Positions 1 through 64,000 of a stretch of DNA of 64,000 bases are shown piece after piece. The notes below the pieces were generated by a model. It saw nothing but the letters and a program-made list of their open reading frames with translations. It made no database searches and was not told where the DNA came from. The translations under genes and the position numbers were made by a program. Numbering within the stretch: the stretch's first letter is position 1; each line of letters opens with the position of its first letter. The DNA lies in NCBI GenBank assembly GCA_004322205.1, contig SCSN01000008.1, forward strand, positions 18,370 through 82,369. The letters run 5' to 3'. Origin of the DNA: Patescibacteria group bacterium (lineage in GTDB: Bacteria; Patescibacteriota; Minisyncoccia; Phycocordibacterales; Zambryskibacteraceae).

Positions 1-32
1 TTATGTATCTCATGGGGGGTATACTGAAATGA

Positions 33-656
33 ATGAGGCGAGCACTCTTTGTCCTCATTCTTTTGACTTTGGGAGCGGGAATTTATTTCCTCTTTCTTTT
101 GCCGCGCGGCTATGACATTAAAAATTATCCTTCTTCCGGCAGGCGCATCGTCGCCTTTGGCGACAGTCTGATTGAGGGGGTAGGGGCGACGGAAGGAGAG
201 GATCTCGTCTCCGTCTTGAGCCGGACTCTCGACGTCTCCATTGAAAATTACGGCAGGGGCGGGGATACAACGGCTCTTGCCCTTGAGCGATTGCCCTCGG
301 TGCTTGAGGAAGTGCCTGAGCCGAAGGCGGCGATTATTCTTCTCGGCGGCAACGACTTTCTGCAGAAGGTGTCCAAGGAAGAGATATTCGGGAATCTTGC
401 AAAAATCATCACTGCTTTTCAAGACCGCGGCGCGGTAGTGCTTGTCCTCGGCATTCGCGGCGGATTAATCAAAGATAATTTTGAGGGCGAGTTTGAGCAG
501 CTCGCTCACCGCCACAGAACCGCTTACGTTTCCAACATTTTGCGGGGACTGGTGACCAATCGGGAGCTAATGTTTGATTCGATCCACCCCAACGACAAAG
601 GATATGAGCGAATTGCCAGCCGTGTCGCTCCGGTACTTAAAAAAATTATTGAATAG
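33..656 (+). CDS. SGNH/GDSL-family hydrolase (lipase/acylhydrolase-like)
   Basis: 207-aa ORF with an N-terminal hydrophobic segment, a GDSL block (FGDSL) and a C-terminal DxxH-like catalytic block (HPNDKG). A TATACT box ends 9 nt before the ATG, with no SD. Confidence 0.8.
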   Translation: MRRALFVLILLTLGAGIYFLFLLPRGYDIKNYPSSGRRIVAFGDSLIEGVGATEGEDLVSVLSRTLDVSIENYGRGGDTTALALERLPSVLEEVPEPKAAIILLGGNDFLQKVSKEEIFGNLAKIITAFQDRGAVVLVLGIRGGLIKDNFEGEFEQLAHRHRTAYVSNILRGLVTNRELMFDSIHPNDKGYERIASRVAPVLKKIIE

Positions 657-657
657 T

Positions 658-1077
658 ATGAACCGCGCTCTCCTCGTTATTCTTATTATTGTGTTTCTCG
701 CTGCTGTCTTTTTGGTGTTTTTGAAATTTTCATCCGAGACGCAAAATATCGCAGTTTATAAAGACTTAATCCGCGTCTTTTCTCCAGTCACCGGCAGCAA
801 GCTAGCGAGTCCTGTCTCAATCAGCGGTGAGGCGAGAGGATTTTGGTACTTCGAAGCGTCATTCCCGGTCGTTCTTTTTGATGCTCGCGGAAATGAAATA
901 GCTCGTGGCATCGCGACGGCGCAGGGTGATTGGATGACGGAGAATTATGTTCCTTTTGTCGCCGAACTTACCTTTCTGAAGCCGAACACAAAAACGGGAA
1001 CGCTCTCGCTCGAGAAAGACAACCTCTCCGGCTTGCTGGAACACGCTGACGCTTTTCGCATTCCGGTTACGTTTTAG
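658..1077 (+). CDS. membrane-anchored Gmad2 / Ig-like (GerM-associated) domain protein
   Basis: Start moved to the in-frame ATG at 658, right after the upstream stop. Has an N-terminal TM helix followed by a GEARGFWYFEASFPVVLFDARGNEI block typical of the Gmad2 domain. Confidence 0.55.
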   Translation: MNRALLVILIIVFLAAVFLVFLKFSSETQNIAVYKDLIRVFSPVTGSKLASPVSISGEARGFWYFEASFPVVLFDARGNEIARGIATAQGDWMTENYVPFVAELTFLKPNTKTGTLSLEKDNLSGLLEHADAFRIPVTF

Positions 1078-1084
1078 CAGTTCT

Positions 1085-2260
1085 CTAGCGCGTGTCTCGC
1101 AGCCGCGCCGTGTACCACAGACCGCTGGCGGTTACGAGAGCCAGCAGGTAGAACATCTCCCGCAGACCGAAAGTTGAAAGTGAGAGCCAGGCAAGCGCCG
1201 GTGCAAGGATAAAAGCGATAGGGCGCATCAGCCGGAAGAAACTTACAATGTGGGCGTCTTTCCCTTTAACTTGTTTGAAGAAATAGCTTTCATTGGTGGT
1301 TTCGGTCAGGCTGGCGCCGATGCGAGAGAAGAAGAGGAGGATCATCCAGGGAAGAACCGCCGCGACTTTAAGAGAGGGTATGAGAAACGAGGCGAGAGCC
1401 ATGATGATGAAACCCGCAAACATCATCTCTTTTTCTCCGAGCTTGCGGTCGGCCAAGCGCCCGACTGGAATTCCAAGCATTATAAACGGCAGGAGCATCA
1501 CGGTAAATATTTGCCCGATGGTCTGCCAGGAAAAACCGACAACGCCGTGAAGGTATATTGGAGTGTAAATGACCATCCAAGCGTAGAAGAACTGCAAGGT
1601 CAGTTGTGCCATTGAAACGCGCATGATGTTTGGGTGGCTGGTGATTTGGCGGATTGTTTCGGGAATACTCGTTTCTTCCTGGTAGCTCTCGATCTGGCGT
1701 AAAGAGGAGAAGGCGAGGAGAAAAAATGGAATTAAGAGGATGCTCGAGAGAAGATAGAGTGGTCGGTAATTCTCCCCCGCCACAATTAGTGAAACCAGGA
1801 GAGGAGCGACAACCAGGCTCCCATTGGCAACTGTCAGGTAACCTCCTCGAATAAGACCGGTGTTTGTCTCTTTTTTGATGACAGTTTCTAGGAGAATGTC
1901 GAGGGCAAAAACAATCATCATTACCACTCCTTGGTGAACGATAAAAGCGCCGGCAACAAGCCAGGGGATGCTACTTACTGCCAAGAGCCACACTGCGACA
2001 AGCTCGGCAGCTGACCAGAGGATGAGAGTGAAGAATACACCCGTCCTGCGGATGAGCCACGGCGCCTCGAGAAGCAAGATGAGATTAAGAACCGATCCCA
2101 AGACAAAGATTAAACTCACCGCGGAGGCGGAAAAAAATCGGGTAAGTAGTGAAGAGTTGATGTAGATAATGAGGAAATAATGAAAGGCGATAAGGAAATT
2201 CGCGAGAAAAATCGCGCGCAGGTGTCGGTTGCGAGATAAAATTGAAAGAATGGCCGTCAT
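1085..2260 (-). CDS. MFS-type membrane transporter
   Basis: 391-aa polytopic protein with about 12 hydrophobic helices and short charged loops, as in the major facilitator superfamily. Confidence 0.7.
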   Translation of the reverse strand: MTAILSILSRNRHLRAIFLANFLIAFHYFLIIYINSSLLTRFFSASAVSLIFVLGSVLNLILLLEAPWLIRRTGVFFTLILWSAAELVAVWLLAVSSIPWLVAGAFIVHQGVVMMIVFALDILLETVIKKETNTGLIRGGYLTVANGSLVVAPLLVSLIVAGENYRPLYLLSSILLIPFFLLAFSSLRQIESYQEETSIPETIRQITSHPNIMRVSMAQLTLQFFYAWMVIYTPIYLHGVVGFSWQTIGQIFTVMLLPFIMLGIPVGRLADRKLGEKEMMFAGFIIMALASFLIPSLKVAAVLPWMILLFFSRIGASLTETTNESYFFKQVKGKDAHIVSFFRLMRPIAFILAPALAWLSLSTFGLREMFYLLALVTASGLWYTARLRDTR

Positions 2261-2487
2261 CCCGTTAGAAGCAGGTCGCGGTCAGCACTTCCTGCATATA
2301 GTTATTTTGATAAATGTTTCTGCTTAATTTCATATTTTACCAAAGCATTTATTGAAACTGCGACCGCCCCGCCTGCCATCGCCTAATGCACAAATGTAAG
2401 CTATATAGATTGTAGTGTAAATATGTCATTTTCTACAAAATACCACTATTATCGCTCTGGCATTGGCGGGCAGGGGCTTCTAACGGA
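2260..2487. repeat. MITE-like intergenic element bounded by 13-bp inverted repeats (TCCCGTTAGAAGC ... GCTTCTAACGGA)
   Basis: Left repeat at 2260-2272 and inverted copy at 2476-2487, with an AT-rich interior. The same repeat pair bounds a second element at 37379-37506. Confidence 0.45.
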
Positions 2488-2499
2488 GCTCGTGAACAA

Positions 2500-4350
2500 C
2501 TAAACGCCAAGCACTACAGGGATGACGATAGGGCGCTTGGCGGTTTTTTGGAAGAGAAAACGGCTGACCGCGTCGTTGACGTTTGCTTTGACGAAGTCGA
2601 AGTTAATGGGGTTCATGCCGAAGGTAGCTTTCTCGATCGTTCGCTTAATAATGAGCCGGGTTTGCGAAAGCAGTTCCTGTGATTCGCGCAGATAGACAAA
2701 GCCGCGCGAAATTATATCCGGAGATTTCTTGAGCTTGCCGGTTTTGATGTCAATGGTTGCGACAATGACGACAAAGCCGTCCTCGGCAAGCATCTTGCGG
2801 TCTCGCATCACCACTTCTTGGACGTTGCCGATGGAAAAACCGTCAACCAGGACAGGGCTAGAGGGCGCCGATTCTTTGAGTTTGACGAGTCTTTTACCCT
2901 CATCTTGAATCTCGATGACCATGCCGTTGTCGGGGACGATGATATTCTCCGGTGTTATTCCGAGAGAGAGCGCCACTTCTTCGTGAACGCGGAGCATGTA
3001 GTGGGTGCCGTGGATGGGGATAAAGAAACGCGGATGAATTTTTCTGTGAAGCCATTCGAGCTCGCCGCGGTTGCCGTGCCCGGTTGAGTGAATATAGACG
3101 TCGGAGGTGCGGTAGTGGATGATCTTGGCCCCTTGCCGAGCAAGGTTGTCTTTGAGTTTCTGCACCGCCCTTTCATTGCCGGGAATGATGGAGGAAGAAA
3201 GAAGAACCGTATCATTTTTAGTGATCTTGACGTACTTGTGGCTTTTGAGAGACATTCGCATCAGGGCGGCGAATTCGTCGCCTTGGGCGCCGGTGGCGAG
3301 AATAATGATTTTGTCTGGAGGGTATCTCTCCATCACTTCTGGCATAATAATGGTGTCAGGTTTAACTTTGAGTCTGCCGACCTTAGCGGCGATTTCAACG
3401 TTGGTTTTCATGCTGCGCCCTTCAACCACCACCTTTTTGTCGTAGCGCTCGGCGCTCTCGATAATTGCAACGACGCGCTCAATTTGTGAGGCGAAGGTGC
3501 CGATGATAAGGCGGCGCTTGGTGGTGCGAATGATTTCGTCCAAATTTTTGTGGACGAGACTCTCCGGAGTGGACCAGCCGGGATTTTCAACATTAGTTGA
3601 GTCCATCATCAGGAGAAGAACATTTGCATTTTCAAAAATTGAATACTCTTCCTCCTCTGCTTCCGTTGGCACACCATCGACGTGATCAAGCTTGATGTCG
3701 CCGGGATTAACGATCCAGCCTTGGGGAGTCTCAATGATAATGCCCATCGATTCAGGGATGGTATGGGTAACGGCAAAAAAGCGCACCTTGAGATTGCCGA
3801 CGCTGATATGGTCCTCTTTTTCAACCATCCGCAGATCAAGAGCGGGAAGATGAGGAAATTCCTCCTGGCGCTTGCGAATCATGATGGAAGTGAGAAAGCG
3901 GGTGTAGATGGGAGGGTTGCCGATCCGGTTCATTATGTAAGGGATAGCGCCGATATGGTCGAGGTGTCCGTGGGTGATGATGAGGGCGCGCACTTTGTCT
4001 TTGCGCTCTTCGAGGTATTTGGTGTTGGGCAGGATATAGTCAATGCCCGGCGTGTCTTCCTCGCGGAACTGAAAACCGGCATCAAGGACAATAATGTCGT
4101 TGCCGTACTCGACTACCGTCATATTCTTGCCGATTTCCTCAACTCCGCCCAGGGGGATGATGCGGATACTGTCGCCAGCCGGAGGAATCTTTTCTTCTTC
4201 CGGTCGTGTTGCGATCTGCCTCTGCGTCCCACGCATCGGACGGCGCGGACGCCGGAGCATTCCCATGCCGCGCACTCGAAGGTTTGGAGCTTGGCGGGGG
4301 CGCAGCCGGGTGATGTGTTGAGAGAAAGAATCTTGGTGTTGTGGGTTCAT
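2500..4350 (-). CDS. rnj: ribonuclease J
   Basis: Metallo-beta-lactamase HxHxDH motif (ITHGHLDHIG) with beta-CASP and RNase J C-terminal regions. Also carries a basic N-terminal extension of roughly 60 aa. Confidence 0.9.
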   Translation of the reverse strand: MNPQHQDSFSQHITRLRPRQAPNLRVRGMGMLRRPRRPMRGTQRQIATRPEEEKIPPAGDSIRIIPLGGVEEIGKNMTVVEYGNDIIVLDAGFQFREEDTPGIDYILPNTKYLEERKDKVRALIITHGHLDHIGAIPYIMNRIGNPPIYTRFLTSIMIRKRQEEFPHLPALDLRMVEKEDHISVGNLKVRFFAVTHTIPESMGIIIETPQGWIVNPGDIKLDHVDGVPTEAEEEEYSIFENANVLLLMMDSTNVENPGWSTPESLVHKNLDEIIRTTKRRLIIGTFASQIERVVAIIESAERYDKKVVVEGRSMKTNVEIAAKVGRLKVKPDTIIMPEVMERYPPDKIIILATGAQGDEFAALMRMSLKSHKYVKITKNDTVLLSSSIIPGNERAVQKLKDNLARQGAKIIHYRTSDVYIHSTGHGNRGELEWLHRKIHPRFFIPIHGTHYMLRVHEEVALSLGITPENIIVPDNGMVIEIQDEGKRLVKLKESAPSSPVLVDGFSIGNVQEVVMRDRKMLAEDGFVVIVATIDIKTGKLKKSPDIISRGFVYLRESQELLSQTRLIIKRTIEKATFGMNPINFDFVKANVNDAVSRFLFQKTAKRPIVIPVVLGV

Positions 4351-4365
4351 ATGATATGTGGATTG

Positions 4366-6117
4366 TTAAAAGCGAGTGAAAATCTTCCAGACTTTGCTTG
4401 TCTCAATGTACCAGCGGTTGATTGCAGAGAATCGCTCGCTCCCCGTAACTAGGGTGCCGAGGGTAATGCCTTTAATGTTTCGAGGGATGAGGTAGAGGAA
4501 TTGCGGCGAGTAGACAAAGACCACGGGACGATCATTCCCAATTTCTTTCTCGAGCGCAGCGTAGGTTTCGAGGCGCTTTTCTCTGTCGGAGAGCGTTCGG
4601 GCAGTCTCCAGGAGCTTATCAGCCTTGCTGTTGACGTAGAGAGCGATGTTGAGGCCCGGATCGTTGCGCTGGGACGAGTGCCAGAAAGGGTAGAGATCAA
4701 TGTCTCTGCCGACCACTTCACCGAAAAAGAGGGCATCGTAGCGGCGCGGCCGAATGACGTCCTGGTTGAGGTCGCCGGTTTCATAAACCAGAACGGTGAC
4801 GTTGGCTCCGAGGTCATTCCACTGCTCTTGGATGCTTTTGGCGGCCAGTTTAAGTTCCGGTGCGTCCCCGGTGGCGAGCGAGAAAGCCAGAGAGAAATTT
4901 TCCTTCTTGGTTTTTTTCTCGTAAATGCCGTCGACCCCTTTCTTCCAGCCGTTCTTCTCGAGGAGCGCCCGAGCTTCTTCTTTCGAGTGTTCTTTCTCCG
5001 AGAGCTTACCCACACTCCCTCCTGTCAGCGCCGCGGGAATTGGCCCTTCAAGAACGCTGCCGTATCCGGAGAGTACGTCGCGCACGATTTTATCTTTGTC
5101 GAGAGCCAGGTCGAGAGCCAGGCGCACTTCTTTGTTGGTAAAAAGGTGAGCCTGATTTTGGTTGAAGAAGATGCCGAAGATGCGCGGCAGGTCGCCGACT
5201 GCAACCGGAGCGCCGGAGCGGGAAAGCTCGCTAACGAGGCTCGGAGAAACGCCGGCAACACTCTCGACACCGCCGCTCTTGTAGGCTTTCACCGCCTCGC
5301 TCTCATTGGCGAAGAATTTGAAGGTTAGTGTCCTAATGTAGGGCTCGCCTAGAGTGTAGCGGTCCGAGGCGCGCAAGCGGTATTCGTTGGGGATGCCGGC
5401 GGAGTTGCGCCGTGAGCTGGCGACACGGTAAGATCCGGAACCCACCGGCTCGATGTTGTACTGGCTGAAAGGGAATTCGTCAGCCGCCACGTTCTTCCAA
5501 ATATGGCTGGGAAGAATGCCCACGGTCATGTTTTCAAGAAACGGCGCGTAAGGCTGTTTTAAGGTAAAGCGAATCTCTCGCTCGCTCACTTTCTCCACCA
5601 CCACTCCATCCCAATTGCCGCGCTTTGGACTTTTTACTGCCGGGTCCTGAATTTTCTCTATGGTGAATTTGATGTCATCGGCGCTGACAAGTTGCCCGTC
5701 GTGGAAGCGGGCGTTTGGCTTGAGGAAAAAAGTATAGGTCTTCCCGTCCTCAGAGATTTCGTAGCGTTCGGCGAGATCGGGGATGAGTTCGCCATCGGGA
5801 GTCGGGCGCAGCAACCCCGAGTAGACGAGGAAAGAGAGATCACGATCCGCATCGGAGAGCGCCAGGACGGGGTTGACGAAGCGAGGAGAGCCGATGATTC
5901 CTTCGGTTAGGTGCCCGCCGCGCTCAGGGACTTCGACGAGAAAGTTGCCGTTTGTTTTGAGGACAAGTCCTATTCCAGAAAGTACGAAAATTGAAGAGAG
6001 CGTCCAAAAAGCCAGCCGTTCGGCAGGTGAAAACGACTGAACTGCCCGCTCGATGGCGCGTTCTCCCGGCAGACGGAATTTCTTATAGAGCAATTTCTGG
6101 AGAATTTCACTCTTCAC
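4366..6117 (-). CDS. ABC transporter substrate-binding protein, family 5 (peptide/nickel type)
   Basis: 583-aa protein with an N-terminal membrane anchor and overall resemblance to OppA/DppA-like solute-binding proteins. Confidence 0.7.
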   Translation of the reverse strand: MKSEILQKLLYKKFRLPGERAIERAVQSFSPAERLAFWTLSSIFVLSGIGLVLKTNGNFLVEVPERGGHLTEGIIGSPRFVNPVLALSDADRDLSFLVYSGLLRPTPDGELIPDLAERYEISEDGKTYTFFLKPNARFHDGQLVSADDIKFTIEKIQDPAVKSPKRGNWDGVVVEKVSEREIRFTLKQPYAPFLENMTVGILPSHIWKNVAADEFPFSQYNIEPVGSGSYRVASSRRNSAGIPNEYRLRASDRYTLGEPYIRTLTFKFFANESEAVKAYKSGGVESVAGVSPSLVSELSRSGAPVAVGDLPRIFGIFFNQNQAHLFTNKEVRLALDLALDKDKIVRDVLSGYGSVLEGPIPAALTGGSVGKLSEKEHSKEEARALLEKNGWKKGVDGIYEKKTKKENFSLAFSLATGDAPELKLAAKSIQEQWNDLGANVTVLVYETGDLNQDVIRPRRYDALFFGEVVGRDIDLYPFWHSSQRNDPGLNIALYVNSKADKLLETARTLSDREKRLETYAALEKEIGNDRPVVFVYSPQFLYLIPRNIKGITLGTLVTGSERFSAINRWYIETSKVWKIFTRF

Positions 6118-6181
6118 GGTGTAGCGAGCCCTCGCGGGCGGTATTGTGAGATTGCGATCTCGGAGAAGTTAAATAAGGAGA

Positions 6182-6406
6182 TTAAATGATGAGAGCGAGA
6201 AAAGAAGAGAGGGCAAAGAGAACGGCGACAGCGATAGTTGCGCGGAATAAGAATTTCTCTGCCCCTCGGCGAGTATAGTGAGTGCTGAACCCTTCTGCTC
6301 CGAAGGCGCTTCCCAGTCCCGCCTCCGATCTCTGCAAAAGAACTCCCCCGATGAGGAGGAGGGAGAGGAGAATCTGAATGTAGGGAAGGAGAGCAGAAAT
6401 ACCCAT
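6182..6406 (-). CDS. secG: preprotein translocase subunit SecG
   Basis: 74 aa with two TM segments and the SecG-like LLQRSEAGLGSAFGAEG...RRGAEKFL core. Confidence 0.7.
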   Translation of the reverse strand: MGISALLPYIQILLSLLLIGGVLLQRSEAGLGSAFGAEGFSTHYTRRGAEKFLFRATIAVAVLFALSSFLALII

Positions 6407-6500
6407 GAAGATAGTATACAGTTCTCCATAGAGTTGGCAAGCTCGTAATCTTTAGCGATTTTAGGCCTTAGCCGCAGTATATTTTGAATGTGGAGAATTA

Positions 6501-6529
6501 TTGACAAAAAGTTTAAGTATGATATAATC
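6501..6529 (+). promoter_or_regulatory. consensus sigma70-type promoter (TTGACA-17-TATAAT)
   Basis: TTGACA at 6501-6506, a 17-nt spacer, TATAAT at 6524-6529. It drives the GC-rich ORF at 6596. Confidence 0.5.
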
Positions 6530-6595
6530 GAATAAGATAGTATTTAGAGCATCAGTTTCACACCCACCACACCCACGTTGTGGGAAGGAGAATTT

Positions 6596-6922
6596 ATGAG
6601 TAGCGAAGCGGTTTCTGTGCCCGCACCGGGGCGCAATGAGCTCTTCGAGACCATCGAGGTCTTGGAAAGGGCCGTCCGCCACTCCGAGATTTCCATGGTG
6701 GAGCTCTCGGAGCGTCTCAGGGACTGTGTGGCGGAGGCCTATCGCCGCCACGACCGAGCGTGCTGGACAAAGAAGTTCGCCGAGCGCCGCTTCTGGGAGC
6801 GGCGAGCGATCCGTCTAGCGACCGTCACGCGAGATGAGATCAGGTCGCAGGTCCGGCAAGCCCTCGATGCTCGTCGACGTAAGAAAACGAAGGAAGGCCG
6901 CAGCGTTCAGGCCACAGCCTGA
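6596..6922 (+). CDS. hypothetical protein (GC-rich ORFan with canonical SD)
   Basis: Start placed at the ATG at 6596, preceded by AAGGAG 7 nt upstream. GC content is visibly higher than flanking genes. I see no recognisable domain. Confidence 0.5.
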   Translation: MSSEAVSVPAPGRNELFETIEVLERAVRHSEISMVELSERLRDCVAEAYRRHDRACWTKKFAERRFWERRAIRLATVTRDEIRSQVRQALDARRRKKTKEGRSVQATA

Positions 6923-6993
6923 ACTTGTCGGTCACGGGCCCCGCTCGCGCGTACGCAAGTACATGCGCGAACGGAGCTCTTTGTTTTTCGTTA

Positions 6994-7022
6994 TTGACAG
7001 CTAAAGAAACGGCGTATACTAT
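6994..7022 (+). promoter_or_regulatory. putative groES promoter (TTGACA-17-TACTAT)
   Basis: TTGACA at 6994-6999, 17-nt spacer, TACTAT at 7017-7022, about 36 nt upstream of the groES ATG. Confidence 0.45.
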
Positions 7023-7058
7023 AATGCCGTATTTTTTTACCAACCAACTTCACTTTTT

Positions 7059-7394
7059 ATGAAGAAAAAGAGAGCTAATAAAGACAAGCCGGTAAAATCT
7101 TCCGTGGGTATGATTCCGCTTTGGGATCGGGTGCTCATAAAGGAGGAGGAGACGGCAGCCGAGGGAAAGCGTGAATCCGGAATTTATATCCCTGAAACAG
7201 TGAAGGAAGATCGCGGAACAAAACAAGGCAGAGTTATCGCTGTCGGAGAAGGAAAATATGAGAACGGCAAACTCGTTCCTCTCAAAGTAAAGGTCAGTCA
7301 AACCGTTCTCTTTCAGTGGGGAGATAAAGTTACTTTTCGCGGCGAAGAGTACTACATTGTGCGCGAAAGCGAAATTCTTGCGATTATTAGGTGA
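7059..7394 (+). CDS. groES: co-chaperonin GroES (10 kDa chaperonin)
   Basis: Contains MIPLWDRVLIKEE...GRVIAVGEGK...VLFQWGDKV, the classic Cpn10 pattern. The true start may be the internal ATG at 7110. Confidence 0.9.
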   Translation: MKKKRANKDKPVKSSVGMIPLWDRVLIKEEETAAEGKRESGIYIPETVKEDRGTKQGRVIAVGEGKYENGKLVPLKVKVSQTVLFQWGDKVTFRGEEYYIVRESEILAIIR

Positions 7395-7442
7395 ATCAAA
7401 GAACGGAGCGACTATGATTTTCATACTCACTTAGTTCGTTAA

Positions 7443-9098
<1,656 letters not shown>

Positions 9099-9102
9099 AA
9101 GC

Positions 9103-9135
9103 TTTTTGGCTTTCGGCCGAGAGCTTTTTAGCAGG
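9103..9135 (+). terminator. putative intrinsic terminator after groEL
   Basis: Imperfect hairpin around the TCGGCCGA palindrome, followed by a TTTTT tract. Confidence 0.45.
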
Positions 9136-9149
9136 AATTAAAAATAATA

Positions 9150-9182
9150 GATAAAAAGAACCTCTCACTCTTCGGTGAGAGG
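9150..9182 (-). terminator. putative intrinsic terminator of the minus-strand HTH/HEAR gene
   Basis: Hairpin CCTCTCAC-TCTTCG-GTGAGAGG overlaps the stop codon and is followed on the minus strand by a T-rich run. Confidence 0.45.
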
Positions 9183-9788
9183 CTCGCATTTGTGTTCTCC
9201 TCCCTTTCTGTTTGGTTTCAGTCCGGCGGCGGTCTGCGCCGCGCGCAGACTTCCAAAGGAACTGTAATAGTCCTCTGCCCAGAACTTACCAAGCTCGTCA
9301 ATCTCCCTCTCGCTCGGAGTGTGACCAAGTTTCAGGGCGAGCACTCGTAAGTCTTCCCGCATAACTTCGCGCCTTAGAGCTTGATTCCGCCACCTCCGTA
9401 GCGAGAAGAGTCTCTCCACCGCCTCTGTGATGCCAAACTCCAGCATCATTTTCCTAAGAGAAAAGTTCTTCACGCCGCCCCGCCCCTTTCTCTTGAGGGC
9501 TTTTTGCCAAGCATGGAGCGATGTTATCTCCGAGTTCTCTCTTAATGTCCGGATGGCGGGTAGCGGGTCTTTCGGCCAGTTGGGCTTTGAATAGACACTT
9601 CCTGTCTTCCTCACGAGCTGTCTTACCCTCTCCCTACTTAACCCTCCCAGAAGATCGCCAAGCTCCTCAAGAGTGTATTGCCCGCTTTCGTAGAGGGACC
9701 TGATGGCGAAGAGCTCTTGGGGACTTCTTCTCTCGCTACTGCCCTGAAGGCTTCTTGCGGTAATCACTACAATGTCTCTCTTGTACAC
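9165..9788 (-). CDS. DNA-binding protein: sigma-70 region-4-like HTH plus homing-endonuclease-associated repeat (HEAR)
   Basis: The N-terminal block YTLEELGDLLGGLSRERVRQLVRK resembles sigma70 region 4. The C-terminal block LALKLGHTPSEREIDELGKFWAEDYYSSFGSLRAAQTAAGL matches the HEAR repeat pattern. GTG start with AAGGAG 8 nt upstream. The gene is GC-rich. Confidence 0.55.
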   Translation of the reverse strand: MYKRDIVVITARSLQGSSERRSPQELFAIRSLYESGQYTLEELGDLLGGLSRERVRQLVRKTGSVYSKPNWPKDPLPAIRTLRENSEITSLHAWQKALKRKGRGGVKNFSLRKMMLEFGITEAVERLFSLRRWRNQALRREVMREDLRVLALKLGHTPSEREIDELGKFWAEDYYSSFGSLRAAQTAAGLKPNRKGGEHKCEPLTEE

Positions 9789-9934
9789 TGTATTCTCCTT
9801 TCAGTTCTGTTAGAACTCTAACCTTTTTACCCTTGACGTCAATAATTGAGTATAGCCATTTCGGTTGCTGGCTGGTGTCTTTCAGAAATTTACGAAAGGT
9901 GATAAACTTCGCTAAATAGAAATAAGAAAAAACT

Positions 9935-10492
9935 ATGTATCTCTATATTGCTCTTGGAGTCCTGGCCTTGATTGTTCTCTGGATAATTGCCAGCTATAAT
10001 CGCTTTATTCGTCTGGTCAATCGCGCTAAGGAGGCCTGGGCGGATATTGATGTTCAACTCAAGCGCCGCTACGATCTAATTCCTAATTTGGTCAACACGG
10101 TAAAGGGGTATGCGGAACACGAGAGATCCGCATTTGAAAATGTTACCAAGGCGCGCGCCGCCGCCATGGGAGCTCGCAACCTGGAAGAGAAGGGAAAGGC
10201 AGAGAATATGCTCACTGGTGCCCTCAAATCTCTATTGGCAGTTGCCGAAGCCTATCCTGACCTTAAAGCCAATCAGAACTTTCTTGAACTTCAGCGAGAA
10301 CTCTCCGACACCGAGAATAAAATTCAGGCTGCCCGCCGATTCTACAACGGCAACGTCCGCGACCTCAACATCGGCCTTGAATCATTTCCGGGCAATGTCA
10401 TCGCCGACATCTTCAAGTTTGCCAAAATGGAATTCTTTGAGCTTGAGGAAGGTGAGAGGGCGGCGAGAAGCCCCGTTGAAGTCAAGTTCTAG
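9935..10492 (+). CDS. lemA: LemA family membrane protein
   Basis: N-terminal TM followed by YNRFIRLVNRAKEAWADIDVQLKRRYDLIPNLV, the LemA signature. Confidence 0.9.
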   Translation: MYLYIALGVLALIVLWIIASYNRFIRLVNRAKEAWADIDVQLKRRYDLIPNLVNTVKGYAEHERSAFENVTKARAAAMGARNLEEKGKAENMLTGALKSLLAVAEAYPDLKANQNFLELQRELSDTENKIQAARRFYNGNVRDLNIGLESFPGNVIADIFKFAKMEFFELEEGERAARSPVEVKF

Positions 10493-10506
10493 AGGATTTT
10501 AATCTG

Positions 10507-10820
10507 ATGCAATCTAAAGGAGACAACCTTTTGCACGAGGTAGCTATTAATGCAATTATTGCAAAGGATAACTCTTATCTCGTCACTATGTAACGAGTTT
10601 GGCGACTATTCATGCAGATGGATCACCTTCACTGGTTATTTCATGCCTAGCTCACTATGCCGGTGGGGAAGTTATCCTCAAAGAAGATGAAACCGACAAG
10701 TTTGCGTGGGTAACAATAGAGGAAGCGAAAACCTATGATCTTATTGATGGTATTTATGACAAAATTATGATGGCGGACAAGCTTAGCAAGGGCGAAAGGT
10801 CGGAGTGGAAACATAGCTAG
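10507..10820 (+). pseudogene. degraded NUDIX hydrolase remnant (frameshifted, Nudix box missing)
   Basis: A 29-aa N-terminal fragment (10507-10593, MQSKGDNLLHEVAINAIIAKDNSYLVTM) ends in TAA. A C-terminal-like fragment in another frame (10599-10820, ...KFAWVTIEEAKTYDL...) follows. The GX5EX7REUXEEXGU box is absent. Confidence 0.4.
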
Positions 10821-10840
10821 CACTTGCGGCGGTCGAAATT

Positions 10841-11734
10841 ATGGCAAGTCTTTACAGGCACCAGTCGGCAAACGTTCGCAAGACATGGCTCTTTGTATCC
10901 ATGTTCTTTGTATTTCTCATCCTCCTCGGCTGGGTCTTTAGCCGAGTTTACGGTAATCCGACCATTCTATATTTCTTCGTCTTTTTTTCAGTCATTCTAA
11001 ATATATTTAGCTATTGGTTCTCCGACAGAATTGTTCTTAAACTCCACCGCGCCAAACCGGTCACCCGCCAAGAATATTTTGACCTCTGGAACGCCACCGA
11101 GAATCTCTCTATCACCGCCGGCCTTCCACAGCCCAAGCTCTATGTTATTGACGATCCGGCGCCGAACGCTTTTGCAACCGGCAGAAACAAGGAACACGCC
11201 GTGGTAGCAGTGACAACAGGACTCCTTCGTATTCTTGATAAAACAGAGCTTGAAGGTGTGATTTCCCATGAGCTTTCCCACATCGGAAACCGCGACATGC
11301 TTCTTTCAACGATTGTGGTGGTGCTTGTTGGTTTTGTAACTCTGCTTTCTGATTTTTTCCTGCGCACTGCCCGCTGGGGCGGTGGAAGGAGCAGCCGCGG
11401 CAATCAAATTCAAGTAATTTTTTTGCTGGTCGGAATAATTCTCGCTATCCTCTCGCCTTTGATTGCTACTCTCATCCAGCTTGCCATTTCTCGCAAGCGG
11501 GAATTTCTGGCAGATGCCTCTGGTGCGCTTCTGACCCGCTATCCGGAAGGTCTGGCCAATGCCCTGCGGAAAATTTCTGCCGCCGGCATTTCTATGCGTA
11601 CAGCCAATCACGCCACCGCTCATTTGTTTATTGCCAATCCCTTTGGCCAAACGGCGCGCCTTGTTGGAAAATTCTTTATGACCCACCCTCCAGTAGAGGA
11701 GCGGATAGCGGCTCTGCTCGAATCACAGACGTGA
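10841..11734 (+). CDS. htpX: zinc metalloprotease HtpX (peptidase M48)
   Basis: HELSHIGNRD HExxH motif with flanking TM segments, about 297 aa as expected. Confidence 0.9.
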   Translation: MASLYRHQSANVRKTWLFVSMFFVFLILLGWVFSRVYGNPTILYFFVFFSVILNIFSYWFSDRIVLKLHRAKPVTRQEYFDLWNATENLSITAGLPQPKLYVIDDPAPNAFATGRNKEHAVVAVTTGLLRILDKTELEGVISHELSHIGNRDMLLSTIVVVLVGFVTLLSDFFLRTARWGGGRSSRGNQIQVIFLLVGIILAILSPLIATLIQLAISRKREFLADASGALLTRYPEGLANALRKISAAGISMRTANHATAHLFIANPFGQTARLVGKFFMTHPPVEERIAALLESQT

Positions 11735-12345
11735 GCGATGAACTTAAAAAAGAAAAAGAGACACTCAAAGCGCGAATCACGGAGCTTGAGAGAGAAAATG
11801 AGAGGCTTGAAGCCGATCTTATTCACGACCATCTGACTGGGCTTAAGACACGGAAGTTTTTTGAAGAGGAGCTTGGAATATATCTTGAGACGATTAAGAA
11901 AAGCAGATTGAGCCGCCGGCGCGAATGGTTTGGATTCAGAGTTCTCTCAGTCATCCTTTTTGACGCTGATTATTTCAAGCGTCTCAATGATACCCACGGG
12001 CATCTGGTTGGCGACGAAGCCTTGCAAAAAATTGCCTCTGTCGTTGGAGGAAGTTTGCGGGAAGGTGACACGGCGGCGCGCTGGGGAGGGGAAGAGATTA
12101 TTGCACTTCTGCCGGGAGCAAGTGAGAGAGATGCAGTAAAGAAGGCAGAGGAAATAAGAAGGGAAGTGGAGTTCATTCGTTTGGAAGATGTTTCTGACCT
12201 TAAGCTTTCGGTGAGCGCCGGGGTAGCACAGTCGGAGAGCGGAATTTCAATGGATGAACTTGTCAAACGTACCGATAGAGCTCTATATCATGCCAAGAAA
12301 AGGGGCAGAAACAGAGTCTCCGCGTATTCCGAACTTGGACGTTAA
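11731..12345 (+). CDS. GGDEF-domain diguanylate cyclase with N-terminal coiled coil
   Basis: RWGGEEIIALLPG contains the GG(D/E)EF active site, and the surrounding DGC fold blocks DHLTGL and ISVSAGVA are present. Overlaps the htpX stop by 4 nt. Confidence 0.8.
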   Translation: MSDELKKEKETLKARITELERENERLEADLIHDHLTGLKTRKFFEEELGIYLETIKKSRLSRRREWFGFRVLSVILFDADYFKRLNDTHGHLVGDEALQKIASVVGGSLREGDTAARWGGEEIIALLPGASERDAVKKAEEIRREVEFIRLEDVSDLKLSVSAGVAQSESGISMDELVKRTDRALYHAKKRGRNRVSAYSELGR

Positions 12346-12399
12346 GCTGGGAGTTTTTTTGCTGCTGTTTGATGTAAGTTGTTGGTTGTAGCTGTTACT

Positions 12400-12489
12400 G
12401 GAGGCGTCGCATAGCGGTCTAGTGCGGTTGCTTGGAGAGCAACTATGTCCGAAAGGGCATCGTGAGTTCGAATCTCACCGCCTCCGCCA
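12400..12489 (+). tRNA. tRNA-Ser (anticodon GGA), type II with long variable arm, CCA encoded
   Basis: Hand-folded cloverleaf. Acceptor stem GGAGGCG/CGCCTCC, anticodon stem GTTGC/GCAAC with loop TTGGAGA, a long variable arm, T-loop GTTCGAATC and a 3' CCA. Confidence 0.85.
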
Positions 12490-12501
12490 GTTAAGAAATC
12501 T

Positions 12502-13230
12502 ATGAGAAAATTTATCAATGCGATTATGAAATGGCTGGGGAGCGCCAAAATACTGTCAGTCCCAAGAGGATATGTAGGAAAAGTTCTGGTTTATTATTAC
12601 TTGGCTAAAAACGGAGTGCTATTTTTTTACGATGATCCGGCAAGCACCCAAGTATTTAATTTAATTAAGCAGATCAAAAAAGAAACGGAAATGATTCTCA
12701 AGGATCATGAGGCTTACCAAATATATAGGACGGTGAGAGAAACTGAAAAAATTAAGGGGGATATTGCTGAAGTCGGTGTGTATAAAGGAGGTTCAGCGAA
12801 ACTTATATGTGAGGCCACGAAGAAACCGGTGCATTTATTTGATACTTTTGAGGGACTGCCGGATTTATGTGAAATTGACAACCCGGAGCAGTTTCGCAAA
12901 GGAGATTATTCCGCCCAGTTTGAAAATGTTAAGAGCTACCTTAAAAAGTATCCGGACGTTTATTTTTACAAAGGACTTTTCCCTTCGACTTCTGAACTCG
13001 TAAAAAATAAAAAATTTTCATTTGTTCATCTTGATGTAGATCTTTATGAATCCACGCTGAATTGCCTAAAATTCTTTTATCCCAAAATAAACAGAGGGGG
13101 TGTTATCATTTCTCACGATTATCTAAAATCGGAGGGGGTTAAGAGAGCGTTTGACAAGTTTTTTAAAGATAAACCGGAGATAATTATTGAACTGCCCGCA
13201 TGTGATCAGTGTCTAGTTGTTAAATTATAA
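12502..13230 (+). CDS. class I SAM-dependent O-methyltransferase (TylF/MycF macrocin-O-MT-like)
   Basis: DIAEVGVYKGGSAKLI...LFDTFEGLPD and VHLDVDLYEST blocks are typical of TylF-family methyltransferases. Confidence 0.7.
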   Translation: MRKFINAIMKWLGSAKILSVPRGYVGKVLVYYYLAKNGVLFFYDDPASTQVFNLIKQIKKETEMILKDHEAYQIYRTVRETEKIKGDIAEVGVYKGGSAKLICEATKKPVHLFDTFEGLPDLCEIDNPEQFRKGDYSAQFENVKSYLKKYPDVYFYKGLFPSTSELVKNKKFSFVHLDVDLYESTLNCLKFFYPKINRGGVIISHDYLKSEGVKRAFDKFFKDKPEIIIELPACDQCLVVKL

Positions 13231-13375
13231 CCAAAGGGCGCGAATTGAGGGAATTTGCCGTCTCATATCGCCAAGACTTCGCAGGGCAATGCAAAGAAAA
13301 ACTCAAGGTCTTCAGACACTGCCTTGGCTTTTGACCTTTTTCTAATGAGGCTGATTCGTTTGGTATAATGAAAAG

Positions 13376-13750
13376 GTGAACGAGGAAGAGCTGAAAAAGA
13401 AACTCTCGCCGGAGGCATACCATGTCTTGCGCCAGGCCGGGACAGAAGTACAGTTTTCGGGAGAGTATGTTCGTACAAAAGAGAGAGGCATGTACCGCTG
13501 TGCCGCATGTGGGGCCCAACTTTTCTCATCCGATGCCAAGTTCAATTCCGGAACGGGTTGGCCGTCGTTTGACGAGGCGCTGCCCGGGGCAGTTGAACTC
13601 CGCGATGACAGCAGCCTCGGTATACGTCGAACTGAAGTTAAATGCAAAAACTGCGGCTCCCACTTGGGACATGTTTTTGACGACGGTCCCAAAGAAACAA
13701 CCGGCAAACGCTACTGCATAAACTCTGTCTGCCTTGATTTGCAAAAATAA
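13376..13750 (+). CDS. msrB: peptide-methionine (R)-S-oxide reductase MsrB
   Basis: CxxC ... CxxC zinc site plus the GTGWPSF and RYCINS catalytic blocks. GTG start after an extended -10 (TGGTATAAT). Confidence 0.9.
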   Translation: MNEEELKKKLSPEAYHVLRQAGTEVQFSGEYVRTKERGMYRCAACGAQLFSSDAKFNSGTGWPSFDEALPGAVELRDDSSLGIRRTEVKCKNCGSHLGHVFDDGPKETTGKRYCINSVCLDLQK

Positions 13751-13754
13751 TCTA

Positions 13755-14363
13755 ATGGCAAAGTATAAAAAATCTATTTTCTTTTTTGTTCTTATTTTAT
13801 TGATTGCCGGCGCGGGATATTTGTTTCGCGGCAGACTTTTCCCGCCGAGCGCAAAATCCGAGCGGCAGCCGCCGCTATCCGAGGCGGCGGCTGGGGAATA
13901 TGAAAGCGAAGCTTTCAGTTTTTCTTTCTCTTATTCTTCGGTACACACTGTTCGGGAGGAGTCTCAATCGAGTGTCGCTCTCGTCAATAAAGAAACCGGC
14001 AGAGAGGAAGCGCGACTCGATGTTATCCTTGAAAGCGGAGATGTCGAGGTGCCCTATGAGCAATTTGTCCTTGACGAATCACGCGCTCTTTGCGAAGCCG
14101 CCGGAGCAAATCTTTCGTGCCGAGAAGTGAAAGATCTCTCATCTATCGTGAATAAAAACGGTTTATCGGCGCAGAAATTTTATCTTGTTCTGGAAGAAAA
14201 ATTAGAAGATTCTGTCACCAGCCGCGAAAAAGGGCCGTTTTACGCTTTTAATTTTTCGGAAAACACTCCCGGGAAAATGAGTTTTATTCTCATTCATCCA
14301 CCTATCGCCAGCCGCGGCTCCGTTGATTTGCTCTCTAAGATCGCGGATTCATTCGCGTTTTAA
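13755..14363 (+). CDS. hypothetical membrane-anchored protein
   Basis: Start moved to the ATG after the msrB stop. N-terminal TM, no recognisable domain. Confidence 0.45.
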   Translation: MAKYKKSIFFFVLILLIAGAGYLFRGRLFPPSAKSERQPPLSEAAAGEYESEAFSFSFSYSSVHTVREESQSSVALVNKETGREEARLDVILESGDVEVPYEQFVLDESRALCEAAGANLSCREVKDLSSIVNKNGLSAQKFYLVLEEKLEDSVTSREKGPFYAFNFSENTPGKMSFILIHPPIASRGSVDLLSKIADSFAF

Positions 14364-14450
14364 TCAGTCAGTTTACTTTGGGTTGACCCTGTAGTGAATT
14401 TGGCAATAATTGTTTGCGCCTACGGCGCATTGCCGAAATCTACTACGGGG

Positions 14451-14478
14451 TTGACTTTCTTGTGCCGCTGTGTATAAT
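14451..14478 (+). promoter_or_regulatory. sigma70-type promoter (TTGACT-16-TATAAT)
   Basis: TTGACT at 14451-14456, 16-nt spacer, TATAAT at 14473-14478, followed by a roughly 100-nt leader before the RRM gene. Confidence 0.5.
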
Positions 14479-14585
14479 GGGTTTATGTAAGTTCTCCTCG
14501 GGTTTTGGGCGGGGTTGTCTCCGACAGAAAACGTGAGAGAGTGCTCGTCGCTTACATCGAAGCAGCCAAGAGACGAGCCAAGGAT

Positions 14586-14879
14586 ATGGCAGTAAAATTG
14601 TATGTCGGCGGCATCCCGTACTCGAGTACCGATACGGATGTGCGCGACGTGTTTGCCCAAGTCGGCGAAGTTGAGTCAGTGCAAATTGTCACTGACCGCG
14701 CCACTGGCAGATCACGAGGATTCGGGTTTGTGACCATGAAAGAAGATGCTGATGCAGATCGAGCAATCGAGATGTGGAACGGCAAGGACTTCCAGGGACG
14801 CAAACTGACCGTCAACGTCGCTCGCCCCATGGCTCCCCGCGAGGGGTTCCGTGGCGGCTTCCGCGGCCAAGCGGAGTAA
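14586..14879 (+). CDS. RNA-binding protein with RRM domain
   Basis: KLYVGGIPY (RNP2) and RGFGFVTM (RNP1) motifs, with a Gly/Arg-rich C-terminus. Start taken at the ATG at 14586, with AAGGA upstream. Confidence 0.8.
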   Translation: MAVKLYVGGIPYSSTDTDVRDVFAQVGEVESVQIVTDRATGRSRGFGFVTMKEDADADRAIEMWNGKDFQGRKLTVNVARPMAPREGFRGGFRGQAE

Positions 14880-14890
14880 TCCGAAGAAGA

Positions 14891-14930
14891 GCCCCCCACA
14901 TGCGTGCATGTGGGGGGCTCTCTTGTTTCT
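14891..14930 (+). terminator. rho-independent terminator
   Basis: Perfect inverted repeat GCCCCCCACA...TGTGGGGGGC followed by TCTTGTTTCT. Confidence 0.7.
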
Positions 14931-14940
14931 CGAGAAAGAA

Positions 14941-15435
14941 ATGCAACAATCAATTTGGAAAACCATTGAAGTGCTTGTTCTCACCTTTGTTTTGCTCTCT
15001 ATTGCCTTTTCCTTGATTTTTTTCTTGACTCAAATCAAGCCGCCAAAACAAAACCGCGCCGCATTGCTAAATACAGACTTTTCTCGGCCGCTTCGTGTCG
15101 GCTCTGCAGTGGTCTGGGCGGATATTGCCGAAACCGAAAAGGAGAGAGTGCTCGGATTCTCCGGCGTCAGCGACATTTTAGACAATCAGGGGCTTCTCTT
15201 TGTTTTTCCCGAGCCGCGCCCTGTCGGGATTTGGATGAAGAATATGCTTTTCTCCATTGATGTTCTCTGGCTGGACGAAGAGTGGCGGGTGATTCAGATC
15301 GAAACCCGCCTCGTCCCGGAGGGTTTTCCAAAAATCTTTACGGGGGCGACTCCTGCCCGCTATGTTCTTGAGCTAAAGAGCGGTTTTGTCGAGCGTGAGG
15401 GGACATCAGTCGGCGACAGGATCTCGCCATTGTGA
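14941..15435 (+). CDS. DUF192 (COG1430) family protein
   Basis: Start at the ATG after the terminator. N-terminal TM and a GIWMKNMLFSIDVLWLDEEWRVI core typical of DUF192. Confidence 0.65.
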   Translation: MQQSIWKTIEVLVLTFVLLSIAFSLIFFLTQIKPPKQNRAALLNTDFSRPLRVGSAVVWADIAETEKERVLGFSGVSDILDNQGLLFVFPEPRPVGIWMKNMLFSIDVLWLDEEWRVIQIETRLVPEGFPKIFTGATPARYVLELKSGFVEREGTSVGDRISPL

Positions 15436-15535
15436 TTTCTTCCTCAGGGTTCTCCTTCTACTCCGGTATCGCCGGGATTTTGTCTTGTATCGTTTGCGCG
15501 CTATACTATATTCATTACAATTCTTTATCTCTTTG

Positions 15536-16570
15536 ATGAAAACAATTCGAGTTGCGGTGAACGGCGCTGGCAGAATCGGACGAGCATTCATAAAATTGGC
15601 GCAGACGCGCCCCGAGATTGAACTGGTGGCGATCAATGATCTCGGGGATGCTCAAAACATCGCCTATCTAATAAAATACGACTCTGTCTACGGAAAGGCC
15701 CCCTTCGCGGTTTCAGTGCGCCCTGACGGCAAGGCAATTGTGCTCGACGGGCGGGAGATTTTATTTATTGGAGAGAAGGAACTGGCCAAACTTCCTTGGC
15801 GCGATTTGAACGTCGACGTTGTGGTTGAATCCACTGGTCTCTTCGCGAGCTATGAAAAAGCGAAGGTTCATTTGGAGGCGGGAGCAAAAAGAGTGGTTGT
15901 AACCGCCCCCATGAAAGACGATCCCACGCCGGGGATCGAAGGAGCGACAGTTCTTATGGGGGTGAATGATGAAAAGCTCGCCACATGCGCTATCAGCTCG
16001 AACGCTTCGTGTACTACTAATGCAGGGAGTCCCTTGATTGCAATTCTTGATGAAGCGATTGGTATTGAGAAGGCGGTTTTGAATACTGTCCACGGATACA
16101 CAGCCACTCAATCCCTTGTTGATGGTCCTTCTAAGAGGGGATTTCGAGAAGGGAGGGCGGCAGCGCACAACATTGTGCCATCATCCACGGGCGCGGCGAT
16201 TGCAGTAACCAAAGCCTTCACCAAACTTGAAGGGCTTTTTGACGGTGTATCTATGCGTGTGCCGATCATTGCCGGCTCAATTGTTGACGTCACATTCATT
16301 GCAAAAAGAAATACTTCGAAAGAGGAAGTGAACGATATTCTACGCCGTGCCGCAGAGAATCCCCGCTGGAAGGGAATTTTTTCCGTAACAGAAGAGCCGC
16401 TGGTCTCCAGTGATATTTTAGGCAGCTCCTACGGCTCTATTGCCGATCTTGAGTTCACCCGCGTTATCGGTGGCAACTTGGTGAAGGTCTGTGCCTGGTA
16501 CGACAATGAAATGGGATACACTTACACTCTAGTTGAGCATGTGATAAAAACCGGCAGTCATATCATATAG
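15536..16570 (+). CDS. gap: glyceraldehyde-3-phosphate dehydrogenase
   Basis: Start at MKTIRVAVNGAGRIGR (NAD-binding GxGxxG). The active-site SNASCTTN block is present. About 344 aa. Confidence 0.95.
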   Translation: MKTIRVAVNGAGRIGRAFIKLAQTRPEIELVAINDLGDAQNIAYLIKYDSVYGKAPFAVSVRPDGKAIVLDGREILFIGEKELAKLPWRDLNVDVVVESTGLFASYEKAKVHLEAGAKRVVVTAPMKDDPTPGIEGATVLMGVNDEKLATCAISSNASCTTNAGSPLIAILDEAIGIEKAVLNTVHGYTATQSLVDGPSKRGFREGRAAAHNIVPSSTGAAIAVTKAFTKLEGLFDGVSMRVPIIAGSIVDVTFIAKRNTSKEEVNDILRRAAENPRWKGIFSVTEEPLVSSDILGSSYGSIADLEFTRVIGGNLVKVCAWYDNEMGYTYTLVEHVIKTGSHII

Positions 16571-16574
16571 TTGA

Positions 16575-16877
16575 ATGGAAAGTTACGATAAATTGGTAAG
16601 AGATAAAATACCGGAAATTCTTGATGAAAAAGGAATTTCCTACGAAAGAAGAGTTGCCTCTCCAGAAGAATATAAGACTGAATTGATAAAAAAGCTCGGG
16701 GAAGAAGTTGCAGAATTTCTACAAGCTGGTAACTCGGAAGAGTTGGCTGACGTGATGGAGGTAGTAGAAGCGTTAAGAAAATTACCTGATTATGCTAGTG
16801 TAGAGCAATTACGTAGAAAAAAACTTGCGGCGCGCGGCGGATTTGAAGGAAGAATTATCTTGAAGGGAAAAAAGTAG
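16575..16877 (+). CDS. MazG-like all-alpha nucleotide pyrophosphohydrolase (small house-cleaning NTP-PPase family)
   Basis: 100 aa with LVRDKIPEIL ... EE.aEfl ... EELADVMEVVEAL metal-binding Glu pattern. Confidence 0.55.
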   Translation: MESYDKLVRDKIPEILDEKGISYERRVASPEEYKTELIKKLGEEVAEFLQAGNSEELADVMEVVEALRKLPDYASVEQLRRKKLAARGGFEGRIILKGKK

Positions 16878-16937
16878 GGAGCGACAGTGCATAAGTGAAG
16901 TTGTGGGTCGTCGGCTGTTGGTTGTATATTTAATTTC

Positions 16938-17408
16938 ATGAAAATCTTCATTGGCACCGACCATGCCGGCCTTGCTCAGAAGGAAAAGATAATTGAATAT
17001 CTGCGTGAAAACGGCTACGAAGTTATTGATCAAGGTGCACAAGAGTACGACGAAAATGACGACTATCCAGATTATGTTATTCCTGTGGCTCGCGAAGTCT
17101 CCCGCAATCCTCAAGGGGTGAGAGGGATTATTTTGGGTGGCTCGGGACAGGGTGAGGCAATGTGCGCTAATCGTTTTCCGCATGTTCGCGCAGCTCTTTT
17201 CTACGGCTCCCGCATTTCTCTAACTAGCAGTATTACAAACCTGGAAGTCTCACGCCAGCACAATGACGCAAATATTCTCGCTATTGGCTCACGATTTGTG
17301 ACTGACGATGAGGCGGTGCAGGCGGTGAGGGTTTGGCTCGATACGCCGTTCTCGAACGGCGAGCGCCACAAGCGCCGTCTCGGCAAGATAGAGCGCGCGC
17401 ATGAATAG
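16938..17408 (+). CDS. rpiB: ribose-5-phosphate isomerase B
   Basis: MKIFIGTDHAGLAQKEKI... RpiB/LacAB fold pattern, 156 aa. Confidence 0.9.
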   Translation: MKIFIGTDHAGLAQKEKIIEYLRENGYEVIDQGAQEYDENDDYPDYVIPVAREVSRNPQGVRGIILGGSGQGEAMCANRFPHVRAALFYGSRISLTSSITNLEVSRQHNDANILAIGSRFVTDDEAVQAVRVWLDTPFSNGERHKRRLGKIERAHE

Positions 17409-17428
17409 ACGTGGAAGTTCTTTAGTTC

Positions 17429-18136
17429 ATGACCGAAGTCATCCCAGCCATAATTCCACGAAGCCTCTCTGATCTCGAGGACAAGCTTTCTCATATCGTC
17501 GGATTGGTGAAATTTGTTCAAGTCGATGTTCTGGATGGCACGCTTGTGCCGGAGCGCTCGTGGCCGTACCTCTCAACGGGAGTTGACCCTGATTTTGTCC
17601 GCATCATTCGCGAAGAAGATGGATTGCCTTTCTGGGAGGAATTTGATTTTGAAGTTGATCTCATGGTGGGGCGGCCGCGAAATGTTCTTGACCAGTGGGT
17701 CACCGCAGGCGCGGTGAGAGTTATTGCCCACTACGAATCATTTTCCTCACCCAAGGAGGCACTTTCGTTTGTGGAGAGTTTTGAAAGTGATTTTGGCAAT
17801 AGAAGCTCGCTTGTCAACACCGAACTTGGCCTAGCGCTCAACATTGAAACCTCAAATGAGGTGCTCGAGCCGCTTATCTCTCACCTCGATGTGGTGGAGT
17901 TTATGGGAATTGGCACAATCGGGCGGCAGGGGGAGCCGTTTGATAGTCGAGTTCTTCGGAAGATTGCCGATTTACGAGCAAAGTTTCCCGATGTTATCAT
18001 AAGTGTTGACGGAGGAGTGAATTTAGAGTCGGCGCCGCGTCTTGTTGAGGCTGGAGCCAGCCGGCTGGTTGCCGGTTCAGTAATTTGGAAGAGTGAAAAT
18101 CCGCAAGAGACGATTATTGAACTTCAAAATCTATGA
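17429..18136 (+). CDS. rpe: ribulose-phosphate 3-epimerase family protein
   Basis: IIPRSLS...VDVLDGTLVPE...DLMV blocks fit the RPE TIM barrel. An internal insertion relative to the canonical enzyme is present. Confidence 0.65.
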   Translation: MTEVIPAIIPRSLSDLEDKLSHIVGLVKFVQVDVLDGTLVPERSWPYLSTGVDPDFVRIIREEDGLPFWEEFDFEVDLMVGRPRNVLDQWVTAGAVRVIAHYESFSSPKEALSFVESFESDFGNRSSLVNTELGLALNIETSNEVLEPLISHLDVVEFMGIGTIGRQGEPFDSRVLRKIADLRAKFPDVIISVDGGVNLESAPRLVEAGASRLVAGSVIWKSENPQETIIELQNL

Positions 18137-19035
18137 ATGCTCTTACTGACAAACAGATCAAGGACCTGGAGGTCAAGGCTAATGCCATTCGCCTCTCCAT
18201 TATTGAAATGCTTCTTGAGGCACGCTCCGGTCATAGCGCCGGTCCTCTTGGCATGGCGGATATTTTCACCTATCTCTATTTTGTCGCACTCAAGCACGAT
18301 CCAAAAAATCCTGATTGGCCCGAGCGCGACCGGCTTGTGCTCTCTAACGGTCACATCTGCCCGGTGCTCTACGCCGCAATGGCGCATACCGGCTATTTTC
18401 CGCTGGAAGAATTAAAGACCTTGCGCAAGCTGGGGACTCGGCTACAAGGTCATCCGCACAGAGAGTATTTGCCCATGCTTGAGACAAGTTCTGGCCCTCT
18501 TGGAGCGGGTCTATCGCAGGCAGTGGGAATGGCAATAGCTGACATTATGGATAATGGCATTGATACTAAACGCACTATCTATGCACTTATGAGTGACGCC
18601 GAACAAGCCGCCGGCAACACTTACGAGGCGGCTTTGCTTGCCGGAAAACTCAAACTCCGCAACCTCATCGCTATTATTGACCGCAATAACATTCAGATTG
18701 ATGGCTTTACCGAGGACGTCATACCCTTAGAACCCCTTGCGGACAAATGGAGGGCGCGCAACTGGCATGTCATTGAAATTGACGGGCATAATTTCGCCGA
18801 TATCCACGAGGCAGTCAATCGGGCCAAGGCCGTGTTTGAAAAGCCGTCAGTAATTATTGCCCACACAATTCCGGGCAAGGGAGTGGGTTATATGGAGCGC
18901 GATTTCAAATGGCACGGCGTCCCGCCGGGAATCCAAGATATGCCCGGCGAGCCGCCCAAAGCGGAGCAAGGCAAAATTGCACTAGATGAGCTGCGTTCTC
19001 TCGGCGGTAGGATAAGCGGATACCATAATGATTAA
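18133..19035 (+). CDS. transketolase, N-terminal (TPP-binding) subunit
   Basis: HSAGPLGMADIF, SNGH and GDG-like TPP-binding blocks. Stop and restart with the C-terminal subunit indicate a split transketolase. Confidence 0.9.
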   Translation: MNALTDKQIKDLEVKANAIRLSIIEMLLEARSGHSAGPLGMADIFTYLYFVALKHDPKNPDWPERDRLVLSNGHICPVLYAAMAHTGYFPLEELKTLRKLGTRLQGHPHREYLPMLETSSGPLGAGLSQAVGMAIADIMDNGIDTKRTIYALMSDAEQAAGNTYEAALLAGKLKLRNLIAIIDRNNIQIDGFTEDVIPLEPLADKWRARNWHVIEIDGHNFADIHEAVNRAKAVFEKPSVIIAHTIPGKGVGYMERDFKWHGVPPGIQDMPGEPPKAEQGKIALDELRSLGGRISGYHND

Positions 19036-20068
19036 TGCAAGTGTAAAGCTGAATCCAAAACTGTTTTCTGCCCAAAGCGGACCAGCCTCGGGCTGGGATG
19101 ATGATGTCGAGCAAGTTCCTATTCGCAAGGGATTTGGCGAAGGTTTGGTTATTGCAGGAGAACAAAATGAAAATGTTGTTGGACTTTGCGCGGACCTTAC
19201 TGAGTCTACGCAAATGCATTTATTCAAAAATAAATTTCCAGAGCGGTTTGTTGAAATCGGAGTGGCGGAGCAGAATTTGGCGGGAGTGGCGAGCGGCATG
19301 GCGGCAATGGGTAAAATTCCCTTCATATCTTCCTATGCGATGTTTAGTCCCGGCCGCAACTGGGAGCAGATTAGAACCACTATTTGCTACAACGACCGGC
19401 CGGTAAAAATCGCCGGCTCCCATGCGGGAATTTCTGTCGGTCCGGACGGCGGCACTCATCAGGCAATTGAGGATATTGCTATTACCCGCGTTATGCCGCG
19501 CATGGTGGCGCTTTCTCCCTGCGATGCTATTGAAGCCAAGAAAGCGACAATTGCCGCCGCAAAAACAAATACACCTGTCTATATCCGCCTTGCCCGAGAA
19601 AAAACGCCAGTTATTACAACCGAAGAGACTCCGTTTGAAATAGGCAAAGCTCAAATTTTCTGGGACTCTTCACTTGGCGACCGAACCGCCAAGTGCGAGG
19701 CAGGGGTTATTGCAACCGGCGCACTTTTATACAAAGCGCTTCTGGCGGCGAAGCAACTTGAAAAAGAGGGTATTAGAGTAAAGGTCATGAATCTTTCCAC
19801 CGTTAAACCCCTTGATGAAAAAGCGATTTTGAATTTAGCTAGAGAAACCGGAGCAATTGTTACTGTTGAAGAGCATCAAATTTCCGGCGGGATGGGTTCG
19901 GCAGTGACAGAGTGCTTGGCAGTGAATTACCCCGTGCCGCAGGAATTTGTTGGAGTCAGAGATCAGTTCGGACAATCCGGAACTCAAGAAGAACTCGTTG
20001 AACATTACGGAATGGGAGAAAGTCATATCAAAGAAGCAGTCAAAAAAGTCATAAGTCGAAAGTCTTAA
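19028..20068 (+). CDS. transketolase, C-terminal (pyrimidine-binding plus C-terminal domain) subunit
   Basis: Pyr-binding domain blocks (GVAEQNLAGVASGMA, ICYNDRPVKIAGSHAGISVGPDGGTHQ), overlapping the upstream subunit by 8 nt. Confidence 0.9.
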   Translation: MINASVKLNPKLFSAQSGPASGWDDDVEQVPIRKGFGEGLVIAGEQNENVVGLCADLTESTQMHLFKNKFPERFVEIGVAEQNLAGVASGMAAMGKIPFISSYAMFSPGRNWEQIRTTICYNDRPVKIAGSHAGISVGPDGGTHQAIEDIAITRVMPRMVALSPCDAIEAKKATIAAAKTNTPVYIRLAREKTPVITTEETPFEIGKAQIFWDSSLGDRTAKCEAGVIATGALLYKALLAAKQLEKEGIRVKVMNLSTVKPLDEKAILNLARETGAIVTVEEHQISGGMGSAVTECLAVNYPVPQEFVGVRDQFGQSGTQEELVEHYGMGESHIKEAVKKVISRKS

Positions 20069-20118
20069 AAATCAAACCACAACATCTTAACATTCTGCAG
20101 AATATTAGAATGTTGTGA

Positions 20119-20535
20119 TTGTACTTACACATGAAAACTCCTTATGTATTGGTGGTTTTGACGATTGCGGCGCTCGTTGCCCTAAGTATTTTTCTCTTTG
20201 TCTATGATGTTGGTCTTGCCAGTGAGTCGTTTGCCAAGAGAGTTTTTTACAAAGCCTTGTTTAACTATGAAAGCGGAGATTGCGAAATCTTTGAAAAACT
20301 TATTCTCAACAAAAATCTTGTCACTAATTGTCTGCGCCGCAAGGAATCAGTTCAGAAACCCCTGCAGGAGCAGTTCGTATTTGGGGAAAACCTCTCTGTT
20401 CTTTCGGTTACCGATGACCGGGCGGAGATGGAAGCCGATTTTATTGACAACCGTGGAGCAAGTACTTCTCACGCCCGTTACGTTCTTGAGAGAGTTGAGG
20501 GAAGATGGTATGTGGCTGATATTGCTGAATATTGA
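20119..20535 (+). CDS. hypothetical membrane-anchored protein
   Basis: N-terminal TM, no recognisable motif. Confidence 0.45.
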   Translation: MYLHMKTPYVLVVLTIAALVALSIFLFVYDVGLASESFAKRVFYKALFNYESGDCEIFEKLILNKNLVTNCLRRKESVQKPLQEQFVFGENLSVLSVTDDRAEMEADFIDNRGASTSHARYVLERVEGRWYVADIAEY

Positions 20536-20537
20536 GA

Positions 20538-21536
20538 CTAGGAAAGTGCTTTCGGCTGGTAATTCTCCGGTGCTTCCCGCACGATGCGCTCTATCTCCTC
20601 GCGAGAGAGAAGCCCGCGTTGGGCGCCGATATACTGCACAACAGACATGGCATTGACCGGCGCCCAGCGGAGGGCTTCTTCGACGTTCTTTCCTAGCGCT
20701 AGTGCGGCGGTGAAAGTTGAGGAAAAGGCATCGCCTGCCCCGGTTCGCTCAAAGGGGGGCTTGGGATCGGGATAGGGAGGCATAAAGAGAGTGCGCTCGC
20801 CATCGTAGCTATAGGCTCCTTTCGGTCCGTCAGTGATGACGACGAGCTTCGACCCCAAGCTGCGCAATTTCTCAAGAAGGGGGGCGATGTTCACTTCCTC
20901 AATAATGCCCAGGATCCGTTTTGCTTCGTCAACATTACAGAAAAGAACTTCAGCGTGCTTGTAGAGCTCACCAAGCCGTGAGGTGCCGAGTTTTATTTGA
21001 AATGTGCCCGGTTGAAAGGCGAGTTTGATAGTCGGATGCGCCGCCAAGTAACCGATAATTTCCTCGTGGTACGAGAGCGAGCTCGGTCCTAGTGAGGAGA
21101 GATAGATCCAAGCCGGCGTTCCAAAGTCCGGAAGCTTGTAGGCGAACTCCTGATGCTTAACTAAAATGGTGCGCTCGTCTTCGTACCAGAGCACGTAATG
21201 ATAGTTGGTTTCTTTGTGGCGGTGAGCAGTCATAAATTCAAGAGCGACACTGTTTCGCTTCAGGGTGGCGAGGCATTCGCCGCCGTTTTGGTCGTCGCCA
21301 ACATTAGCGACGAGCCCCGAGCGAAGCCCCAACCGCGCCGCTGCCACCGCAGCGTTAGGGCTATTGCCGACTGCCTGAACTACTTCCACAAATTCATAAG
21401 GAACTTTGTCGCCGAAGGAAACGCAGAGTTTGCATTTTTCGCGGTTGACGTCGCAGAAGACACTGGCGTCCTTGAGGCGAATGAACGCATCGGTGGTGAT
21501 GTCGCCGATGGCGACGAGGTCATAGTCTTTTGGCAT
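20538..21536 (-). CDS. PfkB-family carbohydrate kinase (ribokinase-like)
   Basis: N-terminal VAIGDITTD and C-terminal TGAGDAFSSTF motifs. Start trimmed to MPKDYDL. Confidence 0.85.
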   Translation of the reverse strand: MPKDYDLVAIGDITTDAFIRLKDASVFCDVNREKCKLCVSFGDKVPYEFVEVVQAVGNSPNAAVAAARLGLRSGLVANVGDDQNGGECLATLKRNSVALEFMTAHRHKETNYHYVLWYEDERTILVKHQEFAYKLPDFGTPAWIYLSSLGPSSLSYHEEIIGYLAAHPTIKLAFQPGTFQIKLGTSRLGELYKHAEVLFCNVDEAKRILGIIEEVNIAPLLEKLRSLGSKLVVITDGPKGAYSYDGERTLFMPPYPDPKPPFERTGAGDAFSSTFTAALALGKNVEEALRWAPVNAMSVVQYIGAQRGLLSREEIERIVREAPENYQPKALS

Positions 21537-21610
21537 GCGTAAATTATACCAGTAATGAACAACTGACAACAAACAACATCAATTCTAAATTAAAGAACTC
21601 TGGTTGTTGG

Positions 21611-21640
21611 TTGTAAGTTGTTGGTTGTAAGTTAGAATAT
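21611..21640 (+). repeat. tandem duplication of the GTTGTTGGTTGTAAGT motif upstream of fba
   Basis: ttggttgtaagttgttggttgtaagt contains a -35-like TTGTAA, then 16 nt, then TAGAAT, then 6 nt to the GTG start. Related copies occur at 12371, 16901, 28966 and inverted at 42441. Confidence 0.5.
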
Positions 21641-21644
21641 AGCT

Positions 21645-22514
21645 GTGAAAACTCTGCGCGACCATATTGCCGAAGCTGAAAATAAGCACACTGCGCTCGG
21701 CCACTTCAATATCGGGAACATCGAGGGGCTTTGGGCGATTGCCCGTGCCGCCAAAGCCGTCGGCGTGCCGGTCATTATCGGCGTCTCGGAGGGGGAGAGA
21801 GATTTTCTCGGCGTGCGGCAAGTCAGAGCCCTAGTAACTAGTGTTGCCGAGCAGCTCGGTTATCCCATCTTTCTCAACGCCGACCACACCTATTCGCTCG
21901 AGAAAATCAAAGAAGCGGTCGATGCCGGATTCGACTGCGTCATCATTGACGGCGCTAAACTTTCCTTTGAAGAGAATGTCAAAATTACCAAAGAAGCAGT
22001 CGAGTATGCCCGAGCCAAAAATCCTCATGTGCTTGTCGAAGGAGAGATTGGTTACATTGGCCAATCTTCGCAGCTTTTGGAGACGATTCCTCCGGGCGTC
22101 GCGCTCGATCCGGCCTCCCTTACTTCTCCGGAAGAAGCGAAGAAATTTGTTTCTCTAACCGGCATTGACCTCTTGGCGCCGGCTGTCGGCAATATCCACG
22201 GCATGCTCAAGGGAGGAGATGAGCCGAGCATTGATGTCAAGCGTGTTGCCGCTATCCGGGGAGAAGCAGGTATTCCGCTCGTTCTCCACGGCGGCTCGGG
22301 TAATTCCGACGAAGATTTTCTCAAGGCCATCAAGGCCGGAATCTCAATCATTCACATAAATACCGAGCTGCGGGTGGCTTTTCGCGATGCTGTCAAAAAG
22401 TCGCTCCAAGATGACCCGGACGAAGTGGCACCCTATAAAATCATGAAACCGGCGGTGCAAGCAATGCAGAAACTTGTTGAGCAGAAACTCAAACTATTTT
22501 CCGGACTCTCCTAA
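21645..22514 (+). CDS. fba: class II fructose-bisphosphate (ketose-bisphosphate) aldolase
   Basis: ALGHFNIGNIEGL... and the HG..G and zinc-His blocks of class II aldolases. GTG start, leaderless-like. Confidence 0.9.
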   Translation: MKTLRDHIAEAENKHTALGHFNIGNIEGLWAIARAAKAVGVPVIIGVSEGERDFLGVRQVRALVTSVAEQLGYPIFLNADHTYSLEKIKEAVDAGFDCVIIDGAKLSFEENVKITKEAVEYARAKNPHVLVEGEIGYIGQSSQLLETIPPGVALDPASLTSPEEAKKFVSLTGIDLLAPAVGNIHGMLKGGDEPSIDVKRVAAIRGEAGIPLVLHGGSGNSDEDFLKAIKAGISIIHINTELRVAFRDAVKKSLQDDPDEVAPYKIMKPAVQAMQKLVEQKLKLFSGLS

Positions 22515-22515
22515 T

Positions 22516-24144
22516 ATGCGCCAGGAGCTTGAGCGAATTCTTGAGGGAAGAGTGGCTGACGATGAGACAACACTTGCAACCTACAGCCGCGACGCCAGTC
22601 TCTGCGAAGTCAAACCGCACCTCGTTGTTTTTCCCAGAGGCAGTGAAGACATTCAAAAGTTGGTGCGGTTTGTGTCAGAGCGTAAGACAAATGATCCAAC
22701 TCTCTCCATCACTGCACGTGCCGCCGGCAGCTGCATGTCGGGAGGACCGCTCGGTGAATCTATCATTCTCGACACCAGTCGCTACATGAGGGGAGTACCC
22801 AGCTTTGATGGATCAGTCGCCGAAGTTTTGCCGGGAACTTTTTATCGCGATTTTGAAAAAGAGACCTTGAGGCGAGGCCTTATCTTACCTTGCTATACCG
22901 CCTCAAAGGACCTCTGCGCTCTCGGCGGGATGATTGGCAACAATGCGGCGGGAGAAAAGACTCTTCGCTACGGCAAAATGGAGGATTATGTTGAGTCGCT
23001 TTCGGTAGTTTTTTCAGACGGCAACGAATATGAAGTCAGACTGCTCTCAAGTGGCGAGCTGAAACGCAAAATCTCTCAAAATGATTTTGAAGCAGAGATT
23101 TATCGTAAGGTCTTTGCGCTGATAGAAGAAAATCGGGAAGAAATTGAGCGCGCTCGCCCCAAGGTCTCAAAGAATTCGGCTGGCTACTATCTCTGGAATG
23201 TTTGGGACGGGCAAACTTTCAATCTGGTGAAGCTCTTGGTCGGCTCTCAAGGCACGCTTGGCATTGTGACGCGCGCCCGGCTTCGTCTGGTGCCGGTGAC
23301 TAAACACTCTCGGCTCTTTGTTATTTTTCTCAAGGACCTCTCTTGCTTAAGCGAGCTTGTCAACATCATCTTACGTTTCCGGCCGGAGTCGCTGGAGAGT
23401 TATGACGACTCCACTCTGCGGCTGGCGGTTCGCTTCTTCCCAGAAATGGTTGGTCTTATGAAGGGAGGGCTTGTCAAGCTGCTCTGGAGCTTTCTTCCCG
23501 AGATTGCCATGGTTTTAACCGGCGGCGTGCCGAAACTTGTGCTTCTCGCCGAGTTTACGGGCGAAACAAACGAGGCTATTGAGCGCACCATGCATACTCT
23601 CGAGAACACTTTACTTGTCTATAAACTGCAGATGCATGTCACTAAGACCGAGGATGAGGCGGGAAAGTACTGGACAATTCGGCGGCAGAGCTTTAATCTC
23701 TTGCGCCGTCACATCCGCGGCAAGCGCACCGCCCCTTTCGTTGACGATGTGGTGGTTGATCCCAAATATCTTCCGGAGTTTCTGCCGAGAATGAGAGCGA
23801 TTTTGGATGAATACAAACTTGTCTATACCATAGCCGGCCATGCCGGCAACGGCAATTTTCACATCATTCCGCTTATGGATATGCGCGACTGCCGCAACGT
23901 CTCTATTATTCTCGAAGTTTCTGACAAGGTCTATGATTTGGTCGCCCGCTACGGCGGCTCAATCACCGCCGAGCACAATGACGGCATCATTCGCACGCCG
24001 TATTTGGGGAAAATGTTTTCTCCGAAAATGCTCGAGCTTTTTGCCGAAGTAAAAAACATCTTCGACCCGCGGAACATCTTTAATCCTGGCAAAAAGGTTG
24101 GCGGTTCAGTCGAGTATTTGAAAGAGCATATATCAGGAAAATAG
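22516..24144 (+). CDS. FAD-linked oxidase (FAD_binding_4 / GlcD-D-lactate dehydrogenase-like)
   Basis: Start at the ATG 1 nt after the fba stop. PCMH-type FAD-binding blocks in the N-terminal half and an FAD-oxidase C-terminal domain. Confidence 0.8.
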   Translation: MRQELERILEGRVADDETTLATYSRDASLCEVKPHLVVFPRGSEDIQKLVRFVSERKTNDPTLSITARAAGSCMSGGPLGESIILDTSRYMRGVPSFDGSVAEVLPGTFYRDFEKETLRRGLILPCYTASKDLCALGGMIGNNAAGEKTLRYGKMEDYVESLSVVFSDGNEYEVRLLSSGELKRKISQNDFEAEIYRKVFALIEENREEIERARPKVSKNSAGYYLWNVWDGQTFNLVKLLVGSQGTLGIVTRARLRLVPVTKHSRLFVIFLKDLSCLSELVNIILRFRPESLESYDDSTLRLAVRFFPEMVGLMKGGLVKLLWSFLPEIAMVLTGGVPKLVLLAEFTGETNEAIERTMHTLENTLLVYKLQMHVTKTEDEAGKYWTIRRQSFNLLRRHIRGKRTAPFVDDVVVDPKYLPEFLPRMRAILDEYKLVYTIAGHAGNGNFHIIPLMDMRDCRNVSIILEVSDKVYDLVARYGGSITAEHNDGIIRTPYLGKMFSPKMLELFAEVKNIFDPRNIFNPGKKVGGSVEYLKEHISGK

Positions 24145-24248
24145 AGCCTAAAAATAGGAGTAGATTTGGGCACATAATTCTATTAACAAACTATAAGTTT
24201 GGGTGTATGATGTTAAGTAGGTAGAACCTTGAGAAAGCTACTTGTATT

Positions 24249-24299
24249 TATGTACAGCTTTGAGAGTGGTTCCTCGAACTTCTTTCCAAGCTGTACATA
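24249..24299. promoter_or_regulatory. nested palindrome (12-bp arms TATGTACAGCTT/AAGCTGTACATA enclosing GTTCCTCGAAC), candidate operator
   Basis: Perfect 12-bp inverted arms separated by 27 bp that themselves contain the GTTC-CTC-GAAC palindrome. Lies about 70 nt upstream of the GC-rich ORF at 24367. Confidence 0.35.
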
Positions 24300-24366
24300 A
24301 CAGGCCCGCTCTAGGTCCCGGCATTTGGTCGGAGCTTACGGGTGAGCCACAAACAAGGAGAAAGTC

Positions 24367-24984
24367 ATGACCGCCAAGGCCGTGACAACCGCGCAGTTAG
24401 AGCAGATCCGCAAGATGGCGAAGGAGAAGGGCGTCAGCCGCGACCAGTTCCAGCTGGGGCTCGACAACGGAATGTTCGCACGCACCCTCGACGAGCTCAT
24501 CGTCGGCAAGGTGACGGAAACACCAACGGGCCTCTTCCGCCTCGCCGTGGACTGGGGTCGGACGACCGAGGAGATGGTCCGGGCGTGCCAGTACGACTGT
24601 GCCAACCCGGATATCACCGAGGAACACTTCCCCCGGCCGCGCACGAGCGGCGTCGTGAAGGGCGACTACAAGCTCTTTCACTTCAACCGCAATATCTCAT
24701 CGGACCAGGCTGTCCGCGAGATACGCGCCGAGGGCTTCGAGCTTACCGGAGCGCACGAGATCCTCGTCTTCAGGGAGAAGTTCCCCGAGGAGCAGCGGAA
24801 GTTCACCATCGTTGGCCTCGGCGATCCCCTCTGGCGGCGGGACCGGTACGGCTACCGGCACGTGGTTGTGCTCCGCAGGCACGAGGCGCGCCGCTCCGCT
24901 GACCTGACCCTCTGGGAGGTCGTCTGGCCTCCGCTCTACCGCTTCCTCGCCCGTCGCCTGCCTGCCGGACAGGCAGGCAAGTAG
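24367..24984 (+). CDS. hypothetical protein (GC-rich ORFan with canonical SD)
   Basis: 205 aa, AAGGAG 5 nt upstream, very GC-rich by eye, followed by its own terminator. I see no recognisable domain. Confidence 0.5.
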   Translation: MTAKAVTTAQLEQIRKMAKEKGVSRDQFQLGLDNGMFARTLDELIVGKVTETPTGLFRLAVDWGRTTEEMVRACQYDCANPDITEEHFPRPRTSGVVKGDYKLFHFNRNISSDQAVREIRAEGFELTGAHEILVFREKFPEEQRKFTIVGLGDPLWRRDRYGYRHVVVLRRHEARRSADLTLWEVVWPPLYRFLARRLPAGQAGK

Positions 24985-25030
24985 GACCTGGGTCCTAGGA
25001 AAACGGAGCTTCTGGAATTCTAGACCCTCG

Positions 25031-25062
25031 GCCCGCGTGTCTAACGATGCGCGGGCTTTTGC
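25031..25062 (+). terminator. rho-independent terminator
   Basis: GCCCGCG-loop-CGCGGGC followed by TTTTGCT. Confidence 0.6.
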
Positions 25063-25092
25063 TATGTAAGAGCTTTAAAATCTCCTAAAATT

Positions 25093-25120
25093 TTGATTTC
25101 TATAACTTTATCTGTATAAT
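25093..25120 (+). promoter_or_regulatory. promoter of rplY (TTGATT-16-TATAAT), leaderless-type
   Basis: -35 at 25093-25098, -10 at 25115-25120, ATG at 25129. Confidence 0.5.
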
Positions 25121-25128
25121 ACTCCGGC

Positions 25129-25815
25129 ATGTTGGAACTTCAGGTTGAAAAGAGAGAAAAAGCAGGAAAAGTCGAAGGATTGCGCCGAGGAGGCGTGATG
25201 CCGGCAGTTCTCTATGGTAAAAAACAATCCTCGATACCAATTTCAATTTCCTACCGTGATTTTTTGAAGGTTTGGAAGAAGGCGGGAGAGTCGGCGGTGG
25301 TGACGCTCAAGGAGAAGGACGGGAAAACCTTTGACGCCCTGATTCACGATGTTGATATTGATCCGGTAACGGGAAGCCCGCGCCACGCGGACTTTTATGT
25401 TTTTGAAGCGGGACACAGGGTGAGAGTGTCGGTGCCTCTTGAATTCGTAGGTGTTGCCCCCGGCGTAAAAGACCACGGCGGTCTCTTGGTAAAAGTTTTG
25501 CACGAGTTTAAAGTTGAAGCGATGCCAAAAGATTTGCCGGTTCAGCTTGAAGTGGACATCTCCAAACTTGAAGCTATCGGCAATCAACTGCTCGCCAAAG
25601 ATATTGCTATGCCTGCCGGTGTAACAGCGCTTGAAAGTCCAGATGAGATCACGGCACTCGTTGCCGAGCCGAAGAAAGAGAAGGAAGAAGCTCCCGCCGA
25701 GCCGGTTGATCTCTCTGCTATTGAAGTTGAGAAGAAGGGAAAGGAAAAAGAAGGAGAGGAGGAGACAGCTCCAGGGAAAGCCTCAGGAGAAGTGGCAAAA
25801 AAAGCAGAGAAGTGA
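25129..25815 (+). CDS. rplY: ribosomal protein L25 / general stress protein Ctc
   Basis: MLELQVEKREKAGK...GGVMPAVLYG...HDVDIDPVTG pattern, with an acidic and lysine-rich C-terminal tail. Confidence 0.9.
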   Translation: MLELQVEKREKAGKVEGLRRGGVMPAVLYGKKQSSIPISISYRDFLKVWKKAGESAVVTLKEKDGKTFDALIHDVDIDPVTGSPRHADFYVFEAGHRVRVSVPLEFVGVAPGVKDHGGLLVKVLHEFKVEAMPKDLPVQLEVDISKLEAIGNQLLAKDIAMPAGVTALESPDEITALVAEPKKEKEEAPAEPVDLSAIEVEKKGKEKEGEEETAPGKASGEVAKKAEK

Positions 25816-25832
25816 GTTATTTGCAGGAAAGA

Positions 25833-25860
25833 AAAGACGGCGCAAGCCGTCTTTTCTTTA
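25833..25860 (+). terminator. rho-independent terminator after rplY
   Basis: AAGACGGC-GCAA-GCCGTCTT followed by TTCTTTAT. Confidence 0.65.
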
Positions 25861-25877
25861 TGTCTATTGCCAGTACT

Positions 25878-25886
25878 TGGTATAAT
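25878..25886 (+). promoter_or_regulatory. extended -10 (TGGTATAAT)
   Basis: TGnTATAAT 15 nt upstream of the ATG at 25901. Confidence 0.4.
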
Positions 25887-25900
25887 TGAAAGCACGCCGT

Positions 25901-27304
25901 ATGACCAATACTCGCCAACGCGCCGTGGTGAAACTTGCGCCTTTGTTTCTGTTCATTCTCTCTCTTCTCTTTCTGCCGTTTGTTTCTTCTGCCCAGACCC
26001 TGACAGAGCAGCGGATTGCCGACCAAGAAACGAAACTCCGCGCCGAATACGACGCTCTCCAGAAAGAAATCGAGAAGTGGCAGGGGATTCTCACTGAAAC
26101 ACAGAAAAAGGCAAGCACCTTGCAAGGTGATATTTCCTTTTTGAACGCCAAAATCAAGGAGGCGGAGCTTACCATCAAAGCAAAAAACATTGCCATCGGG
26201 CAACTGGCTAAGGAAATCGGAGTCAAGACCAAAAAAATTGGTGAACTTGAGGGGAAGCTCGCGCGGGGCAGGCAGTCCCTCGCTGAACTCATCCGCAAGA
26301 CCAATGAACTCGATTCATATTCGCTGCCCGAAGCAATTCTTACGAATAAAGATCTTTCCGAGTTCTTTAAAGATTTTGATTCATATTTGTCGATTAAGAG
26401 TGCTCTGCAAGAGCATTTTGCTGAAGTTCGGCAAGTTAAAAAACAGACCGAAGCGGAACGGGAGCAACTTGACGTCAAAAAAAATCAGGAGACTGACGCC
26501 AAGTATGTAGTGGAGAGCCGCAAGAAAGTCATCGGTCAAAGCCAGAAAGAAAAAACGCAGCTGCTTACCGTAACAAAGCAAGAAGAAAAAACCTATCAGA
26601 CGGTTTTGGCTGAACGACAGAAGCGGGCGGCGCAAATCCGAGCGGCGCTCTTCCGTCTTCGCGACACTGAAGGCATTCCTTTCGGCAAAGCTCTCGAGTA
26701 TGCAGGCCTTGCTTCCTCAAAAACAGGTGTTCGGCCGGCTCTTATTCTCGCCATTCTTTCGCAGGAGTCCGACTTAGGAAAAAACCAGGGCTCCTGCATT
26801 CTCTCAAGTCTTACGACTGGCGATGGAGTAGGGAAGAATACGGGCACATTTTTTGAAAAAGTTATGAAAGCGCCGCGCGACACGGAGCCGTTTGAGAACA
26901 TTACCAAACAGCTGGGGAGGGAATGGACCTTGACGCCAGTTTCTTGTCCGCCCGGGACGACATATTCCACGAGCCGCGGCTACGGCGGCGGCATGGGCCC
27001 CTCGCAGTTCATCCCCTCCACCTGGGAGCTCTTCAAGGAGCGCATTGGGAGTATTATCGGACTCGGTGCTGACAGCCTTGATCCTTGGAATCCGGAGCAT
27101 TCGTTCGTGGCGACGGCAATTTATCTCTCTGATTTGGGGGCGGCTGGCGACGGGTATTCGGCGGAGCGCAATGCGGCCTGCAAATATTATTCCGGCGCCT
27201 CTTGCCGAGCGGGGCGCAAGCCACCCAATGTTTTTTACGGCGATTCAGTGATGCAGAAAGCGGAGGAGATACAAAGTAATATCGACTTTTTGAAGGGGGT
27301 TTAA
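25901..27304 (+). CDS. secreted coiled-coil protein with C-terminal lytic transglycosylase (MltB-like) domain
   Basis: Signal peptide, long heptad-rich region, then LAILSQESDLG (catalytic Glu) and GGGMGPSQFIPSTW, which is characteristic of MltB-family transglycosylases. Confidence 0.6.
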   Translation: MTNTRQRAVVKLAPLFLFILSLLFLPFVSSAQTLTEQRIADQETKLRAEYDALQKEIEKWQGILTETQKKASTLQGDISFLNAKIKEAELTIKAKNIAIGQLAKEIGVKTKKIGELEGKLARGRQSLAELIRKTNELDSYSLPEAILTNKDLSEFFKDFDSYLSIKSALQEHFAEVRQVKKQTEAEREQLDVKKNQETDAKYVVESRKKVIGQSQKEKTQLLTVTKQEEKTYQTVLAERQKRAAQIRAALFRLRDTEGIPFGKALEYAGLASSKTGVRPALILAILSQESDLGKNQGSCILSSLTTGDGVGKNTGTFFEKVMKAPRDTEPFENITKQLGREWTLTPVSCPPGTTYSTSRGYGGGMGPSQFIPSTWELFKERIGSIIGLGADSLDPWNPEHSFVATAIYLSDLGAAGDGYSAERNAACKYYSGASCRAGRKPPNVFYGDSVMQKAEEIQSNIDFLKGV

Positions 27305-27337
27305 AAGAGCTTCTTAGCTAGTTAGCTTATTAGAAAC

Positions 27338-27379
27338 TGCACACCAAAAAATGGCTCAAAAGAGCCATTTTTTGGTGTG
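27338..27379. terminator. bidirectional intrinsic terminator (19-bp perfect arms)
   Basis: GCACACCAAAAAATGGCTC-AAAA-GAGCCATTTTTTGGTGTGC. Confidence 0.7.
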
Positions 27380-27403
27380 CAGGCAAAGAAAATGCAAAAA
27401 TTA

Positions 27404-27431
27404 TTGACAGAAAACACTGATATGCTATAAT
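27404..27431 (+). promoter_or_regulatory. consensus promoter TTGACA-16-TATAAT
   Basis: TTGACA at 27404-27409 and TATAAT at 27426-27431. No ORF follows, only a GC-rich structured region. Confidence 0.5.
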
Positions 27432-27437
27432 TAGTTG

Positions 27438-27795
27438 GAGATCAGTTCGGGGAGGTAAGTAAGCCGCAAGGCCGAAATTCCCCTTCGAGCGTAAGTCCTT
27501 AGGTTGCTCTATTCGTCGGAGCGCCGGGCAGCAAGGTGGGGTCCTCTCTTCTAACGGTGCGTTTGTGTAGGAGATGGTAAGTTATCGGCCTGACGCGGCA
27601 GCCGGTTCGGCGCCCGCGCCCAGTGCGTCCAGCCTAACAAAGAGGGCGGGACGGATGAACGGAGCCCCCGCGGGGCACATCCTCTGGAGTGTATCGTTCC
27701 ACTCCCCGGTAACTAGCCAAGTCTAGACTCTCCCACGCAAACGTGCTGGGGCCTCGTCGCAGTCGTAGTTGACCGCGGCGGGGCCTCTTTGTTTT
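27438..27795 (+). ncRNA. candidate structured ncRNA of about 360 nt (GC-rich; identity unresolved)
   Basis: Sits between a consensus promoter and a GC hairpin plus T-tract (GGGGCCTC...CTTTGTTTTTATT). Contains many GNRA-closed hairpins such as GCC-GCAA-GGC. No credible ORF in any frame. Confidence 0.35.
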
Positions 27796-27873
27796 TATTA
27801 TATTCTGTATTGTGCTTTACTGTCACTGTACTAGAGTACTAGAAATTTAATATCTTAATATCCCAGCAGTAGT

Positions 27874-27901
27874 CTTAGTATATCATATATGATGCATTAA
27901 G
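27874..27901. repeat. palindrome family member 1 (CTTAGTATATCATATATGATGCATTAAG, imperfect)
   Basis: Shares the ATCATATATGAT core with the copies at 28518 and 32649. Confidence 0.5.
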
Positions 27902-28069
27902 AAACTCGCAAGAAACTGGCTGTTAGGCGAGTTTTTAGCTTTTGGTTCCAAATTGAAACTATTGAAACTACTGCCTCTTGCTTCCATGACTTATGTTTTC
28001 GCCGCGTCTCCGCTTTTTACACCTTCTCCTTGACAGGCGTCTTTGGGTTGCTATGGTTGGACTAGAGGC

Positions 28070-28416
28070 TCTTGTGCGCCGTGTGAGCAGAAGGGTCAGT
28101 GACTGCGGACGGAGAACTTCAGCGCGTCTCTCCTGGGCACCGGCGCACACAAAAAGACTGGGCAACAGCAGTCTAAGAGCTCATAACCCCGATGGTTGTG
28201 GTGTTCTCGCACCCGTTGTCCAGCCACAATCGTGCTTGTGTCTCGCACACTTTCTTGGGCGAAAGACAATGCGACTCTTGCTTCGGCGAGGGGGGAATGT
28301 AGGTATGGACGGAGCAGTTCCAGCCCAGCGTGGCGCTCGCCACGCACTCCAGGCTTACAAAACCAGCACAGGCATGGACCCCCACGCACGCCACCGTGGG
28401 GGTCTGTCTTTTTCTG
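28070..28416 (+). ncRNA. second candidate GC-rich non-coding transcript (about 350 nt)
   Basis: Weak promoter (TTGACA-16-TATGGT at 28030-28063) and a strong terminator (GACCCCCACG...CGTGGGGGTC plus TGTCTTTTTCTG, 28378-28416). The only ORFs are Arg/Ser-rich overlapping pairs on both strands, typical of non-coding GC-rich DNA. Confidence 0.25.
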
Positions 28417-28517
28417 TCGGGGTGCAGGGCTTTCGGCAAGGTTTGAACGTAAAGATCGAAGCGCGAAAATTTCGCGGGAAACACAGAAAAAGCAAGAAAC
28501 CATGAAACTCTCCTTTC

Positions 28518-28543
28518 TTAGTCTATCATATATGATAGACTAA
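28518..28543. repeat. palindrome family member 2 (TTAGTCTATCATATATGATAGACTAA, perfect 26 bp)
   Basis: Perfect palindrome about 100 nt upstream of rpmE. Confidence 0.55.
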
Positions 28544-28650
28544 GCGTGCAAAAGACAAGAAAGTTTAAGAAAACTGTTGGATTCGCGGCGATAGGTGTAG
28601 GTCAAGTGCCACCCTTGCTTTTTATTTTAAGATTGTTATATTCAGCTCGC

Positions 28651-28869
28651 ATGAAAAAAGACATCCATCCTCAATATTTTGATAAGGCAAATGTCGTCTG
28701 CGCCTGCGGCAATACTTTTACCATTGGCTCGACAAAAGAACGAATCGAGGTGGAAATCTGCAGCGCCTGCCACCCCTTTTACACCGGCACCGAGAAAATC
28801 ATTGACTCCGCCGGACGAGTTGAGAAATTCAAATCCAGGCGCGCCAAAGCGGCAAAGAGCAAGAAATAA
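28651..28869 (+). CDS. rpmE: ribosomal protein L31
   Basis: MKKDIHPQY...CACG...[10 protein letters not shown] zinc-ribbon L31 pattern. Start trimmed to the ATG at 28651, 8 nt after an extended -10 (TGTTATATT). Confidence 0.9.
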
Positions 28870-28994
28870 CTAATAACGAGCGACAAACGACCGACCCCAA
28901 ACGAAATGACGACTGGCAGCGAGCTATTTCGTACGGGGCAGGCGACTGGCGACCTTAAAATCTTGCATTTGTCTTGTTTGTTGTTGGTTGAGAT

Positions 28995-29966
28995 ATGGAC
29001 TTAGAGAAATACAAAAGAAATAAAAAGACAGCGTACTTGGCAGAGTCCTATGAAAAACTTCTTGGGGAGGAGAAGGAAATTCTGGCTTTGTCAGAAAGTG
29101 ATCCTTCGATGAGAACATTGGCGCAGGATGAGTTCAAGGGGATCGGCGCTCGGAAGAGTGAGCTGGTAGCACGGATGGAGGAGTATTTAGCTGAAGAAAA
29201 AAGGCAAGAAGAGTCTCCTCGCGCAATCATTCTTGAAATCCGCGCCGGCGTAGGCGGAGAGGAAGCAACGCTTTTTGCGGCTTTGCTGGCAGCGATGTAT
29301 GAAAAGTATGTTCTCTCCTGCGGCTGGAGCTGGAAGGTTATTAACCAGTCGAGAGGCGATTTGGGTGGTTACAAGGAAGCCGCGTTTGAAGTTGGGGGCG
29401 ATGGTGTTTACGATGAACTGCGCTTTGAGACCGGCGTGCACCGCGTTCAGCGCATTCCCAAAACTGAAAAGTCGGGGCGGATTCACACCTCAACTGCTTC
29501 GGTCGCGATTCTGCCGCTGCGTAAGCGTGCGCAGATTGAAATTAATCCAGCAGATCTGGAAATTGAGTTTTCGCGCTCCGGCGGCAAGGGCGGGCAGAAT
29601 GTTAACAAAGTAGAGACAGCAGTGCGCATTATCCACAAGCCGACGGGTATTGATGTCCGCTCAACTTCGGAGCGCAGCCAGAAAGCCAATCGCGACAAAG
29701 CTCTGGCGATTCTATCGGCTAAGCTTGAAGCGATTGAAGAGGAAAAAGAGCTGCGCTCACGGGTGGAAGAAAGGAGAACCCAGATTGGCACTGCTCTGCG
29801 TTCGGAAAAAATTCGGACGTATAATTTTCTCCAGGATCGCCTGACTGATCATCGCTTGAATGAATCGTGGCATAACTTGGAAGGCATTCTCGCCGGTAAC
29901 CTCGGTCCGGTGGTTGAAGCGTTTAAAGCAGCCACATCAGCTAAGAAATCTGTTGCGCGGCAGTAA
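28995..29966 (+). CDS. prfA: peptide chain release factor 1
   Basis: GGQ motif ([11 protein letters not shown]) and the RF1-type tripeptide PKT in [17 protein letters not shown]. Confidence 0.9.
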
Positions 29967-29997
29967 CAGATCTGTTAGGATAATTTTCGCTTCTGCT

Positions 29998-30762
29998 ATG
30001 GCAGAACACAGCAAAAACGAGTCACAACTTATTGATAAGCTCTTCGCAGCAGGAGCACATTTTGGTTTGATCCGCTCCCGCCGCCATCCCTCTGTTAAAC
30101 CTTTTCTCTTTGGTATAAAAAATCGGGTGGAGATTTTCGACCTGGTGAAAACGAGCGAAGCCCTACTTACGGCAAAGAATTTTGTAAAGCAAATCGGAGC
30201 GTCCGGCGGGATTTTGCTTTTCGTCGGCGGCAAAACTGAAGCTAAAGATGCCATAAGGGGGGGCACCGGTTCGATCTCGATGCCATACGTTGCCGGCCGC
30301 TGGCTGGGCGGGACACTCACCAACTTTGCCGAAATTCGCAAACGCATCGCAAAGCTTGTGGAGCTTACAGCGCAGCGAGAGAGGGGAGAACTTGCCAAAT
30401 ACACCAAAAAAGAGCGCGTGCTCATTGACCGAGAGATTGACCGCCTTCAGGAATTTTTCTCCGGCCTTGTAACACTTACGGCGCTGCCAAAGGCGCTCTT
30501 TGTAGTTGATCCGAGGCGGGAAATAAATGCCGTCCGCGAAGCGCGGCATCTCAAGATTCCCATCGTGGCATTGGCGAGCTCCGATTGTAATGTTCACGAG
30601 GTTGATTATCCCGTGCCAGGCAACGACGCTTCGAAGGCAAGTATAGAGTTTGTTGTTAGCGAAATAGTCTCCGCTTTTGCGGAAGGAAGAAAGGCGGCGC
30701 CGGCGGCAGCGGCGGCGGAGAGTGGAGCGAGTGAGGCGGGGGAAGTTACATTAAGGCGATGA
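29998..30762 (+). CDS. rpsB: ribosomal protein S2
   Basis: LFAAGAHFG...ILFVGGKTEA pattern with an Ala-rich C-terminal extension. Start trimmed to the ATG at 29998, after the prfA stop. Confidence 0.9.
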   Translation: MAEHSKNESQLIDKLFAAGAHFGLIRSRRHPSVKPFLFGIKNRVEIFDLVKTSEALLTAKNFVKQIGASGGILLFVGGKTEAKDAIRGGTGSISMPYVAGRWLGGTLTNFAEIRKRIAKLVELTAQRERGELAKYTKKERVLIDREIDRLQEFFSGLVTLTALPKALFVVDPRREINAVREARHLKIPIVALASSDCNVHEVDYPVPGNDASKASIEFVVSEIVSAFAEGRKAAPAAAAAESGASEAGEVTLRR

Positions 30763-31343
30763 TTACTGCAGAACAAGTCAGGCAATTGCGCAGTAAAACC
30801 GGGCTTTCCGTTATGCAGTGCCGGAAGGCGCTTGAAGAAGCGGACGGTGATATGGAGAGAGCCGCTTTTCTCCTGCGGCAGAAAGGCGGGGAAGCTCTCA
30901 AGAATAAATCCGGGAGGGCGCTTTCGGCGGGTGTAGTTTCATCTTATATTCACAACACCGGCACTGTCGGGGCAATTGTTGAGCTTTTCTGCGAGACAGA
31001 TTTTGTGGCGAAGAATGAGGAATTTCGGGCGCTTGCCCACGATGTCGCTATGCAGGTGGCGGCGACCGATCCGCAGTTTTTGAATCTCGAGGACATAACG
31101 CCGGAAGTAAAAAAGTCTGTGGAGGAAATTTTTCTCCCGGAAGTTGGAGACATACCCCGGGATCTCAAGAAAAAAATCCTGGAAGAAAAACTTCGAGCGC
31201 ATCTCGGCGAGCGGACGCTAATGGAGCAGCCCTTTATCAAAAACCCGGAGCTTACGGTGAGCAGTCTAGTTGCCGGGGCGGTGCAGAAATTTGGCGAAAG
31301 AATTGAGATCAGGCGTTTTGCTCGTTTTTCAACTCAAGGCTAA
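30759..31343 (+). CDS. tsf: translation elongation factor Ts
   Basis: The N-terminal LRSKTGLSVMQCRKALEEADGD is the UBA-like EF-Ts signature. This is the short 194-aa form. Confidence 0.9.
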   Translation: MITAEQVRQLRSKTGLSVMQCRKALEEADGDMERAAFLLRQKGGEALKNKSGRALSAGVVSSYIHNTGTVGAIVELFCETDFVAKNEEFRALAHDVAMQVAATDPQFLNLEDITPEVKKSVEEIFLPEVGDIPRDLKKKILEEKLRAHLGERTLMEQPFIKNPELTVSSLVAGAVQKFGERIEIRRFARFSTQG

Positions 31344-31344
31344 T

Positions 31345-31755
31345 ATGTTTCTCACTATAGTATTTTTCTTTTCCCTGGCGGGACTTGTGGTCCTTGTCGG
31401 TCTCAAGGTCTATGAGTTTAGGAGCGGCAGACGAGTAATCTCCCGCAGCTTACTTGCAAAGTGGAATGCGGTTCTTCACCGCGAGACGGCGCGCGGCCGC
31501 GGACGGCTTACTGTCGCCCGGGAGCGCGGCAGAGTCTTTCTCGTTCGTGAACTACCTAGGCACTCCGAAGCGCTCGTCGACATGCTGCGGCGTGAATTTG
31601 AGAGGGCATACCAGAAGTTTCTGGAGAAGGTACGGGGAAGCCGAGTGCTTCACTCAAACGGCAAAGTTTCCGACTTTTTGGAAAAAATCTCTGAAGAGAG
31701 AAAAAATGGGAAGAAGAATAATTCTAGCAATACCTCGAGCACAACACAAACCTAG
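31345..31755 (+). CDS. hypothetical membrane-anchored protein
   Basis: ATG 1 nt after the tsf stop. One TM helix, then an Arg-rich soluble region. Confidence 0.45.
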   Translation: MFLTIVFFFSLAGLVVLVGLKVYEFRSGRRVISRSLLAKWNAVLHRETARGRGRLTVARERGRVFLVRELPRHSEALVDMLRREFERAYQKFLEKVRGSRVLHSNGKVSDFLEKISEERKNGKKNNSSNTSSTTQT

Positions 31756-31798
31756 CTTTTGAAATTTGCGGGCTTTGCGTTAGAATTCTTTCGGACTT

Positions 31799-31870
31799 GC
31801 CGCCTTAGCTCAATGGTAGAGCACTCGCTTTGTAAGCGAATGGTTCCCGGTTCAAGTCCGGGAGGCGGCT
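31799..31870 (+). tRNA. tRNA-Thr (anticodon UGU)
   Basis: Hand fold: acceptor GCCGCCT/AGGCGGC, D-arm GCTC...GAGC, anticodon loop TTTGTAA, T-arm CCCGG-TTCAAGT-CCGGG. CCA is not encoded. Confidence 0.8.
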
Positions 31871-31877
31871 CAAGAAT

Positions 31878-31905
31878 TTGATTTTTATTTGCCCAGAGCT
31901 ATAAT
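31878..31905 (+). promoter_or_regulatory. promoter TTGATT-16-TATAAT
   Basis: Immediately downstream of the tRNA. Drives a GC-rich non-coding stretch. Confidence 0.4.
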
Positions 31906-31911
31906 GTTAAA

Positions 31912-32128
31912 TGCAACGGTAATCGGAGAGATGCGACTATCTTCGGGAGTCTATAGCTGTTGCTTCTACGGGGGCGCCGGGCATCGCCTTATAAAGCTGC
32001 CTAATTCTCATAATCAGTGAAGGGTGGAGCCTGATCGTAGCCATCCGGAGAGAGAAGAGCGATCACCCACGATCGTCGCAATCGGTGGGCCGGGCGCTGG
32101 GTCTTGATGACCAGCGCCCTACTCTTTT
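31912..32128 (+). ncRNA. candidate small structured RNA of about 215 nt (identity unresolved)
   Basis: GC-rich, no ORF, and ends in the hairpin GGGCGCTGG...CCAGCGCCC plus TACTCTTTTGTT (32091-32130). Confidence 0.25.
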
Positions 32129-32232
32129 GTTATAATTTGCCGAGTAGAAAAAGAGTCTGTACAGAAGAAGATTTCTGAAATTAAAACCGCTTCCAAGATT
32201 TGACTTTCGGGCAAGAAACAGAGGTAAAACCC

Positions 32233-32580
32233 ATGATGACTTCTAGAAAATTCCAGCGTACCAAGGAAGACTTCACCTGCGAGAGGTGCGGTTTCTTTGT
32301 ACGCGGGAGCGGCTACACCAATCACTGTCCGCAGTGTTTGTGGAGTAAGCACGTTGACGTGAATCCCGGCGACCGCGAGGCGCGATGTCAAGGACTCATG
32401 GAACCCGTAGGCGTGGAACTCAAGGGCGGAGAATACACCATTCTCCATCGCTGCGTCTCTTGCGGTTTTGAGAAGCGGAACAAGGCGGCGAAGGACGATA
32501 ACTTCACGCCATCCTTCAGCCAACCGCCGGAATTTTTGATAAGTAGGTTCCCCCCAGAGGCGGGCAGGCGAGCGCAGTGA
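32233..32580 (+). CDS. RNHCP-domain zinc-ribbon protein
   Basis: CERCG ... YTNHCPQC ... CVSCG cysteine pairs with the (R/T)NHCP motif. AGAGGT RBS 7 nt upstream, and an extended -10 (TGTTATAAT) at 32127-32135. Confidence 0.55.
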   Translation: MMTSRKFQRTKEDFTCERCGFFVRGSGYTNHCPQCLWSKHVDVNPGDREARCQGLMEPVGVELKGGEYTILHRCVSCGFEKRNKAAKDDNFTPSFSQPPEFLISRFPPEAGRRAQ

Positions 32581-32648
32581 TAAAGATACTCCACGATTAG
32601 ACTTTCGGACAGAGCACCCACTTTTTGACTAACAAAAACGCTAAGTCT

Positions 32649-32672
32649 TAATGTATCATATATGATACATTA
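32649..32672. repeat. palindrome family member 3 (TAATGTATCATATATGATACATTA, perfect 24 bp)
   Basis: Between the RNHCP gene and the GH1 gene. Confidence 0.55.
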
Positions 32673-32726
32673 GGGAGTGTTATGTCAGCGACACGGAGTG
32701 TTATAATTTGCTGATATAATTGGGTT

Positions 32727-33869
32727 ATGGAAAGATTCCCAAAGGGTTTTCTGTGGGGCAGTGCGACTTCTTCCTATCAAGTTGAAGGGGGGATTGAGAA
32801 TAACGATTGGGCGGAAGCGGCTAGGGAGGGAAAGGTGCCGGTCTGCGGCAGGGCAACTGACCACTACAATCGCTACGAGAGCGATTTTGATATTGCTAAA
32901 TCTTTGGGACAAAATGCCCATCGCTTATCAATAGAGTGGGCGAGGATTGAGCCGGAAGAAGGGCGTTTTGACGAGCGCGAAATCGAACATTATAGAAAAG
33001 TCCTGCGGTCGCTTCGTGCGCGCAACCTTGAGCCATTTGTGACACTTTGGCACTTCACCTTACCCCTTTGGTTTTCAAAAAAGGGGGGATTTCAAAATTT
33101 TGATGCTCCGAAACTATTCGCACGGTATTGCAGTTATGTCGTAGAAAAACTAGGTAGCGAAGCACAATACTGGATTACAATAAACGAACCACTTGTTTGG
33201 GCGTCAGTTGGTTACAGGACAGGAAAATGGCCGCCGTTTAAAAAAAATATTTTTTCATTCATTTTCATAATCAACCAACTTGTCAAAGCCCACAGTTTAT
33301 CTTACGAAAGAATGAAAAAGGCCTCGCTCAATGTATTGGTGGGAATCGCCAAAAACAATATTCATTTCGATTCAAATATCTTGCCTTGGAATACGCTGCT
33401 TTATTTTCTAGCGAATTGGTTCTGGAATGAGAGATTCTTAAATAAAATTAAGAATTATCAAGATTTTATTGGCTTAAACTATTATTTTCATAAGAAGTTT
33501 GGGGTGAAAGAAAAACTAGAAAGAACCGATATGGGATGGTGTGTATTTCCGCAAGGTCTATACCGTCTTTTGGTAGATTTAAAGAAGTATGGCAAACCGA
33601 TTTATATTACGGAAAGCGGAATAGCTGACGCCAACGACAGTAAAAGAGCGAATTTTATTCGTGATCATGTTGTATTTGTTAAGAAAGCCATAGACGAAGG
33701 TGCGGATGTCCGTGGTTACTTCTACTGGTCGCTACTTGATAACTACGAGTGGGCGTCCGGCTTTAAAGAGAGGTTTGGGCTGGTTGAAGTAAATTACGAG
33801 ACTCTGGAAAGGAAGATAAGACCATCTGCTTTTATCTACAAGAAAATAGCGGAAAGTAGTCTATTATAA
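32727..33869 (+). CDS. glycoside hydrolase family 1 (beta-glucosidase-like)
   Basis: FPKGFLWGSATSSYQVEGG N-terminal signature, acid/base TINEP and nucleophile YITESG. At 380 aa it is shorter than typical GH1. Confidence 0.85.
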   Translation: MERFPKGFLWGSATSSYQVEGGIENNDWAEAAREGKVPVCGRATDHYNRYESDFDIAKSLGQNAHRLSIEWARIEPEEGRFDEREIEHYRKVLRSLRARNLEPFVTLWHFTLPLWFSKKGGFQNFDAPKLFARYCSYVVEKLGSEAQYWITINEPLVWASVGYRTGKWPPFKKNIFSFIFIINQLVKAHSLSYERMKKASLNVLVGIAKNNIHFDSNILPWNTLLYFLANWFWNERFLNKIKNYQDFIGLNYYFHKKFGVKEKLERTDMGWCVFPQGLYRLLVDLKKYGKPIYITESGIADANDSKRANFIRDHVVFVKKAIDEGADVRGYFYWSLLDNYEWASGFKERFGLVEVNYETLERKIRPSAFIYKKIAESSLL

Positions 33870-33874
33870 TATAA

Positions 33875-34771
33875 ATGTCACCACATTTACTGTCGATTGT
33901 GTTTGTATTTTTTGGTCAGTTTCTGAATGCTTCGGTTGTTTTGATTGACAAGTACATAGTTACCCGCACCGACGTGTCTCATCCTCGCGTCTATGCATTC
34001 TATGTGGGTATGATTTCCGGAGTGGTGATTTTCCTCCTCCCGTTTGGGGCGGTTCGCGCGCCTGACCTTTACACCGTGGTGATGTCACTTATTATCGGTC
34101 TTGTTTTTATCTCTTCTATCGTTTTTCTTTTTTCAGCATTGAAACATGCTAATGCTACTGATGTGGTTGCTTGGCTTGCCGCAGTTTCCACTCTGACAAC
34201 ATTTGTGGCCGGTTCCTTGGTTCTCAGTGAAAATCTGCCGAAGCTGTTTCCCGTTGTGCTAATCTTTTTTATTATCGGGATGATTCTTGTCGGACATTTC
34301 CGTTTCCACGCAAGGTCGTTTGTTTTTGTTGTTTTTTCCGGCATTTTGTTTGGACTCTCCGTCGTGTTTGTAAAGATGCTCTTTAATCACACCGACTTCG
34401 TCAATGGATTTTTCTGGTCGAGAATGGGTAATGTCGTCGGAGCAGTTTCTCTCCTTCTTGTCTCGGAGGTTCGACAGTCGGTATTTCAAACCTCAAGAGC
34501 GATTTCTCGGAAGACAAGCTCACTGATAATTTTCAACAGAGTGCTAAGCGGAGCGGCTTTCCTCTCTATTCTTTATGCCATTCGTCTCGGCTCGGCTTCG
34601 ATTGTAAATGCTCTGTCGTCACTCCAATTCGTATTCGTTTTCCTTATGGTTTTTCTCCTTAGAAAAAAGTTGGCGCATCTTTATGAGCATGAATTCCGTC
34701 ATGGTCATATTTTGCACAAGGTCTTGGCCATGATCTTCATTGCCGCCGGTTTTCTCGCACTCTTTCTATGA
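33875..34771 (+). CDS. polytopic membrane protein, DMT/EamA-like transporter (putative)
   Basis: About 10 predicted TM helices. The family assignment is by general topology only. Confidence 0.45.
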   Translation: MSPHLLSIVFVFFGQFLNASVVLIDKYIVTRTDVSHPRVYAFYVGMISGVVIFLLPFGAVRAPDLYTVVMSLIIGLVFISSIVFLFSALKHANATDVVAWLAAVSTLTTFVAGSLVLSENLPKLFPVVLIFFIIGMILVGHFRFHARSFVFVVFSGILFGLSVVFVKMLFNHTDFVNGFFWSRMGNVVGAVSLLLVSEVRQSVFQTSRAISRKTSSLIIFNRVLSGAAFLSILYAIRLGSASIVNALSSLQFVFVFLMVFLLRKKLAHLYEHEFRHGHILHKVLAMIFIAAGFLALFL

Positions 34772-35772
34772 AGGTTTTTAAAAAAATTTTAAAAGTCTCT
34801 ATTTTTGTTTTTTTAACACTCCTGGCTCTTCTCCTTGTTTTATCTGTTCGAAAAAACCCTGAAACCATTTTCTACGGCGCTTCGTTTAGCAAACTACGGT
34901 CTGACGAGCTTGGACTTGATTGGGAAAAAGTATATATGGCGGTTCTTGACGATTTAGGAGTGAGAAAGTTGCGTCTTTCGGCGCATTGGCCAATGGTTGA
35001 ACCGGAGAGAGACAACTTTAATTTCTCGGAATTGGATTTTCAGATCAGAGAGGCGGAAAAAAGAGAGGTGGGGGTTATCCTCTCTATTGGTAGGAGACTG
35101 CCCGACTGGCCAGAGTGTCATGTCCCGGGGTGGGCTAAGAGTCTATCTTGGGAAGAGCAGAAAGAGAGAATTCTGCTCGTAATTGAAAAGTTAGTTACTC
35201 GATATAAGAATTATGAGAACTTGCAATACTGGCAGGTCGAAAACGAGCCGTTCCTTGAAATTTTTGCCAAAGAGCACTGCGGTGATCTCGATCAGGATTT
35301 TCTAAAAAAAGAGATTGATCTCGTAAAACGTCTTGACCCAAAGCATCCTATACTTGTGACTGACAGTGGTAACCTTGGATTATGGTACGGAGCTTGGAGA
35401 TCTGGCGACGCCTTCGGAACAAGTGTTTATATGTATCTTTGGAACCCGGAACTGGGTCAGATTAAAAGTGTATATCTCCCTTCTTTCTATAAGTTAAAAA
35501 CCAATCTCATGACGCTTCTTTTTGGCAAAAAGGAAAGTCTTCTGATTGAACTGTCTCTAGAACCGTGGCTTATTGCGCCAGCGCTCGACAATCCGATTGA
35601 AGTTCAAATTGACAGGATGAGTCTAGATAAATTCGAGGAGGTTATTGTCTTTGCCCGCAAAACCGGTTTTGTCGAGCAGTATCTCTGGGGCGCGGAATGG
35701 TGGTATTGGATGAAAGGTCGCGGACATGGGGAATATTGGGAGAGAGCAAAAATTTTATTTCAGAGCCAATAA
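34768..35772 (+). CDS. membrane-anchored clan GH-A glycoside hydrolase (GH5/GH42-like TIM barrel)
   Basis: N-terminal TM, then HWPMVEPERDNFNF ... YWQVENEP (an NEP catalytic acid motif). Confidence 0.5.
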   Translation: MKVFKKILKVSIFVFLTLLALLLVLSVRKNPETIFYGASFSKLRSDELGLDWEKVYMAVLDDLGVRKLRLSAHWPMVEPERDNFNFSELDFQIREAEKREVGVILSIGRRLPDWPECHVPGWAKSLSWEEQKERILLVIEKLVTRYKNYENLQYWQVENEPFLEIFAKEHCGDLDQDFLKKEIDLVKRLDPKHPILVTDSGNLGLWYGAWRSGDAFGTSVYMYLWNPELGQIKSVYLPSFYKLKTNLMTLLFGKKESLLIELSLEPWLIAPALDNPIEVQIDRMSLDKFEEVIVFARKTGFVEQYLWGAEWWYWMKGRGHGEYWERAKILFQSQ

Positions 35773-35844
35773 CGTCTTATGGTCTGACTGGCAGAGAGCA
35801 CAAACTTTTGCTAGATTGAGTTCCTTAAACTTTTCACTGTAAGA

Positions 35845-37377
35845 ATGAGTTATAAATTAACCCCTTACTTCAAGGTTGGCCGCGCCTCGGATCTGCAAGG
35901 AAAAGACAGGGTTCTTTACCGTGCGCTGGAAATACTCCCCGGTTTCTTGTCATGGACTACCCTGATAACGGCTGTTCTACTTTCAATTTTCGCACCCGTG
36001 ACGGCGGCGTATTTTATTATTGCGCTGGACGTCTATTGGCTGCTGAAGACTGCTTACCTGTCGCTTCATTTGAGACACAACTGGAAACGGATACGCTATA
36101 ACCTATCGGTTAATTGGTCGGAGATGCTCTCCAAGATGAAGTACGAACATATTTTTCATCTTGTGATCCTGCCTTACTACAAGGAAGATTTAGCTGTTGT
36201 GGAGCAGAGCATCAGGTCTCTTCTTGAGACCGAATACGACAAAAAGAAAATGGCAGTTGTGCTGGCGGTTGAAGAAAGAGCAGGAGAGAAAGCGATAGAG
36301 ATCGGCAAGGCTATTGAAGGGCGATACGCGAAAAAGTTCGGTCATTTTCTGGTCACTGTTCACCCAGCCGATGTTCCCGGTGAGATGGCTGGCAAGGGCT
36401 CAAATATCTCATATGCGGCCGAGGAAGCGAGGAAAAAAATACTTGATCCGAGCCGCATTCCCTATAAAGATGTAATTGTTTCCGCTTTTGATGTGGACAC
36501 TGTGGCTTACGAGCAATATTTCTTGTGTTTGACTTGGCATTTTCTCACCTCAGCCGACCCATACAAGGTGTCGTTTCAACCTGTTCCTTTTTACAACAAC
36601 AACATCTGGCAGGCGCCAGCAATTTCGCGGGTGGCGGCCGGCTCAAGTACTTTCTGGCAAATGATGCAGCAGGAGAGGCCGGAGAAGCTTGCCACCTTCT
36701 CTTCTCATTCAGTAAGTTTTCAGTCGCTTTATGAAGTTGGTTATTGGCAGAAAAATATGGTTTCAGAAGATTCGCGCATTTTCTGGAATCTCTTTGTTGC
36801 TCGAAGCGGCGATTATTCCGTCGTGCCTCTTTCTTACCCGGTTTCGATGGATGCCAATCTTGCTCCTTCGTTGTGGCAGACGATGAAAAATATTTACCGC
36901 CAGCAGCGGCGTTGGACTTGGGGAGTTGAGAATATTCCCTATATTCTTTTCGCCTTTATAAAAAACAAGGCTATTCCTTTTTGTACCAGACTGAGAGTCG
37001 CGTTTGTACAGATGGAAGGTTTTTGGTCATTGGCTACAAATCCGATCATGATATTTTTGCTCGGTTGGTTGCCGGTAATTCTCGGAGGGGAGCGTTTTAA
37101 TAAAACAATTCTTTCGTATAATCTGCCGGTTTTGACTAGGAATATAATGATTGTGGCTATGTTGGGACTGGTTCTTTCTTCCGTTATCTTCATTTCATTT
37201 CTGCCGGAACGACCGAAGGAGAGGGGGAAATTAGCAAAATTGTCTATGGTACTGCAATGGATTCTCATTCCCTTTACCATAGTAGTTTTTGGAGCAATAC
37301 CCGGGCTTGATGCTCAAACACGGCTTATGTTTGGGAAATACCTTGGTTTTTGGGTAACACCTAAGCATAGGAAATGA
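35845..37377 (+). CDS. integral-membrane family 2 glycosyltransferase (processive, cellulose/chitin-synthase-like)
   Basis: DxD-type region (AFDVDT) and the QQRRWTWG (QxxRW) processivity motif, flanked by multiple TM helices. Confidence 0.6.
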   Translation: MSYKLTPYFKVGRASDLQGKDRVLYRALEILPGFLSWTTLITAVLLSIFAPVTAAYFIIALDVYWLLKTAYLSLHLRHNWKRIRYNLSVNWSEMLSKMKYEHIFHLVILPYYKEDLAVVEQSIRSLLETEYDKKKMAVVLAVEERAGEKAIEIGKAIEGRYAKKFGHFLVTVHPADVPGEMAGKGSNISYAAEEARKKILDPSRIPYKDVIVSAFDVDTVAYEQYFLCLTWHFLTSADPYKVSFQPVPFYNNNIWQAPAISRVAAGSSTFWQMMQQERPEKLATFSSHSVSFQSLYEVGYWQKNMVSEDSRIFWNLFVARSGDYSVVPLSYPVSMDANLAPSLWQTMKNIYRQQRRWTWGVENIPYILFAFIKNKAIPFCTRLRVAFVQMEGFWSLATNPIMIFLLGWLPVILGGERFNKTILSYNLPVLTRNIMIVAMLGLVLSSVIFISFLPERPKERGKLAKLSMVLQWILIPFTIVVFGAIPGLDAQTRLMFGKYLGFWVTPKHRK

Positions 37378-37378
37378 A

Positions 37379-37506
37379 TCCCGTTAGAAGCTGCGAAAAT
37401 CGGACTTATAATAATATGTCAATGATGGTTCGATACAATCGAAAGAGGAATAATAATCTTAAAACTTCAAGCAGAAACAGCCAGTCCGTTTCCTGCTTCT
37501 AACGGG
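37379..37506. repeat. second copy of the MITE-like element (TCCCGTTAGAAGC ... GCTTCTAACGGG)
   Basis: Left repeat at 37379-37391, inverted copy at 37495-37506, which directly abuts the ATG at 37507. The interior is AT-rich and 128 bp long. Confidence 0.45.
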
Positions 37507-38394
37507 ATGAAACCCCTCTCTCGCACAAAAAGACGCATCTACCTGATTTTTTTCGCATTAGTGTTCGTTGTGTCTTTGCCGTTGGTGATTTTGTATGCCA
37601 GAGGTTACCGCCTAACGCTCTCGGAGGCTCTTAAGTTCGGCAGAACGGGCGGCTTTTATATTGCCGCAACGCAATCCGGGGCGGAGATTTACATCGATAG
37701 CAAACTTGTTAAAAAGACGGGCATTTTTCAAAAGAATGTTCTGGTGCAGAACCTAAAACCCGGCTCATATGACATCAAGGTTGTCAAAGACGGCTTCCAC
37801 ACTTGGACAAAGACACTTTCTGTTTTTTCGGAGACAGTAACTGAAGCTCATCCATTTATGCTTCCGGAAAATCCTGAGCTCGTTGAAGTACCGCCGTATT
37901 TGTCTGATTCCGGCATGCCGACATCAACCCCACCCAAAGCTTCGCTGATAAACACTCTGAGAAATCCAGAGTATATTCAAGCAGCAGCTTTGTTTTCCGT
38001 CGCTTCAAGTAAGGAGACTGCCTTAAAGAGCGGAACTTCCACTGAAATTCTTGGGATTCAGAGGAAACTCTCCGTTGAAAATCGAGACGGCAGACTTTAT
38101 ATCGAGTGGTTGGGCAAGTCTGCTGACATTCCAAGCTATTTCTGCCAGTACGAGCAATGCAAGTCGTCAATTACACTTGCCGGTCTTTCGGCGGTAAAAG
38201 TTTTTGATTTCTATCCCGGCCGTGGGGATCTGTTGATTATCGCTGTGTCGGATGGTATTTACGTGGCTGAAATGGACGACCGTTCAGCACAAAACATTCA
38301 ACCTCTGTTTCCGGGCAAGAATCTTGATTTTCGGATCGACGGAGACGTTATTTTCATAAAACAAGCGAAACGAATGTATTTTCTCTCTCTTTAG
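37507..38394 (+). CDS. PEGA-domain protein, membrane-anchored
   Basis: N-terminal TM followed by a KPGSYDIKVVKDGFHTW PEGA-like motif. Confidence 0.55.
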   Translation: MKPLSRTKRRIYLIFFALVFVVSLPLVILYARGYRLTLSEALKFGRTGGFYIAATQSGAEIYIDSKLVKKTGIFQKNVLVQNLKPGSYDIKVVKDGFHTWTKTLSVFSETVTEAHPFMLPENPELVEVPPYLSDSGMPTSTPPKASLINTLRNPEYIQAAALFSVASSKETALKSGTSTEILGIQRKLSVENRDGRLYIEWLGKSADIPSYFCQYEQCKSSITLAGLSAVKVFDFYPGRGDLLIIAVSDGIYVAEMDDRSAQNIQPLFPGKNLDFRIDGDVIFIKQAKRMYFLSL

Positions 38395-38430
38395 GGGTGA
38401 CTGGGGCATAGACGGAGTTTCAGATATAAT

Positions 38431-39297
38431 GTGGTTATGAATAATAAAGAACAGGTGCACCCCCATCCTCTCACTCAGGTTATTCAAGAAACAAGCGATA
38501 TTTTCCGAGAGATGGGGTTTGCCGTTGCCGACGGGCCGGAAATCGAAACGGAGTATTATAACTTTGATGCTCTCAATATTCCTGCCCACCACCCGGCGCG
38601 TGACTTGTGGGATACGTTTTGGTTAAAGACCAACGACCAACAACCCACAACTACCAACAAAGATAAAGATAAATCCGGTTGTCAGTCATCGGTTGTTAGT
38701 GGTGAGTTGCTTAGGACTCACACTTCTCCTGTGCAAGTGAGATATGTTGAAACGCATAAGCCGCCGATTCGGATAATTGTTCCCGGTAAGGTCTATCGCC
38801 ATGAGGCAACTGACGCGGCTCATGAAGCTCAATTTTTCCAGCTCGAGGGTCTTATGATCGAAGAAGAAGTTTCTATTGCTAACCTCAAATACGTTTTAAA
38901 TCAATATTTTGAAAAACTTTTTGAAACAAAAACTGAAGTCAGATTCCGACCAAGCTATTTTCCATTCACCGAACCAAGTGTTGAGGTGGACACGAGCTGT
39001 TTTAATTGTAGCGGCGAGGGATTAATACTAATGGGCACAAAAGGCAAAATTGTAGGTGAAAGAAAAACTCGGACAGACTACAAAGTCTGTTCGGTGTGTA
39101 AGGGTTCTGGCTGGCTTGAAATTATGGGAGCCGGGATGGTTCATCCGAAGGTCCTGCAGGCTATGAAAATTAACCCCCGCAGATACCGCGGTTTTGCCTT
39201 CGGCGGCGGCATAGACCGTCTGGCAATGCTTAAATACGGCATTGACGATATCCGACTGTTTTATACGGCTGACCTTCGGGTTATAAATCAATTCTGA
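38431..39297 (+). CDS. pheS: phenylalanine--tRNA ligase alpha subunit
   Basis: [26 protein letters not shown] and [14 protein letters not shown] class II motifs. Carries an in-frame insertion of about 24 aa at 38630-38705 (see findings). Confidence 0.9.
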
Positions 39298-39298
39298 A

Positions 39299-41671
39299 AT
39301 GCTAGTTTCCTACAAGTGGTTACAGGGATATTTTGATGAGCCGCTTCCTCCTGCAGAAAAGCTGGTAGAGCTTTTAACTAGATACGCCTTTGAAGTTGAG
39401 TCTGTTGAAAAAAGAGGAGAGGATTCTGTTTTGTACGTCAAAGTTCTGCCTGACAGAGCGCATGATTGCCTCTCTCACATTGGGATTGCAAAAGAAATCT
39501 CAACCATCTCTCGCCTGCCGCTCAAAACCGGCTTGGTTTCAGCGCGCCAACTCTCCGCGCCGGAATCAAATTTGCTGAAGGCAGAGTCAGAAGATCCTGC
39601 TTTGTGTCCTCGCTTCAGTGCGCTGGTCATAGAAAATGTTGAGGTCAAAGAAAGCCCGGGCTGGCTCAAGGATTTGCTTGCCGCAATCGGGCAAAAGTCC
39701 GTCAATAATATCGTTGACGTTACAAACTACTGCATGTTTGCCTACAACCAGCCGCTTCATGCCTACGATTTGGGCAAGCTCTCCTCTGGCGAAGAGGGCT
39801 ATAAACTTACTGCCAGAACCGCCGGCAAAAAGATGAAATTTCTCGCGCTGGATGATAAAGAGCACAATCTTGTTGAAACCGATTTGATTATAGCCGACGG
39901 AGTATCTGGTGAGACGCTCGGAATTGCCGGTATAAAAGGCGGCAAGGCGTTTCAAATAGAGGAGAACACGAAACGCATTGCTCTAGAGGCGGCAAATTTT
40001 AACCCTGTTTCAATCAGCAAAACTTCAAGACGCCTTTCTCTTCTGACTGACGCCTCAAGACGCTTTGAAAACGGAATTTCCCCGAGCCTGACGCTCATTG
40101 GGCTTTCCGAAGCTTCGAGACTGATTCTTGAGATTGCCGGGGGGGAGAAGATACGTGTTGAGGGACTTTGCGACTTTTATCCGAGGAGGGCCAATCCTTA
40201 CAAACTGGGAGTATCTCTTTCTGAAGTAAGAAATTGGCTCGGCCTTGATATAACTTCGGCTGAAATTGAGGAAATTCTCAATCGCCGCGGATTTGAGTGG
40301 GGGCTTGTCAGTCCTCGTGAAGAAATTGTTGCGCGCGCCAAAGAGCTCATCGGCGTCCCGTACAAATACGGCTCCAGTGTTCTTTACGACGCGCCGAAAA
40401 CATTTGATTGTTCCTCGTTTACAGCGTACTTGTGCGCGCAGGCGGGTGCCTCCATTCCGAGGATGACGATAGACCAGTATGTTTGGATGGAGTCGGTTGA
40501 AGATGGAGAAGCACAGCCAGGCGATTTTGTTTTTTCAAATACACATGACTTAAAAAGAGTGATACGGACTGAAAGTGTCGAATTTATGGCGGGCACAAAA
40601 GTGCCCGACGGGGTTGATCACGTTGGTGTTCTTCTCGGCGAAGGCAAGGTCGTTCACGCCACTGAAACTGCGGGAAAGGTTATAAAAGAGGAGCTGGCGG
40701 GAGCCCCGCGCTTTCAAGATTTACGCGGCTTCAGGCGAGCTGTGAGCGACGGGAAGAGATACGTTGTAACAGTTCCCGATGAGCGGCTTGATTTGAGAAT
40801 AAAGGAGGATTTGATTGAAGAAATCGGGCGGCTCTACGGTTATGACAGAATCGGCTCGAGGACCATATCTGGTTTTCCACAAGAGCCGGAGATCAACAAG
40901 ACCGCTTATTACTGTGATAGAATCCGCGACTTACTCCGCGCGAAAGGGTGCTCGGAAGTTATCACCTACGCCCTGCGCAGTGATGGGGAAGTTGAACTTG
41001 AGAATCCCACAGCCTCCGACAAGCGTTTCCTGCGCCGCAATCTCTCCGATGCTTTGAGCGAATCGCTTGAAATTAATGTCCGCAATGCCGATTTGCTAGG
41101 TCTCGACGAAATCAAAATTTTCGAAATCGGCAATGTTTTTCCAAAAGAAGGCGAGCGCCTATCCATTGCGCTAGGTGTGAAGAACGGCAGGGGTTCGGCA
41201 AAAAAGGAGACAGAAGAAGTCAAAGAAATTGTCAGCATGCTCTCTGCCGAGTTGGGGGTCGAATTTCCTCCACCAAACGGAGCAGTATATGAGGTGAATT
41301 TAGGGAAAATCTTGGACGGATTGCCCGCGCCGGAGAAACCGCTCTCTTACGAGAAGCCGCTCTCTTTTAGTTACAAGAAGTTCTCGCCTTATCCTTTCGT
41401 CGTTCGTGACATTGCTGTTTTGAGTAGCGAAGAACCAAAGAAGGTGGAAGAATTTGTTGTAAATGGTGCTAGAGAAGCCATCAAGGGCTCAAAGATTGAT
41501 TTGGTGAACAGTCGGATATTCGACGTCTTCGAGCCTAAGGAGGGAGGTAAGTCAACGGCCGTCCGCCTGGTGTTTCAATCGTCGGAGCGAACGCTTACAG
41601 ACAGTGAAGTGAACGAGATTATGAAGAAAGTGACAGAAGATGTTTCAGAAAAAGGTTGGCAGGTAAGATAA
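39299..41671 (+). CDS. pheT: phenylalanine--tRNA ligase beta subunit with an inserted NlpC/P60-like domain
   Basis: N-terminal MLVSYKWLQ, B3/4, B5 and C-terminal anticodon-binding regions. An NlpC/P60 signature (GVPYKYG, FDCSSF, QPGDFVF, HVGVLLGEGKVVHA) lies in-frame inside the B5 region. Confidence 0.9.
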   Translation: MLVSYKWLQGYFDEPLPPAEKLVELLTRYAFEVESVEKRGEDSVLYVKVLPDRAHDCLSHIGIAKEISTISRLPLKTGLVSARQLSAPESNLLKAESEDPALCPRFSALVIENVEVKESPGWLKDLLAAIGQKSVNNIVDVTNYCMFAYNQPLHAYDLGKLSSGEEGYKLTARTAGKKMKFLALDDKEHNLVETDLIIADGVSGETLGIAGIKGGKAFQIEENTKRIALEAANFNPVSISKTSRRLSLLTDASRRFENGISPSLTLIGLSEASRLILEIAGGEKIRVEGLCDFYPRRANPYKLGVSLSEVRNWLGLDITSAEIEEILNRRGFEWGLVSPREEIVARAKELIGVPYKYGSSVLYDAPKTFDCSSFTAYLCAQAGASIPRMTIDQYVWMESVEDGEAQPGDFVFSNTHDLKRVIRTESVEFMAGTKVPDGVDHVGVLLGEGKVVHATETAGKVIKEELAGAPRFQDLRGFRRAVSDGKRYVVTVPDERLDLRIKEDLIEEIGRLYGYDRIGSRTISGFPQEPEINKTAYYCDRIRDLLRAKGCSEVITYALRSDGEVELENPTASDKRFLRRNLSDALSESLEINVRNADLLGLDEIKIFEIGNVFPKEGERLSIALGVKNGRGSAKKETEEVKEIVSMLSAELGVEFPPPNGAVYEVNLGKILDGLPAPEKPLSYEKPLSFSYKKFSPYPFVVRDIAVLSSEEPKKVEEFVVNGAREAIKGSKIDLVNSRIFDVFEPKEGGKSTAVRLVFQSSERTLTDSEVNEIMKKVTEDVSEKGWQVR

Positions 41672-41694
41672 TAAGTTTGTAAAGTTAAAAGTCT

Positions 41695-42039
41695 GTGGAG
41701 CGTAAAATTTATAGTTTGAGATCCAGGGAAGTGAATCGCGATATTTTTGAGGCGATAAGAGGCGGCAAGAAAAAAGTGGAAACGAGAGCGGCAACAGAGA
41801 AATACCGCGGCATTAAAAGCGGCGATACGGTGGTTTTAAATTGTGCCGGTAAAAGTTTCAGGAAAAAAGTCGGCAGAGTTGAGCGATGCAGGTCAATTGG
41901 CGCGGTGCTCAAAAAATACAAGCCGGAGAGAATAAATCCAAAGACCCATACTGCCAAGGAAGCGCGGGAAATGTGGTACAGCTTCCCCGGTTACAGAGAA
42001 AAAATAAAGCATGGGTTGGTCGTGTTGCATTTGAATTGA
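41695..42039 (+). CDS. ASCH/PUA-like domain protein (putative)
   Basis: 114 aa, GTG start, with a GGKKKVETR ... GDTVVL pattern reminiscent of the ASCH beta-barrel. Confidence 0.45.
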   Translation: MERKIYSLRSREVNRDIFEAIRGGKKKVETRAATEKYRGIKSGDTVVLNCAGKSFRKKVGRVERCRSIGAVLKKYKPERINPKTHTAKEAREMWYSFPGYREKIKHGLVVLHLN

Positions 42040-42053
42040 GAACATTAGACTTG

Positions 42054-42437
42054 ATGACTAAATCGCAAGGTAGCGCAATCATGAGCGAGTTAATAACAAA
42101 ATGGCAAAGACTGACTTCGAGAGTTGAGCCTCTTTGGACATTGATAGGCGCTCCGGTTATCCAAGAATTTATTTTTCGGCTTGTTCCTTACAAACTCTAT
42201 CTTAGTTACGGAGGTTTTTATATGTTTGGTATTTTGAGTTCTGTGTTCTTTGCAAGCATTCATTGGTATTTTGGAAAATGGTTCGTGGTATATTCTTTTG
42301 CTGGAGGTCTCGTTTTATGGTTTGTAATTGTGAACTACGGCTTTTTGTTAGCAGTTATCCTTCACGCGCTTGCGAATCTTGTGCTTTTGAGCTTAGGAAT
42401 TTTGCGGAAAGTTAAAGACAGATCAACCGTTGATTAA
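42054..42437 (+). CDS. CPBP-family intramembrane metalloprotease (CAAX protease / Abi)
   Basis: Start trimmed to the ATG at 42054. Motifs are QEFIFR (EExxxR-like), FASIHW (FxxxH) and HALANL (HxxxN) within TM helices. Confidence 0.7.
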   Translation: MTKSQGSAIMSELITKWQRLTSRVEPLWTLIGAPVIQEFIFRLVPYKLYLSYGGFYMFGILSSVFFASIHWYFGKWFVVYSFAGGLVLWFVIVNYGFLLAVILHALANLVLLSLGILRKVKDRSTVD

Positions 42438-42467
42438 ACTTAAAAACTTTACAACTTACAAACTAAC

Positions 42468-43040
42468 ATGAAGCTGGATGTCCCGTACTACTCCCAGTTC
42501 AAGGATGTGACTGACCCGGAGTGGAGGCTCAAAGCCTGCACCATAGCGAATCTCAAGATGGCGCTGGAATATGCTCTCGGCGCGCCGGCTCCTTCGATTG
42601 ATGAACTCATAAAAGAGGGATTGTTAATTAGAGGATATGGGCCGCATGGCTGGATTCACGACGCCATTGTCAATTTGGCTCACAATCACGGCGTGCCGGC
42701 CTATCGCGAGGAGTTTAGGTCGGTGGCGGTTGATACGGCGCGGTCGGAGTTTTCGAGAAGCAAATACGAAGACAGTCTTCTTTCCTACAGTCTTGAGAAA
42801 TTCAGAAAAAAGCTTTCCGCGGGCGCATTAGTCATTGCCTCAACGCCACGTAATTGGGCGCCAGATGGAAATTTTCACACCACTCTCCTTGTTGGTTATA
42901 AAGAGAAGAATGGTGCTTTAAGCGGTTTTTACTACCACGACCCCGACGCCCCAAACGAACCCAAGAAAGATCAGTTTGTTGATGTAGAAACGTTTAAGGA
43001 GTACTGGCGCCGTCTAGCGATATTTTTTGAAAAAGAATGA
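42468..43040 (+). CDS. peptidase C39-like (papain-fold) domain protein
   Basis: VPYYSQ ... CTIANL (catalytic Cys) ... H pattern of the C39_2/BtrH-like family. Confidence 0.6.
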   Translation: MKLDVPYYSQFKDVTDPEWRLKACTIANLKMALEYALGAPAPSIDELIKEGLLIRGYGPHGWIHDAIVNLAHNHGVPAYREEFRSVAVDTARSEFSRSKYEDSLLSYSLEKFRKKLSAGALVIASTPRNWAPDGNFHTTLLVGYKEKNGALSGFYYHDPDAPNEPKKDQFVDVETFKEYWRRLAIFFEKE

Positions 43041-43083
43041 GAGTTCTGGAATGCCCAGAACTCTCTTGATGGTTCGCTATAGA

Positions 43084-43533
43084 TCACTCGTCAGACAGAC
43101 GGCGGACTTCTGCCCGTACCCCCTCTAGGGTAGCGCCCGCGTCACTGAGTATCTGAGAGGCAAGCCCGCCGGTGTCTCGCATCAGACCGAGCAGGATATG
43201 TTCGGCGCCGATGTGGGCACAACCAAGATCACGAGCCTCGTCAGAAGCAAGTTCGAGAGCTACTCTAGTGCGGGTAGTATATGGGATGTCAAATGACAGA
43301 ATTGGTGACGCTCTACCGCCCAGGAGAGTTTCTCTGATCCTGCCCTCAATTCTCTCGAGATTGACGTTGAGATTGAGCAGAGCAGCCACTGCTACGCTGT
43401 TTTCCTCCCGAATCAAGGCGAGGAGAATGTGTTCGGTGCCAACGTACTCGCGGTGTAGCCTCACCGCCTCATATCTCGCGTTAACCAGAATTTTCCTGAC
43501 GCGATCGGTGAAACGGTCAAGAATCGATGGCAT
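43084..43533 (-). CDS. stand-alone Clp N-terminal (double Clp_N repeat) domain protein
   Basis: Two Clp_N repeats (GTEHILLALIRE ... and GAEHILLGLMRD ...). GGGGAG RBS. GC-rich. Confidence 0.75.
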   Translation of the reverse strand: MPSILDRFTDRVRKILVNARYEAVRLHREYVGTEHILLALIREENSVAVAALLNLNVNLERIEGRIRETLLGGRASPILSFDIPYTTRTRVALELASDEARDLGCAHIGAEHILLGLMRDTGGLASQILSDAGATLEGVRAEVRRLSDE

Positions 43534-43679
43534 CTCTCCCCCAGGGTGGAGTGTTGTATGATGTGCCTATCTTTTACGACTATATCATAAAGCTAACCTT
43601 TAGTCCAATAGTCCAAATTCTAAAGGGAGTCCTTGGAATTTCTTCGTCATTTACTCTCGTTTAAAGTATAGCAAAGCAA

Positions 43680-43724
43680 ACATAAAATGAAGAGGCCCGC
43701 TCCGACGTAACGTCGGAACGGGCC
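43680..43724 (-). terminator. intrinsic terminator of the minus-strand ORF 43742-44284
   Basis: GGCCCGCTCCGACG-TAA-CGTCGGAACGGGCC hairpin, with a T-rich run on the minus strand. Confidence 0.55.
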
Positions 43725-43741
43725 TTCCAGTGAACCAGTTG

Positions 43742-44284
43742 CTACGCGCGCGGGACGGCCAGACAGCAGCGCTGGCTGAAGGCGCCCACGAGCCAGCTCC
43801 AGTCGAGCTCCGGCGCCTCGCCGTAGCAGTGGAGCACAGGCACGCGGCGGTGGCCGAGCTCGTCCACCAGGACCGTCCCGGCGAACACCAGGATGCGGCC
43901 CTTCGCCTCCTTAGGTAGGAGCTCGGGGTGATCCCAGTGGAAGAGTGCGTCCCGATAGCCGAGACGGAGCCCCTTCTTCGCGCGGACAAGCATCTCCTCC
44001 CAGCGGATCCATTCTTCATCACTGCCGGTGAAGAACTCGGCAAGCGCGATTCCGCCGCCGTGGAAAGGAGCATCCTCCACGACTTCCCGGACCCAGTCCG
44101 GAAAACGAACAGCGACGACCATCTTCGCAAACTTCGCGAAGAGGCTCCTAGACTCGGGTCGGGAGAGGCGGTGGATATCCTCGTCAGATCCGCCCTCCTC
44201 CCGGATCGTCGCGACTAGTGTCTCGATGATACTCGTCGCGACGCCCATGCCGCTGACGACAGCGGCAACGTCTTTCTTAGACAT
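43742..44284 (-). CDS. hypothetical protein (GC-rich ORFan with canonical SD)
   Basis: 180 aa, AGGAGAAGAG RBS and its own terminator. The overlapping 43651-44130 frame is Arg/Ser-rich and looks like an off-frame artefact. Confidence 0.5.
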   Translation of the reverse strand: MSKKDVAAVVSGMGVATSIIETLVATIREEGGSDEDIHRLSRPESRSLFAKFAKMVVAVRFPDWVREVVEDAPFHGGGIALAEFFTGSDEEWIRWEEMLVRAKKGLRLGYRDALFHWDHPELLPKEAKGRILVFAGTVLVDELGHRRVPVLHCYGEAPELDWSWLVGAFSQRCCLAVPRA

Positions 44285-44621
44285 TTCTCTTCTCCTCGTT
44301 TAGGCTCGCCCCTCACCCTAGCGTCCGCTAGGGCCCCGGACTTGCCATTGGTTACAGCGCCTAAGACACGAGGTTTCGCATCCTAAGCGCTGCAACCAGT
44401 ATTTGCGTAGCGTAGATGGTAAGGTACTGAAAGATAATTCCATTATGTATTATATACCTCTAACTCAATCCTGTCAATACCTAGGAAATGGCTTGAGGAG
44501 TAGTTGAAAGTTGTCCGTTCTCACTCTTCCCTTCCTGACTTCAATTTGCTATAATTAGCTTGTAAAAATTGGCGTTTTTGAGCGTTTGCCCCGCCCAAAA
44601 AGAGGGCAATGTTTGTTTAAA

Positions 44622-46718
44622 ATGGCTGTCCAAAAATCAAAGATCAAAAAGAGTAAAGGTCAGGAGAAAGCCCCCGCAACTAAACGGGGACGTTATAGCG
44701 CTGAAGATATCACTGTTTTGGAGGGTCTTGAGCCGGTGCGCCGCCGTCCCGGAATGTACATTGGCACCACCGGCCCCGACGGTCTTCATCATTTGGTCTG
44801 GGAAATTTTTGATAATGCCCGCGATGAGGCGATGGCCGGTTTTGCCAATCGCGTCGAAGTCGCTCTGCTCCCGGGTAATCGGGTGCGGGTGACTGACAAC
44901 GGGCGGGGAGTGCCCGTTGACATTCACAAGCAGACCAAAGTCTCCGCTCTGGAGACGATTATGACTACTCTTCATGCCGGAGCAAAGTTCGGCGGCGGCG
45001 GATACAAGGTGGCCGGCGGTCTCCACGGCGTCGGCGCCTCGGTGGTTAATGCGCTTTCGGTCTGGATGAGAGCGGTGGTGCACCGCGACGGCGGGGAGTA
45101 TGTTCAGGAATACTCCCGCGGCAAGCGGAAGGGGGCGGTAAAGAAAGTTGGCCCTTCCAAGTTTGTCGGCACCGTTGTGATCTTCGAGCCGGATCCGGAG
45201 ATTTTTCCCGAAATTAGTTTTGATTACAACCGAATCGTCAATCACTTGCGCCAACAGGCGTATCTGGTCAAGGGTCTTCGCATTGTTATGATTGATGCTC
45301 GCGAGTATAAGGAAAAAATTGATGAGGATATTTTCTATCTTGCTGACCTTGGAGCGGAGATGCCTTCAACCACTTTTTATTTCGAGGGAGGTCTTCTTTC
45401 TCTGGTAAAGTTTTACAACCAGACGGAGAAACCGGTCAATAAAAACATCTTCTACGTTGAGAAAAAGCTCAATGAGTATGAATCTGTTGAGGTGGCGCTT
45501 CAGTACGTCGATGACATCTCTTCGCGCCTTATCCCTTTTGCCAATAACGTCTACAACTCTGAAGGTGGAACGCACGTCACCGGTTTCAAAACTGCTCTGA
45601 CGCGGACGCTCAACAACTATGCTCGCAAAAGCGGTTTGGCAAAAGACAATGGCGACAGCTTTACGGGAGACGATGTCTTGGAGGGGTTGACGGCGGTGAT
45701 TTCGGTCAAACTCCGCGAAGTGCAATTCGAAGGCCAAACCAAAGCAAAACTGGGCACGGTGGAGGCGCGGGGGATGGTGGAGAGCATCTTTGGCGACGCC
45801 TTTGAAGCGTTTCTTGAAGAAAATCCTGATGAGGCGAGAGCAATTTTGAATAAGGTTGTTTTGGCGCTTAAAGCCCGTAAAGCAGCCAAAGCGGCAAAAG
45901 ATTCTGTTCTGCGCAAGGGCGCGCTTGAAGGCATGACCCTTCCCGGCAAGCTGGCCGACTGCCAGTCACGCTCGGCAGAAGAGTCAGAGCTTTTCATTGT
46001 TGAGGGCGACTCTGCCGGCGGCACCGCCAAAATGGGACGTGACCGCCGTATCCAGGCGGTGCTGCCCTTGCGCGGAAAAATCTTAAACATTGAACGGGCG
46101 CGGCTCGATAAAATTCTCACCTCCGAGCAGATAAAAAATTTGGTGGTGGCGCTCGGCACAGCCATCGGCGACACTTTTGACATTGGCAAACTCCGTTATC
46201 ACAAAGTTATTATCGCCACCGATGCTGATGTTGATGGGGCGCATATCCGCACGCTTCTCTTGACTCTACTCTACCGTTTCTTCCGGCCGCTGATTGAAGT
46301 TGGTCATGTCTATATTGCCCAGCCTCCGCTCTATAAAATAAAAAAGGGCAAGGATGTTTTTTACGCTTTTTCTGATGAAGAGAAAATGAAAATTGTAGGC
46401 AAAGACGCTACTGCAGAAGAACAAAGAGAGACAGAAACCGAAGAAAGTGAAGAAGAACCTATTGAAGACGAAGCTAAACAAGCTGACAGACCGAAAGGCT
46501 CTAAAGTTTCCATTCAGCGCTATAAGGGTTTGGGCGAGATGAATGCCGAAGAACTCTGGGAGACAACAATGGATCCCGAGCGGAGAACCTTAAAACAAGT
46601 CACGATTGAAGACGCACAAGAAGCGGATAGGGTCTTTGACGTTCTTATGGGTACTGATGTACCTGCAAGGAAGAGCTTTATTCAGACAAACGCCAAACTG
46701 GCAAATCTGGACATTTAA
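44622..46718 (+). CDS. gyrB: DNA gyrase subunit B
   Basis: GHKL ATPase blocks (GLHHLVWEIFDNARDE, GGLHGVGASVVNALS), the TOPRIM EGDSAGG and a C-terminal tail. Start trimmed to MAVQKSK. Confidence 0.95.
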   Translation: MAVQKSKIKKSKGQEKAPATKRGRYSAEDITVLEGLEPVRRRPGMYIGTTGPDGLHHLVWEIFDNARDEAMAGFANRVEVALLPGNRVRVTDNGRGVPVDIHKQTKVSALETIMTTLHAGAKFGGGGYKVAGGLHGVGASVVNALSVWMRAVVHRDGGEYVQEYSRGKRKGAVKKVGPSKFVGTVVIFEPDPEIFPEISFDYNRIVNHLRQQAYLVKGLRIVMIDAREYKEKIDEDIFYLADLGAEMPSTTFYFEGGLLSLVKFYNQTEKPVNKNIFYVEKKLNEYESVEVALQYVDDISSRLIPFANNVYNSEGGTHVTGFKTALTRTLNNYARKSGLAKDNGDSFTGDDVLEGLTAVISVKLREVQFEGQTKAKLGTVEARGMVESIFGDAFEAFLEENPDEARAILNKVVLALKARKAAKAAKDSVLRKGALEGMTLPGKLADCQSRSAEESELFIVEGDSAGGTAKMGRDRRIQAVLPLRGKILNIERARLDKILTSEQIKNLVVALGTAIGDTFDIGKLRYHKVIIATDADVDGAHIRTLLLTLLYRFFRPLIEVGHVYIAQPPLYKIKKGKDVFYAFSDEEKMKIVGKDATAEEQRETETEESEEEPIEDEAKQADRPKGSKVSIQRYKGLGEMNAEELWETTMDPERRTLKQVTIEDAQEADRVFDVLMGTDVPARKSFIQTNAKLANLDI

Positions 46719-46722
46719 CCAT

Positions 46723-47139
46723 TTACTCGTAGTGGAGCTCTATCTTGTCCCCGTCATGCATTACGTAGTTCTCGTATTCGCTATTTTCTTTGCCGTTGAC
46801 GGTCATTTTCACATTTTCTCCGAAAGAGTGTATATCTTTGCCCCAAACTTTGAAAAACTGACCGAGCTTGATGTCGTCTTGTCTCACTAACCCGTCAAAT
46901 TCGAGGTGAATCAACGGCAGGTCGTCGTGGGTGTGAATGGGGGAATGTACCGCCCCGAGGCCTGTGTTTTCGGGTATTTCAACTTTCTCTCCTTTAACGA
47001 GAATTTTCAGCCCCGGATGCCAGTGGATTCCGCCGCGAGCGATAACACCTGGATCATTTTTCTGGAGACTTCTTGACCAAAAGACTCCTCCGGCAAGCAG
47101 TAAAATAACAACAACAATAAGTATCAATCCCTTTTTCAT
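46723..47139 (-). CDS. hypothetical exported protein, possibly metal-binding (His-rich HWHP / HTHDD)
   Basis: N-terminal TM or signal. Adjacent to, and co-directional with, the P1B ATPase. Confidence 0.4.
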   Translation of the reverse strand: MKKGLILIVVVILLLAGGVFWSRSLQKNDPGVIARGGIHWHPGLKILVKGEKVEIPENTGLGAVHSPIHTHDDLPLIHLEFDGLVRQDDIKLGQFFKVWGKDIHSFGENVKMTVNGKENSEYENYVMHDGDKIELHYE

Positions 47140-49262
47140 ATTTTTTGCTTGCGAAGCAGTATAGCATTGAATGCCACAATGACGGTAGATAACGACATGA
47201 ATATCGCCGCCACTGCCGGCTCTAGAATGATTCCCTTGAATGCCAGCGCCCCTGCCGCAAGCGGCAACGCCACTATGTTATAGCCTGTTGCCCAGAAGAG
47301 GTTTTGGAGCATTTTTGAGTAGGTGAGTTTGGAGAGACGAATGATTTTTGGAATATCTCGGGGATCGCTTTTGACAAGTATGATGCCTGCTGATTCTATG
47401 GCAACATTGGTGCCAGCGCCGATGGCAATACCGAGGCTCGCTTGGGTGAGGGCGGGCGCATCGTTGACACCATCGCCCACAAATGCCACCTTGGCGCTCT
47501 CTTTCTGAAGAAGTTTTACCTTTTCGGATTTCTGGTGCGGCAGGACCTTGGCAAAGTATTGGTCAACGCCGAGCTCTTGTGAGACCCACGCCGCCACGTC
47601 TTCGGAGTCGCCAGTAACCATCGCCACCTTGATGCCAAGAGCCTTAAGGGAGCGAACTGCTTCTCGGGATTCCGGCCGGATAACGTCAACCAGCGCAATG
47701 CTTCCCGCCAGTTTCCCATCTACAACCACGTGAATCGTAGTCTTGCCTTGCTTTGTCAGTCCGGAGATTTTTGTCTGATGGCTGCTCTCGAGAGTGATGC
47801 CGAGTTCAGCAAGGAGTACGTCGCTTCCGACGAAAACCTTTTTGTCTCCCACATCAGCTTTCGCTCCCTTTCCGGCAAGGCGCTCGAAGTTTTTTATTGT
47901 CAAATTTCCTATTTTTCGCGCCGCCGCCTCTGAAACGATGGCTTTGGCAATGGGATGTTCCGATTCTCGGTTGACTCCCGCGGCATAACGCAGCACTTCT
48001 TCTTCAGGAAAACTATCAGCAGAAATTATAGCGTCAACTCCAAACTCTCCGCGGGTCAAAGTTCCTGTCTTGTCGAAGAGAACAGTGTCAACATTCCTGG
48101 CTGCCTCGAGAGCCAGGCGTTGCCGAACCAAGAGACCGTTTCGCGCCGCCATGGTGGTTGAGATTGAAGCTACTAGTGGAACCGCGAGCCCCAGAGCGTG
48201 GGGGCAGGCGATAACCAGCACCGCGACAAGGCGCTCGGTGGCAAAAACAATCCCTGCTTTAGCGAGAATCCAGAGAATAAAAGTGAGTCCTCCGGCGGCG
48301 ACGGCAACAACAGTCAGGTAAAATGCTGCCCGATCAGAGAGAATCTGGAGACGCGATTTGCTGGCCTGCGCTTCCGCCACCAGCCGCATGACGCCGGCAA
48401 GAAAGGTGTGCTCTCCGATTTTGCTGACCGAAATCTTGAGACTGCCGTCACCGTTTATTGCTCCAGCAATGACCTCGTCGCCGACCTTTTTGGGTACCGG
48501 CTTCGACTCCCCGGTAATTATAGATTCATTGAGTTCCGTTCTCCCCTCGATAATTTTTCCGTCGGCTGGTACTTTGCCTCCCGGTTTTACCATAACCAGA
48601 TCTCCGATAGTAAGTTCTGAAAGGGGGACAATCACAGTCGAGTTACCGCGGATAACCTCTGCAGTATCCGGCAGAAGCTTTGCCAGCTCCTTTAGGGCAC
48701 CCTGGGCTCCCGCGACCGCTCTCATTTCAATCCAGTGGCCAAGGAGCATGATGCCAATCAGAGTCGAAAGCTCCCAGAATAGATTGTGCGGTGAGCCGCG
48801 CAACACCTCAAAGACACTGAAAAGATAGGCGGCGGAAATGGCAAGGGCAATCAAGGTCATCATCCCCGGGAGACGTGCTTTTAGTTCGCGATATGCGCCA
48901 ATGATAAACACCCATCCGCCGTAGAAGAAAACAGCCGAGCCGAGAGCAAGGATGAAGAGACTTGAACCGCGAAAGATTGGCGCTTGCCAACCGAGGACTT
49001 TTTCCGAAAGCTCCGAGTAGGCAAGAATGGGTATGGTCAGTATGGCAACAACCCAGAATTTCTTTAAGAAATCCTGCGTTTTATGCCCGGCGTGCTTGTC
49101 GTGAGAGTGGTCTTTCTCTTTTTTATTTCTTCCTTCCGTTGGTACAAGGTTCATTCCGCATTCGGGGCAGATGCCGGGTGTTTCTCGTACAATTTCCGGA
49201 TGCATCGGGCAGGTATATATCTTCTGTTCTCCGGAATTCTTGTCGTTGTGATTGTGATTCAT
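47136..49262 (-). CDS. heavy-metal (copper) translocating P1B-type ATPase, CopB-like (CPH motif)
   Basis: An N-terminal CPMHPE...CPECG metal-binding finger, a TM CPH motif, DKTGTLT, GDGVNDAPAL and the TGES-like actuator. Confidence 0.85.
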   Translation of the reverse strand: MNHNHNDKNSGEQKIYTCPMHPEIVRETPGICPECGMNLVPTEGRNKKEKDHSHDKHAGHKTQDFLKKFWVVAILTIPILAYSELSEKVLGWQAPIFRGSSLFILALGSAVFFYGGWVFIIGAYRELKARLPGMMTLIALAISAAYLFSVFEVLRGSPHNLFWELSTLIGIMLLGHWIEMRAVAGAQGALKELAKLLPDTAEVIRGNSTVIVPLSELTIGDLVMVKPGGKVPADGKIIEGRTELNESIITGESKPVPKKVGDEVIAGAINGDGSLKISVSKIGEHTFLAGVMRLVAEAQASKSRLQILSDRAAFYLTVVAVAAGGLTFILWILAKAGIVFATERLVAVLVIACPHALGLAVPLVASISTTMAARNGLLVRQRLALEAARNVDTVLFDKTGTLTRGEFGVDAIISADSFPEEEVLRYAAGVNRESEHPIAKAIVSEAAARKIGNLTIKNFERLAGKGAKADVGDKKVFVGSDVLLAELGITLESSHQTKISGLTKQGKTTIHVVVDGKLAGSIALVDVIRPESREAVRSLKALGIKVAMVTGDSEDVAAWVSQELGVDQYFAKVLPHQKSEKVKLLQKESAKVAFVGDGVNDAPALTQASLGIAIGAGTNVAIESAGIILVKSDPRDIPKIIRLSKLTYSKMLQNLFWATGYNIVALPLAAGALAFKGIILEPAVAAIFMSLSTVIVAFNAILLRKQKI

Positions 49263-49268
49263 ATTTTT

Positions 49269-49691
49269 CTATCTTAAACTCCATTCAAATGAACGCAGAG
49301 GAATGCCGCCAATGTTTTTAATCTGCAGTTCTATACGCTCCGGCGGGGGATTGATTGAATTGAATCTTATCACCCCCCCTCTGTGGTGGCCGCCCGGTGG
49401 GTCGCCCTGCCAAGAGAGCGGCTTGTATTGTTTACCGTTTTCATCTATAAGAGTCGATGTGCTCACCAGATCTTCATTTAACTCTACTGAATGCGTGCTA
49501 AGTGTCACTTCAAAGTTCCAGAATTCTGCGCTTTTCGATATTTGTGGCTTTACTGTTATTGTTACGCCGCCCGCGTCGCTAGCTTGCGGTTCTAAAGTTC
49601 TTTCATCAATTGGCTCGGCGCTCCTGCGGGGGTATAGAGTAAGGGGAACCGTTGCGGCAATAAGAACTGCAATAATGAATAAGTATTTCAT
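49269..49691 (-). CDS. hypothetical secreted protein or lipoprotein
   Basis: Signal-like N-terminus, no recognisable domain. Confidence 0.4.
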   Translation of the reverse strand: MKYLFIIAVLIAATVPLTLYPRRSAEPIDERTLEPQASDAGGVTITVKPQISKSAEFWNFEVTLSTHSVELNEDLVSTSTLIDENGKQYKPLSWQGDPPGGHHRGGVIRFNSINPPPERIELQIKNIGGIPLRSFEWSLR

Positions 49692-50125
49692 GCTCTTAAA
49701 AACTTTCTAATTTTGTTTGTTATGTACCAGATGCCGAAAATATTGGCGGCAAGACCGACCCAGAAGAGCTCAATTTGGTATTGCCCGATAAATGAGATTA
49801 GTCCTGCAATGCCTACTACCGGCAGTATGTTTGCAAGATAATGAGCGCAGCAGGAAAGCGTGGCGACAGTTGAAGTTGTTCCTGAAGCAACCACTGCTCC
49901 CTTCGGCACGCTTCTTCGGATTGCGTTCTTGAGATAAGAGTAAAGGCCGATTTGTATGCCGAAGCCGAGAGTCAAACTCACAATGAAATACCAGAATCGG
50001 GTAAACTGCTCCAAGGCGAATGCCCAGCCTGAAATCAGGGTGACTACCGCAAAATAGAGGGCAAGAAGCGATAACGCCGCCAATATTCCTTTGAACGCTG
50101 ACTGGATTTTCATTAGACACTGCAT
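49688..50125 (-). CDS. hypothetical 4-TM membrane protein
   Basis: Hydrophobicity pattern only. Confidence 0.4.
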   Translation of the reverse strand: MQCLMKIQSAFKGILAALSLLALYFAVVTLISGWAFALEQFTRFWYFIVSLTLGFGIQIGLYSYLKNAIRRSVPKGAVVASGTTSTVATLSCCAHYLANILPVVGIAGLISFIGQYQIELFWVGLAANIFGIWYITNKIRKFLRA

Positions 50126-50985
50126 CCGCTCCCTCCTCTCGGCTCACGATTCATCTGGTCTTTAAATTTTTGATACCCCGAAGCGCTTGAGTAAGTTGCG
50201 CTCAAAATCTGCTTCGGACTGGTTGTTTCCCAGCGTATGCCCCTGGATTTGAAGTACTCTCCCAGCGAGCGGTAAGTGTCGGGAAACCAAGCCGAATTGG
50301 CCGCAAGAGCTGCCTTGTACATCTCTTCTTCGCTTACATTTTGCGCTGACATCAGTTCAAGAAGCCCGAGCATTGCCATACCGTGATTGCAGTCTGGCAG
50401 ATGAGCGGGGTTGTTGCAGCAGGGGCGGTAAATTGTTCTGGCGAGTCGCTCGACGAGCGACTCCTGCTCGGCTGTGAGCGGTAAAAAGCGGTGTCTGCCC
50501 AAGTGCTCCATCGCGTCGCCTCTGGCAATTGTCCAGCCCGCTGTTGACGCCAGCCCTCCGGCGGTGTTTTTGTCGGCGAAGAAATTTTCTTCCAGCAGTT
50601 TGTTCTTCTGGCCAAGACCTAATGCCCAAAGAAAATTCAGTAAGATATCAGAATTTTCAGGATTTATTTCGACGTAAGCATCTTCATTTTGACTAAGTAA
50701 TTTAGCTGCTTCAGACAACCTTCCGCTTTGCCGATACAATTCTTCAAATTTTTTTCTGTCAATCACTCCAGCGCTCACCATTCTCTCTCCCAGATTCCTC
50801 AGCTTGATTGGCAGGACGTAGCTTTCCGCCGTTATTTTCTCCGGGGGCAGGCTCGCTGCTCCGTCTCCATTTCCACCGTAAACGTAGATTATTGCCCCGG
50901 CTATTAAGAGCCCCGACAGAATAATGCTTCCCGGCAGAGTGAGTTTATTCTCTGTCTTTATATTTTGCTCTTTATCCGACCCCAC
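50113..50985 (-). CDS. hypothetical membrane-anchored protein (Cys-rich CCNNPAHLPDCNHG block)
   Basis: N-terminal TM. A possible metal or thiol site, which is a guess. Confidence 0.4.
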   Translation of the reverse strand: MGSDKEQNIKTENKLTLPGSIILSGLLIAGAIIYVYGGNGDGAASLPPEKITAESYVLPIKLRNLGERMVSAGVIDRKKFEELYRQSGRLSEAAKLLSQNEDAYVEINPENSDILLNFLWALGLGQKNKLLEENFFADKNTAGGLASTAGWTIARGDAMEHLGRHRFLPLTAEQESLVERLARTIYRPCCNNPAHLPDCNHGMAMLGLLELMSAQNVSEEEMYKAALAANSAWFPDTYRSLGEYFKSRGIRWETTSPKQILSATYSSASGYQKFKDQMNREPRGGSGCSV

Positions 50986-51239
50986 TATTTTTTGGTTCTG
51001 TTAAATAACTCGATGAATAGCCAGATTCCGAGCAGGGCAATAATGTTCCAGATAACTAGGCCGGAAATAAACGTCCCGAAGGTAAGAACGTTTTGACCAA
51101 TGTCAGTTTCTGTATGCAGGGCGTAGCGCATAAAGGCAGAACGGATGCCCGGGAAAAGCGCCACGCCTGCATAACAAATGGCGTAAACAATACTGATCCA
51201 AGCTAAACTCACTCTTAGAAGATGTTTGATGTTAATCAT
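50985..51239 (-). CDS. small membrane protein
   Basis: 84 aa with two TM helices. Confidence 0.3.
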   Translation of the reverse strand: MINIKHLLRVSLAWISIVYAICYAGVALFPGIRSAFMRYALHTETDIGQNVLTFGTFISGLVIWNIIALLGIWLFIELFNRTKK

Positions 51240-51255
51240 GGTTTTATATTAACTG

Positions 51256-51660
51256 CTAACAACAATCCTTGAATTTGTCCTCGGAAGCCTTTCGCCGCAG
51301 GCGTCCGAGAACAAACATTACCGTTACCAGAGCGACCACCGAGAATAGAATTAACGCCTTCAGAGCGTCTTCGATAACGAGGAGATAAATTCCAGCCGAC
51401 CCTAAAACTACGAGAATTGTTTTCCAGAAAAACCCAAACTTAGAGCCATATTTTTCGGCGAGAGCCCCTAGGCTTGCCCCCGTAAGAATCGCGATGAAGA
51501 GAGGATCAACGGGTAAGTTTGTTGCGTAGAGAAGTAAAAGACCAACTAGCCAGGTTAGAGCGACTGCGGAGCATATAGGGCAGAATCTTAAAATATCCAG
51601 TTTATGGAGAATCCAGAAAAGTATCACTGACCCGATTAGAATTGCCAGAAGAATTGTCAT
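51256..51660 (-). CDS. hypothetical membrane protein with CPIC motif
   Basis: 134 aa, polytopic. Confidence 0.35.
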   Translation of the reverse strand: MTILLAILIGSVILFWILHKLDILRFCPICSAVALTWLVGLLLLYATNLPVDPLFIAILTGASLGALAEKYGSKFGFFWKTILVVLGSAGIYLLVIEDALKALILFSVVALVTVMFVLGRLRRKASEDKFKDCC

Positions 51661-51664
51661 GATT

Positions 51665-52450
51665 TTAAAGAGACAAAATTATCAGCGCCAAAACAATCAT
51701 AAGAAACCCCGCAGTAATCTTCATTGATCTGTTGTTTGTTTTTTGGAACTCTCTAACTTTTTCCACGACAACTTTATTGCTCGCAACGGCAAGAATTACG
51801 ATAAGGGGAAGAATAAATACAAGGTTGTATATCAGAAGATAGCCAACACCGCTCCAATAAGTTCTGGTATCGTGAAGAAGGCCCAGAACGGCAAGGTACG
51901 GGCCTCCGGTGCAGGGGAATTCGCAGAGCCCTACCAGAGCGCCCAAGGCGAACATGCCGGGCAGTGTTGCTTTTTCCAAAAACACGTTCATCTTGGCGTG
52001 GGCGGCGTGGGGAATTCTGAAGTGGATGGGGAAGCTCGGGAATATAACTTCTAAAATATTAATTGCCCCGAAAATGACAAGGAGGACAGCGGCAAGCTTG
52101 GACATAAAGTGGGGAACGTTGAAAATGTGAAGAATCTGCAGTATTCCAAGCCCAATCAGGAGATAGACCGCGAATATCCCCAAAATATAAGAAACTCCAT
52201 ACTTGAAAATTCTTTCTCTAGTACTGCCCAAGCTGAAAAGAAAAATGATGCTTACGATGAGAACGGAGAAGGCGCAAGGATTGATGCTGTCAATCAGAGA
52301 GGAAACTATCACTAAAGGAAGAAGAAAAGTTCCGCCTCGGCTGACGTTCCAGAGCCACTCTGCGCCTCCGGGAAACTTTTGGAAAAGAAAGGCAAAACCG
52401 ATGACAAGAATTGCCGCTGCGGTTGCTAAAATTAGATTCCTCTTCTCCAT
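51665..52450 (-). CDS. ccdA: cytochrome c biogenesis / thiol-disulfide transmembrane protein CcdA (DsbD-like)
   Basis: LIDSINPCAF and CEFPCTGGPY conserved Cys in TM helices, as in DsbD_2. Confidence 0.65.
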   Translation of the reverse strand: MEKRNLILATAAAILVIGFAFLFQKFPGGAEWLWNVSRGGTFLLPLVIVSSLIDSINPCAFSVLIVSIIFLFSLGSTRERIFKYGVSYILGIFAVYLLIGLGILQILHIFNVPHFMSKLAAVLLVIFGAINILEVIFPSFPIHFRIPHAAHAKMNVFLEKATLPGMFALGALVGLCEFPCTGGPYLAVLGLLHDTRTYWSGVGYLLIYNLVFILPLIVILAVASNKVVVEKVREFQKTNNRSMKITAGFLMIVLALIILSL

Positions 52451-52453
52451 AGA

Positions 52454-52954
52454 CTATGGGGTGACGTTTGCTCTGATGGTTACTGAAACGAGTTTTCCTT
52501 GAGAGCCTTCGAGTATTATCTCTCTTTCAATGGCTCCCACTCCTGCTGGACCGTGGGCGGTCGGGTCGAATTGAACTTCAATTGCAGCTTCGTCACCGGG
52601 CTTGAGTACTTGCTTAAATGTTGGGATAAATCCGTGCCCCAGCATACCAAAAGGCCCCTCGCTCTTATCGCCGACTATAAGTTTAGCCTCTGTGCACATG
52701 CAGGAGGTGTAGAGTTTGTTGAGAGTGATTTCTTTTGACGTTGGATTTTTTACTTTGAATGTTGTTTTTACGTTGCCGTCTTTCATTGAGATGGTTCCAA
52801 AGTCGTGGGAACTCCTGTCGGCCGCGAGCGCAGTTTCTGTTGAGGCACTGTTTCTATTGGGGAGGTTTTCATTCTGCGGACGAGCATAAATAAAAATAAA
52901 GGTGAGGATTGCAACCAGGACCAGCAGGTATATAAAAAATTTCTTTGATTTCAT
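52454..52954 (-). CDS. DUF1573-like exported protein
   Basis: N-terminal TM plus a YTSCMCT CxC motif and a beta-rich region. Confidence 0.45.
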   Translation of the reverse strand: MKSKKFFIYLLVLVAILTFIFIYARPQNENLPNRNSASTETALAADRSSHDFGTISMKDGNVKTTFKVKNPTSKEITLNKLYTSCMCTEAKLIVGDKSEGPFGMLGHGFIPTFKQVLKPGDEAAIEVQFDPTAHGPAGVGAIEREIILEGSQGKLVSVTIRANVTP

Positions 52955-53223
52955 ATTTTCTTCTTTGCCAGTTTATAAACTCTCATTACTTCGCCAACCG
53001 CCCTTTTTGTCTTTCCGTGGCGCATTTGATGAACAACGTGAGTCCCGAGATGGTTTTCGAGAATGAGGTTTTCAACTCCAGACAACGCTTCACGAATGGC
53101 GCTCGATTGGGTAATAATGTCAATACAGTATTTCTCCCGATGGACCATGTTCTGGAGTCCTCTGACCTGACCTTCGATTATCCTAAGCCTTCTTAAAGCT
53201 TTCTTCTTTATCTCTTGCTCCAT
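52951..53223 (-). CDS. csoR: CsoR/RcnR-family metal-sensing transcriptional repressor
   Basis: RLRIIEGQVRGL...CIDIITQSSAIREAL...H pattern (W-X-Y-Z Cys/His ligands). Confidence 0.85.
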   Translation of the reverse strand: MEQEIKKKALRRLRIIEGQVRGLQNMVHREKYCIDIITQSSAIREALSGVENLILENHLGTHVVHQMRHGKTKRAVGEVMRVYKLAKKKI

Positions 53224-53284
53224 GCGGTTATTATACCCCCCGGGGGTATTTAGTCAAGAAAATTTTTTAGCCGCTGTGGATAAT

Positions 53285-53920
53285 TTAAAACTCTCTCGTT
53301 TCTCCTTCCTCTATGACGATGAATTGAATTTCTCGTGGTTCCAACAATTTTGCGGGATGTCGGTGCACGCCACCCCTTGATTTGAGATTGGCGTCATGTA
53401 CTGGAAAAGCTATCTTAGGAGAAATTTCTCTAGCATATTCAATAGCTTCGGAAATTTTTAGCCACGGTCCGGCCACCGGTAGAGCCAGAATCTCCACTTT
53501 TTTGCCCGGATTGTGAAAGGCGTCGCCGGGGTAAAAGAGCCGGTTTGCAATAAAATATCCTGTATTTTGTACTGATGGTATTTCAGAGTGAATCTCTGCG
53601 TGAATGTTACCAAATCCTTCAATCAGTACATCTTTTACTATGATACTTTCTTTGTCTTCAAGAAATTGGTAGCTGATCTTCTCGGGGTCAAGAAGCTTGG
53701 CAACGCCGTGGTTGGTAATGATTTTAACTTGCGGGTTTTTGGCAAGCACTTTCTTGAGAGATTCGATATGAATATGGTCTTGGTGCTCGTGGGTAATGAG
53801 AATGAGGTCAATATTTTCAACATCTTCCTGACCGGTGCTGTAATTGCCCGGATCTGTCAAAATCCGCAGATTGTTTTCTTCAATGAGAAGACAACAATGT
53901 CCGATTTTCGTGATTTTCAT
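53285..53920 (-). CDS. MBL-fold metallo-hydrolase
   Basis: The ITHEHQDH HxHxDH motif. Confidence 0.75.
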   Translation of the reverse strand: MKITKIGHCCLLIEENNLRILTDPGNYSTGQEDVENIDLILITHEHQDHIHIESLKKVLAKNPQVKIITNHGVAKLLDPEKISYQFLEDKESIIVKDVLIEGFGNIHAEIHSEIPSVQNTGYFIANRLFYPGDAFHNPGKKVEILALPVAGPWLKISEAIEYAREISPKIAFPVHDANLKSRGGVHRHPAKLLEPREIQFIVIEEGETREF

Positions 53921-55674
53921 TATTTCTTTTCGGTAATTTCCTTCGTGACTTTTTTCAAGAGATTCTCTAGAGACATCTGTCCTAAGCTTTCCTTGTCTCT
54001 GGATTCAACTGTAACTTTTTTCGACTCTATCTCTTTGTCGCCAATCACTAACGCATAGGGGATTTTTTTAATTTTGAATTGGCGGATTTTTTTATTGAGA
54101 GTTTCGTCTGAATCATCGAGTTCGGCTCGAATGTTTTGATCAAGCAGAGTAGTGTAAATTTTCCGCGCGTATTCCTGATGCGCTCTTCCAATAGGAAGTA
54201 CTCGAATCTGTACAGGAGCGAGCCAAAGAGGGAAAGCGCCGGCGTAGTGCTCAATGAGAAAGCCGATGAAGCGCTCGTGGGTGCCGAGGGGGGCGCGGTG
54301 GATACAGAGAGGAGTTTTTTCTTTGTTATCTTTGTCAATATAGACAAGCTCGAAGCGGCGCGGCTGGGCAAAATCAACTTGATTAGTGGCGAGGGAAAAT
54401 TCTCTGCCAATGGCGCTCCAGACCTGAACGTCGATTTTAGGTCCGTAAAAGGCAGCTTCGTTTGCCACTTCAACATAAGGTATTTTTGATTTTCCAAGCA
54501 CTTTCCGCACCATATCTTCTGTTTTTTCCCAGAGTTCAGGCTCATTGACGAATTTTTCACCGAGCCGCGCTGGATCATGTGTGGAGAAGCGCATCAGATA
54601 CTTTTTTATGCCGAAAATCTCAAAGTAATGAAGATACATATCGTTGACTCGATTGAACTCGTCCTCAAACTGATCGGGAGTGAGATAAATGTGAGCGTCG
54701 TTCATCTGCAAAAATCTGACGCGCATCAACCCAAAGAGCTCACCAGATTTTTCGTGGCGATAAACAGTGCCGTATTCGGCAATCCTCAACGGTAAATCTC
54801 GGTAACTTCTTTGCTCTGAAGCGTAAATTTTGTGGTGATGCGGGCAATTCATCGCCCGCAGGTAGTATCTGCCGCCCTCAAGCTCCATGGGCGGAAACAT
54901 TGTGTCTTGGTAAAAGGGGAGGTGACCGCTCTTAAGATACATTGATTCTTTAGCAATGTGAGGAGTGCGAACACGAACGTAGCCCGCTTGAAGTTCGGTC
55001 TCTTTGGCAAGCTTCTCGAGTTCCTCAATAATGATCGCGCCGTTGGGAAGCCAAAGAGGGAGTCCCGGCCCCACGTCATCGTCGAAAGTGAAGATTTTGA
55101 GCTCTTTGCCTAGCTTGCGGTGGTCGCGCTTTTCAGCTTCTTCTTGCATTTTAATATGCTCATCAAGTTCTTCTTTAGTCTTGAAGGCCAGGCCGTAAAT
55201 ACGCGTGAGCATTTTGTTTTTCTCGTCTCCGCGCCAATAAGCGCCGGCAATGCGGGTGAGCTTGAAGGCGTCGGGGTTAATTTCCGCGGTGTTTTCAACA
55301 TGTCCGCCGCGGCAGAGGTCAGTAAAATTTCCGGAAGTATAAAGTGTTATCTTTTCTTTCTTTGAGATTATTTCGTCAATTAGTTCTTGTTTGTATTGAT
55401 TGTCTTTGAAAAACTCCCTGGCTTCTTTTTCGGTAACTCCTTTTCCTGAAAACTCCTTCCAAGTTTTGAGTATTTTTCTCATCTTCTTCTCAATCGTTGG
55501 GAGATCGGCGGAAGAAGACCCTCCCTCCGGCGGAAAGTCAAAGTCGTAGTAAAAGCCGTTTTCAATGGCAGGACCGATGGTATTTTTTGTCCCCGGGTGG
55601 AGCTCAAGCACAGCGGCGGCGAGAAGGTGCGCCAAAGAATGGCGAAGATACTCAAGATTTCCTGTCTTTTCCAT
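53920..55674 (-). CDS. thrS: threonine--tRNA ligase
   Basis: Class II motifs (FRAMNCPHH, YRHEKSGELFGLMRVRFLQMNDAHI) and a C-terminal anticodon-binding domain. Lacks the N-terminal TGS domains. Confidence 0.95.
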   Translation of the reverse strand: MEKTGNLEYLRHSLAHLLAAAVLELHPGTKNTIGPAIENGFYYDFDFPPEGGSSSADLPTIEKKMRKILKTWKEFSGKGVTEKEAREFFKDNQYKQELIDEIISKKEKITLYTSGNFTDLCRGGHVENTAEINPDAFKLTRIAGAYWRGDEKNKMLTRIYGLAFKTKEELDEHIKMQEEAEKRDHRKLGKELKIFTFDDDVGPGLPLWLPNGAIIIEELEKLAKETELQAGYVRVRTPHIAKESMYLKSGHLPFYQDTMFPPMELEGGRYYLRAMNCPHHHKIYASEQRSYRDLPLRIAEYGTVYRHEKSGELFGLMRVRFLQMNDAHIYLTPDQFEDEFNRVNDMYLHYFEIFGIKKYLMRFSTHDPARLGEKFVNEPELWEKTEDMVRKVLGKSKIPYVEVANEAAFYGPKIDVQVWSAIGREFSLATNQVDFAQPRRFELVYIDKDNKEKTPLCIHRAPLGTHERFIGFLIEHYAGAFPLWLAPVQIRVLPIGRAHQEYARKIYTTLLDQNIRAELDDSDETLNKKIRQFKIKKIPYALVIGDKEIESKKVTVESRDKESLGQMSLENLLKKVTKEITEKK

Positions 55675-55748
55675 ATATCTATCGTAGCATACCCTCGCTT
55701 TTTACCAAGCGCGTGATAGGATGCCACTGGAACTAAACGGAGGCTCTA

Positions 55749-56090
55749 GTGCCGACTTATCAGTCTGTCGCCGAACTTGTTAACGACTTTGCGTTCAGGT
55801 TCGACTTCTCCCAGGAGGAAATGGACAGGATATTCGTTCAGACGCTGGCCACTAGCAGCGCGAAGGGTCCTGATGACCGCGCCTACGACAGCCGCGAGTC
55901 TGTCGAGAGTGGGTTGATCCAACTCCGGAGCGTTCTTCTGTCCTTTCTTGCCCCCGGAGTGGCGCGCAACTGGCTGCAGCAAGTCAGGCACGGCAATGAA
56001 AATATCACTGGCAAGGAGATGCTTCTTGCCGGCAGGATTGCCGAAGTTATTGCCATAGCTCTGTCGGCGCAAGCCAACCGCGGTTGGTGA
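55749..56090 (+). CDS. hypothetical protein (GTG start, GGAGG RBS)
   Basis: 113 aa. The antisense 55746-56147 frame is Arg/Gly-rich and less protein-like. Followed by a hairpin terminator. Confidence 0.4.
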   Translation: MPTYQSVAELVNDFAFRFDFSQEEMDRIFVQTLATSSAKGPDDRAYDSRESVESGLIQLRSVLLSFLAPGVARNWLQQVRHGNENITGKEMLLAGRIAEVIAIALSAQANRGW

Positions 56091-56120
56091 GGTCCCGTGC
56101 ATCTTGCGGGACCTTTTTCG
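56091..56120 (+). terminator. intrinsic terminator
   Basis: GGTCCCG-TGCATCTTG-CGGGACC followed by TTTTTCG. Confidence 0.6.
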
Positions 56121-56121
56121 T

Positions 56122-59100
56122 TCACAAGGCTCTAATTTTTTCTGCAATGAGGCTCACTCCGCCGTTTCGCCGAGAGACAGTACCCGACATAGCGAGGCAC
56201 TGCTCTGGTTTGATAAGCGTCTTACATTCCTCGAAGAGGCGTGGAAAAATAACCACCTCGAGATTGCCAAGGAAGTCGGCAAGCTTCATGAACGTCATTT
56301 TCTGATTTTGCTTGGTGATAATCTCCCGAAACTCTTCGATGATGCCGGCAAGTGCAATATGTTCTCCTTCACGCCGCTCTTTAATTGTCTGGGAGTTATC
56401 CTTAAATCTTGCCATTTTCTCTTGGAATCGCTCGAGCGGATGCCCGGAAACATAGAGACCTAAAAGCTCTTTCTCCCAGGCAAGTTTTTGCTCTCTCTCG
56501 GCTGGCGGGACGGGAGGAAGAGAAATTTCAGGCGCCGCAGCCCCGACTGAAGTAAAAAGTGATTCGTGGCTGCCTCCCTGCTTCATCTGCTCTTTGTGGT
56601 AGCTAAGGAGCAGATCAAGACTCGCAAACATTGCTCCGCGCTCCCCAAAATCATCGAGGGCGCCGCTTTTGATGAGCGCCTCAAGGGATTTCTTGTTAAG
56701 GTTGCGGTCTTTGACCCGGTCGAGGAAATGAGCAAGCGAGGTATACTTGCCGTGCTCTTTACGCTCCCGCACGATTTGCTGGGCAACGCCCTCTCCGAGA
56801 TTTTTTATAGTTGCCAGTCCGAAGCGGATGGTGTCGGGTTTACCGGCGGCGCGAACAACCGAAAACCCTCTGAAACTCTCGTTGACTAATGGCGGTAGCA
56901 CTGGAATGCCCATGCGCTTGCATTCGTGAATTAGCGCGCCAATTTCTTCTACGTTCCCCGAGTCAGCGGTGAGCACCGCCGACATATAAATTGCCGGGTA
57001 ATTCGCCTTGAAATAGGCAGTTTGGTAAGCAATGCGACCGTAGCTTGCGGCGTGAGCCTTGTTGAATCCGTATGCCGCGAATGGTTCAACCCAACTCCAA
57101 AGCTCCCGGGCTTTCTTTTCGCTCCAGCCGCTGTGGGAGACGCAGCCCTGGATAAACTTTTCTTTCTGGGCAGCCATCTCTTCGGGGATTTTTTTGCCGA
57201 CCGCCTTGCGAAATTTATCCACCTCAAGCCACGAATAGCCGGCAATGTCTTTGGCAATTATGAGAAGGTCGTCCTGATAGACGAGAACTCCGTAGGTTCG
57301 GGAAAGAATCGGTTCGAGGGCAGGATCGAGGTAGCTCGCGAGTTTGGGATTGTGTTTTCGCTTGATGAACTGAGGAATGAATTGCATCGGTCCGGGGCGA
57401 TAGAGTGCCACCATGGCGTTGATGTCATGAATGGTCGTTGGTTTGAGCTCCATAAGAAATCTTGTCATCGCTTCGCCGTTGAGCTGGAAAAGTCCTTCGG
57501 TTTCTCCTTTGGCGAGGATGGCAAATGTTTTTTTGTCGTCCAGAGGAATAGTTTCCGGATCGGTCTCTTTCTCTTCGATGGCGCGAATTCTGTCAACAGT
57601 ATCTGCAATGATTGAAAGATTTTTTAACCCCAGAAAGTCAAATTTCAGTAGTCCGGCGTCCTCAACCGAGTACATATCATATTGGGTGATGATTTTTCCT
57701 TCGCCCTTCGGGTCGAACTGAAGAGGCACGAAATTCACCAGCGACTCCGGTGCAATAACCACACCGGCGGCGTGAACGGAGATGTGGCGAGCGCAGCCCT
57801 CAATTTTCTTTGCCATATCAATGACCCCCTTGACCTCGGCGTCTTTTTTGTAGAGTTCCTTGAGGTCGGGGACGATTTCAAAGGCGCGGCTGATGGTCAT
57901 GGGAAAACCTTGCGAGCCGAAGGGGATGAGCCTCGCTATGCGGTCGCCGACAGCATACGGGTGTCCCATGGCGCGTGCTACGTCGCGCACCACTCCGCGG
58001 GCGAGCATGGTGCCGAATGTTCCGATTTGGGCGACTTTGTCGGCTCCGTATTTCTCTCTCGCGTAATCGATCATTTCGTCACGGCGGTTATCGGCAAAGT
58101 CCATGTCGATGTCTGGAGCCGAAGGTCGTTCGGGATTTAGGAACCGTTCGAAAGGCAGGGCGTATTCAATTGGGTTGATATTGGTGATGCCGCAGAGGTA
58201 GGTCACCATGGAGCCAGCGACGGAGCCTCGAATGTTGGTAAGAATTCCGTTCTGGTGGGCATAGCGAAGCAAATCTGCAACGACCAAGAAATACGGTGAA
58301 TACCCTTTGTCACGGATAATCTTGAGTTCGTACTCTATGCGCCCTTCAGTCTCTGCGGTTTTCTCAATTTTGTGCCGCGACAGCCCCTCATAAACAAGGC
58401 GGCGCAATTCCTCGTCGTGAGAAAGTCCGCTTTCAACCCGGAAATTAGGAAAGACCCACGAGCCGAATTGAAGCTTGAGGTTGCAGGCTGCGGCGATTTC
58501 GGTTGAGGCGGCAAGAGCTTCCGGTAGATCTTTGAAGCGTTCATTCATTTCTTTTTGGGAAAGGAAAGAAAAGTTTTCGGCACGCTCTCCAAACGACCGG
58601 CGCTCTCGCTCGCCACCCGACTGGACTGAAAGGAGCGTCTCCCAAGCTGGTCTGTCTTCGGGATTGACGTAAAAAATGTCGTGGGCGGCAACCAGTGGAA
58701 CTTCTGAATCTTTAGCGAATGAAACGAGTCGCTTGAGCCGCTCACCGTCGCTATCTGTTTCTGGACGTTTGATGATTTCTAGATAGAACATGTCCGAACC
58801 AAAAACACTTCGGTACCAGTCGGCGAGATTTTTTGCCTTCTCAATGTCGCGATGCTCAATAGCGCGCGCTAGGTCGGACTCCGAACTTGCAATGCAAATT
58901 AGCCCGCTGGCGTGCATCTCAATGAGCGCCTTATCAATGCGAGGCTTGTAGTAGAAACCTTCGAGATGGCCCTTGGTGGCAAGTTGGATTAGATTCTTGT
59001 ACCCCGTTTCGTCTCGGGCGAGGAGGAGGAGGCGAGTGCGGATGTTGTCAACGCCGGTTTGTTTGTCGAGGCGGCTGCGGTTGGCAACATAAGCGTCAAT

Positions 59101-59292
59101 GCCGAGAATGGGTTTGATGCCTTGGCGTTCGCATTCTTTGTAGAATTCAATCGCCCCGTAGAGATTTCCGTTATCGGTGAGGGCTAGAGCCTTCATGCCG
59201 TCTTTGACGGCGGTTGCCACAAGATCCGGAATCTTCGGCAAGGCACCCAAGAGACTGTAGTGGCTGTGCGTGTGGAGATGGACGAATGTCAT
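56122..59292 (-). CDS. dnaE: DNA polymerase III alpha subunit
   Basis: PHP domain N-terminus (MTFVHLHTHSHYSLLGA), palm, fingers and OB regions. 1056 aa. Confidence 0.95.
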   Translation of the reverse strand: MTFVHLHTHSHYSLLGALPKIPDLVATAVKDGMKALALTDNGNLYGAIEFYKECERQGIKPILGIDAYVANRSRLDKQTGVDNIRTRLLLLARDETGYKNLIQLATKGHLEGFYYKPRIDKALIEMHASGLICIASSESDLARAIEHRDIEKAKNLADWYRSVFGSDMFYLEIIKRPETDSDGERLKRLVSFAKDSEVPLVAAHDIFYVNPEDRPAWETLLSVQSGGERERRSFGERAENFSFLSQKEMNERFKDLPEALAASTEIAAACNLKLQFGSWVFPNFRVESGLSHDEELRRLVYEGLSRHKIEKTAETEGRIEYELKIIRDKGYSPYFLVVADLLRYAHQNGILTNIRGSVAGSMVTYLCGITNINPIEYALPFERFLNPERPSAPDIDMDFADNRRDEMIDYAREKYGADKVAQIGTFGTMLARGVVRDVARAMGHPYAVGDRIARLIPFGSQGFPMTISRAFEIVPDLKELYKKDAEVKGVIDMAKKIEGCARHISVHAAGVVIAPESLVNFVPLQFDPKGEGKIITQYDMYSVEDAGLLKFDFLGLKNLSIIADTVDRIRAIEEKETDPETIPLDDKKTFAILAKGETEGLFQLNGEAMTRFLMELKPTTIHDINAMVALYRPGPMQFIPQFIKRKHNPKLASYLDPALEPILSRTYGVLVYQDDLLIIAKDIAGYSWLEVDKFRKAVGKKIPEEMAAQKEKFIQGCVSHSGWSEKKARELWSWVEPFAAYGFNKAHAASYGRIAYQTAYFKANYPAIYMSAVLTADSGNVEEIGALIHECKRMGIPVLPPLVNESFRGFSVVRAAGKPDTIRFGLATIKNLGEGVAQQIVRERKEHGKYTSLAHFLDRVKDRNLNKKSLEALIKSGALDDFGERGAMFASLDLLLSYHKEQMKQGGSHESLFTSVGAAAPEISLPPVPPAEREQKLAWEKELLGLYVSGHPLERFQEKMARFKDNSQTIKERREGEHIALAGIIEEFREIITKQNQKMTFMKLADFLGNLEVVIFPRLFEECKTLIKPEQCLAMSGTVSRRNGGVSLIAEKIRAL

Positions 59293-59372
59293 GGAGAGGA
59301 GGGTGCATGAATTATATCAAAGCACTTCCTGCTCTTGATCCATTAATCCAAAGAGCGGTATATAATGGCAGT

Positions 59373-59969
59373 ATGTCAAGGAAAAGGAGGATTCTGGTTG
59401 GTGTTGATGAGGCCGGGAGGGGACCCCTTGCTGGTCCGCTGGCCGTGGGGATTGTGGTTCTGCCGCGTCGGTACCTCAAGGAGTTTGCCCAGATTCGGGA
59501 TTCCAAGAAACTAACCAGCGCCAAGCGGCAGATCTGGTTTGACAAGTTGCGGAAAGAGCGAAAACGCGGGACCCTCGACTTTCGTGTTTCCTGCGTAGGC
59601 AATGCGATAATAGACAAGAAGGGCATCAGCTATGCCGCGCGCTGCGGCATCCGGCGCTGTCTCCAAAGACTTGAAGTGTCTCCAGCGCAGTCGGAGATTC
59701 TTTTGGACGGGCTTCTGTACGCTCCCAAGAAATTTTTGCTCCAGAAAACTGTGATCAAGGGCGATGAGCGGGTGCCTATCATCGCTCTTGCCTCGGTTGC
59801 CGCCAAAGTAGTGCGTGACGGGAAAATGACTCGTCTGGCGAAACGTTTCCCGCAATACGGATTTGAAATCCACAAAGGGTACGGCACGGCGCTTCACCGA
59901 AAAAGAATCCTTAAGCACGGCCCCTCTCCCATTCACCGAAGAAGTTTTCTGAAGAATTTTGCCAAGTAG
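59373..59969 (+). CDS. rnhB: ribonuclease HII
   Basis: ILVGVDEAGRGPLAGPL catalytic DEAGRG block. Start trimmed to MSRKRR, 7 nt after TATAAT (59361-59366), leaderless-like. Confidence 0.85.
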   Translation: MSRKRRILVGVDEAGRGPLAGPLAVGIVVLPRRYLKEFAQIRDSKKLTSAKRQIWFDKLRKERKRGTLDFRVSCVGNAIIDKKGISYAARCGIRRCLQRLEVSPAQSEILLDGLLYAPKKFLLQKTVIKGDERVPIIALASVAAKVVRDGKMTRLAKRFPQYGFEIHKGYGTALHRKRILKHGPSPIHRRSFLKNFAK

Positions 59970-60237
59970 TTTAACTTGTATTATGCTCTAAAGCCAGATA
60001 AAGTTTCATTCATCATGAACCCACGGAGGTTTCATGTCAGTCTTTCAGCGCAGTTCTAAGATTGAGAGCCGAGACTGATGGGAGGCTGTGCTCGAGCGCC
60101 CCCATGCCTTGCTGGGAAGAGAGAAAGCGGCGGAGATTTCTGCCGAGGAACTCCAAGATATCACTGACCCGGAAGTTCTGCGTAGCCTCGGCTGCTACCT
60201 CTTTGGCGAAGCTGGGAGAGCGTGTTGCTGATTCTGC

Positions 60238-60276
60238 GCGGTCGCACCTCAAGCAGGTGCGACCGCTTTTCTCTTG
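60238..60276 (+). terminator. intrinsic terminator in the rnhB-rpmF spacer
   Basis: GCGGTCGCACCT-CAAGC-AGGTGCGACCGC followed by TTTTCTCTTG. Confidence 0.65.
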
Positions 60277-60309
60277 ATAATTCTCTGTCATACGATATAC
60301 TGCCAGACT

Positions 60310-60549
60310 ATGGTTGTCCGAATGCGCCACAACAGATCGCAGACCCGCAGCCGGCGCTCTCATCGCGCCCTCTTGCCCGCGGCGTTTTTTGCCTGTCCTC
60401 ATTGCGGCGCCAAAAAGGAGAAGCATGCCATCTGCCCGAATTGCGGCAAGTACCATGAGCGCGATATGATTGATGTTATCGGAAAGAGAGCTATGAAAGC
60501 CGCTAAGAAGAAAGAGAAACAAGCAGCACCCGCCACGGCAGAAAAGTAA
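60310..60549 (+). CDS. rpmF: ribosomal protein L32
   Basis: RRSHRAL...CPHCG...CPNCG zinc-ribbon L32 pattern with a lysine-rich C-terminal tail. Confidence 0.8.
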   Translation: MVVRMRHNRSQTRSRRSHRALLPAAFFACPHCGAKKEKHAICPNCGKYHERDMIDVIGKRAMKAAKKKEKQAAPATAEK

Positions 60550-60572
60550 TCCGCGGCAAGCACATTTCCACT

Positions 60573-61514
60573 GTGAATTCCATGGCAAATCGTCATCTGG
60601 CGCGATCGGTCGTTCTCCAGTCTCTTTTTGAGTGGGACTTCGGAGGTAAGCCCAATAAAAAAAAAGAGGCGATGTTGATCTTTCGGCGCAACGTTCAGGA
60701 ATTTGCGCCGGGGATAAAGGATGTCTCTTTCATGGAATCGCTCATGGAGAGTGTGCTTGCTAAGAGCAAAGACCTTGACACTATAATATCTACTGCCGCC
60801 CCGGATTGGCCGCTTGAAAAGATAGCGGTTGTTGACCGCAATGTTCTGCGCATCGGTCTCTACGAACTTTTGTTTGCGGATCGCAGCGAAGTGCCGCCCA
60901 AAGTTGCCATCAACGAAGCCATCGAGCTTGCCAAAACATTCGGCGGTGAGACCTCGGGAAAATTTGTCAATGGCGTCTTGGGGGCGGTCTACAAGGAGAT
61001 GGGCGAGCCGGGGAGGGATGAGAGGAGTTCGAAGAAAAAAAACGCTAATGATATCCCCGACGACCAGGCGCCGGTGGAGAATTTGGGCGGAGCCGTTGTC
61101 TATGCGGAGGAGGGAAAAAAAATCTTTGTTGCTCTGGTTCATGACGTCTTCGGGCACTGGACGCTCTCGAAAGGAAAGCTCGAGGCGGGAGAAGATGTGG
61201 AGGCAGGTACGGTTCGGGAGGTCAAGGAGGAGATTGGACTCGACGTCACCCCCGAAGATGACTTGGGTGTCAATGAATATATTGCCTTTCCTCCGGACAA
61301 AGGAAAAATCAAAAAGCGCGTCCATTACTTTTTAGCTCGCTCCGATTTTCAGCCGCTTCAGCTCGAGTCGCAGGGAGGACTTGATAACGCCCGCTGGTTT
61401 GCACTTGACGAGGTGGCGGAGCTTAATTTCTACGATGATATTGTTCCTCTGATTACCAAGGCGATCCAGATTCTGGGGCGAAAAAGTTCGCGGGCGAAGC
61501 GAAAAAATGAGTGA
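60573..61514 (+). CDS. nusB: NusB antitermination factor fused to a C-terminal NUDIX hydrolase domain
   Basis: NusB core from residues 1-140 (RHLARSVVLQSLFEWDF ... NGVLGAVYKE), then a NUDIX box GKLEAGEDVEAGTVREVKEEIGL. Confidence 0.8.
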   Translation: MNSMANRHLARSVVLQSLFEWDFGGKPNKKKEAMLIFRRNVQEFAPGIKDVSFMESLMESVLAKSKDLDTIISTAAPDWPLEKIAVVDRNVLRIGLYELLFADRSEVPPKVAINEAIELAKTFGGETSGKFVNGVLGAVYKEMGEPGRDERSSKKKNANDIPDDQAPVENLGGAVVYAEEGKKIFVALVHDVFGHWTLSKGKLEAGEDVEAGTVREVKEEIGLDVTPEDDLGVNEYIAFPPDKGKIKKRVHYFLARSDFQPLQLESQGGLDNARWFALDEVAELNFYDDIVPLITKAIQILGRKSSRAKRKNE

Positions 61515-62223
61515 GATTCATAACAAAGAAAAAATGAACATTGATCAATTTGAGAAAAAAGCGAGGGTGATTTTCCAAGACAAAAATCTCCTCGGGCAAG
61601 CTTTTGTTCATCGCTCGTATCTCAATGAGAATCGTGATTTTCCCCTTGGGCACAATGAACGGTTGGAGTTTTTAGGCGATGCGGTGCTTGAGCTGGTTAC
61701 TACGGAATATCTCTATCGCAAATACCCGGACAAAACAGAAGGTGAGATGACCTCACTGCGCTCCGCTCTAGTCAATGCCAATACGCTCTATGTTGTAGGG
61801 GTCAATCTCGGGGTAAATGACTATTTGCTTCTCTCCCGTGGGGAGACGAAGGATACAGGCAGAGCGCGGCAGTATATTCTGGCCAACACGATTGAGGCGA
61901 TAATCGGAGCGGTCTATTTGGACCAAGGGTACGAAACGGCGAAGAAGTTTATTTACGAACACATCACGCCGCTCATTGAAAAAATTATTTCTGAAGGTAG
62001 CTGGATTGATGCCAAGAGCCGTTTTCAGGAACAGGCACAGGACGTTGTCGGTGTCACTCCTCTCTACAAAACGCTCAAGGAAATTGGTCCCGACCATGAT
62101 AAACACTTCACGGTTGGAGTTTATCTTGGAAGCGAGCTTATAGCAGAGGGTGAAGGGGACTCCAAGCAGAATGCCGAGCAGGAAGCGGCGCGCCGGGCGT
62201 CACGAGCAAAAGATTGGGAATGA
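61507..62223 (+). CDS. rnc: ribonuclease III
   Basis: NERLEFLGDAVLELV signature plus a C-terminal dsRBD. Confidence 0.9.
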   Translation: MSEIHNKEKMNIDQFEKKARVIFQDKNLLGQAFVHRSYLNENRDFPLGHNERLEFLGDAVLELVTTEYLYRKYPDKTEGEMTSLRSALVNANTLYVVGVNLGVNDYLLLSRGETKDTGRARQYILANTIEAIIGAVYLDQGYETAKKFIYEHITPLIEKIISEGSWIDAKSRFQEQAQDVVGVTPLYKTLKEIGPDHDKHFTVGVYLGSELIAEGEGDSKQNAEQEAARRASRAKDWE

Positions 62224-62257
62224 TAGACCCCCCACATACCACGCCTTTTAATATGTC

Positions 62258-62302
62258 GAAATAAAGGTTCCTCGGGGCTGCCCCGAGGAACCTTTATTTT
62301 TC
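62258..62302. terminator. bidirectional intrinsic terminator (15-bp perfect arms)
   Basis: AAAGGTTCCTCGGGG-CTG-CCCCGAGGAACCTTT flanked by A and T tracts. Confidence 0.75.
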
Positions 62303-62413
62303 TACTGCGAGCTCGCTTTTCATGTATTTGCCCAAAGCGAGAACTTCATTCGCCATTCCTTTGGCGATTGCTCCGAGAAGCAAATCGCGTCTCTCCGACG
62401 TCATCTCGGACAT
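62294..62413 (-). CDS. small ORF (39 aa, amphipathic), translationally coupled to the upstream small ORF
   Basis: MSEMTSERRDLLLGAIAKGMANEVLALGKYMKSELAVEK. ATG sits 2 nt after the TGA of the 49-aa ORF. Not in the ORF track because it is shorter than 60 aa. Confidence 0.3.
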   Translation of the reverse strand: MSEMTSERRDLLLGAIAKGMANEVLALGKYMKSELAVEK

Positions 62414-62415
62414 GG

Positions 62416-62565
62416 TCACTCGCATCCTCTCTTTGTCTCAGTTTCAGGCGGTTTCGCCCGGGAGTCGTTGGGCGGCCGCAGAAGCCATCGCCCCGTGAGG
62501 TAGAGCACGTAGGCGATTACAACGACGATCCAGATAACGATGACAGCCCGGCTTTCGTCAGACAT
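62416..62565 (-). CDS. small hydrophobic membrane peptide (49 aa)
   Basis: MSDESRAVIVIWIVVVIAYVLYLTGRWLLRPP... GGAGGA RBS 5 nt upstream, with a TTGACG-16-TATCAT promoter at 62597-62624 on the minus strand. Confidence 0.4.
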   Translation of the reverse strand: MSDESRAVIVIWIVVVIAYVLYLTGRWLLRPPNDSRAKPPETETKRGCE

Positions 62566-62596
62566 AATCGCTCCTCCGTTGTGCGTATCTATTTTA

Positions 62597-62624
62597 ATGA
62601 TACCACCTCGCGAGTTTTCGTCAA
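62597..62624 (-). promoter_or_regulatory. minus-strand promoter TTGACG-16-TATCAT
   Basis: Read on the minus strand. Overlapped by a GTTTCAGAAAC near-palindrome. Confidence 0.4.
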
Positions 62625-62630
62625 GTTTCT

Positions 62631-62688
62631 GAAACAAAAACCCCGCCCGGAGCTGAAACTCTTTCGAGTCAACTGCGGCGGGGGAGCA
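62631..62688 (-). terminator. minus-strand intrinsic terminator after the 52-aa ORF
   Basis: CCCCGCC ... GGCGGGG stem with an inner GACTC-GAAA-GAGTT hairpin, then a TTTTTGTTTC run on the minus strand. Confidence 0.45.
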
Positions 62689-62772
62689 ACTTTCAAGACG
62701 TGCTCAGGTCTGCGCGTTGTTTCAGAAATGTCCTTGATGTGGGGCGAGAACAGCCGGAGCTCGCTTGTTCTA

Positions 62773-62931
62773 TTAGACTCGACGCCGCTTCCACCTAATC
62801 AGAAGTACAAGTCCGAACAGTGCGAGCGGGATAGATAACCAGTACGAGGGCGGAGGGTCCGGCACCCGTGGCGCGTCCGCTTGGATGATAACCCCAAGCA
62901 CTTCCGCGACATGCTTCAAGAATAACGTCAT
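62773..62931 (-). CDS. small ORF (52 aa) ending in a TM helix plus RWKRRRV basic tail
   Basis: MTLFLKHVAEVLGVIIQADAPRVPDPPPSYWLSIPLALFGLVLLIRWKRRRV. The C-terminus resembles a PEP-CTERM/LPXTG-type sorting tail without a passenger domain. Confidence 0.3.
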   Translation of the reverse strand: MTLFLKHVAEVLGVIIQADAPRVPDPPPSYWLSIPLALFGLVLLIRWKRRRV

Positions 62932-63100
62932 ACTACACCCCTGTGTTTGTGGTAAGTTTTCCAGCTGTTCAGATCTTTTTAAAAAATATCATATTTAATT
63001 TATACAGTCAATAACTATTCCCTGTTCAAAAACGGCTCAAAATAGTGATAGAATTGATGACGACCCTGTATTTAACTTTCAAGCTTTTTAACTTTACACA

Positions 63101-64000
63101 ATGCTCCTGAAATCCATAGAACTTCACGGCTTTAAGTCCTTCCCGAGGAAAAGCCTTTTTGAGTTTATTTCTCCTATTTCGGCGGTTGTCGGTCCGAATG
63201 GAAGCGGTAAATCAAACGTGGCGGAAGCATTTCAGTTTGTGCTCGGAGAACAGTCTATCAAGTCCCTGCGCGGGAAAAAAGGAGAGGATTTAATCTGGAA
63301 CGGCGGGGCTGATTTCCCGCGTGCCAACCGCGCTTCCGTCAAGGTTCTGCTTGACAACAGCAATAAATTTTTAAACATTGATTTTCCCGAAGTTGCCATC
63401 GAGCGCGTTGTGCACCGCGATGGAGTCAATGAGTACATCGTAAACGGCAGCCAGGTGCGCTTGCGTGACATCATTGAGCTTCTCGCTCCGGCTCACATTG
63501 GCGCCTCGGGGCACCATATTATTTCTCAAGGTGAGGCGGATCGGGTTCTTTCTGCCAACCCTCGCGAGCGGCGGGAAATGATCGAAGATGCTCTGGGGCT
63601 AAAGATTTACCAATACAAGCGACAAGAGAGCGAGCGGAAGCTCGAAAAAACCCTCGAAAACATTTCTCAAGTTGACGCTCTGCGAAAAGAAATTGCTCCG
63701 CATCTGCGATTTCTCAAAAAGCAGGCGGAGAAAATCGAGAAGGCGGCGGAGCTCAAAGAGCGGCTCAAAACTTTTGCCAAGAAGTATTTGAAACGAGAAT
63801 CGTGCTACCTCGAGTGGCTCAAGCGAGAGATTGAAAAAACGAAACGCCCGCTTGAAGCGAAAAAAGCGGCGCTTGAGCGAGAGCTTAACGAGGCGAGGCG
63901 GGTTCTTGAGCAGTCGAAAATGAGAGACGCCAAGAGCGACGAGGTGGTTTCACTTGAAGGGAAAATTCAATCACTGCGGAAAAGGAAAGACGGACTCTTG
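63101..64000 (+). CDS. smc: chromosome segregation protein SMC (N-terminal part, runs off the window)
   Basis: MLLKSIELHGFKSF ... GPNGSGKSN Walker A, followed by coiled coil. No stop before position 64000. Confidence 0.85.
   Translation, partial: MLLKSIELHGFKSFPRKSLFEFISPISAVVGPNGSGKSNVAEAFQFVLGEQSIKSLRGKKGEDLIWNGGADFPRANRASVKVLLDNSNKFLNIDFPEVAIERVVHRDGVNEYIVNGSQVRLRDIIELLAPAHIGASGHHIISQGEADRVLSANPRERREMIEDALGLKIYQYKRQESERKLEKTLENISQVDALRKEIAPHLRFLKKQAEKIEKAAELKERLKTFAKKYLKRESCYLEWLKREIEKTKRPLEAKKAALERELNEARRVLEQSKMRDAKSDEVVSLEGKIQSLRKRKDGLL

Follow-up and report, generated by a model that had tools for sequence, protein, structure and literature searches.

Several described systems resemble, in part, the element family analyzed here in Patescibacteria (CPR). 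The closest functional analogue is provided by the MIRUs of mycobacteria, which insert at start codons and carry an internal ORF coupled to the host gene (Supply et al. 1997, via PMC12548453). MIRUs are 46-101-bp direct or tandem units, occur only in mycobacteria and lack long terminal inverted repeats (TIRs); they are not known to have a coding parent. The CPR element meets the trait of start-codon insertion with an internal ORF whose coupling is inferred, and the common logic would be an insertion made harmless by translational coupling. The coupling spacing is -4 in MIRUs; among the CPR elements, the miniature copies have a spacing of +4 (TAA-CGGG-ATG) and the nuclease-coding ones a spacing of -4 (ATGA). 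Judged by host and repeat structure alone, membership in the MIRU sequence family is not supported, as the host belongs to Patescibacteria and the copies are single units bounded by inverted repeats.

The second related group includes Correia, ERIC, RUP and MITEAba12, which, like the CPR element, are small and multicopy, have TIRs, target-site duplications and hairpin transcripts, and lack their own transposase. Known bacterial MITEs originate from DDE insertion sequences and show no restriction to start codons. In contrast, the terminal base of the CPR element rebuilds a start codon, its interior contains an open leader frame, and it has a relative encoding a GIY-YIG nuclease. This relative resembles the free-standing GIY-YIG homing genes (phage T4 seg, I-TevI relatives) in being a selfish nuclease gene wedged between host genes. 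Free-standing GIY-YIG homing endonucleases possess DNA-binding domains and one cognate site, and have no terminal repeats, target duplications or miniature derivatives; the CPR nuclease, however, is a bare 94-aa catalytic domain with copies at many unrelated genes. In size and single-domain build it is similar to the UPF0213 / YhbQ-type proteins (PDB 1zg2, 1ywl), which, as far as is known, are encoded by single-copy chromosomal genes of unknown role. In the literature searched, no title or abstract links UPF0213/YhbQ to mobility, repeat-encoded termini and start-codon insertion were not found reported, the repeat sequence was absent in this context, and no link between MITEs and Patescibacteria was found. 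We also found there no description of the combination of start-codon insertion, a rebuilt codon and a 277-bp unit with a 94-residue GIY-YIG nuclease.

Two copies in the window and their empty sites

The window, i.e., the whole 64-kb stretch of DNA that was analyzed, contains two copies of the element with the following features.

37379-37507, plus strand: copy 2, a complete 129-bp miniature element with 13-bp TIRs and an AT-rich interior, between the GT2 and PEGA genes
37379-37391, plus strand: left TIR of copy 2, TCCCGTTAGAAGC, exact 13-mer
37495-37507, plus strand: right TIR of copy 2, GCTTCTAACGGGA (TCCCGTTAGAAGC exact on the minus strand)
37375-37378, plus strand: left copy of the target-site duplication TGAA flanking copy 2
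37508-37511, plus strand: right copy of the target-site duplication TGAA flanking copy 2
37416-37502, plus strand: leader ORF of copy 2, 28 codons, MSMMVRYNRKRNNNLKTSSRNSQSVSCF followed by a stop codon 4 nt before the host ATG
37507-38394, plus strand: host gene of copy 2, PEGA-domain protein
2260-2488, minus strand: copy 1, a 229-bp element flanked by the RNase J stop (2500-2502) and the MFS start (2258-2260)
2260-2272, minus strand: ATG-proximal repeat of copy 1, GCTTCTAACGGGA on the minus strand (TCCCGTTAGAAGC exact on the plus strand); its base 2260 supplies the A of the MFS start codon
2476-2488, minus strand: distal repeat of copy 1, degenerate CTCCGTTAGAAGC, 11/13 with two mismatches
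2265-2333, minus strand: leader ORF of copy 1, 22 codons, MKLSRNIYQNNYMQEVLTATCF followed by a stop codon; it starts at the TATGAA motif of the element family
2368-2474 (approximate boundaries), minus strand: nested insert of about 100 bp in copy 1, with GC-rich inverted arms CCCCTGCCCGCCAATGCC / GGCGATGGCAGGCGGGG
1085-2260, minus strand: host gene of copy 1, MFS transporter

An earlier note, made from the sequence alone, had described two elements with 13-bp repeats, each adjoining an ATG, and this description held. Its claim of a perfect repeat at both ends held for copy 2 (13/13) and failed for the distal end of copy 1, and the spans it gave (2260-2487, 228 bp; 37379-37506, 128 bp) were corrected to those listed above. 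The first 16 nt, said to be identical, are so only at the ATG-proximal ends of both copies, while the AT-rich interiors were confirmed (GC content of 0.42 in copy 1 and 0.39 in copy 2, vs 0.49 in the window). On the coding strand, the ATG-proximal ends share CCTGCTTCTAACGGGATGA (19 nt), and both run through GCTTCTAACGGG directly into the ATG of a long ORF, MFS on the minus and PEGA on the plus strand; the other end of copy 2 reads TCCCGTTAGAAGCTGC. A single 13-mer with up to two mismatches is unremarkable alone, with 4 matches in the window vs 1.9 expected; the paired arrangement CCGTTAGAAGC..N..GCTTCTAACGG had no occurrences in 100 shuffles. The two interiors are barely alike (local score of 23 vs 16.8 +/- 2.3 for shuffled sequences; 8 of 500 shuffles reach 23). 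The predicted RNA folds have energies of -43.1 kcal/mol (z = -3.5) for copy 2 and -76.4 kcal/mol (z = -3.3) for copy 1.

Copy 2 is a demonstrable insertion, as shown by its TGAA|..|TGAA flanks together with the empty ATGA junction in relatives. The A at 37374 and the left TGAA form the fossil original start codon ATG, from which the leader frame is also open (42 codons), and the stop codon of the GT2 gene (TGA, 37375-37377) lies inside the same TGAA. The right repeat holds the TAA stop of the leader ORF (37500-37502), and its final base, A 37507, forms the rebuilt PEGA start codon with the TG of the right TGAA. In three relatives (L001-L003), the GT2 and PEGA genes lie without the element, overlapping by ATGA or 4 nt apart; the L001 junction reads ...AAAAATGAAAAC with the ATGA stop/start overlap.

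Copy 1 has no clean target duplication (CGAG vs TGAC) and is interpreted as an older copy with no duplication left. The TAA at 2267-2265 closes its leader ORF 4 nt ahead of the MFS start codon. The nested palindrome-bounded insert, which splits the element between GAAGCC and GCGGTCGC and forms a separate arm in the predicted RNA fold, makes copy 1 about 100 bp longer than copy 2. Three other loci (L101, L144, L130) have shorter CCTGCC..GGCAGG inserts at the same spot. Among 72 loci with MFS orthologues, the element is absent in most, and in many RNase J still lies immediately upstream, with only 6-26 nt left ahead of the ATG; four lineages carry the element, and its insertion site is occupied in L171, L173 and L208. 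Exact-protein look-ups of the window's own genes found no record.

Distribution and integration point of the family

Further copies were identified by a scan of species-representative genomes, limited to elements whose 11-nt ends matched exactly and whose spacer measured 73-133 nt. The ascertainment is biased by these limits, the counts are lower bounds, and all sequences are MAG contigs. At least 120 loci were found in about 97 Patescibacteria MAGs, vs about 4 expected by chance; several genomes carry 3-10 copies, with up to 4 copies within 8 kb. Miniature copies are typically about 100-140 bp long. Across the family, the 13-bp TIRs carry an invariant core CCCGTTAGA / TCTAACGGG and their variants are compensatory at both ends. 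The interior sequence is not conserved across the family, with a median similarity of 0.69 (up to 0.95) within a genome and 0.585 between genomes.

The elements have a strong positional preference. An ATG or GTG is abutted by 104 of 125 elements, of which 95 are followed by an ORF that reaches 60 codons or is truncated by the locus end, and the orientation relative to the gene is fixed in >90% of copies (about 90% at the start of a long ORF). Gene starts account for only about 10% of non-disruptive NTGRA sites, vs 91% observed for the elements (p about 1e-84). No conserved signal was detected in the element flanks beyond ATGRA. The host genes are unrelated (77 proteins, mostly singletons), and no functional bias was seen among them.

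Target duplications consisting of TG plus 1-3 nt flank 114 of 143 elements (4 nt in 87, 3 nt in 19 and 5 nt in 8). The base preceding the left duplication is A in 98 cases, G in 9, T in 4 and C in 3, matching start-codon usage. A 12-bp repeat with a 5-nt ATGNN duplication was rejected in favor of 13-bp repeats and a 4-nt TGNN duplication, because left copies read GTG, TTG or CTG while the right one reads ATG, and because the L299 element with C..G ends yields GTG. Integration takes place between the first and second bases of the start codon. The old start codon stays upstream, and that of the intact host gene is rebuilt from the last base of the element (A; G in C..G-type copies) and the duplicated TG.

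The family shows the MITE traits of terminal inverted repeats, target-site duplications with empty sites, and small, many-copy units without their own transposase gene; for a further trait, an autonomous partner that encodes the mobilizing enzyme, the 277-bp element with the same ends is a candidate whose transposase activity is unproven. The MITE proposal of the earlier note is supported by the further copies, target duplications and empty sites, and by a longer coding element with the same ends, i.e., by each of the checks it had suggested, with the qualification that the coding element encodes a GIY-YIG nuclease and not a classical transposase. Its idea that the element targets start codons is likewise supported. 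The suggestion that the element donates a translation start context is not refuted but made more precise: the first base of the rebuilt start codon comes from the element, which usually also brings a short ORF ending 4 nt before that codon.

The 277-bp nuclease element and the leader ORF

The 277-bp elements with the same ends are filled by one ORF encoding a 94-aa GIY-YIG (UPF0213-like) nuclease. The protein matches the Pfam GIY-YIG family PF01541 (E = 1e-16, above the curated cut-off), its closest solved relatives are PDB 1zg2 and 1ywl (UPF0213 / YhbQ-type; E = 7e-10 and 1e-4), and its similarity to the group I intron endonucleases (TIGR01453) is weak (E = 0.002, below cut-off). Among 2296 homologues, an alignment of 60 full-length top matches revealed invariant Y13, Y24, R32, H38, E58 and N84, which we take to be catalytic-type residues of the GIY-YIG fold, and (nearly) invariant termini MNPVR.. 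and ..LSLTG. These first and last residues are encoded by the terminal repeats. Six independent nuclease loci all show the arrangement [A/G]TG(N)|TIR..TIR|[A/G]TG, each before a different host gene. The nuclease ORF begins at the old host start codon in most copies, and its TGA overlaps the rebuilt start codon in 5 of 6 loci examined (ATGA; GTGA in L299). Over the last 24 nt of copy 2, 22 positions are identical to the 3' end of the nuclease gene. No GIY-YIG gene is present in the window itself; this search did not extend to the remaining MAG. In a sample of 1.3 Mb of CPR DNA there are about 200 miniature and 2 coding copies, and no pair of ends lies more than 265 nt apart, so the sample contains no transposase-sized element; no classical transposase was found. 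Phage carriage was rejected, as three viral scans gave chance-level matches, none encoding the nuclease.

Most miniature copies keep one frame open over about 19-29 codons, counted from an internal ATG and ending with TAA in the right repeat (UAA-CGGG-AUG); the encoded peptide is not conserved. Of 92 elements, 58 have at least 18 open codons in this frame, vs 23 and 17 for the other sense frames and 27.9 +/- 4.2 (maximum 40) for shuffled interiors, and 43 have an ATG-initiated ORF that ends at the host ATG, vs 18.9 +/- 4.0 in the null. In about 37% of the miniature copies the TAA frame stays open for fewer than 18 codons, and in about half there is no ORF of 17 codons or more that begins with ATG. 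The TATGAA motif is read as the start of the leader ORF rather than as a "-10 box" because the conserved final T is missing. Termination-reinitiation requires overlaps or very short spacers (PMC10666635), and the TAA located 4 nt before the host ATG suggests coupling of this kind; the coupling is inferred, in the absence of expression or translation data.

Other functions of the interior were considered and rejected. A peptide function is not supported, as substitutions in the leader ORF show no third-position excess (87/90/80 by codon position) and comprise 20 synonymous vs 166 non-synonymous changes. Read-through from the fossil ATG is not the main device, since only 17 of 73 elements read through, roughly twice the rough by-hand expectation of about 10%. 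An internal sigma-70 promoter was rejected, with promoter-like matches in 98 elements numbering 20 forward vs 12 reverse. Bridging of a Shine-Dalgarno (SD) site by the hairpin was rejected as well, as SD cores are rare upstream of the fossil ATG (3%); in these genomes they occur in only 8% of control gene starts. An integron attC site was excluded by inspection, the GTT..AAC order being the reverse of that in attC.

Proposed explanation, alternatives and implications

We propose that the two copies in the window belong, as non-autonomous miniature members, to a single mobile-element family spread across Patescibacteria, and we consider the account of nuclease-driven mobility with translational coupling, taken as a whole, to be likely. 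The miniature copies appear to derive from the 277-bp nuclease-encoding unit, and the GIY-YIG nuclease would mobilize both kinds of members; this is inferred and not shown, as no transposition chemistry has been demonstrated. The ORF ending at the host AUG would hand ribosomes over to the host gene by termination-reinitiation, and its translation may melt the terminal stem, in which bases up to the A of the AUG are otherwise paired. By this hand-over and melting, the insertion would be nearly silent in genomes with few SD sites. Several points count against the proposal, among them that the window has no GIY-YIG gene, that GIY-YIG nucleases are not known to catalyze strand transfer, that a sizable part of the miniature copies lack the open leader frame, and that the target duplication varies in length (3-5 nt). 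Recognition of start codons also remains unexplained, because the 94-aa protein is a catalytic domain only, without a separate DNA-binding domain. A bolder reading, which could as readily prove wrong as right while transposase activity is unproven, regards the 277-bp unit as an autonomous insertion sequence that represents a new class and is smaller than any other known. Its 94-aa GIY-YIG protein, the only one it encodes, would act as the transposase, with the unit integrating between the first two bases of start codons, borrowing the host start codon and promoter to express itself and returning ribosomes through the overlapping stop and start, and the miniature copies, including both in the window, would be non-autonomous derivatives that keep the leader ORF for the hand-over.

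The first alternative is an ordinary MITE moved in trans by a conventional DDE-type transposase recognizing TCCCGTTAGAAGC, with the GIY-YIG ORF as cargo or unrelated and the start-codon bias resulting from target preference and selection. TIRs with a 3-5 bp target duplication are the classical DDE signature, and miniature copies far outnumber coding ones. However, no transposase-sized element was seen in the 1.3-Mb sample, and the repeats encode the conserved termini of the nuclease, as expected for an insertion sequence with its own enzyme and not for cargo. We regard this alternative as unlikely.

It is also improbable that the family represents a free-standing homing-endonuclease gene with decayed relics, whose nuclease would cut alleles free of the element and which would be copied in by double-strand-break repair, with direct repeats arising from microhomology-mediated repair and not from a staggered cut by a transposase. 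GIY-YIG is a classical homing-endonuclease fold, the weak TIGR01453 match points the same way, and four distant lineages carry an element at the same MFS start site. On the other hand, dozens of unrelated genes have a copy at their start, both in one genome and across genomes, so that the homologous flanks needed for homing are lacking; the duplications are regular; and the short protein has no DNA-binding domain. Neither a single cognate target in a homologous allele nor a DNA-binding domain, the features that define a homing endonuclease, is seen here.

A non-mobile invertible promoter switch (inverton), or a host cis-regulatory leader RNA with ends conserved for host function, would fit elements of about 110-230 bp with inverted repeats, an AT-rich interior, a stable terminal stem (z about -3.4) and a location immediately before genes, but is very improbable given the target duplications and empty sites, the fixed orientation (which fails the inverton criterion, albeit without read-level inversion data), the absence of a clear promoter, the unconserved interior and the lack of an Rfam family match (with Rfam 15 covariance models, neither the window nor 16 loci gave a match at the gathering score, and the strongest of the weak matches was a chance one to CRISPR-DR, E = 2.2).

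If the proposed nuclease-mobilized, coupled account is correct, a selfish element can colonize extremely compact genomes, where almost any insertion harms, by inserting at the one position that allows the start codon to be rebuilt and ribosomes to be passed on. The GIY-YIG superfamily (UPF0213 type) would then join the enzymes that move prokaryotic transposable elements, and the small "GIY-YIG nuclease family proteins" of CPR genome annotations, a large family, would be given a role. The element might be developed into a compact, start-codon-directed insertion tool, and its repeats would serve as an annotation rule marking true start codons in CPR MAGs. Finally, the family would offer a natural test case for termination-reinitiation in genomes where SD sites are few.

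The window copies and their junctions

The two miniature elements of the window very likely belong to a family of mobile elements associated with start codons. They lie among the following features, the host gene being the one directly after each element.

Elements and neighboring genes
1085-2260, minus strand: MFS gene, host of copy 1
2260-2488, minus strand: copy 1, flanked by the RNase J stop codon and the MFS ATG
2500-4350, minus strand: RNase J gene
35845-37377, plus strand: family-2 glycosyltransferase gene
37379-37507, plus strand: copy 2, flanked by the glycosyltransferase and PEGA-domain genes
37507-38394, plus strand: PEGA-domain gene, host of copy 2

The exact 13-mer TCCCGTTAGAAGC occurs at 2260-2272 (plus), 37379-37391 (plus), and 37495-37507 (minus), and the fourth terminal repeat, at 2476-2488 (minus), has two mismatches. 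The earlier note's claim of this 13-mer at all four ends thus held for copy 2 and not for the distal end of copy 1; its claim that both elements abut an ATG held, GCTTCTAACGGG being directly joined to ATG on both coding strands. The paired arrangement appeared in none of 100 dinucleotide-preserving shuffles. Both interiors are AT-rich, with hardly any mutual similarity. The window belongs to a Patescibacteria MAG contig, its PEGA protein being 100% identical to an NCBI 'Patescibacteria group bacterium' protein encoded on a 118-kb contig.

Copy 2 is an insertion, with a 4-bp duplication, TGAA, at its junctions: ...AAATGAA/TCCCG...CGGGA/TGAAACC (slashes marking its borders). The element is absent from three contigs of relatives (PEGA protein 52% identical), where the glycosyltransferase and PEGA genes either share an ATGA overlap or are separated by 4 nt, and deletion of copy 2 with one TGAA yields exactly the relatives' ATGA junction. 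Copy 2 contributes, as its last base, the A of the current PEGA start codon.

Copy 1, at the MFS start, is an element of the same kind as copy 2 but older: its distal repeat has decayed and it retains no target-site duplication. Nested within it is an insert of about 100 bp (about 2368-2474) with GC-rich arms at its borders, at the spot held by short CCTGCC..GGCAGG palindromes in elements of three other loci (L101:1270-1408, L144:7003-7144, and L130:1008-1141). This palindrome lies between GAAGCC and GCGRTCGC; it spans 19-21 nt in those loci, borders the ~100-bp segment in copy 1, and is possibly a second, nested small element or hairpin family. L171, L173, and L208 likewise carry an element at the RNase J-MFS junction, and it is missing from most of 72 orthologous MFS loci from metagenomes, many of the element-free ones still having RNase J directly upstream, just 6-26 nt ahead of the ATG. 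Such patchy occupancy points either to recurrent insertion at this one start codon or to an old insertion that was later lost.

Other features of the window
12400-12486 and 31799-31870: two tRNA genes
21603-21630: two tandem repeats of the 14-nt unit GTTGTTGGTTGTAA
27337-27382 and 62259-62299: perfect, terminator-like hairpins of 21 and 20 bp
27873-27902, 28517-28544, and 32649-32672: palindromes with the common core TATCATATATGATA (e.g., CTTAGTCTATCATATATGATAGACTAAG), resembling repeated operator sites of one regulator

Family distribution and insertion geometry

A scan of one genome per species with the pattern CCGTTAGAAGC-N(73-133)-GCTTCTAACGG identified at least 120 loci vs about 4 expected by chance, which answers the earlier note's call for copies beyond the window. 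The matches come from about 97 MAGs, which with few exceptions belong to Patescibacteria and represent many of its classes, with 3-10 copies in several genomes and a maximum of four within 8 kb; the sample is limited by the exact ends required, the restricted size range, and the use of MAG contigs throughout. Scanned viral contigs gave only chance-level matches, and no Rfam family matched the elements. Copies on L096, L120, L149, L155, L156, L165, L168, and L191 lie in bins of Planctomycetota, Bdellovibrionales, Elusimicrobiota, Omnitrophota, or Gammaproteobacteria, and may be either mis-binned CPR DNA or transfers outside Patescibacteria. Tandem elements with a common duplicated flank (...CGGGATTCATCCCGTTA...) were seen in the right flanks of L113, L130, L138, and L191.

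The family consensus is atgaa-TCCCGTTAGAAGC-CGCGRTCGC...A-rich interior...GAYCGCGAYCT-GCTTCTAACGGG-ATG, in which the terminal-repeat core CCCGTTAGA/TCTAACGGG does not vary and repeat variants are paired across both ends (GAAGT/ACTTC, GAAAT/ATTTC, GAGAC/GTCTC, and others). Interior similarity has a median of 0.69 (up to 0.95) within a genome vs 0.585 between genomes, as expected under local amplification. Host proteins are mostly unrelated (77 complete ones compared).

In 104 of 125 elements an ATG or GTG adjoins one end; 95 of these 104 lead into an ORF that has at least 60 codons or is truncated by the locus end, and orientation relative to the host gene is constant in >90%. Assuming a 13-bp repeat, the duplication measures 4 nt in 87/143 cases, 3 nt in 19/143, and 5 nt in 8/143, most frequently TGAA, TGGA, TGA, or TGG. 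The base preceding its left copy (A 98, G 9, T 4, C 3) mirrors start-codon usage, which places integration between the first and second bases of the start codon. The rebuilt, downstream start codon takes its first base from the element: L290 has a GTG fossil start codon (the host's original, left upstream) and a rebuilt ATG, and L299, whose element has C..G ends, a rebuilt GTG.

This placement may reflect either genuine targeting or the selective removal of copies from other parts of the very short intergenic regions, two causes that the data do not separate. Random insertion with loss of gene-disrupting copies fails to account for it, because gene starts hold 91% of observed insertions vs about 10% of non-disruptive NTGRA sites in a crude census.

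A sister family of about 97-101 nt was also noted, with C..G-type ends CCCCGTTAGAAGC..GCTTCTAACGGGG (left end T in L163), a conserved internal GC-rich hairpin CCCCGCGGCTTGCCGCGGGG, and TTTA or TTCA duplications. Its copies lie away from long-ORF starts and had no Rfam match in the scanned loci.

Sister-family copies
L092:5455-5555
L107:645-745
L126:2088-2188
L141:7643-7742
L163:3483-3587
L175:2418-2521

A nuclease-coding relative

Two 277-bp elements at start codons (L128:2985-3261 and L146:6654-6930), with ends TCCCGTTAGAGAC/GTCTCTAACGGGA, are each filled by a single ORF matching the GIY-YIG catalytic domain (PF01541, E = 1e-16). A database search returned 2296 homologues, of 86-119 aa (most 93-95) in the subset inspected and named, where a source name was given, 'GIY-YIG nuclease family protein' from Patescibacteria. 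In an alignment of 60 full-length top matches, the repeat-encoded termini, MNPVR at the start and LSLTG at the end, show little or no variation. Among solved structures, the UPF0213 proteins 1zg2 and 1ywl are nearest, and SLX1 is only weakly similar. The gene precedes six different host genes at six independent loci.

Host genes of nuclease elements
L287: 67-aa ORF
L290: GT1 glycosyltransferase
L294: Bac_transf gene
L299: smpB
L128 and L146: two more, different, uncharacterized

In L287, L290, L294, L299, and L128, the nuclease ORF uses the fossil host start codon as its own and ends in a TGA that overlaps the rebuilt one; in L146 its first codon is an ATG just within the left repeat, and the ORF lacks a TGA at the host ATG and continues out of frame into the host gene. 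The 119-aa GIY-YIG protein P0140 has TVSNGM immediately ahead of its MNPVRD start, the expected product of read-through from a preceding element's right end.

Over its final 24 nt, copy 2 agrees with the 3' end of the nuclease gene at 22/24 positions; the gene itself is absent from the 64-kb window. No end pairs >265 nt apart were found in 1.3 Mb of CPR sequence, so that sequence holds no transposase-sized element. The transposase with matching ends sought by the earlier note was therefore not found in this 1.3 Mb, and the coding unit with ends of this type encodes a GIY-YIG nuclease. From this evidence we infer that the miniature copies are likely non-autonomous derivatives of the 277-bp unit. 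We lean, without biochemical evidence, toward the GIY-YIG protein as their mobilizer.

Leader ORF and comparison with known elements

The median stop-free length of the frame ending at the right-repeat TAA (GCTTC TAA CGGG ATG) is 25 codons, and 58/92 elements keep this frame open over at least 18 codons, vs 23 and 17 for the other sense frames, 28-38 for antisense frames, and 27.9 +/- 4.2 (maximum 40) in 300 interior shuffles. In 43/92 elements (null, 18.9 +/- 4.0), an ATG-initiated ORF with a minimum of 8 codons terminates next to the host ATG. These leader ORFs, present in both window copies, begin about 40-50 nt inside the element, at a conserved TATGAA motif, and span 19-29 codons. Their peptide is unconserved (codon-position differences 87/90/80; 20 synonymous vs 166 non-synonymous changes). 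We infer, in the absence of translation data, that the frame's translation and end point are maintained, not the encoded sequence.

Termination-reinitiation requires overlaps or very short spacers (PMC10666635), and the 4-nt distance from leader stop to ATG therefore qualifies. The leader ORF would hand ribosomes over to the host gene by this route, and a ribosome translating it would also melt the terminal stem, because in RNA folds of copies 1 and 2 the stem pairs up to the A of AUG. With no expression or translation data, we consider such coupling slightly more plausible than its absence. Few genes in these genomes have Shine-Dalgarno cores (8% of control ORF starts), and many MFS orthologues (L207-L286, 60 nt upstream of ATG searched) have a TAnAAT box ending 6-9 nt ahead of the ATG, which together suggest that leaderless or SD-independent initiation is widespread in these Patescibacteria.

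No earlier description of the family was found in the literature searched, whose coverage was incomplete, and a prior report may exist elsewhere. In function, the mycobacterial MIRU (Supply et al. 1997, as summarised in PMC12548453) is the closest analogue. By structure the family qualifies as a MITE; unlike known MITEs, it integrates at start codons, contributes the first codon base, maintains an open leader frame, and has a coding relative of the GIY-YIG rather than the DDE type.

Follow-up and report, generated by a model that had tools for sequence, protein, structure and literature searches.

GC-rich genes led by Shine-Dalgarno sites among SD-less core genes of a Patescibacteria contig, two of them related to DGR variable proteins

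Patescibacteria are a large, mostly uncultivated bacterial branch in which the start of translation is poorly described, and the locus presented here raises the question of why a few short, GC-rich genes preceded by strong Shine-Dalgarno (SD) sites should lie among core genes that have none. In SD-poor bacteria, such as the Bacteroidetes, unstructured AU-rich leaders drive initiation and few genes retain an SD. The window (the whole 64-kb stretch of DNA that was analysed, part of a 118-kb contig) is alike in that its core genes are SD-less, with leaders that are AU-rich or absent, and a strong SD is found in a small minority of genes; it differs in belonging to another phylum and in that the genes of its SD minority are GC-rich and accessory rather than ribosomal or regulatory core genes. 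Two initiation regimes, one of leaderless or SD-less core genes and one of SD-led accessory genes, adjoin in this window. We consider it somewhat probable that the GC-rich, SD-led signature is a mark of the flexible gene pool in these Patescibacteria genomes rather than of one high-GC donor.

The original prediction named eight ORFs as SD-led and, by eye, GC-rich, and since they were picked beforehand, the split in SD strength described here confirms that choice but does not test it independently. For 63 curated genes, the region from -20 to -3 was scored for pairing to a canonical anti-SD (ACCUCCUUU), which is assumed because the 16S 3' tail is absent from the window; the 64 kb hold no rRNA gene, and no 16S 3' end was found in any related locus examined. 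Against this assumed anti-SD, the eight named ORFs occupy ranks 4-11 of the 63 genes, with dG of -7.1 to -9.5 kcal/mol. Just three more genes score as well or better, namely 50125(-), 33 and 53223; the first is operon-internal, with a score in the range of the named ORFs or above, and the apparent SDs of the other two are artefacts, each a G-run that immediately precedes the -10 box of a leaderless gene. The other 52 are all weaker than -6.5, and in many core genes TATAAT or TATACT stands 6-10 nt ahead of the ATG, or the leader is AU-rich and SD-less. At a threshold of dG<=-7, the window contains 8/8 named ORFs against 3/55 other genes (Fisher p=4e-8), so the claim that core genes lack the SD carried by the named short ORFs is upheld, and in this window SD motifs are not equally common before core genes. 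Base composition and codon usage are not uniform either. GC averages 59.0% in the named ORFs (range 53.7-65.4) and 48.1% in the 55 others (sd 4.2; Mann-Whitney p=1.5e-8), with GC3 of 0.70 and 0.51, respectively (p=9e-7), which bears out the claimed GC-richness, though the strong outliers are just three of the eight, the ORFs at 6596, 24367 and 43742 (63-65%, z 3.6-4.2); the remaining five are mildly enriched (z 1.3-2.4). RNA structure was considered and rejected as the cause of GC-richness, as their coding-sequence fold z-scores (-0.2 to -3.7) and the core-gene values overlap. In 48 related loci, dG<=-7 is reached at 7/367 genes, and SD strength does not correlate with GC across these 367 genes, so the signature is not general to Patescibacteria accessory genes.

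The first of the three strong outliers, which we refer to as cassette 1, lies in the gap between secG and groES.

6501..6528, + strand: promoter of cassette 1, TTGACA, 16-nt spacer, TATAAT (12/12), with TG ahead of the -10 box
6585..6590, + strand: SD of cassette 1, AAGGAG, 5 nt from the ATG, dG -9.4
6596..6922, + strand: ORF6596, 108 aa, 63% GC, GC3 0.73, no family
6943..6988, + strand: putative terminator of cassette 1, an imperfect GC-rich hairpin then a T-run, from MFE fold and sequence

The leader is ~60 nt long and has a CCCAC-GTT-GTGGG hairpin immediately 5' of the AAGGAG. With its putative terminator, the stretch from 6501 to 6988 is a self-contained accessory expression unit in a secG-groES hot spot. 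The gene order SBP-secG-gap-groES-groEL-gap-lemA is found in 45 loci, with gaps of 94-3260 nt, and the secG-groES gap is empty (94-259 nt) in 17 of the 45. The closest relative, L069, has a near-identical promoter at this site, plus an SD and a terminator, framing an ORF of 189 aa that is unrelated to ORF6596 and has 60% GC in a 44% GC locus; the secG-groES cargo of other relatives is mostly neither GC-rich nor SD-led. The only repeat flanking cassette 1 is the 9-bp TTATTGACA, which doubles as the -35 region of two promoters. ORF6596 has no relatives in the protein database, JGI metagenome contigs, IMG/VR or GenBank phages, and no similarity to Avd, RT (reverse transcriptase) or the same-site ORF of L069. 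Searches of Pfam, PHROGs, NCBIfam and PADLOC gave no match for the ORFs 6596, 24367, 43742, 55749, 62565 and 28503(-) or, where included, for the L069 ORF. ORF6596 is an orphan still. Private promoters and hairpin terminators, which had been claimed for most of the eight ORFs, were recovered by scan in part: promoters at 6596, 24367, 43742 and the Clp_N ORF, and terminators at the last three but not at 6596, where the hairpin and T-run seen in the fold escaped the simple terminator scan.

The other two strong outliers belong to one protein family, whose members elsewhere reveal what kind of gene they are.

24183..24211, + strand: promoter-like site of cassette 2, TTAACA, 17-nt spacer, TATGAT (10/12)
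24297..24369, + strand: marginal match to the leader model R1 (19.2 bits, E=0.063), including the SD
24355-24360, + strand: SD of cassette 2, AAGGAG, dG -8.3
24367..24984, + strand: ORF24367, 205 aa, 65% GC, GC3 0.87, homologue of DGR variable proteins
25030..25057, + strand: intrinsic terminator of cassette 2, 12-bp stem then T-run
44449..44477, - strand: promoter of cassette 3, TTGACA, 17-nt spacer, TATAAT (12/12)
44282..44352, - strand: structured leader of cassette 3, a three-segment hairpin, ~10 nt, SD and ATG; conserved
44297-44292, - strand: SD of cassette 3, GAGGAG
43742..44284, - strand: ORF43742, 180 aa, 64% GC, GC3 0.80
43693..43725, - strand: intrinsic terminator of cassette 3, 15-bp stem

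ORF24367 follows an untranslated leader of ~150 nt with an 11-bp hairpin at 24250-24298 and joins a helical N-terminal domain to a C-type-lectin-fold domain; ORF43742 is its divergent paralogue, which has an internal deletion and whose C-terminal motif is eroded. A profile of the family retrieves 7,417 clusters, for which there is no Pfam model, so that the label ORFan, apt for 6596, is wrong for these two. The family was placed at 63 genome loci, about three-quarters of them labelled Patescibacteria or CPR candidate phylum; IMG/VR yielded a single match and GenBank phages yielded none. The 3' end of the family gene has a second copy downstream in at least 14 genomes, with differences confined almost wholly to adenines, and Avd and RT lie beyond this copy. 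At the GTDB family loci, the last ~130 nt are repeated 300-430 nt downstream with 81-90% identity, and 279/324 of the differences between variable region (VR) and template repeat (TR) fall at TR adenines, or ~96% without one misaligned pair. These repeats, which differ mostly at adenines, together with the Avd and RT, identify the family as DGR variable proteins; a TR is absent within ~6 kb at 28/53 family loci. The C-terminal domain has a C-type-lectin or FGE-like fold that contains the variable region, and ORF24367 and ORF43742 both align full-length with proteins that have a VR/TR pair.

Roux et al. 2021 (PMC8144416), who cite Paul et al. 2017, describe the DGRs of Patescibacteria/CPR as the 'clade 2' cellular DGRs, with targets that have no recognisable Pfam or transmembrane domain. 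ORF24367 and ORF43742 agree with these CPR targets in this respect, in full-length alignment and in the C-type-lectin-fold C-terminal domain, but differ in that the 64-kb window holds no TR, RT or Avd and in the partly lost scaffold of ORF43742; within the window, neither ORF's 3' end is repeated, and five RTs and three Avds of family loci, used as tblastn queries, found no counterpart. On the grounds of sequence, the two ORFs are TR-less copies (within the window) of a CPR DGR variable-protein family. The VR-equivalent of ORF24367 spans ~24830-24960, with a 9-bp GC hairpin at 24956-24978, and the 13-mer TACCGCTTCCTCG is common to ORF24367 and the TR/VR ends of the family locus L010, the two being candidates for target-recognition elements of the GC-hairpin and IMH-like kind; the difference of this region from heterologous TRs at ~67% of A sites and ~33% of other sites is suggestive only. 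Resemblance to TvpA (Treponema denticola, 2y3c), the FGE-type fold and the C-terminal domain of Bdellovibrio Bd2740 (8oks) is at 8-15% identity, no PDB chain matches the C-type-lectin-fold family protein at the sequence level, and ORF24367, with 205 aa and no signal peptide by eye, is much smaller than the structurally characterised proteins. As a gain in annotation, two 'hypothetical' genes join a DGR variable-protein family of thousands of members.

The signature of ORF24367 and ORF43742 extends to this family. Family genes have 57.1% GC against 47.0% in their flanks (higher in 49/53; p=7e-10) and are GC-rich in hosts of 32-65% GC, tracking host GC weakly (slope 0.38). This excess is limited to the coding sequence and to third codon positions, and is uniform along the gene. 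With starts chosen by the profile, blind to SD, a strong SD precedes 14/34 family genes and 41/414 neighbours (p=8e-6). The RT genes of the same loci have 30-52% GC (13/14 at 30-48%), matching or undershooting their hosts, and no SD is visible at the putative starts of the 14 RTs. A GC-rich family in such unlike hosts, beside an RT that does not share the signature, is not explained by a single high-GC donor. Adenine mutagenesis was also rejected as the cause, as T at third positions is no less depleted than A, no gradient runs toward the VR, and codon positions 1 and 2 match those of neighbours. The contrast between target and RT raises the question of how composition is kept up inside one retroelement cassette, and in the literature searched we found no mention of GC3-richness, SD enrichment or a leader hairpin that sets DGR targets apart from RTs. 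If genome-wide, this contrast in GC3 and SD, along with the leader hairpin, would help to detect such genes. Lateral transfer alone leaves the opposite compositions of target and RT within one retroelement cassette unexplained.

A leader hairpin with SD is kept in a subset of the family and covaries across distant members, with compensatory changes at 10/13 pairs of the model R1. This model was built from eight sequences, among them the leader of cassette 3, which scores 73 bits by construction. In 723 kb, R1 matches family gene starts only, save one match (E=0.27) inside the window. The leader of cassette 3 also aligns end to end with RAGATH-10 (RF03147), including a GAGGAG-like 3' end, but its 22 bits fall short of the gathering score, 41.2, and place it outside this RNA family, and the homologous leader of L058 has no RAGATH-10 match; Rfam returned nothing for the 'cttctaacggg' leaders or for the 27.3-28.7 kb gap. 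The family's SD enrichment and covarying leader hairpin lend some support to the earlier suggestion of a possible distinct translation-initiation class.

In the explanation that we favor, that of a flexible gene pool, the family would retain its G/C-ending codons and SD, and in a subset its leader hairpin, whatever the host, and elsewhere the reverse transcriptase would rewrite its 3' end from the template repeat. Modules may travel laterally among Patescibacteria, carrying their own expression signals. The SD may be functionally coupled to GC-richness, in that a GC-rich, structure-prone mRNA would be barred from the AU-rich or leaderless route and so would need anti-SD pairing. The suggestion that these genes are accessory cargo fits the position of the cassettes between core genes and the empty secG-groES and groEL-lemA gaps of some relatives. 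They share with genomic islets and acquired ORFans an atypical GC and codon usage, an intergenic position where relatives have an empty site, and their own expression signals. They depart from them in that no donor, mobility gene, tRNA or att site was found at the cassettes, flanked by neither integrase or transposase nor a clear target-site duplication; closest relatives in a higher-GC lineage of donor-matching composition were not found either, and the atypical composition of the DGR family persists in many hosts and excludes the adjacent RT.

A less likely reading, though the best placed of the others, is that these genes are long-term residents forming a distinct class of translation and regulation, in which GC3, SD and hairpin are held by selection rather than by repeated transfer; such selection could serve, for example, conditional SD-dependent translation, mRNA stability or expression level. 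The conserved, covarying hairpin and SD of distant family members point this way, as do a GC3 excess that is purely synonymous, even through the coding sequence and ending with it, an RT in the same cassette that lacks the signature, and the frame of promoter, SD and terminator kept at the secG-groES site in two relatives. On the other hand, GC3 in the highly expressed core genes of the window is mildly raised (groEL, 0.58) or not raised (groES, L25, tsf), so general translational selection for G/C-ending codons is weak. The unrelated proteins of the set have no common known function, the weak dependence of family GC on host GC is what partial amelioration predicts, and the loci L007, L008 and L010, with targets 93-94% identical and RTs diverged to 77-79%, suggest exchange.

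Beside the flexible gene pool we tentatively place a more specific proposal, somewhat less probable than long residence, that the variable-protein genes of Patescibacteria DGRs are compositionally autonomous, being GC3-rich and led by SD and hairpin in any host while RT and Avd are host-like. Behind this would stand either the retroelement or an SD-dependent route of translation dedicated to such genes in cells that otherwise do without SDs; whole genes might be replaced, paralogues might undergo GC-biased conversion, or selection might act on synonymous sites. If this is true, being GC3-rich and SD-led would flag hypervariable or exchangeable effector genes, possibly including ORF6596 and its L069 counterpart.

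We infer that ORF6596 is translated, but with no homologue and a low-confidence model it may not be. That it is a non-coding RNA or a decaying remnant with an incidental AAGGAG, its long ORF reflecting the scarcity of stop codons in GC-rich DNA, seems unlikely to us. This would agree with the absence of homologues from every collection searched, with ORFs that overlap it in other frames and on the opposite strand, with a transcript that folds better than shuffles (z=-4.8), and with the AF2 model, whose three helices have a pLDDT of 60.6. A GC-rich unit at 27404-27796 likewise has a promoter and terminator without a convincing ORF. Set against this, codon-position composition (GC3 0.73 > GC1 0.64 > GC2 0.51; G1 0.38) agrees with the proposed frame but not with the alternative ones, the SD is at an optimal distance from the ATG, the fold z-score of the coding sequence by itself (-2.5) is within the core-gene range, and a long ORF with its own SD and ATG is present in the L069 counterpart too. 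The predicted protein is helical, with a basic C-terminal tail.

The other five SD-led ORFs are the mildly GC-enriched ones.

43039..43607, - strand: Clp_N cassette, promoter-like site 43607-43579 (9/12), GGGGGAG SD
43533-43084, - strand: Clp_N ORF, 149 aa, 55% GC, terminator 43065-43039
55739..56113, + strand: thrS-dnaE cassette, GGAGG SD, terminator-like hairpin
55749-56090, + strand: GTG-start ORF of the thrS-dnaE cassette, 113 aa, 57% GC, no family
9165..9800, - strand: HNH_repeat (homing-endonuclease-associated repeat) plus HTH ORF, 207 aa, 54% GC, AAGGAG SD
62416..62577, - strand: 49-aa ORF, 58% GC, GGAGGA SD
32233..32580, + strand: RNHCP-domain ORF, 115 aa, 56% GC, weak AGAGGT SD

The HNH_repeat plus HTH ORF occupies the groEL-lemA gap, which is empty (285-349 nt) in L121 and L069, and the 49-aa ORF has a hydrophobic stretch resembling a single membrane helix; none of the remaining cassette proteins occurs near genes of the 24367/43742 family or in groES loci. 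The Clp_N ORF has 43% identity to proteins of the mycobacteriophages Myrna and Phabba and matches phrog_35667. This likeness, the atypical GC and GC3, sites that are empty in relatives, and the best non-self match of ORF24367, labelled Proteobacteria on a contig of 58% GC, would all suit a recent import from a higher-GC organism or phage outside Patescibacteria, with donor codon usage and SD kept. We regard such an import as improbable, since the family lies mostly in Patescibacteria MAGs and is almost absent from the viral collections, in 14 genomes the GC-rich family gene stands beside an AT-rich RT and Avd that belong to one and the same element, the promoters and untranslated sequences are AT-rich like the host, and no donor for ORF6596 was found; for cassettes 2 and 3, the two best resolved, the higher-GC donor or phage that had been suggested is not supported, given where their family occurs and the host-like GC of the RT at family loci.

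The chimeric assembly raised in the original prediction, in which reads of a higher-GC organism were joined into a Patescibacteria contig, has nothing but the compositional contrast in its favor and is barely credible, given islands of 0.3-0.7 kb that each fit exactly within an intergenic gap and have host-like promoters, the same architecture in L069 and throughout the DGR family, and, effectively refuting it for three cassettes, independent Logan contigs of run SRR8426596 (which may derive from the same reads as the MAG) that span cassettes 1, 3 and 5 from junction to junction and match the window at 100% identity. Both junctions of the thrS-dnaE cassette are borne out by L151.

The GC-rich, Shine-Dalgarno (SD)-led genes of the window form a real pattern, which a known system, the diversity-generating retroelement (DGR), partly accounts for. 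We scored SD strength as the duplex energy (dG) of positions -20 to -3 against the canonical anti-SD, assumed here and not observed for this organism, across 63 window genes whose starts were curated by hand and are our own calls. The eight genes named in the original prediction take ranks 4-11 of the 63 (dG -7.1 to -9.5 kcal/mol), below an operon-internal gene, 50125(-), and two artefacts, the leaderless genes 33 and 53223, where a G-run directly 5' of the -10 box produces the score. dG is weaker than -6.5 in the remaining 52 genes, many of which carry TATAAT or TATACT 6-10 nt 5' of the ATG or an AU-rich leader. Across 48 related loci dG reaches -7 in 7 of 367 genes, rarer than the 5.4% seen at random window positions; the clade is essentially SD-free. 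Mean GC is 59.0% in the named ORFs versus 48.1% in the other window genes (p=1.5e-8; window, 49.2%), and mean GC at third codon positions (GC3) is 0.70 versus 0.51. The predicted contrast with SD-less core genes thus held, though it is graded, with only 6596, 24367 and 43742 being strong GC outliers (63-65% GC, z 3.6-4.2). By Pfam, ordinary core genes flank the cassettes:

ORF6596 and HNH_repeat ORF (9788, minus strand): order secG, 6596, groES-groEL, HNH_repeat ORF, lemA
ORF24367: between FAD oxidase and L25
Clp_N ORF (43533, minus strand) and ORF43742 (minus strand): between C39 peptidase and gyrB
ORF55749: between thrS and dnaE
ORF62565 (minus strand): between rnc and smc

Two window proteins are identical to the NCBI 'hypothetical protein' entries EPN83_01530 and EPN83_01630 [Patescibacteria group bacterium] of a 118-kb contig, and two tRNAs are the sole Rfam matches in the window. 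The cassette at 6501-6988 (cassette 1) comprises:

Promoter: TTGACA-16-TATAAT, 12/12 consensus
Leader: ~60 nt, with a small hairpin inside
SD: AAGGAG, 5 nt 5' of the ATG
ORF6596: 108 codons
3' end: imperfect hairpin, then a T-run, then the groES promoter; the terminator scan did not report the hairpin

The synteny SBP-secG-gap-groES-groEL-gap-lemA is kept across eighty metagenome groES loci. The secG-groES gap, measured in the 45 loci with secG upstream of groES, spans 94-259 nt in 17, which are empty sites holding only the two promoters; elsewhere it reaches up to 3260 nt, with varied cargo that is mostly neither GC-rich nor SD-led. In the closest relative, L069 (groEL 79% identical to that of the window), a promoter that hardly differs, an SD (GGAGG) and a terminator at 3130-3860 enclose a 189-aa ORF (60% GC, against 44% for the locus) that is unrelated to ORF6596 and has no family match. 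The expression frame of this site is thus conserved, whereas its GC-rich content differs between the two genomes.

ORF24367 and ORF43742 yielded only 9 and 3 relatives, respectively, in a word-indexed search. The aligned relatives have a common C-terminal motif (YDxxNxDITEExFP ... LFHFxRxISS ... PEEQRKxPIVGLG ... GxRxVPYL ... YRFLAVRK), and a profile search recovered 7,417 cluster representatives (E<=1e-10 for 4,599), none of the members matching Pfam. The description of the named genes as ORFans therefore applies to some of the eight but fails for others, such as these two. With each GTDB species represented by one genome, a scan placed the family in 63 loci, about three quarters labelled Patescibacteria or CPR candidate phylum, though some MAG labels may be unreliable; one MAG, C24_metabat.bin.189, holds at least five copies on five contigs (L038, L043, L044, L035, L051). 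The 3' end of the family gene recurs elsewhere within 26 loci, in ~16 of which as a single ~130-nt copy 300-430 nt downstream at 81-90% identity. Differences between this variable repeat (VR) and its template (TR) fall at adenines of the downstream copy in 279 of 324 cases (15 aligned pairs), or about 96% without one misaligned pair, and an Avd-like four-helix protein and a reverse transcriptase (RT) lie downstream. These features make up the DGR architecture and match a clade of DGRs that is restricted to Patescibacteria and has targets devoid of known domains (Roux et al. 2021, PMC8144416). Searches of the 64-kb window recovered no TR, RT or Avd, and about half of the family loci likewise have no TR within roughly 6 kb. 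ORF24367 retains TACCGCTTCCTCG as its conserved 3' end, with a GC hairpin of 9 bp after it; ORF43742 is internally deleted and its C-terminal motif is eroded. Both are new TR-less members of the target family. Several tandem VR-like repeats occur in each of L039 and L065. In family loci including L006-L020, conserved short CTTGG-type repeats (e.g., tcccttggaatcttggatccttggtcc) and then a GC hairpin lie 0-100 nt past the target stop, and ORF24367 shows a comparable string, ggtcctaggaaaac...agaccctcgg.

The GC-rich, SD-led signature is a property of this family. Family genes average 57.1 +/- 6.0% GC versus 47.0 +/- 6.5% in their flanks (range 32-65%), exceeding them in 49 of 53 loci (p=7e-10), with a slope on host GC of only 0.38. 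GC3 is 0.63-0.76 in each decile of the coding sequence, while flanking 100-nt windows have a GC of 0.37-0.49; the third-position frequencies of A, C, G and T are.13,.41,.29 and.17 versus.24,.24,.22 and.29 in neighbours, with no difference at first and second positions. When the protein profile guides the choice of start, 22 of 34 family genes have an SD core and 14 a strong SD, versus 41 of 414 neighbouring ORFs for the latter (p=8e-6). The pre-VR portion of the target gene has 51-62% GC in 14 complete cassettes (one exception at 36%), whereas the RT has 30-52% (13 of 14 at 30-48%), broadly follows the host and has no SD upstream of its putative start. The targets of L007, L008 and L010 (hosts 32-46% GC) are 93-94% identical overall and 69-75% identical at four-fold sites, versus 77-79% and 38-52% for their RTs. 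A footprint of adenine mutagenesis as the source of this split is ruled out by the GC3-by-decile and per-position base composition data.

A subset of the family has a common leader, GGCAAGYCCGGGG, a hairpin, GGGAUGAGGGGCGAGCC, ~10 nt, SD and ATG. A covariance model (R1) built from eight copies, the leader of ORF43742 being one seed, gave 15 matches at E<=1 in 723 kb, 14 directly upstream of family genes. These include new leaders at 33-75 bits and the marginal ORF24367 leader (19 bits); the other match, at window 60578-60674, is weak (E=0.27). Compensatory changes occur at 10 of 13 pairs in an alignment itself fitted to the model.

The cassettes are independent transcription units in variable intergenic sites, and at least two encode scaffolds of the DGR ligand-binding type. 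In that family it is the gene itself that carries the SD, the leader and the G/C-ending codons along, independently of both the host and the remaining retroelement parts. We infer that Patescibacteria exchange the cassette genes as a common pool, own expression signals included, and that the SD would offset a GC-rich mRNA unable to use the unstructured or leaderless route. The main rival holds that selection keeps the signature in resident genes, which would form a separate translation or regulation class. ORF6596 alone could still be a non-coding or decaying insert: it remains an orphan, with no family match or homologue in any collection searched and a three-helix AF2 model (pLDDT 60.6). Against that reading, coding-like periodicity is confined to its proposed frame (GC3 0.73 > GC1 0.64 > GC2 0.51). 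The proposed supply of cargo by a single higher-GC foreign donor is disfavoured, as both the taxonomy of homologues and the contrast between target and RT composition argue against it. Chimeric assembly, also raised originally, is essentially excluded, since small inserts lying exactly between genes, reproduced in two assemblies and paralleled in other genomes, are unlike a chimera: Logan contigs of run SRR8426596 are 100% identical to the window at 4976-9236, 43328-45930, 55322-56332 and 60003-62292, and three of these four span both junctions of the cassettes of ORF6596, ORF43742 and ORF55749, though the reads are possibly the MAG's own and Logan is an independent assembly, not independent data. 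Lateral transfer alone does not account for the opposite composition of target and RT inside one cassette. DGRs and domain-less targets in Patescibacteria are already known, and unusual GC across an entire DGR has been interpreted as indicating transfer (Wu et al. 2018, PMC5758913); in the part of the literature covered, we found no description of a compositional split between target and RT, of SDs enriched where the background is SD-free, or of the leader hairpin.

The Clp_N, HNH_repeat, RNHCP, 55749 and 62565 proteins do not co-occur with the DGR family in the fetched loci. The Clp_N ORF (149 aa) resembles Clp N-domains, including mycobacteriophage Myrna and Phabba proteins (43% identity); the HNH_repeat ORF, which also has an HTH, occupies the groEL-lemA gap, 285-349 nt in two relatives; the RNHCP ORF (32233) has its Pfam domain; and ORF55749 and ORF62565 (49 aa, hydrophobic) have no family match.

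Gene 49688-50125(-), with a very strong SD (gagaggagggagcggATG, dG -12.5) and ordinary GC (46%), is the sole core-like operon-internal case. A six-G run abuts the -10 box of leaderless genes 33 and 53223, at ~10-32(+) (GGGGGGTATACT) and 53224-53250(-) (GGGGGGTATAAT), mimics an SD in energy scans and may be a promoter element. The CU-rich dnaE leader at 59293-59320(-) (ccctcctctcc) resembles an anti-SD, not an SD. At 27404-27796(+), a TTGACA..TATAAT promoter (27404-27431) precedes a GC-rich ~360-nt transcript with a strong terminator, no convincing ORF and no Rfam match; its fold has a z-score of -3.6 and includes a long-range helix, and it may be a structured RNA of a new kind. The palindrome tagtctatcatatatgatagacta occurs at 27873-27893, 28516-28544 and 32646-32672, two copies flanking a ~620-nt GC-rich stretch (27.9-28.5 kb) with no coding periodicity on either strand, inside which an SD-led ORF is readable at 28503-28096(-). 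Finally, the leaders at 2261-2330(-) and 37437-37506(+) end in ...cctgcttctaacggg right before the ATG of two putative membrane proteins, and a similar string lies near 27546; with no Rfam match and a possible AGCAG/CTGCT stem, this could be a regulatory leader common to both genes.

What the first reader, a model, noticed from the sequence alone, without database searches (positions are those of the whole stretch)
9165..9788. GC-rich protein combining a sigma70 region-4-like HTH with a homing-endonuclease-associated repeat (HEAR)
The N-terminus (YTLEELGDLLGGLSRERVRQLVRK) looks like the -35-binding HTH of sigma factors. The C-terminus matches the HEAR/HNH_repeat pattern (...LGHTPSEREIDELGKFWAEDYYSSFGSLRAAQTAAGL). 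No nuclease domain is present. It has an AAGGAG RBS and a private terminator and lies just downstream of groEL. It may be a regulatory remnant of a mobile homing-endonuclease gene or an anti-sigma-like DNA-binding factor.
Basis: partly seen in the sequence, partly recalled or inferred. Interest (0 to 1): 0.5.

Follow-up and report, generated by a model that had tools for sequence, protein, structure and literature searches.

The report
Small sigma-like plus HEAR DNA-binding protein
This is a real gene for a small, all-helical, nuclease-free protein, probably DNA-binding, that joins a sigma-factor-type helix-turn-helix to one homing-endonuclease-associated repeat; it belongs to a rare uncharacterised family, and in several ultra-small (Patescibacteria) bacteria it always sits between the chaperonin gene groEL and the stress genes lemA-htpX.

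Summary
ORF 9165-9788 (-) encodes a 207-aa protein. It has a Pfam HNH_repeat/HEAR match above threshold (E 1.7e-11) and an N-terminal HTH that resembles sigma region 4.2. Alone, that HTH scores below Pfam's cut-off, but a family profile hits SigA region 4.2 in the PDB at E 4e-7. The AAGGAG RBS, the gene's own terminator and the absence of a nuclease domain are confirmed. "GC-rich" is only marginal (+0.75 SD).

It is not a decaying remnant. At least 25 relatives share the same nuclease-free layout: sigma4-like HTH, a basic middle three-helix unit with an RLFRLRK signature, then HEAR. The HEAR model resembles TetR-type HTH domains.

Four divergent Patescibacteria lineages (37-53% identity) carry the gene in the same slot, convergent with groEL and divergent from lemA-htpX. 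Its divergence and GC track the host genes, which points to vertical descent with losses. About 45 related genomes keep the synteny but lack the gene. High-GC relatives lie in phage-like gene arrays or next to a transposase.

Best reading: a long-resident multi-HTH DNA-binding regulator, possibly of mobile-element origin. Its targets are unknown; the flanking stress operons are only a guess. Modest interest.

The parts
9165..9788 (-). Coding sequence, 207 aa, GTG start, TGA stop. Identical to NCBI hypothetical protein EPN83_01425 (Patescibacteria group bacterium).
   Evidence: ORF list. 100% match to P0001. The N-terminal segment is conserved in orthologues, which supports the GTG start.
9591..9728 (-). 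aa 21-66: sigma-70 region-4.2-like helix-turn-helix. The recognition helix SRERVRQ matches TRERIRQ of primary sigma factors.
   Evidence: Pfam Sigma70_r4 at 20.3 bits, below GA. Family profile against PDB SigA r4.2, E 3.8e-7. 9 of 12 relatives hit PF04545. Model helices 23-34, 40-46 and 52-65. R54, V55 and Q57 are invariant; E53 and R56 are nearly invariant.
9429..9566 (-). aa 75-120: basic middle three-helix unit (net charge +7). It has a conserved DP start and a conserved G, and looks like a second HTH.
9372..9428 (-). aa 121-139: start of a long basic helix carrying the family signature (E)RLF(r/s)LR(k/r)(w).
   Evidence: R126, L127 and R131 are invariant in 12 relatives. Model helix 121-154.
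9216..9371 (-). aa 140-191: a single HEAR / HNH_repeat unit, a four-helix bundle.
9795..9800 (-). Ribosome-binding site AAGGAG, 6 nt before the GTG.
   Evidence: Read directly from the sequence.
9815..9842 (-). Promoter-like site TTGACG-16-TAGAGT. Its -35 lies inside the palindrome TTGACGTCAA (9833-9842), in the region shared with the divergent lemA gene.
   Evidence: Consensus scan: 1 site found against 0.7 expected by chance, so weak on its own. Sequence.
9148..9185 (-). Intrinsic-terminator-like hairpin (11 bp stem, 6 GC pairs) plus TTTTTATCTA. It overlaps the last six codons and the stop.
   Evidence: (I6).

Best explanation
The gene encodes a functional, nuclease-free, basic (pI about 10) protein built from three small helical modules. 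These are an N-terminal HTH homologous to sigma region 4.2, a basic middle three-helix unit followed by a long arginine-rich helix (RLFRLRK signature), and one C-terminal HEAR unit with a TetR-N-like HTH fold. It most likely acts as a sequence-specific DNA-binding protein, a transcription regulator that reads an extended site with several helix-turn-helix modules. It is not an enzyme, a sigma factor or a homing endonuclease.

Shown: the domain content, the absence of a nuclease, conservation of the architecture, a fixed chromosomal slot in four Patescibacteria lineages, and divergence and composition that track the host.

Inferred: that it binds DNA. The evidence is fold and sequence similarity to DNA-binding HTH domains, plus conservation of the residues that in sigma factors contact the -35 hexamer.

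More weakly inferred: that the family came from mobile elements and was retained by the host, and that its targets include its own promoter region shared with lemA-htpX, or promoters with -35-like TTGACA elements.

For: The family is conserved. There are 12 aligned full-length relatives at 27-38% identity to the window protein, with an invariant RV.Q recognition helix, the RL..R signature and the FG of HEAR. More members appear.

The slot groEL>|<ORF|<>lemA-htpX is the same in the window, L086, L087-89 and L090-92. ORF identity is 37-53%, against LemA 72-85% and groEL 71-78%, and the closest pair (L086-L087) is the same for all genes. ORF GC follows locus GC in every lineage. Carriers fall in one groEL subclade.

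For a mobile-element link: high-GC relatives lie in co-directional arrays of small genes with phage-type HNH endonuclease, DNA methyltransferase, primosomal-like protein and integrase, or next to an rve transposase. Multi-repeat HEAR proteins carry LAGLIDADG_3 (15 of 74), HNH (9 of 74) and helicase domains (8-9 of 74).

Against: The HEAR core of this protein is slightly acidic (net -2), so HEAR could be a protein-binding module rather than a DNA-binding one.

No operator-like motif is shared among the four ORF-lemA intergenic regions, or between these and the groES upstream regions. About 45 related genomes keep the groESL-lemA-htpX synteny without this gene, so it is not needed to run those operons.

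The single-sequence Sigma70_r4 score is below Pfam's threshold.
Confidence: 0.6

Rival explanations
1. It is a decaying remnant of a homing-endonuclease gene. The DNA-binding tail was left behind after the nuclease domain was lost, and it no longer does anything for the cell.
For: HEAR repeats are typically attached to LAGLIDADG or HNH nucleases. Patescibacteria are rich in intron-borne homing endonucleases (PMC13011429). The gene is absent from most related genomes.
Against: The same nuclease-free architecture recurs in at least 25 proteins from unrelated contigs. Four syntenic orthologues are intact despite divergence to 37-53% identity, and their GC matches the host. The gene has its own RBS, promoter-like site and terminator. 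It is intergenic, not in an intron or intein, and no intron RNA is detected. No nuclease pseudogene fragment flanks it.
Confidence: 0.08
2. It is a sigma mimic or anti-sigma-type factor. The sigma4-like domain docks on the RNA polymerase beta-flap, or on a partner that normally binds sigma region 4, and so modulates transcription by protein-protein contact rather than by binding an operator.
Against: The best-conserved residues are those of the DNA-recognition helix (R-E-R-V-R-Q). There was no hit to any anti-sigma family. Two further HTH-like modules and a pI of about 10 fit DNA binding better. No sigma or anti-sigma gene lies next to it.
Confidence: 0.12
3. It is cargo of a site-specific mobile element, a phage or island regulator. 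It has inserted repeatedly into the groEL-lemA intergenic hot-spot and serves the element, not the host.
For: Presence is patchy within one subclade: the sisters L006 and L011 lack it. The groEL-lemA gap is a variable region holding unrelated genes in different genomes. Wider family members are in phage-like arrays or beside a transposase.
Against: It is a single gene with no integrase, nuclease, repeats or target duplication at its borders. Its divergence scales with that of the flanking host genes and its GC is ameliorated. No homologue was found in 50,697 phage genomes or in IMG/VR. No remnants occur in empty sites.
Confidence: 0.15
4. It is a dedicated heat-shock or envelope-stress regulator of the flanking groESL and lemA-htpX operons in bacteria that lack the HrcA/CIRCE system.
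For: The position between two classical stress operons is invariant in four lineages, divergent from lemA-htpX. No CIRCE lies upstream of groES in the window or in any Paceibacteria-type locus, whereas CIRCE is found in outgroup loci. -35-like TTGACA/TTGACG boxes occur in the shared promoter region.
Against: CIRCE is missing whether or not the gene is present, and most genomes with the same operon arrangement lack the gene. No shared candidate operator was found. Relatives outside Patescibacteria have unrelated neighbours.
Confidence: 0.15

Closest known systems
Sigma-70 region 4.2 (Pfam PF04545), the -35-binding HTH of primary and group-3 sigma factors
   Same: Homologous HTH. The family profile hits Thermus/Taq SigA residues about 286-323 at E 3.8e-7.
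   Different: There is no region 2 or 3, so it cannot be a sigma factor. The HTH is N-terminal and is followed by two unrelated helical modules. The single-sequence score is below Pfam's threshold.
HEAR / HNH_repeat proteins (Pfam PF18780): multi-repeat proteins, often fused to LAGLIDADG or HNH nucleases or helicases
   Same: The C-terminal unit is a bona fide HEAR repeat (44.7 bits), with the LGrTP...FGS...AGL.PN pattern.
   Different: It has one repeat instead of 4-14. It has no nuclease or helicase. It is combined with a sigma4-like HTH and a family-specific middle domain.
WhiA (degenerate LAGLIDADG homing-endonuclease scaffold plus sigma4-like HTH; a transcription factor of Gram-positive bacteria)
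   Different: There is no LAGLIDADG domain and no Pfam WhiA hit. The homing-endonuclease-related part here is an accessory repeat, not a nuclease scaffold. The domain order is reversed.
TetR-family N-terminal DNA-binding domain
   Different: There is no sequence similarity and no ligand-binding C-terminal domain. The similarity is to a generic three/four-helix HTH bundle.
DnaA domain IV and ParB/KorB DNA-binding domains
   Different: Scores are weak (Foldseek E at least 0.17) and there is no sequence relationship. There is no AAA+ or ParB N-terminal domain.

Membership tests
HNH_repeat / HEAR (PF18780) | Score at or above Pfam's gathering threshold (26 bits) over most of the 54-position model. 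| tested here: met
   44.7 bits, E 1.7e-11, model positions 3-54, aa 140-191. 12 of 12 relatives also match.
HNH_repeat / HEAR (PF18780) | Occurs as tandem repeats, often with a homing-endonuclease nuclease domain. | tested here: not met
   There is a single copy and no nuclease. Some relatives have 2 copies (P0037, P0057, P0098, P0127).
Sigma70_r4 (PF04545) | Score at or above Pfam's gathering threshold (24.1 bits). | tested here: not met
   20.3 bits, E 4e-4, and only model positions 20-43 are covered.
Sigma70_r4 (PF04545) | Homology to region 4.2 detectable at profile level, with the recognition-helix motif conserved. | tested here: met
   Family profile against PDB SigA, E 3.8e-7. 9 of 12 relatives hit PF04545, best 9.6e-8. 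The RERVRQ motif is conserved.
Sigma factor (sigma-70 family) | Region 2 (binds the -10 element and core polymerase) together with region 4. | tested here: not met
   There is no Sigma70_r2 hit. A 207-aa protein has no room for it, and NCBIfam sigma models score 11-17 bits against cut-offs of 241-464.
Homing endonuclease | A nuclease domain (LAGLIDADG, HNH, GIY-YIG, His-Cys box, PD-(D/E)XK or EDxHD). | tested here: not met
   No such Pfam, NCBIfam or PHROG hit at E up to 10. The model is all-helical with three small bundles.
Homing endonuclease | Encoded within an intron or intein, or free-standing next to its target in a mobile context. | tested here: not met
   It is intergenic, between groEL and lemA. 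No group I/II intron RNA is detected. There are no border repeats.
WhiA | Two degenerate LAGLIDADG domains plus a C-terminal HTH_WhiA. | tested here: not met
Anti-sigma factor | Membership of a known anti-sigma family, or demonstrated binding to a sigma factor. | tested here: inconclusive
   No hit to any anti-sigma Pfam or NCBIfam model. Binding cannot be tested with these tools.
HrcA/CIRCE heat-shock control | A CIRCE inverted repeat upstream of groES, and an HrcA-type repressor. | tested here: not met
   No CIRCE within 3 mismatches in the window. None in any Paceibacteria-type locus, while 14 outgroup loci have it. The protein has no HrcA hit.
Known anti-phage defence systems (PADLOC) | Hit to a defence-system protein model. 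| tested here: not met
   No hit for the window protein or its three syntenic orthologues. Distant relatives show only generic HTH hits to mad1.

The most novel reading that the evidence does not exclude
A clade-specific domesticated module from homing-endonuclease or phage DNA-binding machinery has become a new kind of promoter-targeting regulator. Its sigma-4.2-like helix would bind -35-type TTGACA boxes, competing with or assisting the housekeeping sigma factor, while the middle and HEAR modules add specificity. It would control the flanking groESL and lemA-htpX stress operons in CIRCE-less Paceibacteria. HEAR would then be a previously unrecognised DNA-reading module.
Probability: 0.1. Interest if true: 0.6.

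Novelty: new variant of a known kind. Interest (0 to 1): 0.3.

Why it matters
HEAR (PF18780) is a widespread repeat: this search found more than 2,000 cluster representatives. It has no solved structure and no experimental study. This compact single-repeat protein, with a confident model and a recognisable sigma-type HTH partner, is a tractable handle for learning what HEAR does. For Patescibacteria, whose transcription factors are almost unstudied, a regulator-like gene locked between groESL and lemA-htpX gives a concrete, testable candidate. It would also be a second example, after WhiA, of homing-endonuclease-associated parts recruited alongside a sigma4-like HTH. If it proves to be a generic small DNA binder, the result is of local interest only.

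Tried and rejected
1. Recent horizontal insertion. Rejected because orthologues occupy the same slot in four lineages, their divergence tracks the host genes, and their GC matches the locus.

2. GC and codon outlier. GC is only +0.75 SD and codon distance ranks 7th of 49. This is not diagnostic.

3. Border repeats or target duplications. Only short chance matches were found.

4. A paralogue in the window. None.

5. A shared operator between the ORF-lemA and groES upstream regions, within or between genomes. None was found.

6. Replacement of HrcA/CIRCE linked to the gene. CIRCE is absent from the whole clade regardless of the gene.

7. Homologues in IMG/VR and in INPHARED phages. None.

8. The JGI metagenome scan only re-found known loci.

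9. The middle-domain profile search returned nothing.

10. A solved structure for HEAR by sequence. None.

11. Rfam around the gene and around the GC-rich island upstream of groES. Nothing.

12. L090 against L091 as a natural dN/dS or transfer test. It was uninformative, because the ORF and groEL are 100% identical and all differences lie in lemA.

13. Homology between the GC-rich SecG-groES inserts of the window and L086. None detectable.

Full report

Yes. The ORF at 9165-9788 on the minus strand encodes 207 aa from a GTG start. AAGGAG lies at 9795-9800, six bases upstream of the GTG. A hairpin at 9185..9158 (11-bp stem) followed by TTTTTATCTA overlaps the last six codons and the TGA stop. 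groEL (7452-9098, +) has its own terminator-like hairpin at 9103-9123 and converges on the ORF. lemA (9935-10492, +) starts 146 bp upstream of the ORF on the other strand. The protein is identical to the NCBI hypothetical protein EPN83_01425 from a "Patescibacteria group bacterium".

Pfam gives two matches:
- HNH_repeat/HEAR (PF18780) at 44.7 bits (cut-off 26, E 1.7e-11) for aa 140-191.
- Sigma70_r4 (PF04545) at 20.3 bits for aa 37-61, below the 24.1 cut-off (E 4e-4).

NCBIfam and PDB sequence searches with the single protein give only weak hits, all to region 4 of sigma factors. No nuclease family is hit. "GC-rich" is marginal: the ORF is 0.537 GC, against a mean of 0.497 (sd 0.053) for 49 window genes and 0.528 for groEL.

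**2. The protein belongs to a conserved but rare family.**

An exhaustive profile search returned 2,242 cluster representatives at E up to 0.001. Most are long proteins with 4-14 HEAR repeats. About a dozen are proteins of 180-280 aa that align with the query end to end.

Their alignment shows one architecture:
- A sigma-like HTH (…TLEE.g…G.sRERVRQ…).
- A middle region (DP..il..R…G.s…lG…).
- A signature RLFRLRK at the start of a long helix.
- One HEAR unit (LGrTP…FGSl..Aq.AGL.PN).

Some members carry an extra HEAR unit at either end. A search with the N-terminal profile found about fifteen more members, all metagenomic singletons whose precomputed Pfam annotation is PF18780 plus PF04545.

At family level the sigma relationship is significant. 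Nine of twelve members hit Sigma70_r4 (best E 9.6e-8). The family N-terminal profile hits region 4.2 of Thermus/Taq SigA in the PDB at E 3.8e-7. The recognition helix S-R-E-R-V-R-Q aligns with T-R-E-R-I-R-Q of primary sigma factors. R54, V55 and Q57 are invariant, and E53 and R56 nearly so.

**3. Structure.**

The AlphaFold2 model built on the family alignment has mean pLDDT 81.9 and is all-helical. It has four parts:
- An HTH (helices 23-34, 40-46, 52-65).
- A second three-helix unit (76-84, 91-100, 108-118).
- A long helix (121-154).
- Three short helices that complete the HEAR unit.

Multi-repeat HEAR proteins give cross-hits to Sigma70_r3 (22 of 74) and LexA_DNA_bind (9 of 74). They are fused to LAGLIDADG_3 (15 of 74), HNH (9 of 74) and helicase/ResIII domains (8-9 of 74). 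Together this fits HEAR as an HTH-type nucleic-acid-binding module, but that is an inference.

The whole protein has pI about 10. The positive charge sits in the middle unit (+7) and the long helix (+4), while the HEAR core of this member is slightly acidic (-2).

**4. Genomic context: the decisive evidence.**

The window shows SBP_bac_5(-), SecG(-), groES, groEL(+), the ORF(-), then LemA, a 73-aa ORF, an HtpX-type M48 protease and a GGDEF protein (+).

A scan of species-representative genomes with GroEL returned 80 loci. In about 45 Paceibacteria-type genomes the order SBP5-SecG-groES-groEL-LemA-HtpX is conserved. None of them contains a homologue of the ORF, by tblastn or by a family HMM. 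The groEL-lemA gap ranges from about 170 to 1,400 bp and holds unrelated ORFs in some genomes. At that stage the gene looked like a private insertion.

Looking up the closest full-length relatives changed the picture. The following all lie in exactly the same slot, convergent with groEL and divergent from lemA:
- P0119 (locus L086, a 108-kb contig).
- P0091 (L087-L089).
- P0057 (L090-L092).

Pairwise identities among the four lineages are 37-53% for the ORF, 72-85% for LemA and 71-78% for GroEL. The closest pair (L086-L087) is the same for all three genes. In each lineage the ORF's GC matches its locus: 0.54/0.50, 0.43/0.42, 0.46/0.46 and 0.39/0.41. On a GroEL neighbour-joining tree the carriers fall inside one subclade, which also contains non-carriers L006, L007, L008, L011 and L013. 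The empty sites of those non-carriers show no remnant of the gene.

The simplest reading is one old acquisition, vertical descent with fast sequence evolution under selection for an intact protein, and several losses. Repeated site-specific gain is not excluded. No borders, repeats or mobility genes accompany the ORF.

**5. The wider family.**

The members from high-GC contigs (0.59-0.71 GC) have different neighbours:
- One lies beside an IS3-type rve transposase.
- Three lie inside long co-directional arrays of small overlapping genes. These arrays include a phage-type HNH endonuclease, an N6/N4 DNA methyltransferase, a cI-like HTH_3 protein, a primosomal-like DUF1376 protein, RadC and a tyrosine integrase, and several neighbours hit PHROG families.

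So the broader family looks like a phage or integrative-element regulator family. However, no member was found in 50,697 sequenced phage genomes or in IMG/VR. None hits a defence-system model beyond a generic HTH. One low-GC relative (P0102, L093) has yet another context, next to glycosyltransferase genes.

**6. Mechanism.**

Shown:
- A real, expressed-looking gene.
- Three helical modules and no nuclease.
- A conserved architecture.
- A conserved chromosomal slot in one Patescibacteria subclade.

Inferred with moderate confidence: it binds DNA sequence-specifically through several HTH modules and acts as a transcription regulator.

Inferred weakly: because the sigma-4.2 recognition residues are conserved across the whole family, the first module may read a -35-like TTGACA motif. 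The promoter region it shares with lemA contains the palindrome TTGACGTCAA (9833-9842), and each orthologue has a TTGACA-like box upstream. These are also simply what any promoter would show.

I tested the attractive idea that it controls the flanking stress operons:
- No CIRCE is present in the window.
- CIRCE is absent from all Paceibacteria-type loci whether or not they carry the gene, while the scan finds perfect CIRCE elements in outgroup loci.
- No common motif links the ORF-lemA and groES upstream regions.
- Most genomes run the same operons without this gene.

The local-regulator idea therefore stays a minority hypothesis.

**7. Comparison with known systems.**

It works most like a small multi-HTH transcription factor. 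It is a member of PF18780 by score, although with a single repeat. It is related to sigma region 4.2 at profile level. It fails the membership tests for sigma factor, homing endonuclease, WhiA and anti-sigma factor.

WhiA is the closest conceptual precedent. It is a host transcription factor that couples a homing-endonuclease-derived part to a sigma4-like HTH, with DNA binding driven mainly by the HTH (PMC3240954). Patescibacteria are known to be rich in group I introns with LAGLIDADG and HNH homing endonucleases (PMC13011429), so such modules are available in the phylum's gene pool.

**8. Verdict.**

The "remnant" interpretation is not supported, and the "anti-sigma-like" idea is untested and less likely than plain DNA binding.

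The feature is a new variant of a known kind: an uncharacterised architecture made of two known domain families plus a family-specific middle part. The added twist is a conserved position next to groESL in a few Patescibacteria. Interest is modest (0.3). The main value is as a tractable entry point to the unstudied HEAR module and as a candidate regulator in a phylum with few known ones.

Noticed in passing
window 6500-7000 (ORF 6578/6596-6922, +): A GC-rich island (0.62-0.64 GC, GC3 0.71) lies between SecG and groES. It holds a 108-114-aa ORF with no Pfam hit and no homologue in any fetched locus. A near-consensus promoter precedes it (TTGACA-16-TATAAT at about 6502-6529). A second TTGACA promoter for groES follows it. 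L086, another carrier of the HEAR gene, has a GC-rich promoter-driven insert of similar size at the same place, but with no detectable similarity. No Rfam match.
   Followed up: partly
window 24367-24984 (+) and 43742-44284 (-): Two further short GC-rich islands (0.65 GC, GC3 0.80-0.87) each hold a hypothetical ORF of 180-205 aa with no Pfam hit. They are unrelated to each other and to the 6578-6922 island. They are the real compositional outliers of the window.
   Followed up: partly
loci L006-L060 versus L057, L063-L085: The CIRCE operator upstream of groES is present (0-2 mismatches) in proteobacterial and some other Patescibacteria loci. It is absent from every locus with the SBP5-SecG-groES-groEL-LemA-HtpX synteny. 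How groESL is controlled in that clade is therefore open.
   Followed up: partly
groEL-lemA gap in L009, L021, L028, L029, L046, L047, L050: In related genomes the same intergenic slot holds unrelated genes. These include secreted or membrane proteins of 218-347 aa, a zinc-ribbon-like 113-aa protein and a receiver-domain-like 137-aa protein. The slot is a variable region of an otherwise conserved block.
   Followed up: no
L090 3619-4057 versus L091 1176-1614: Two contigs are 100% identical across the HEAR gene and groEL but differ at 18% of positions within lemA, and have different genes beyond it. This marks a recombination breakpoint inside lemA between closely related strains.
   Followed up: partly
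proteins P0003-P0080 (one search hits): HEAR repeats occur in arrays of up to 14 units. They are fused not only to LAGLIDADG/HNH nucleases but also to SF2 helicase/ResIII modules, small terminase subunits and RHH domains. They also cross-hit Sigma70_r3 and LexA_DNA_bind models.
   Followed up: no
window 9013-9189 (-): A 58-aa ORF antisense to the 3' end of groEL starts inside the HEAR gene's last codons. Its preceding AGGAGAACACA nearly repeats the HEAR gene's RBS region (direct repeat D4: 9191-9201 and 9789-9799). It reads through the terminator and is probably chance.
   Followed up: no
window 9833-9842: A perfect 10-bp palindrome TTGACGTCAA sits in the divergent promoter region between the HEAR gene and lemA. 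It provides a -35-like hexamer on both strands.
   Followed up: no
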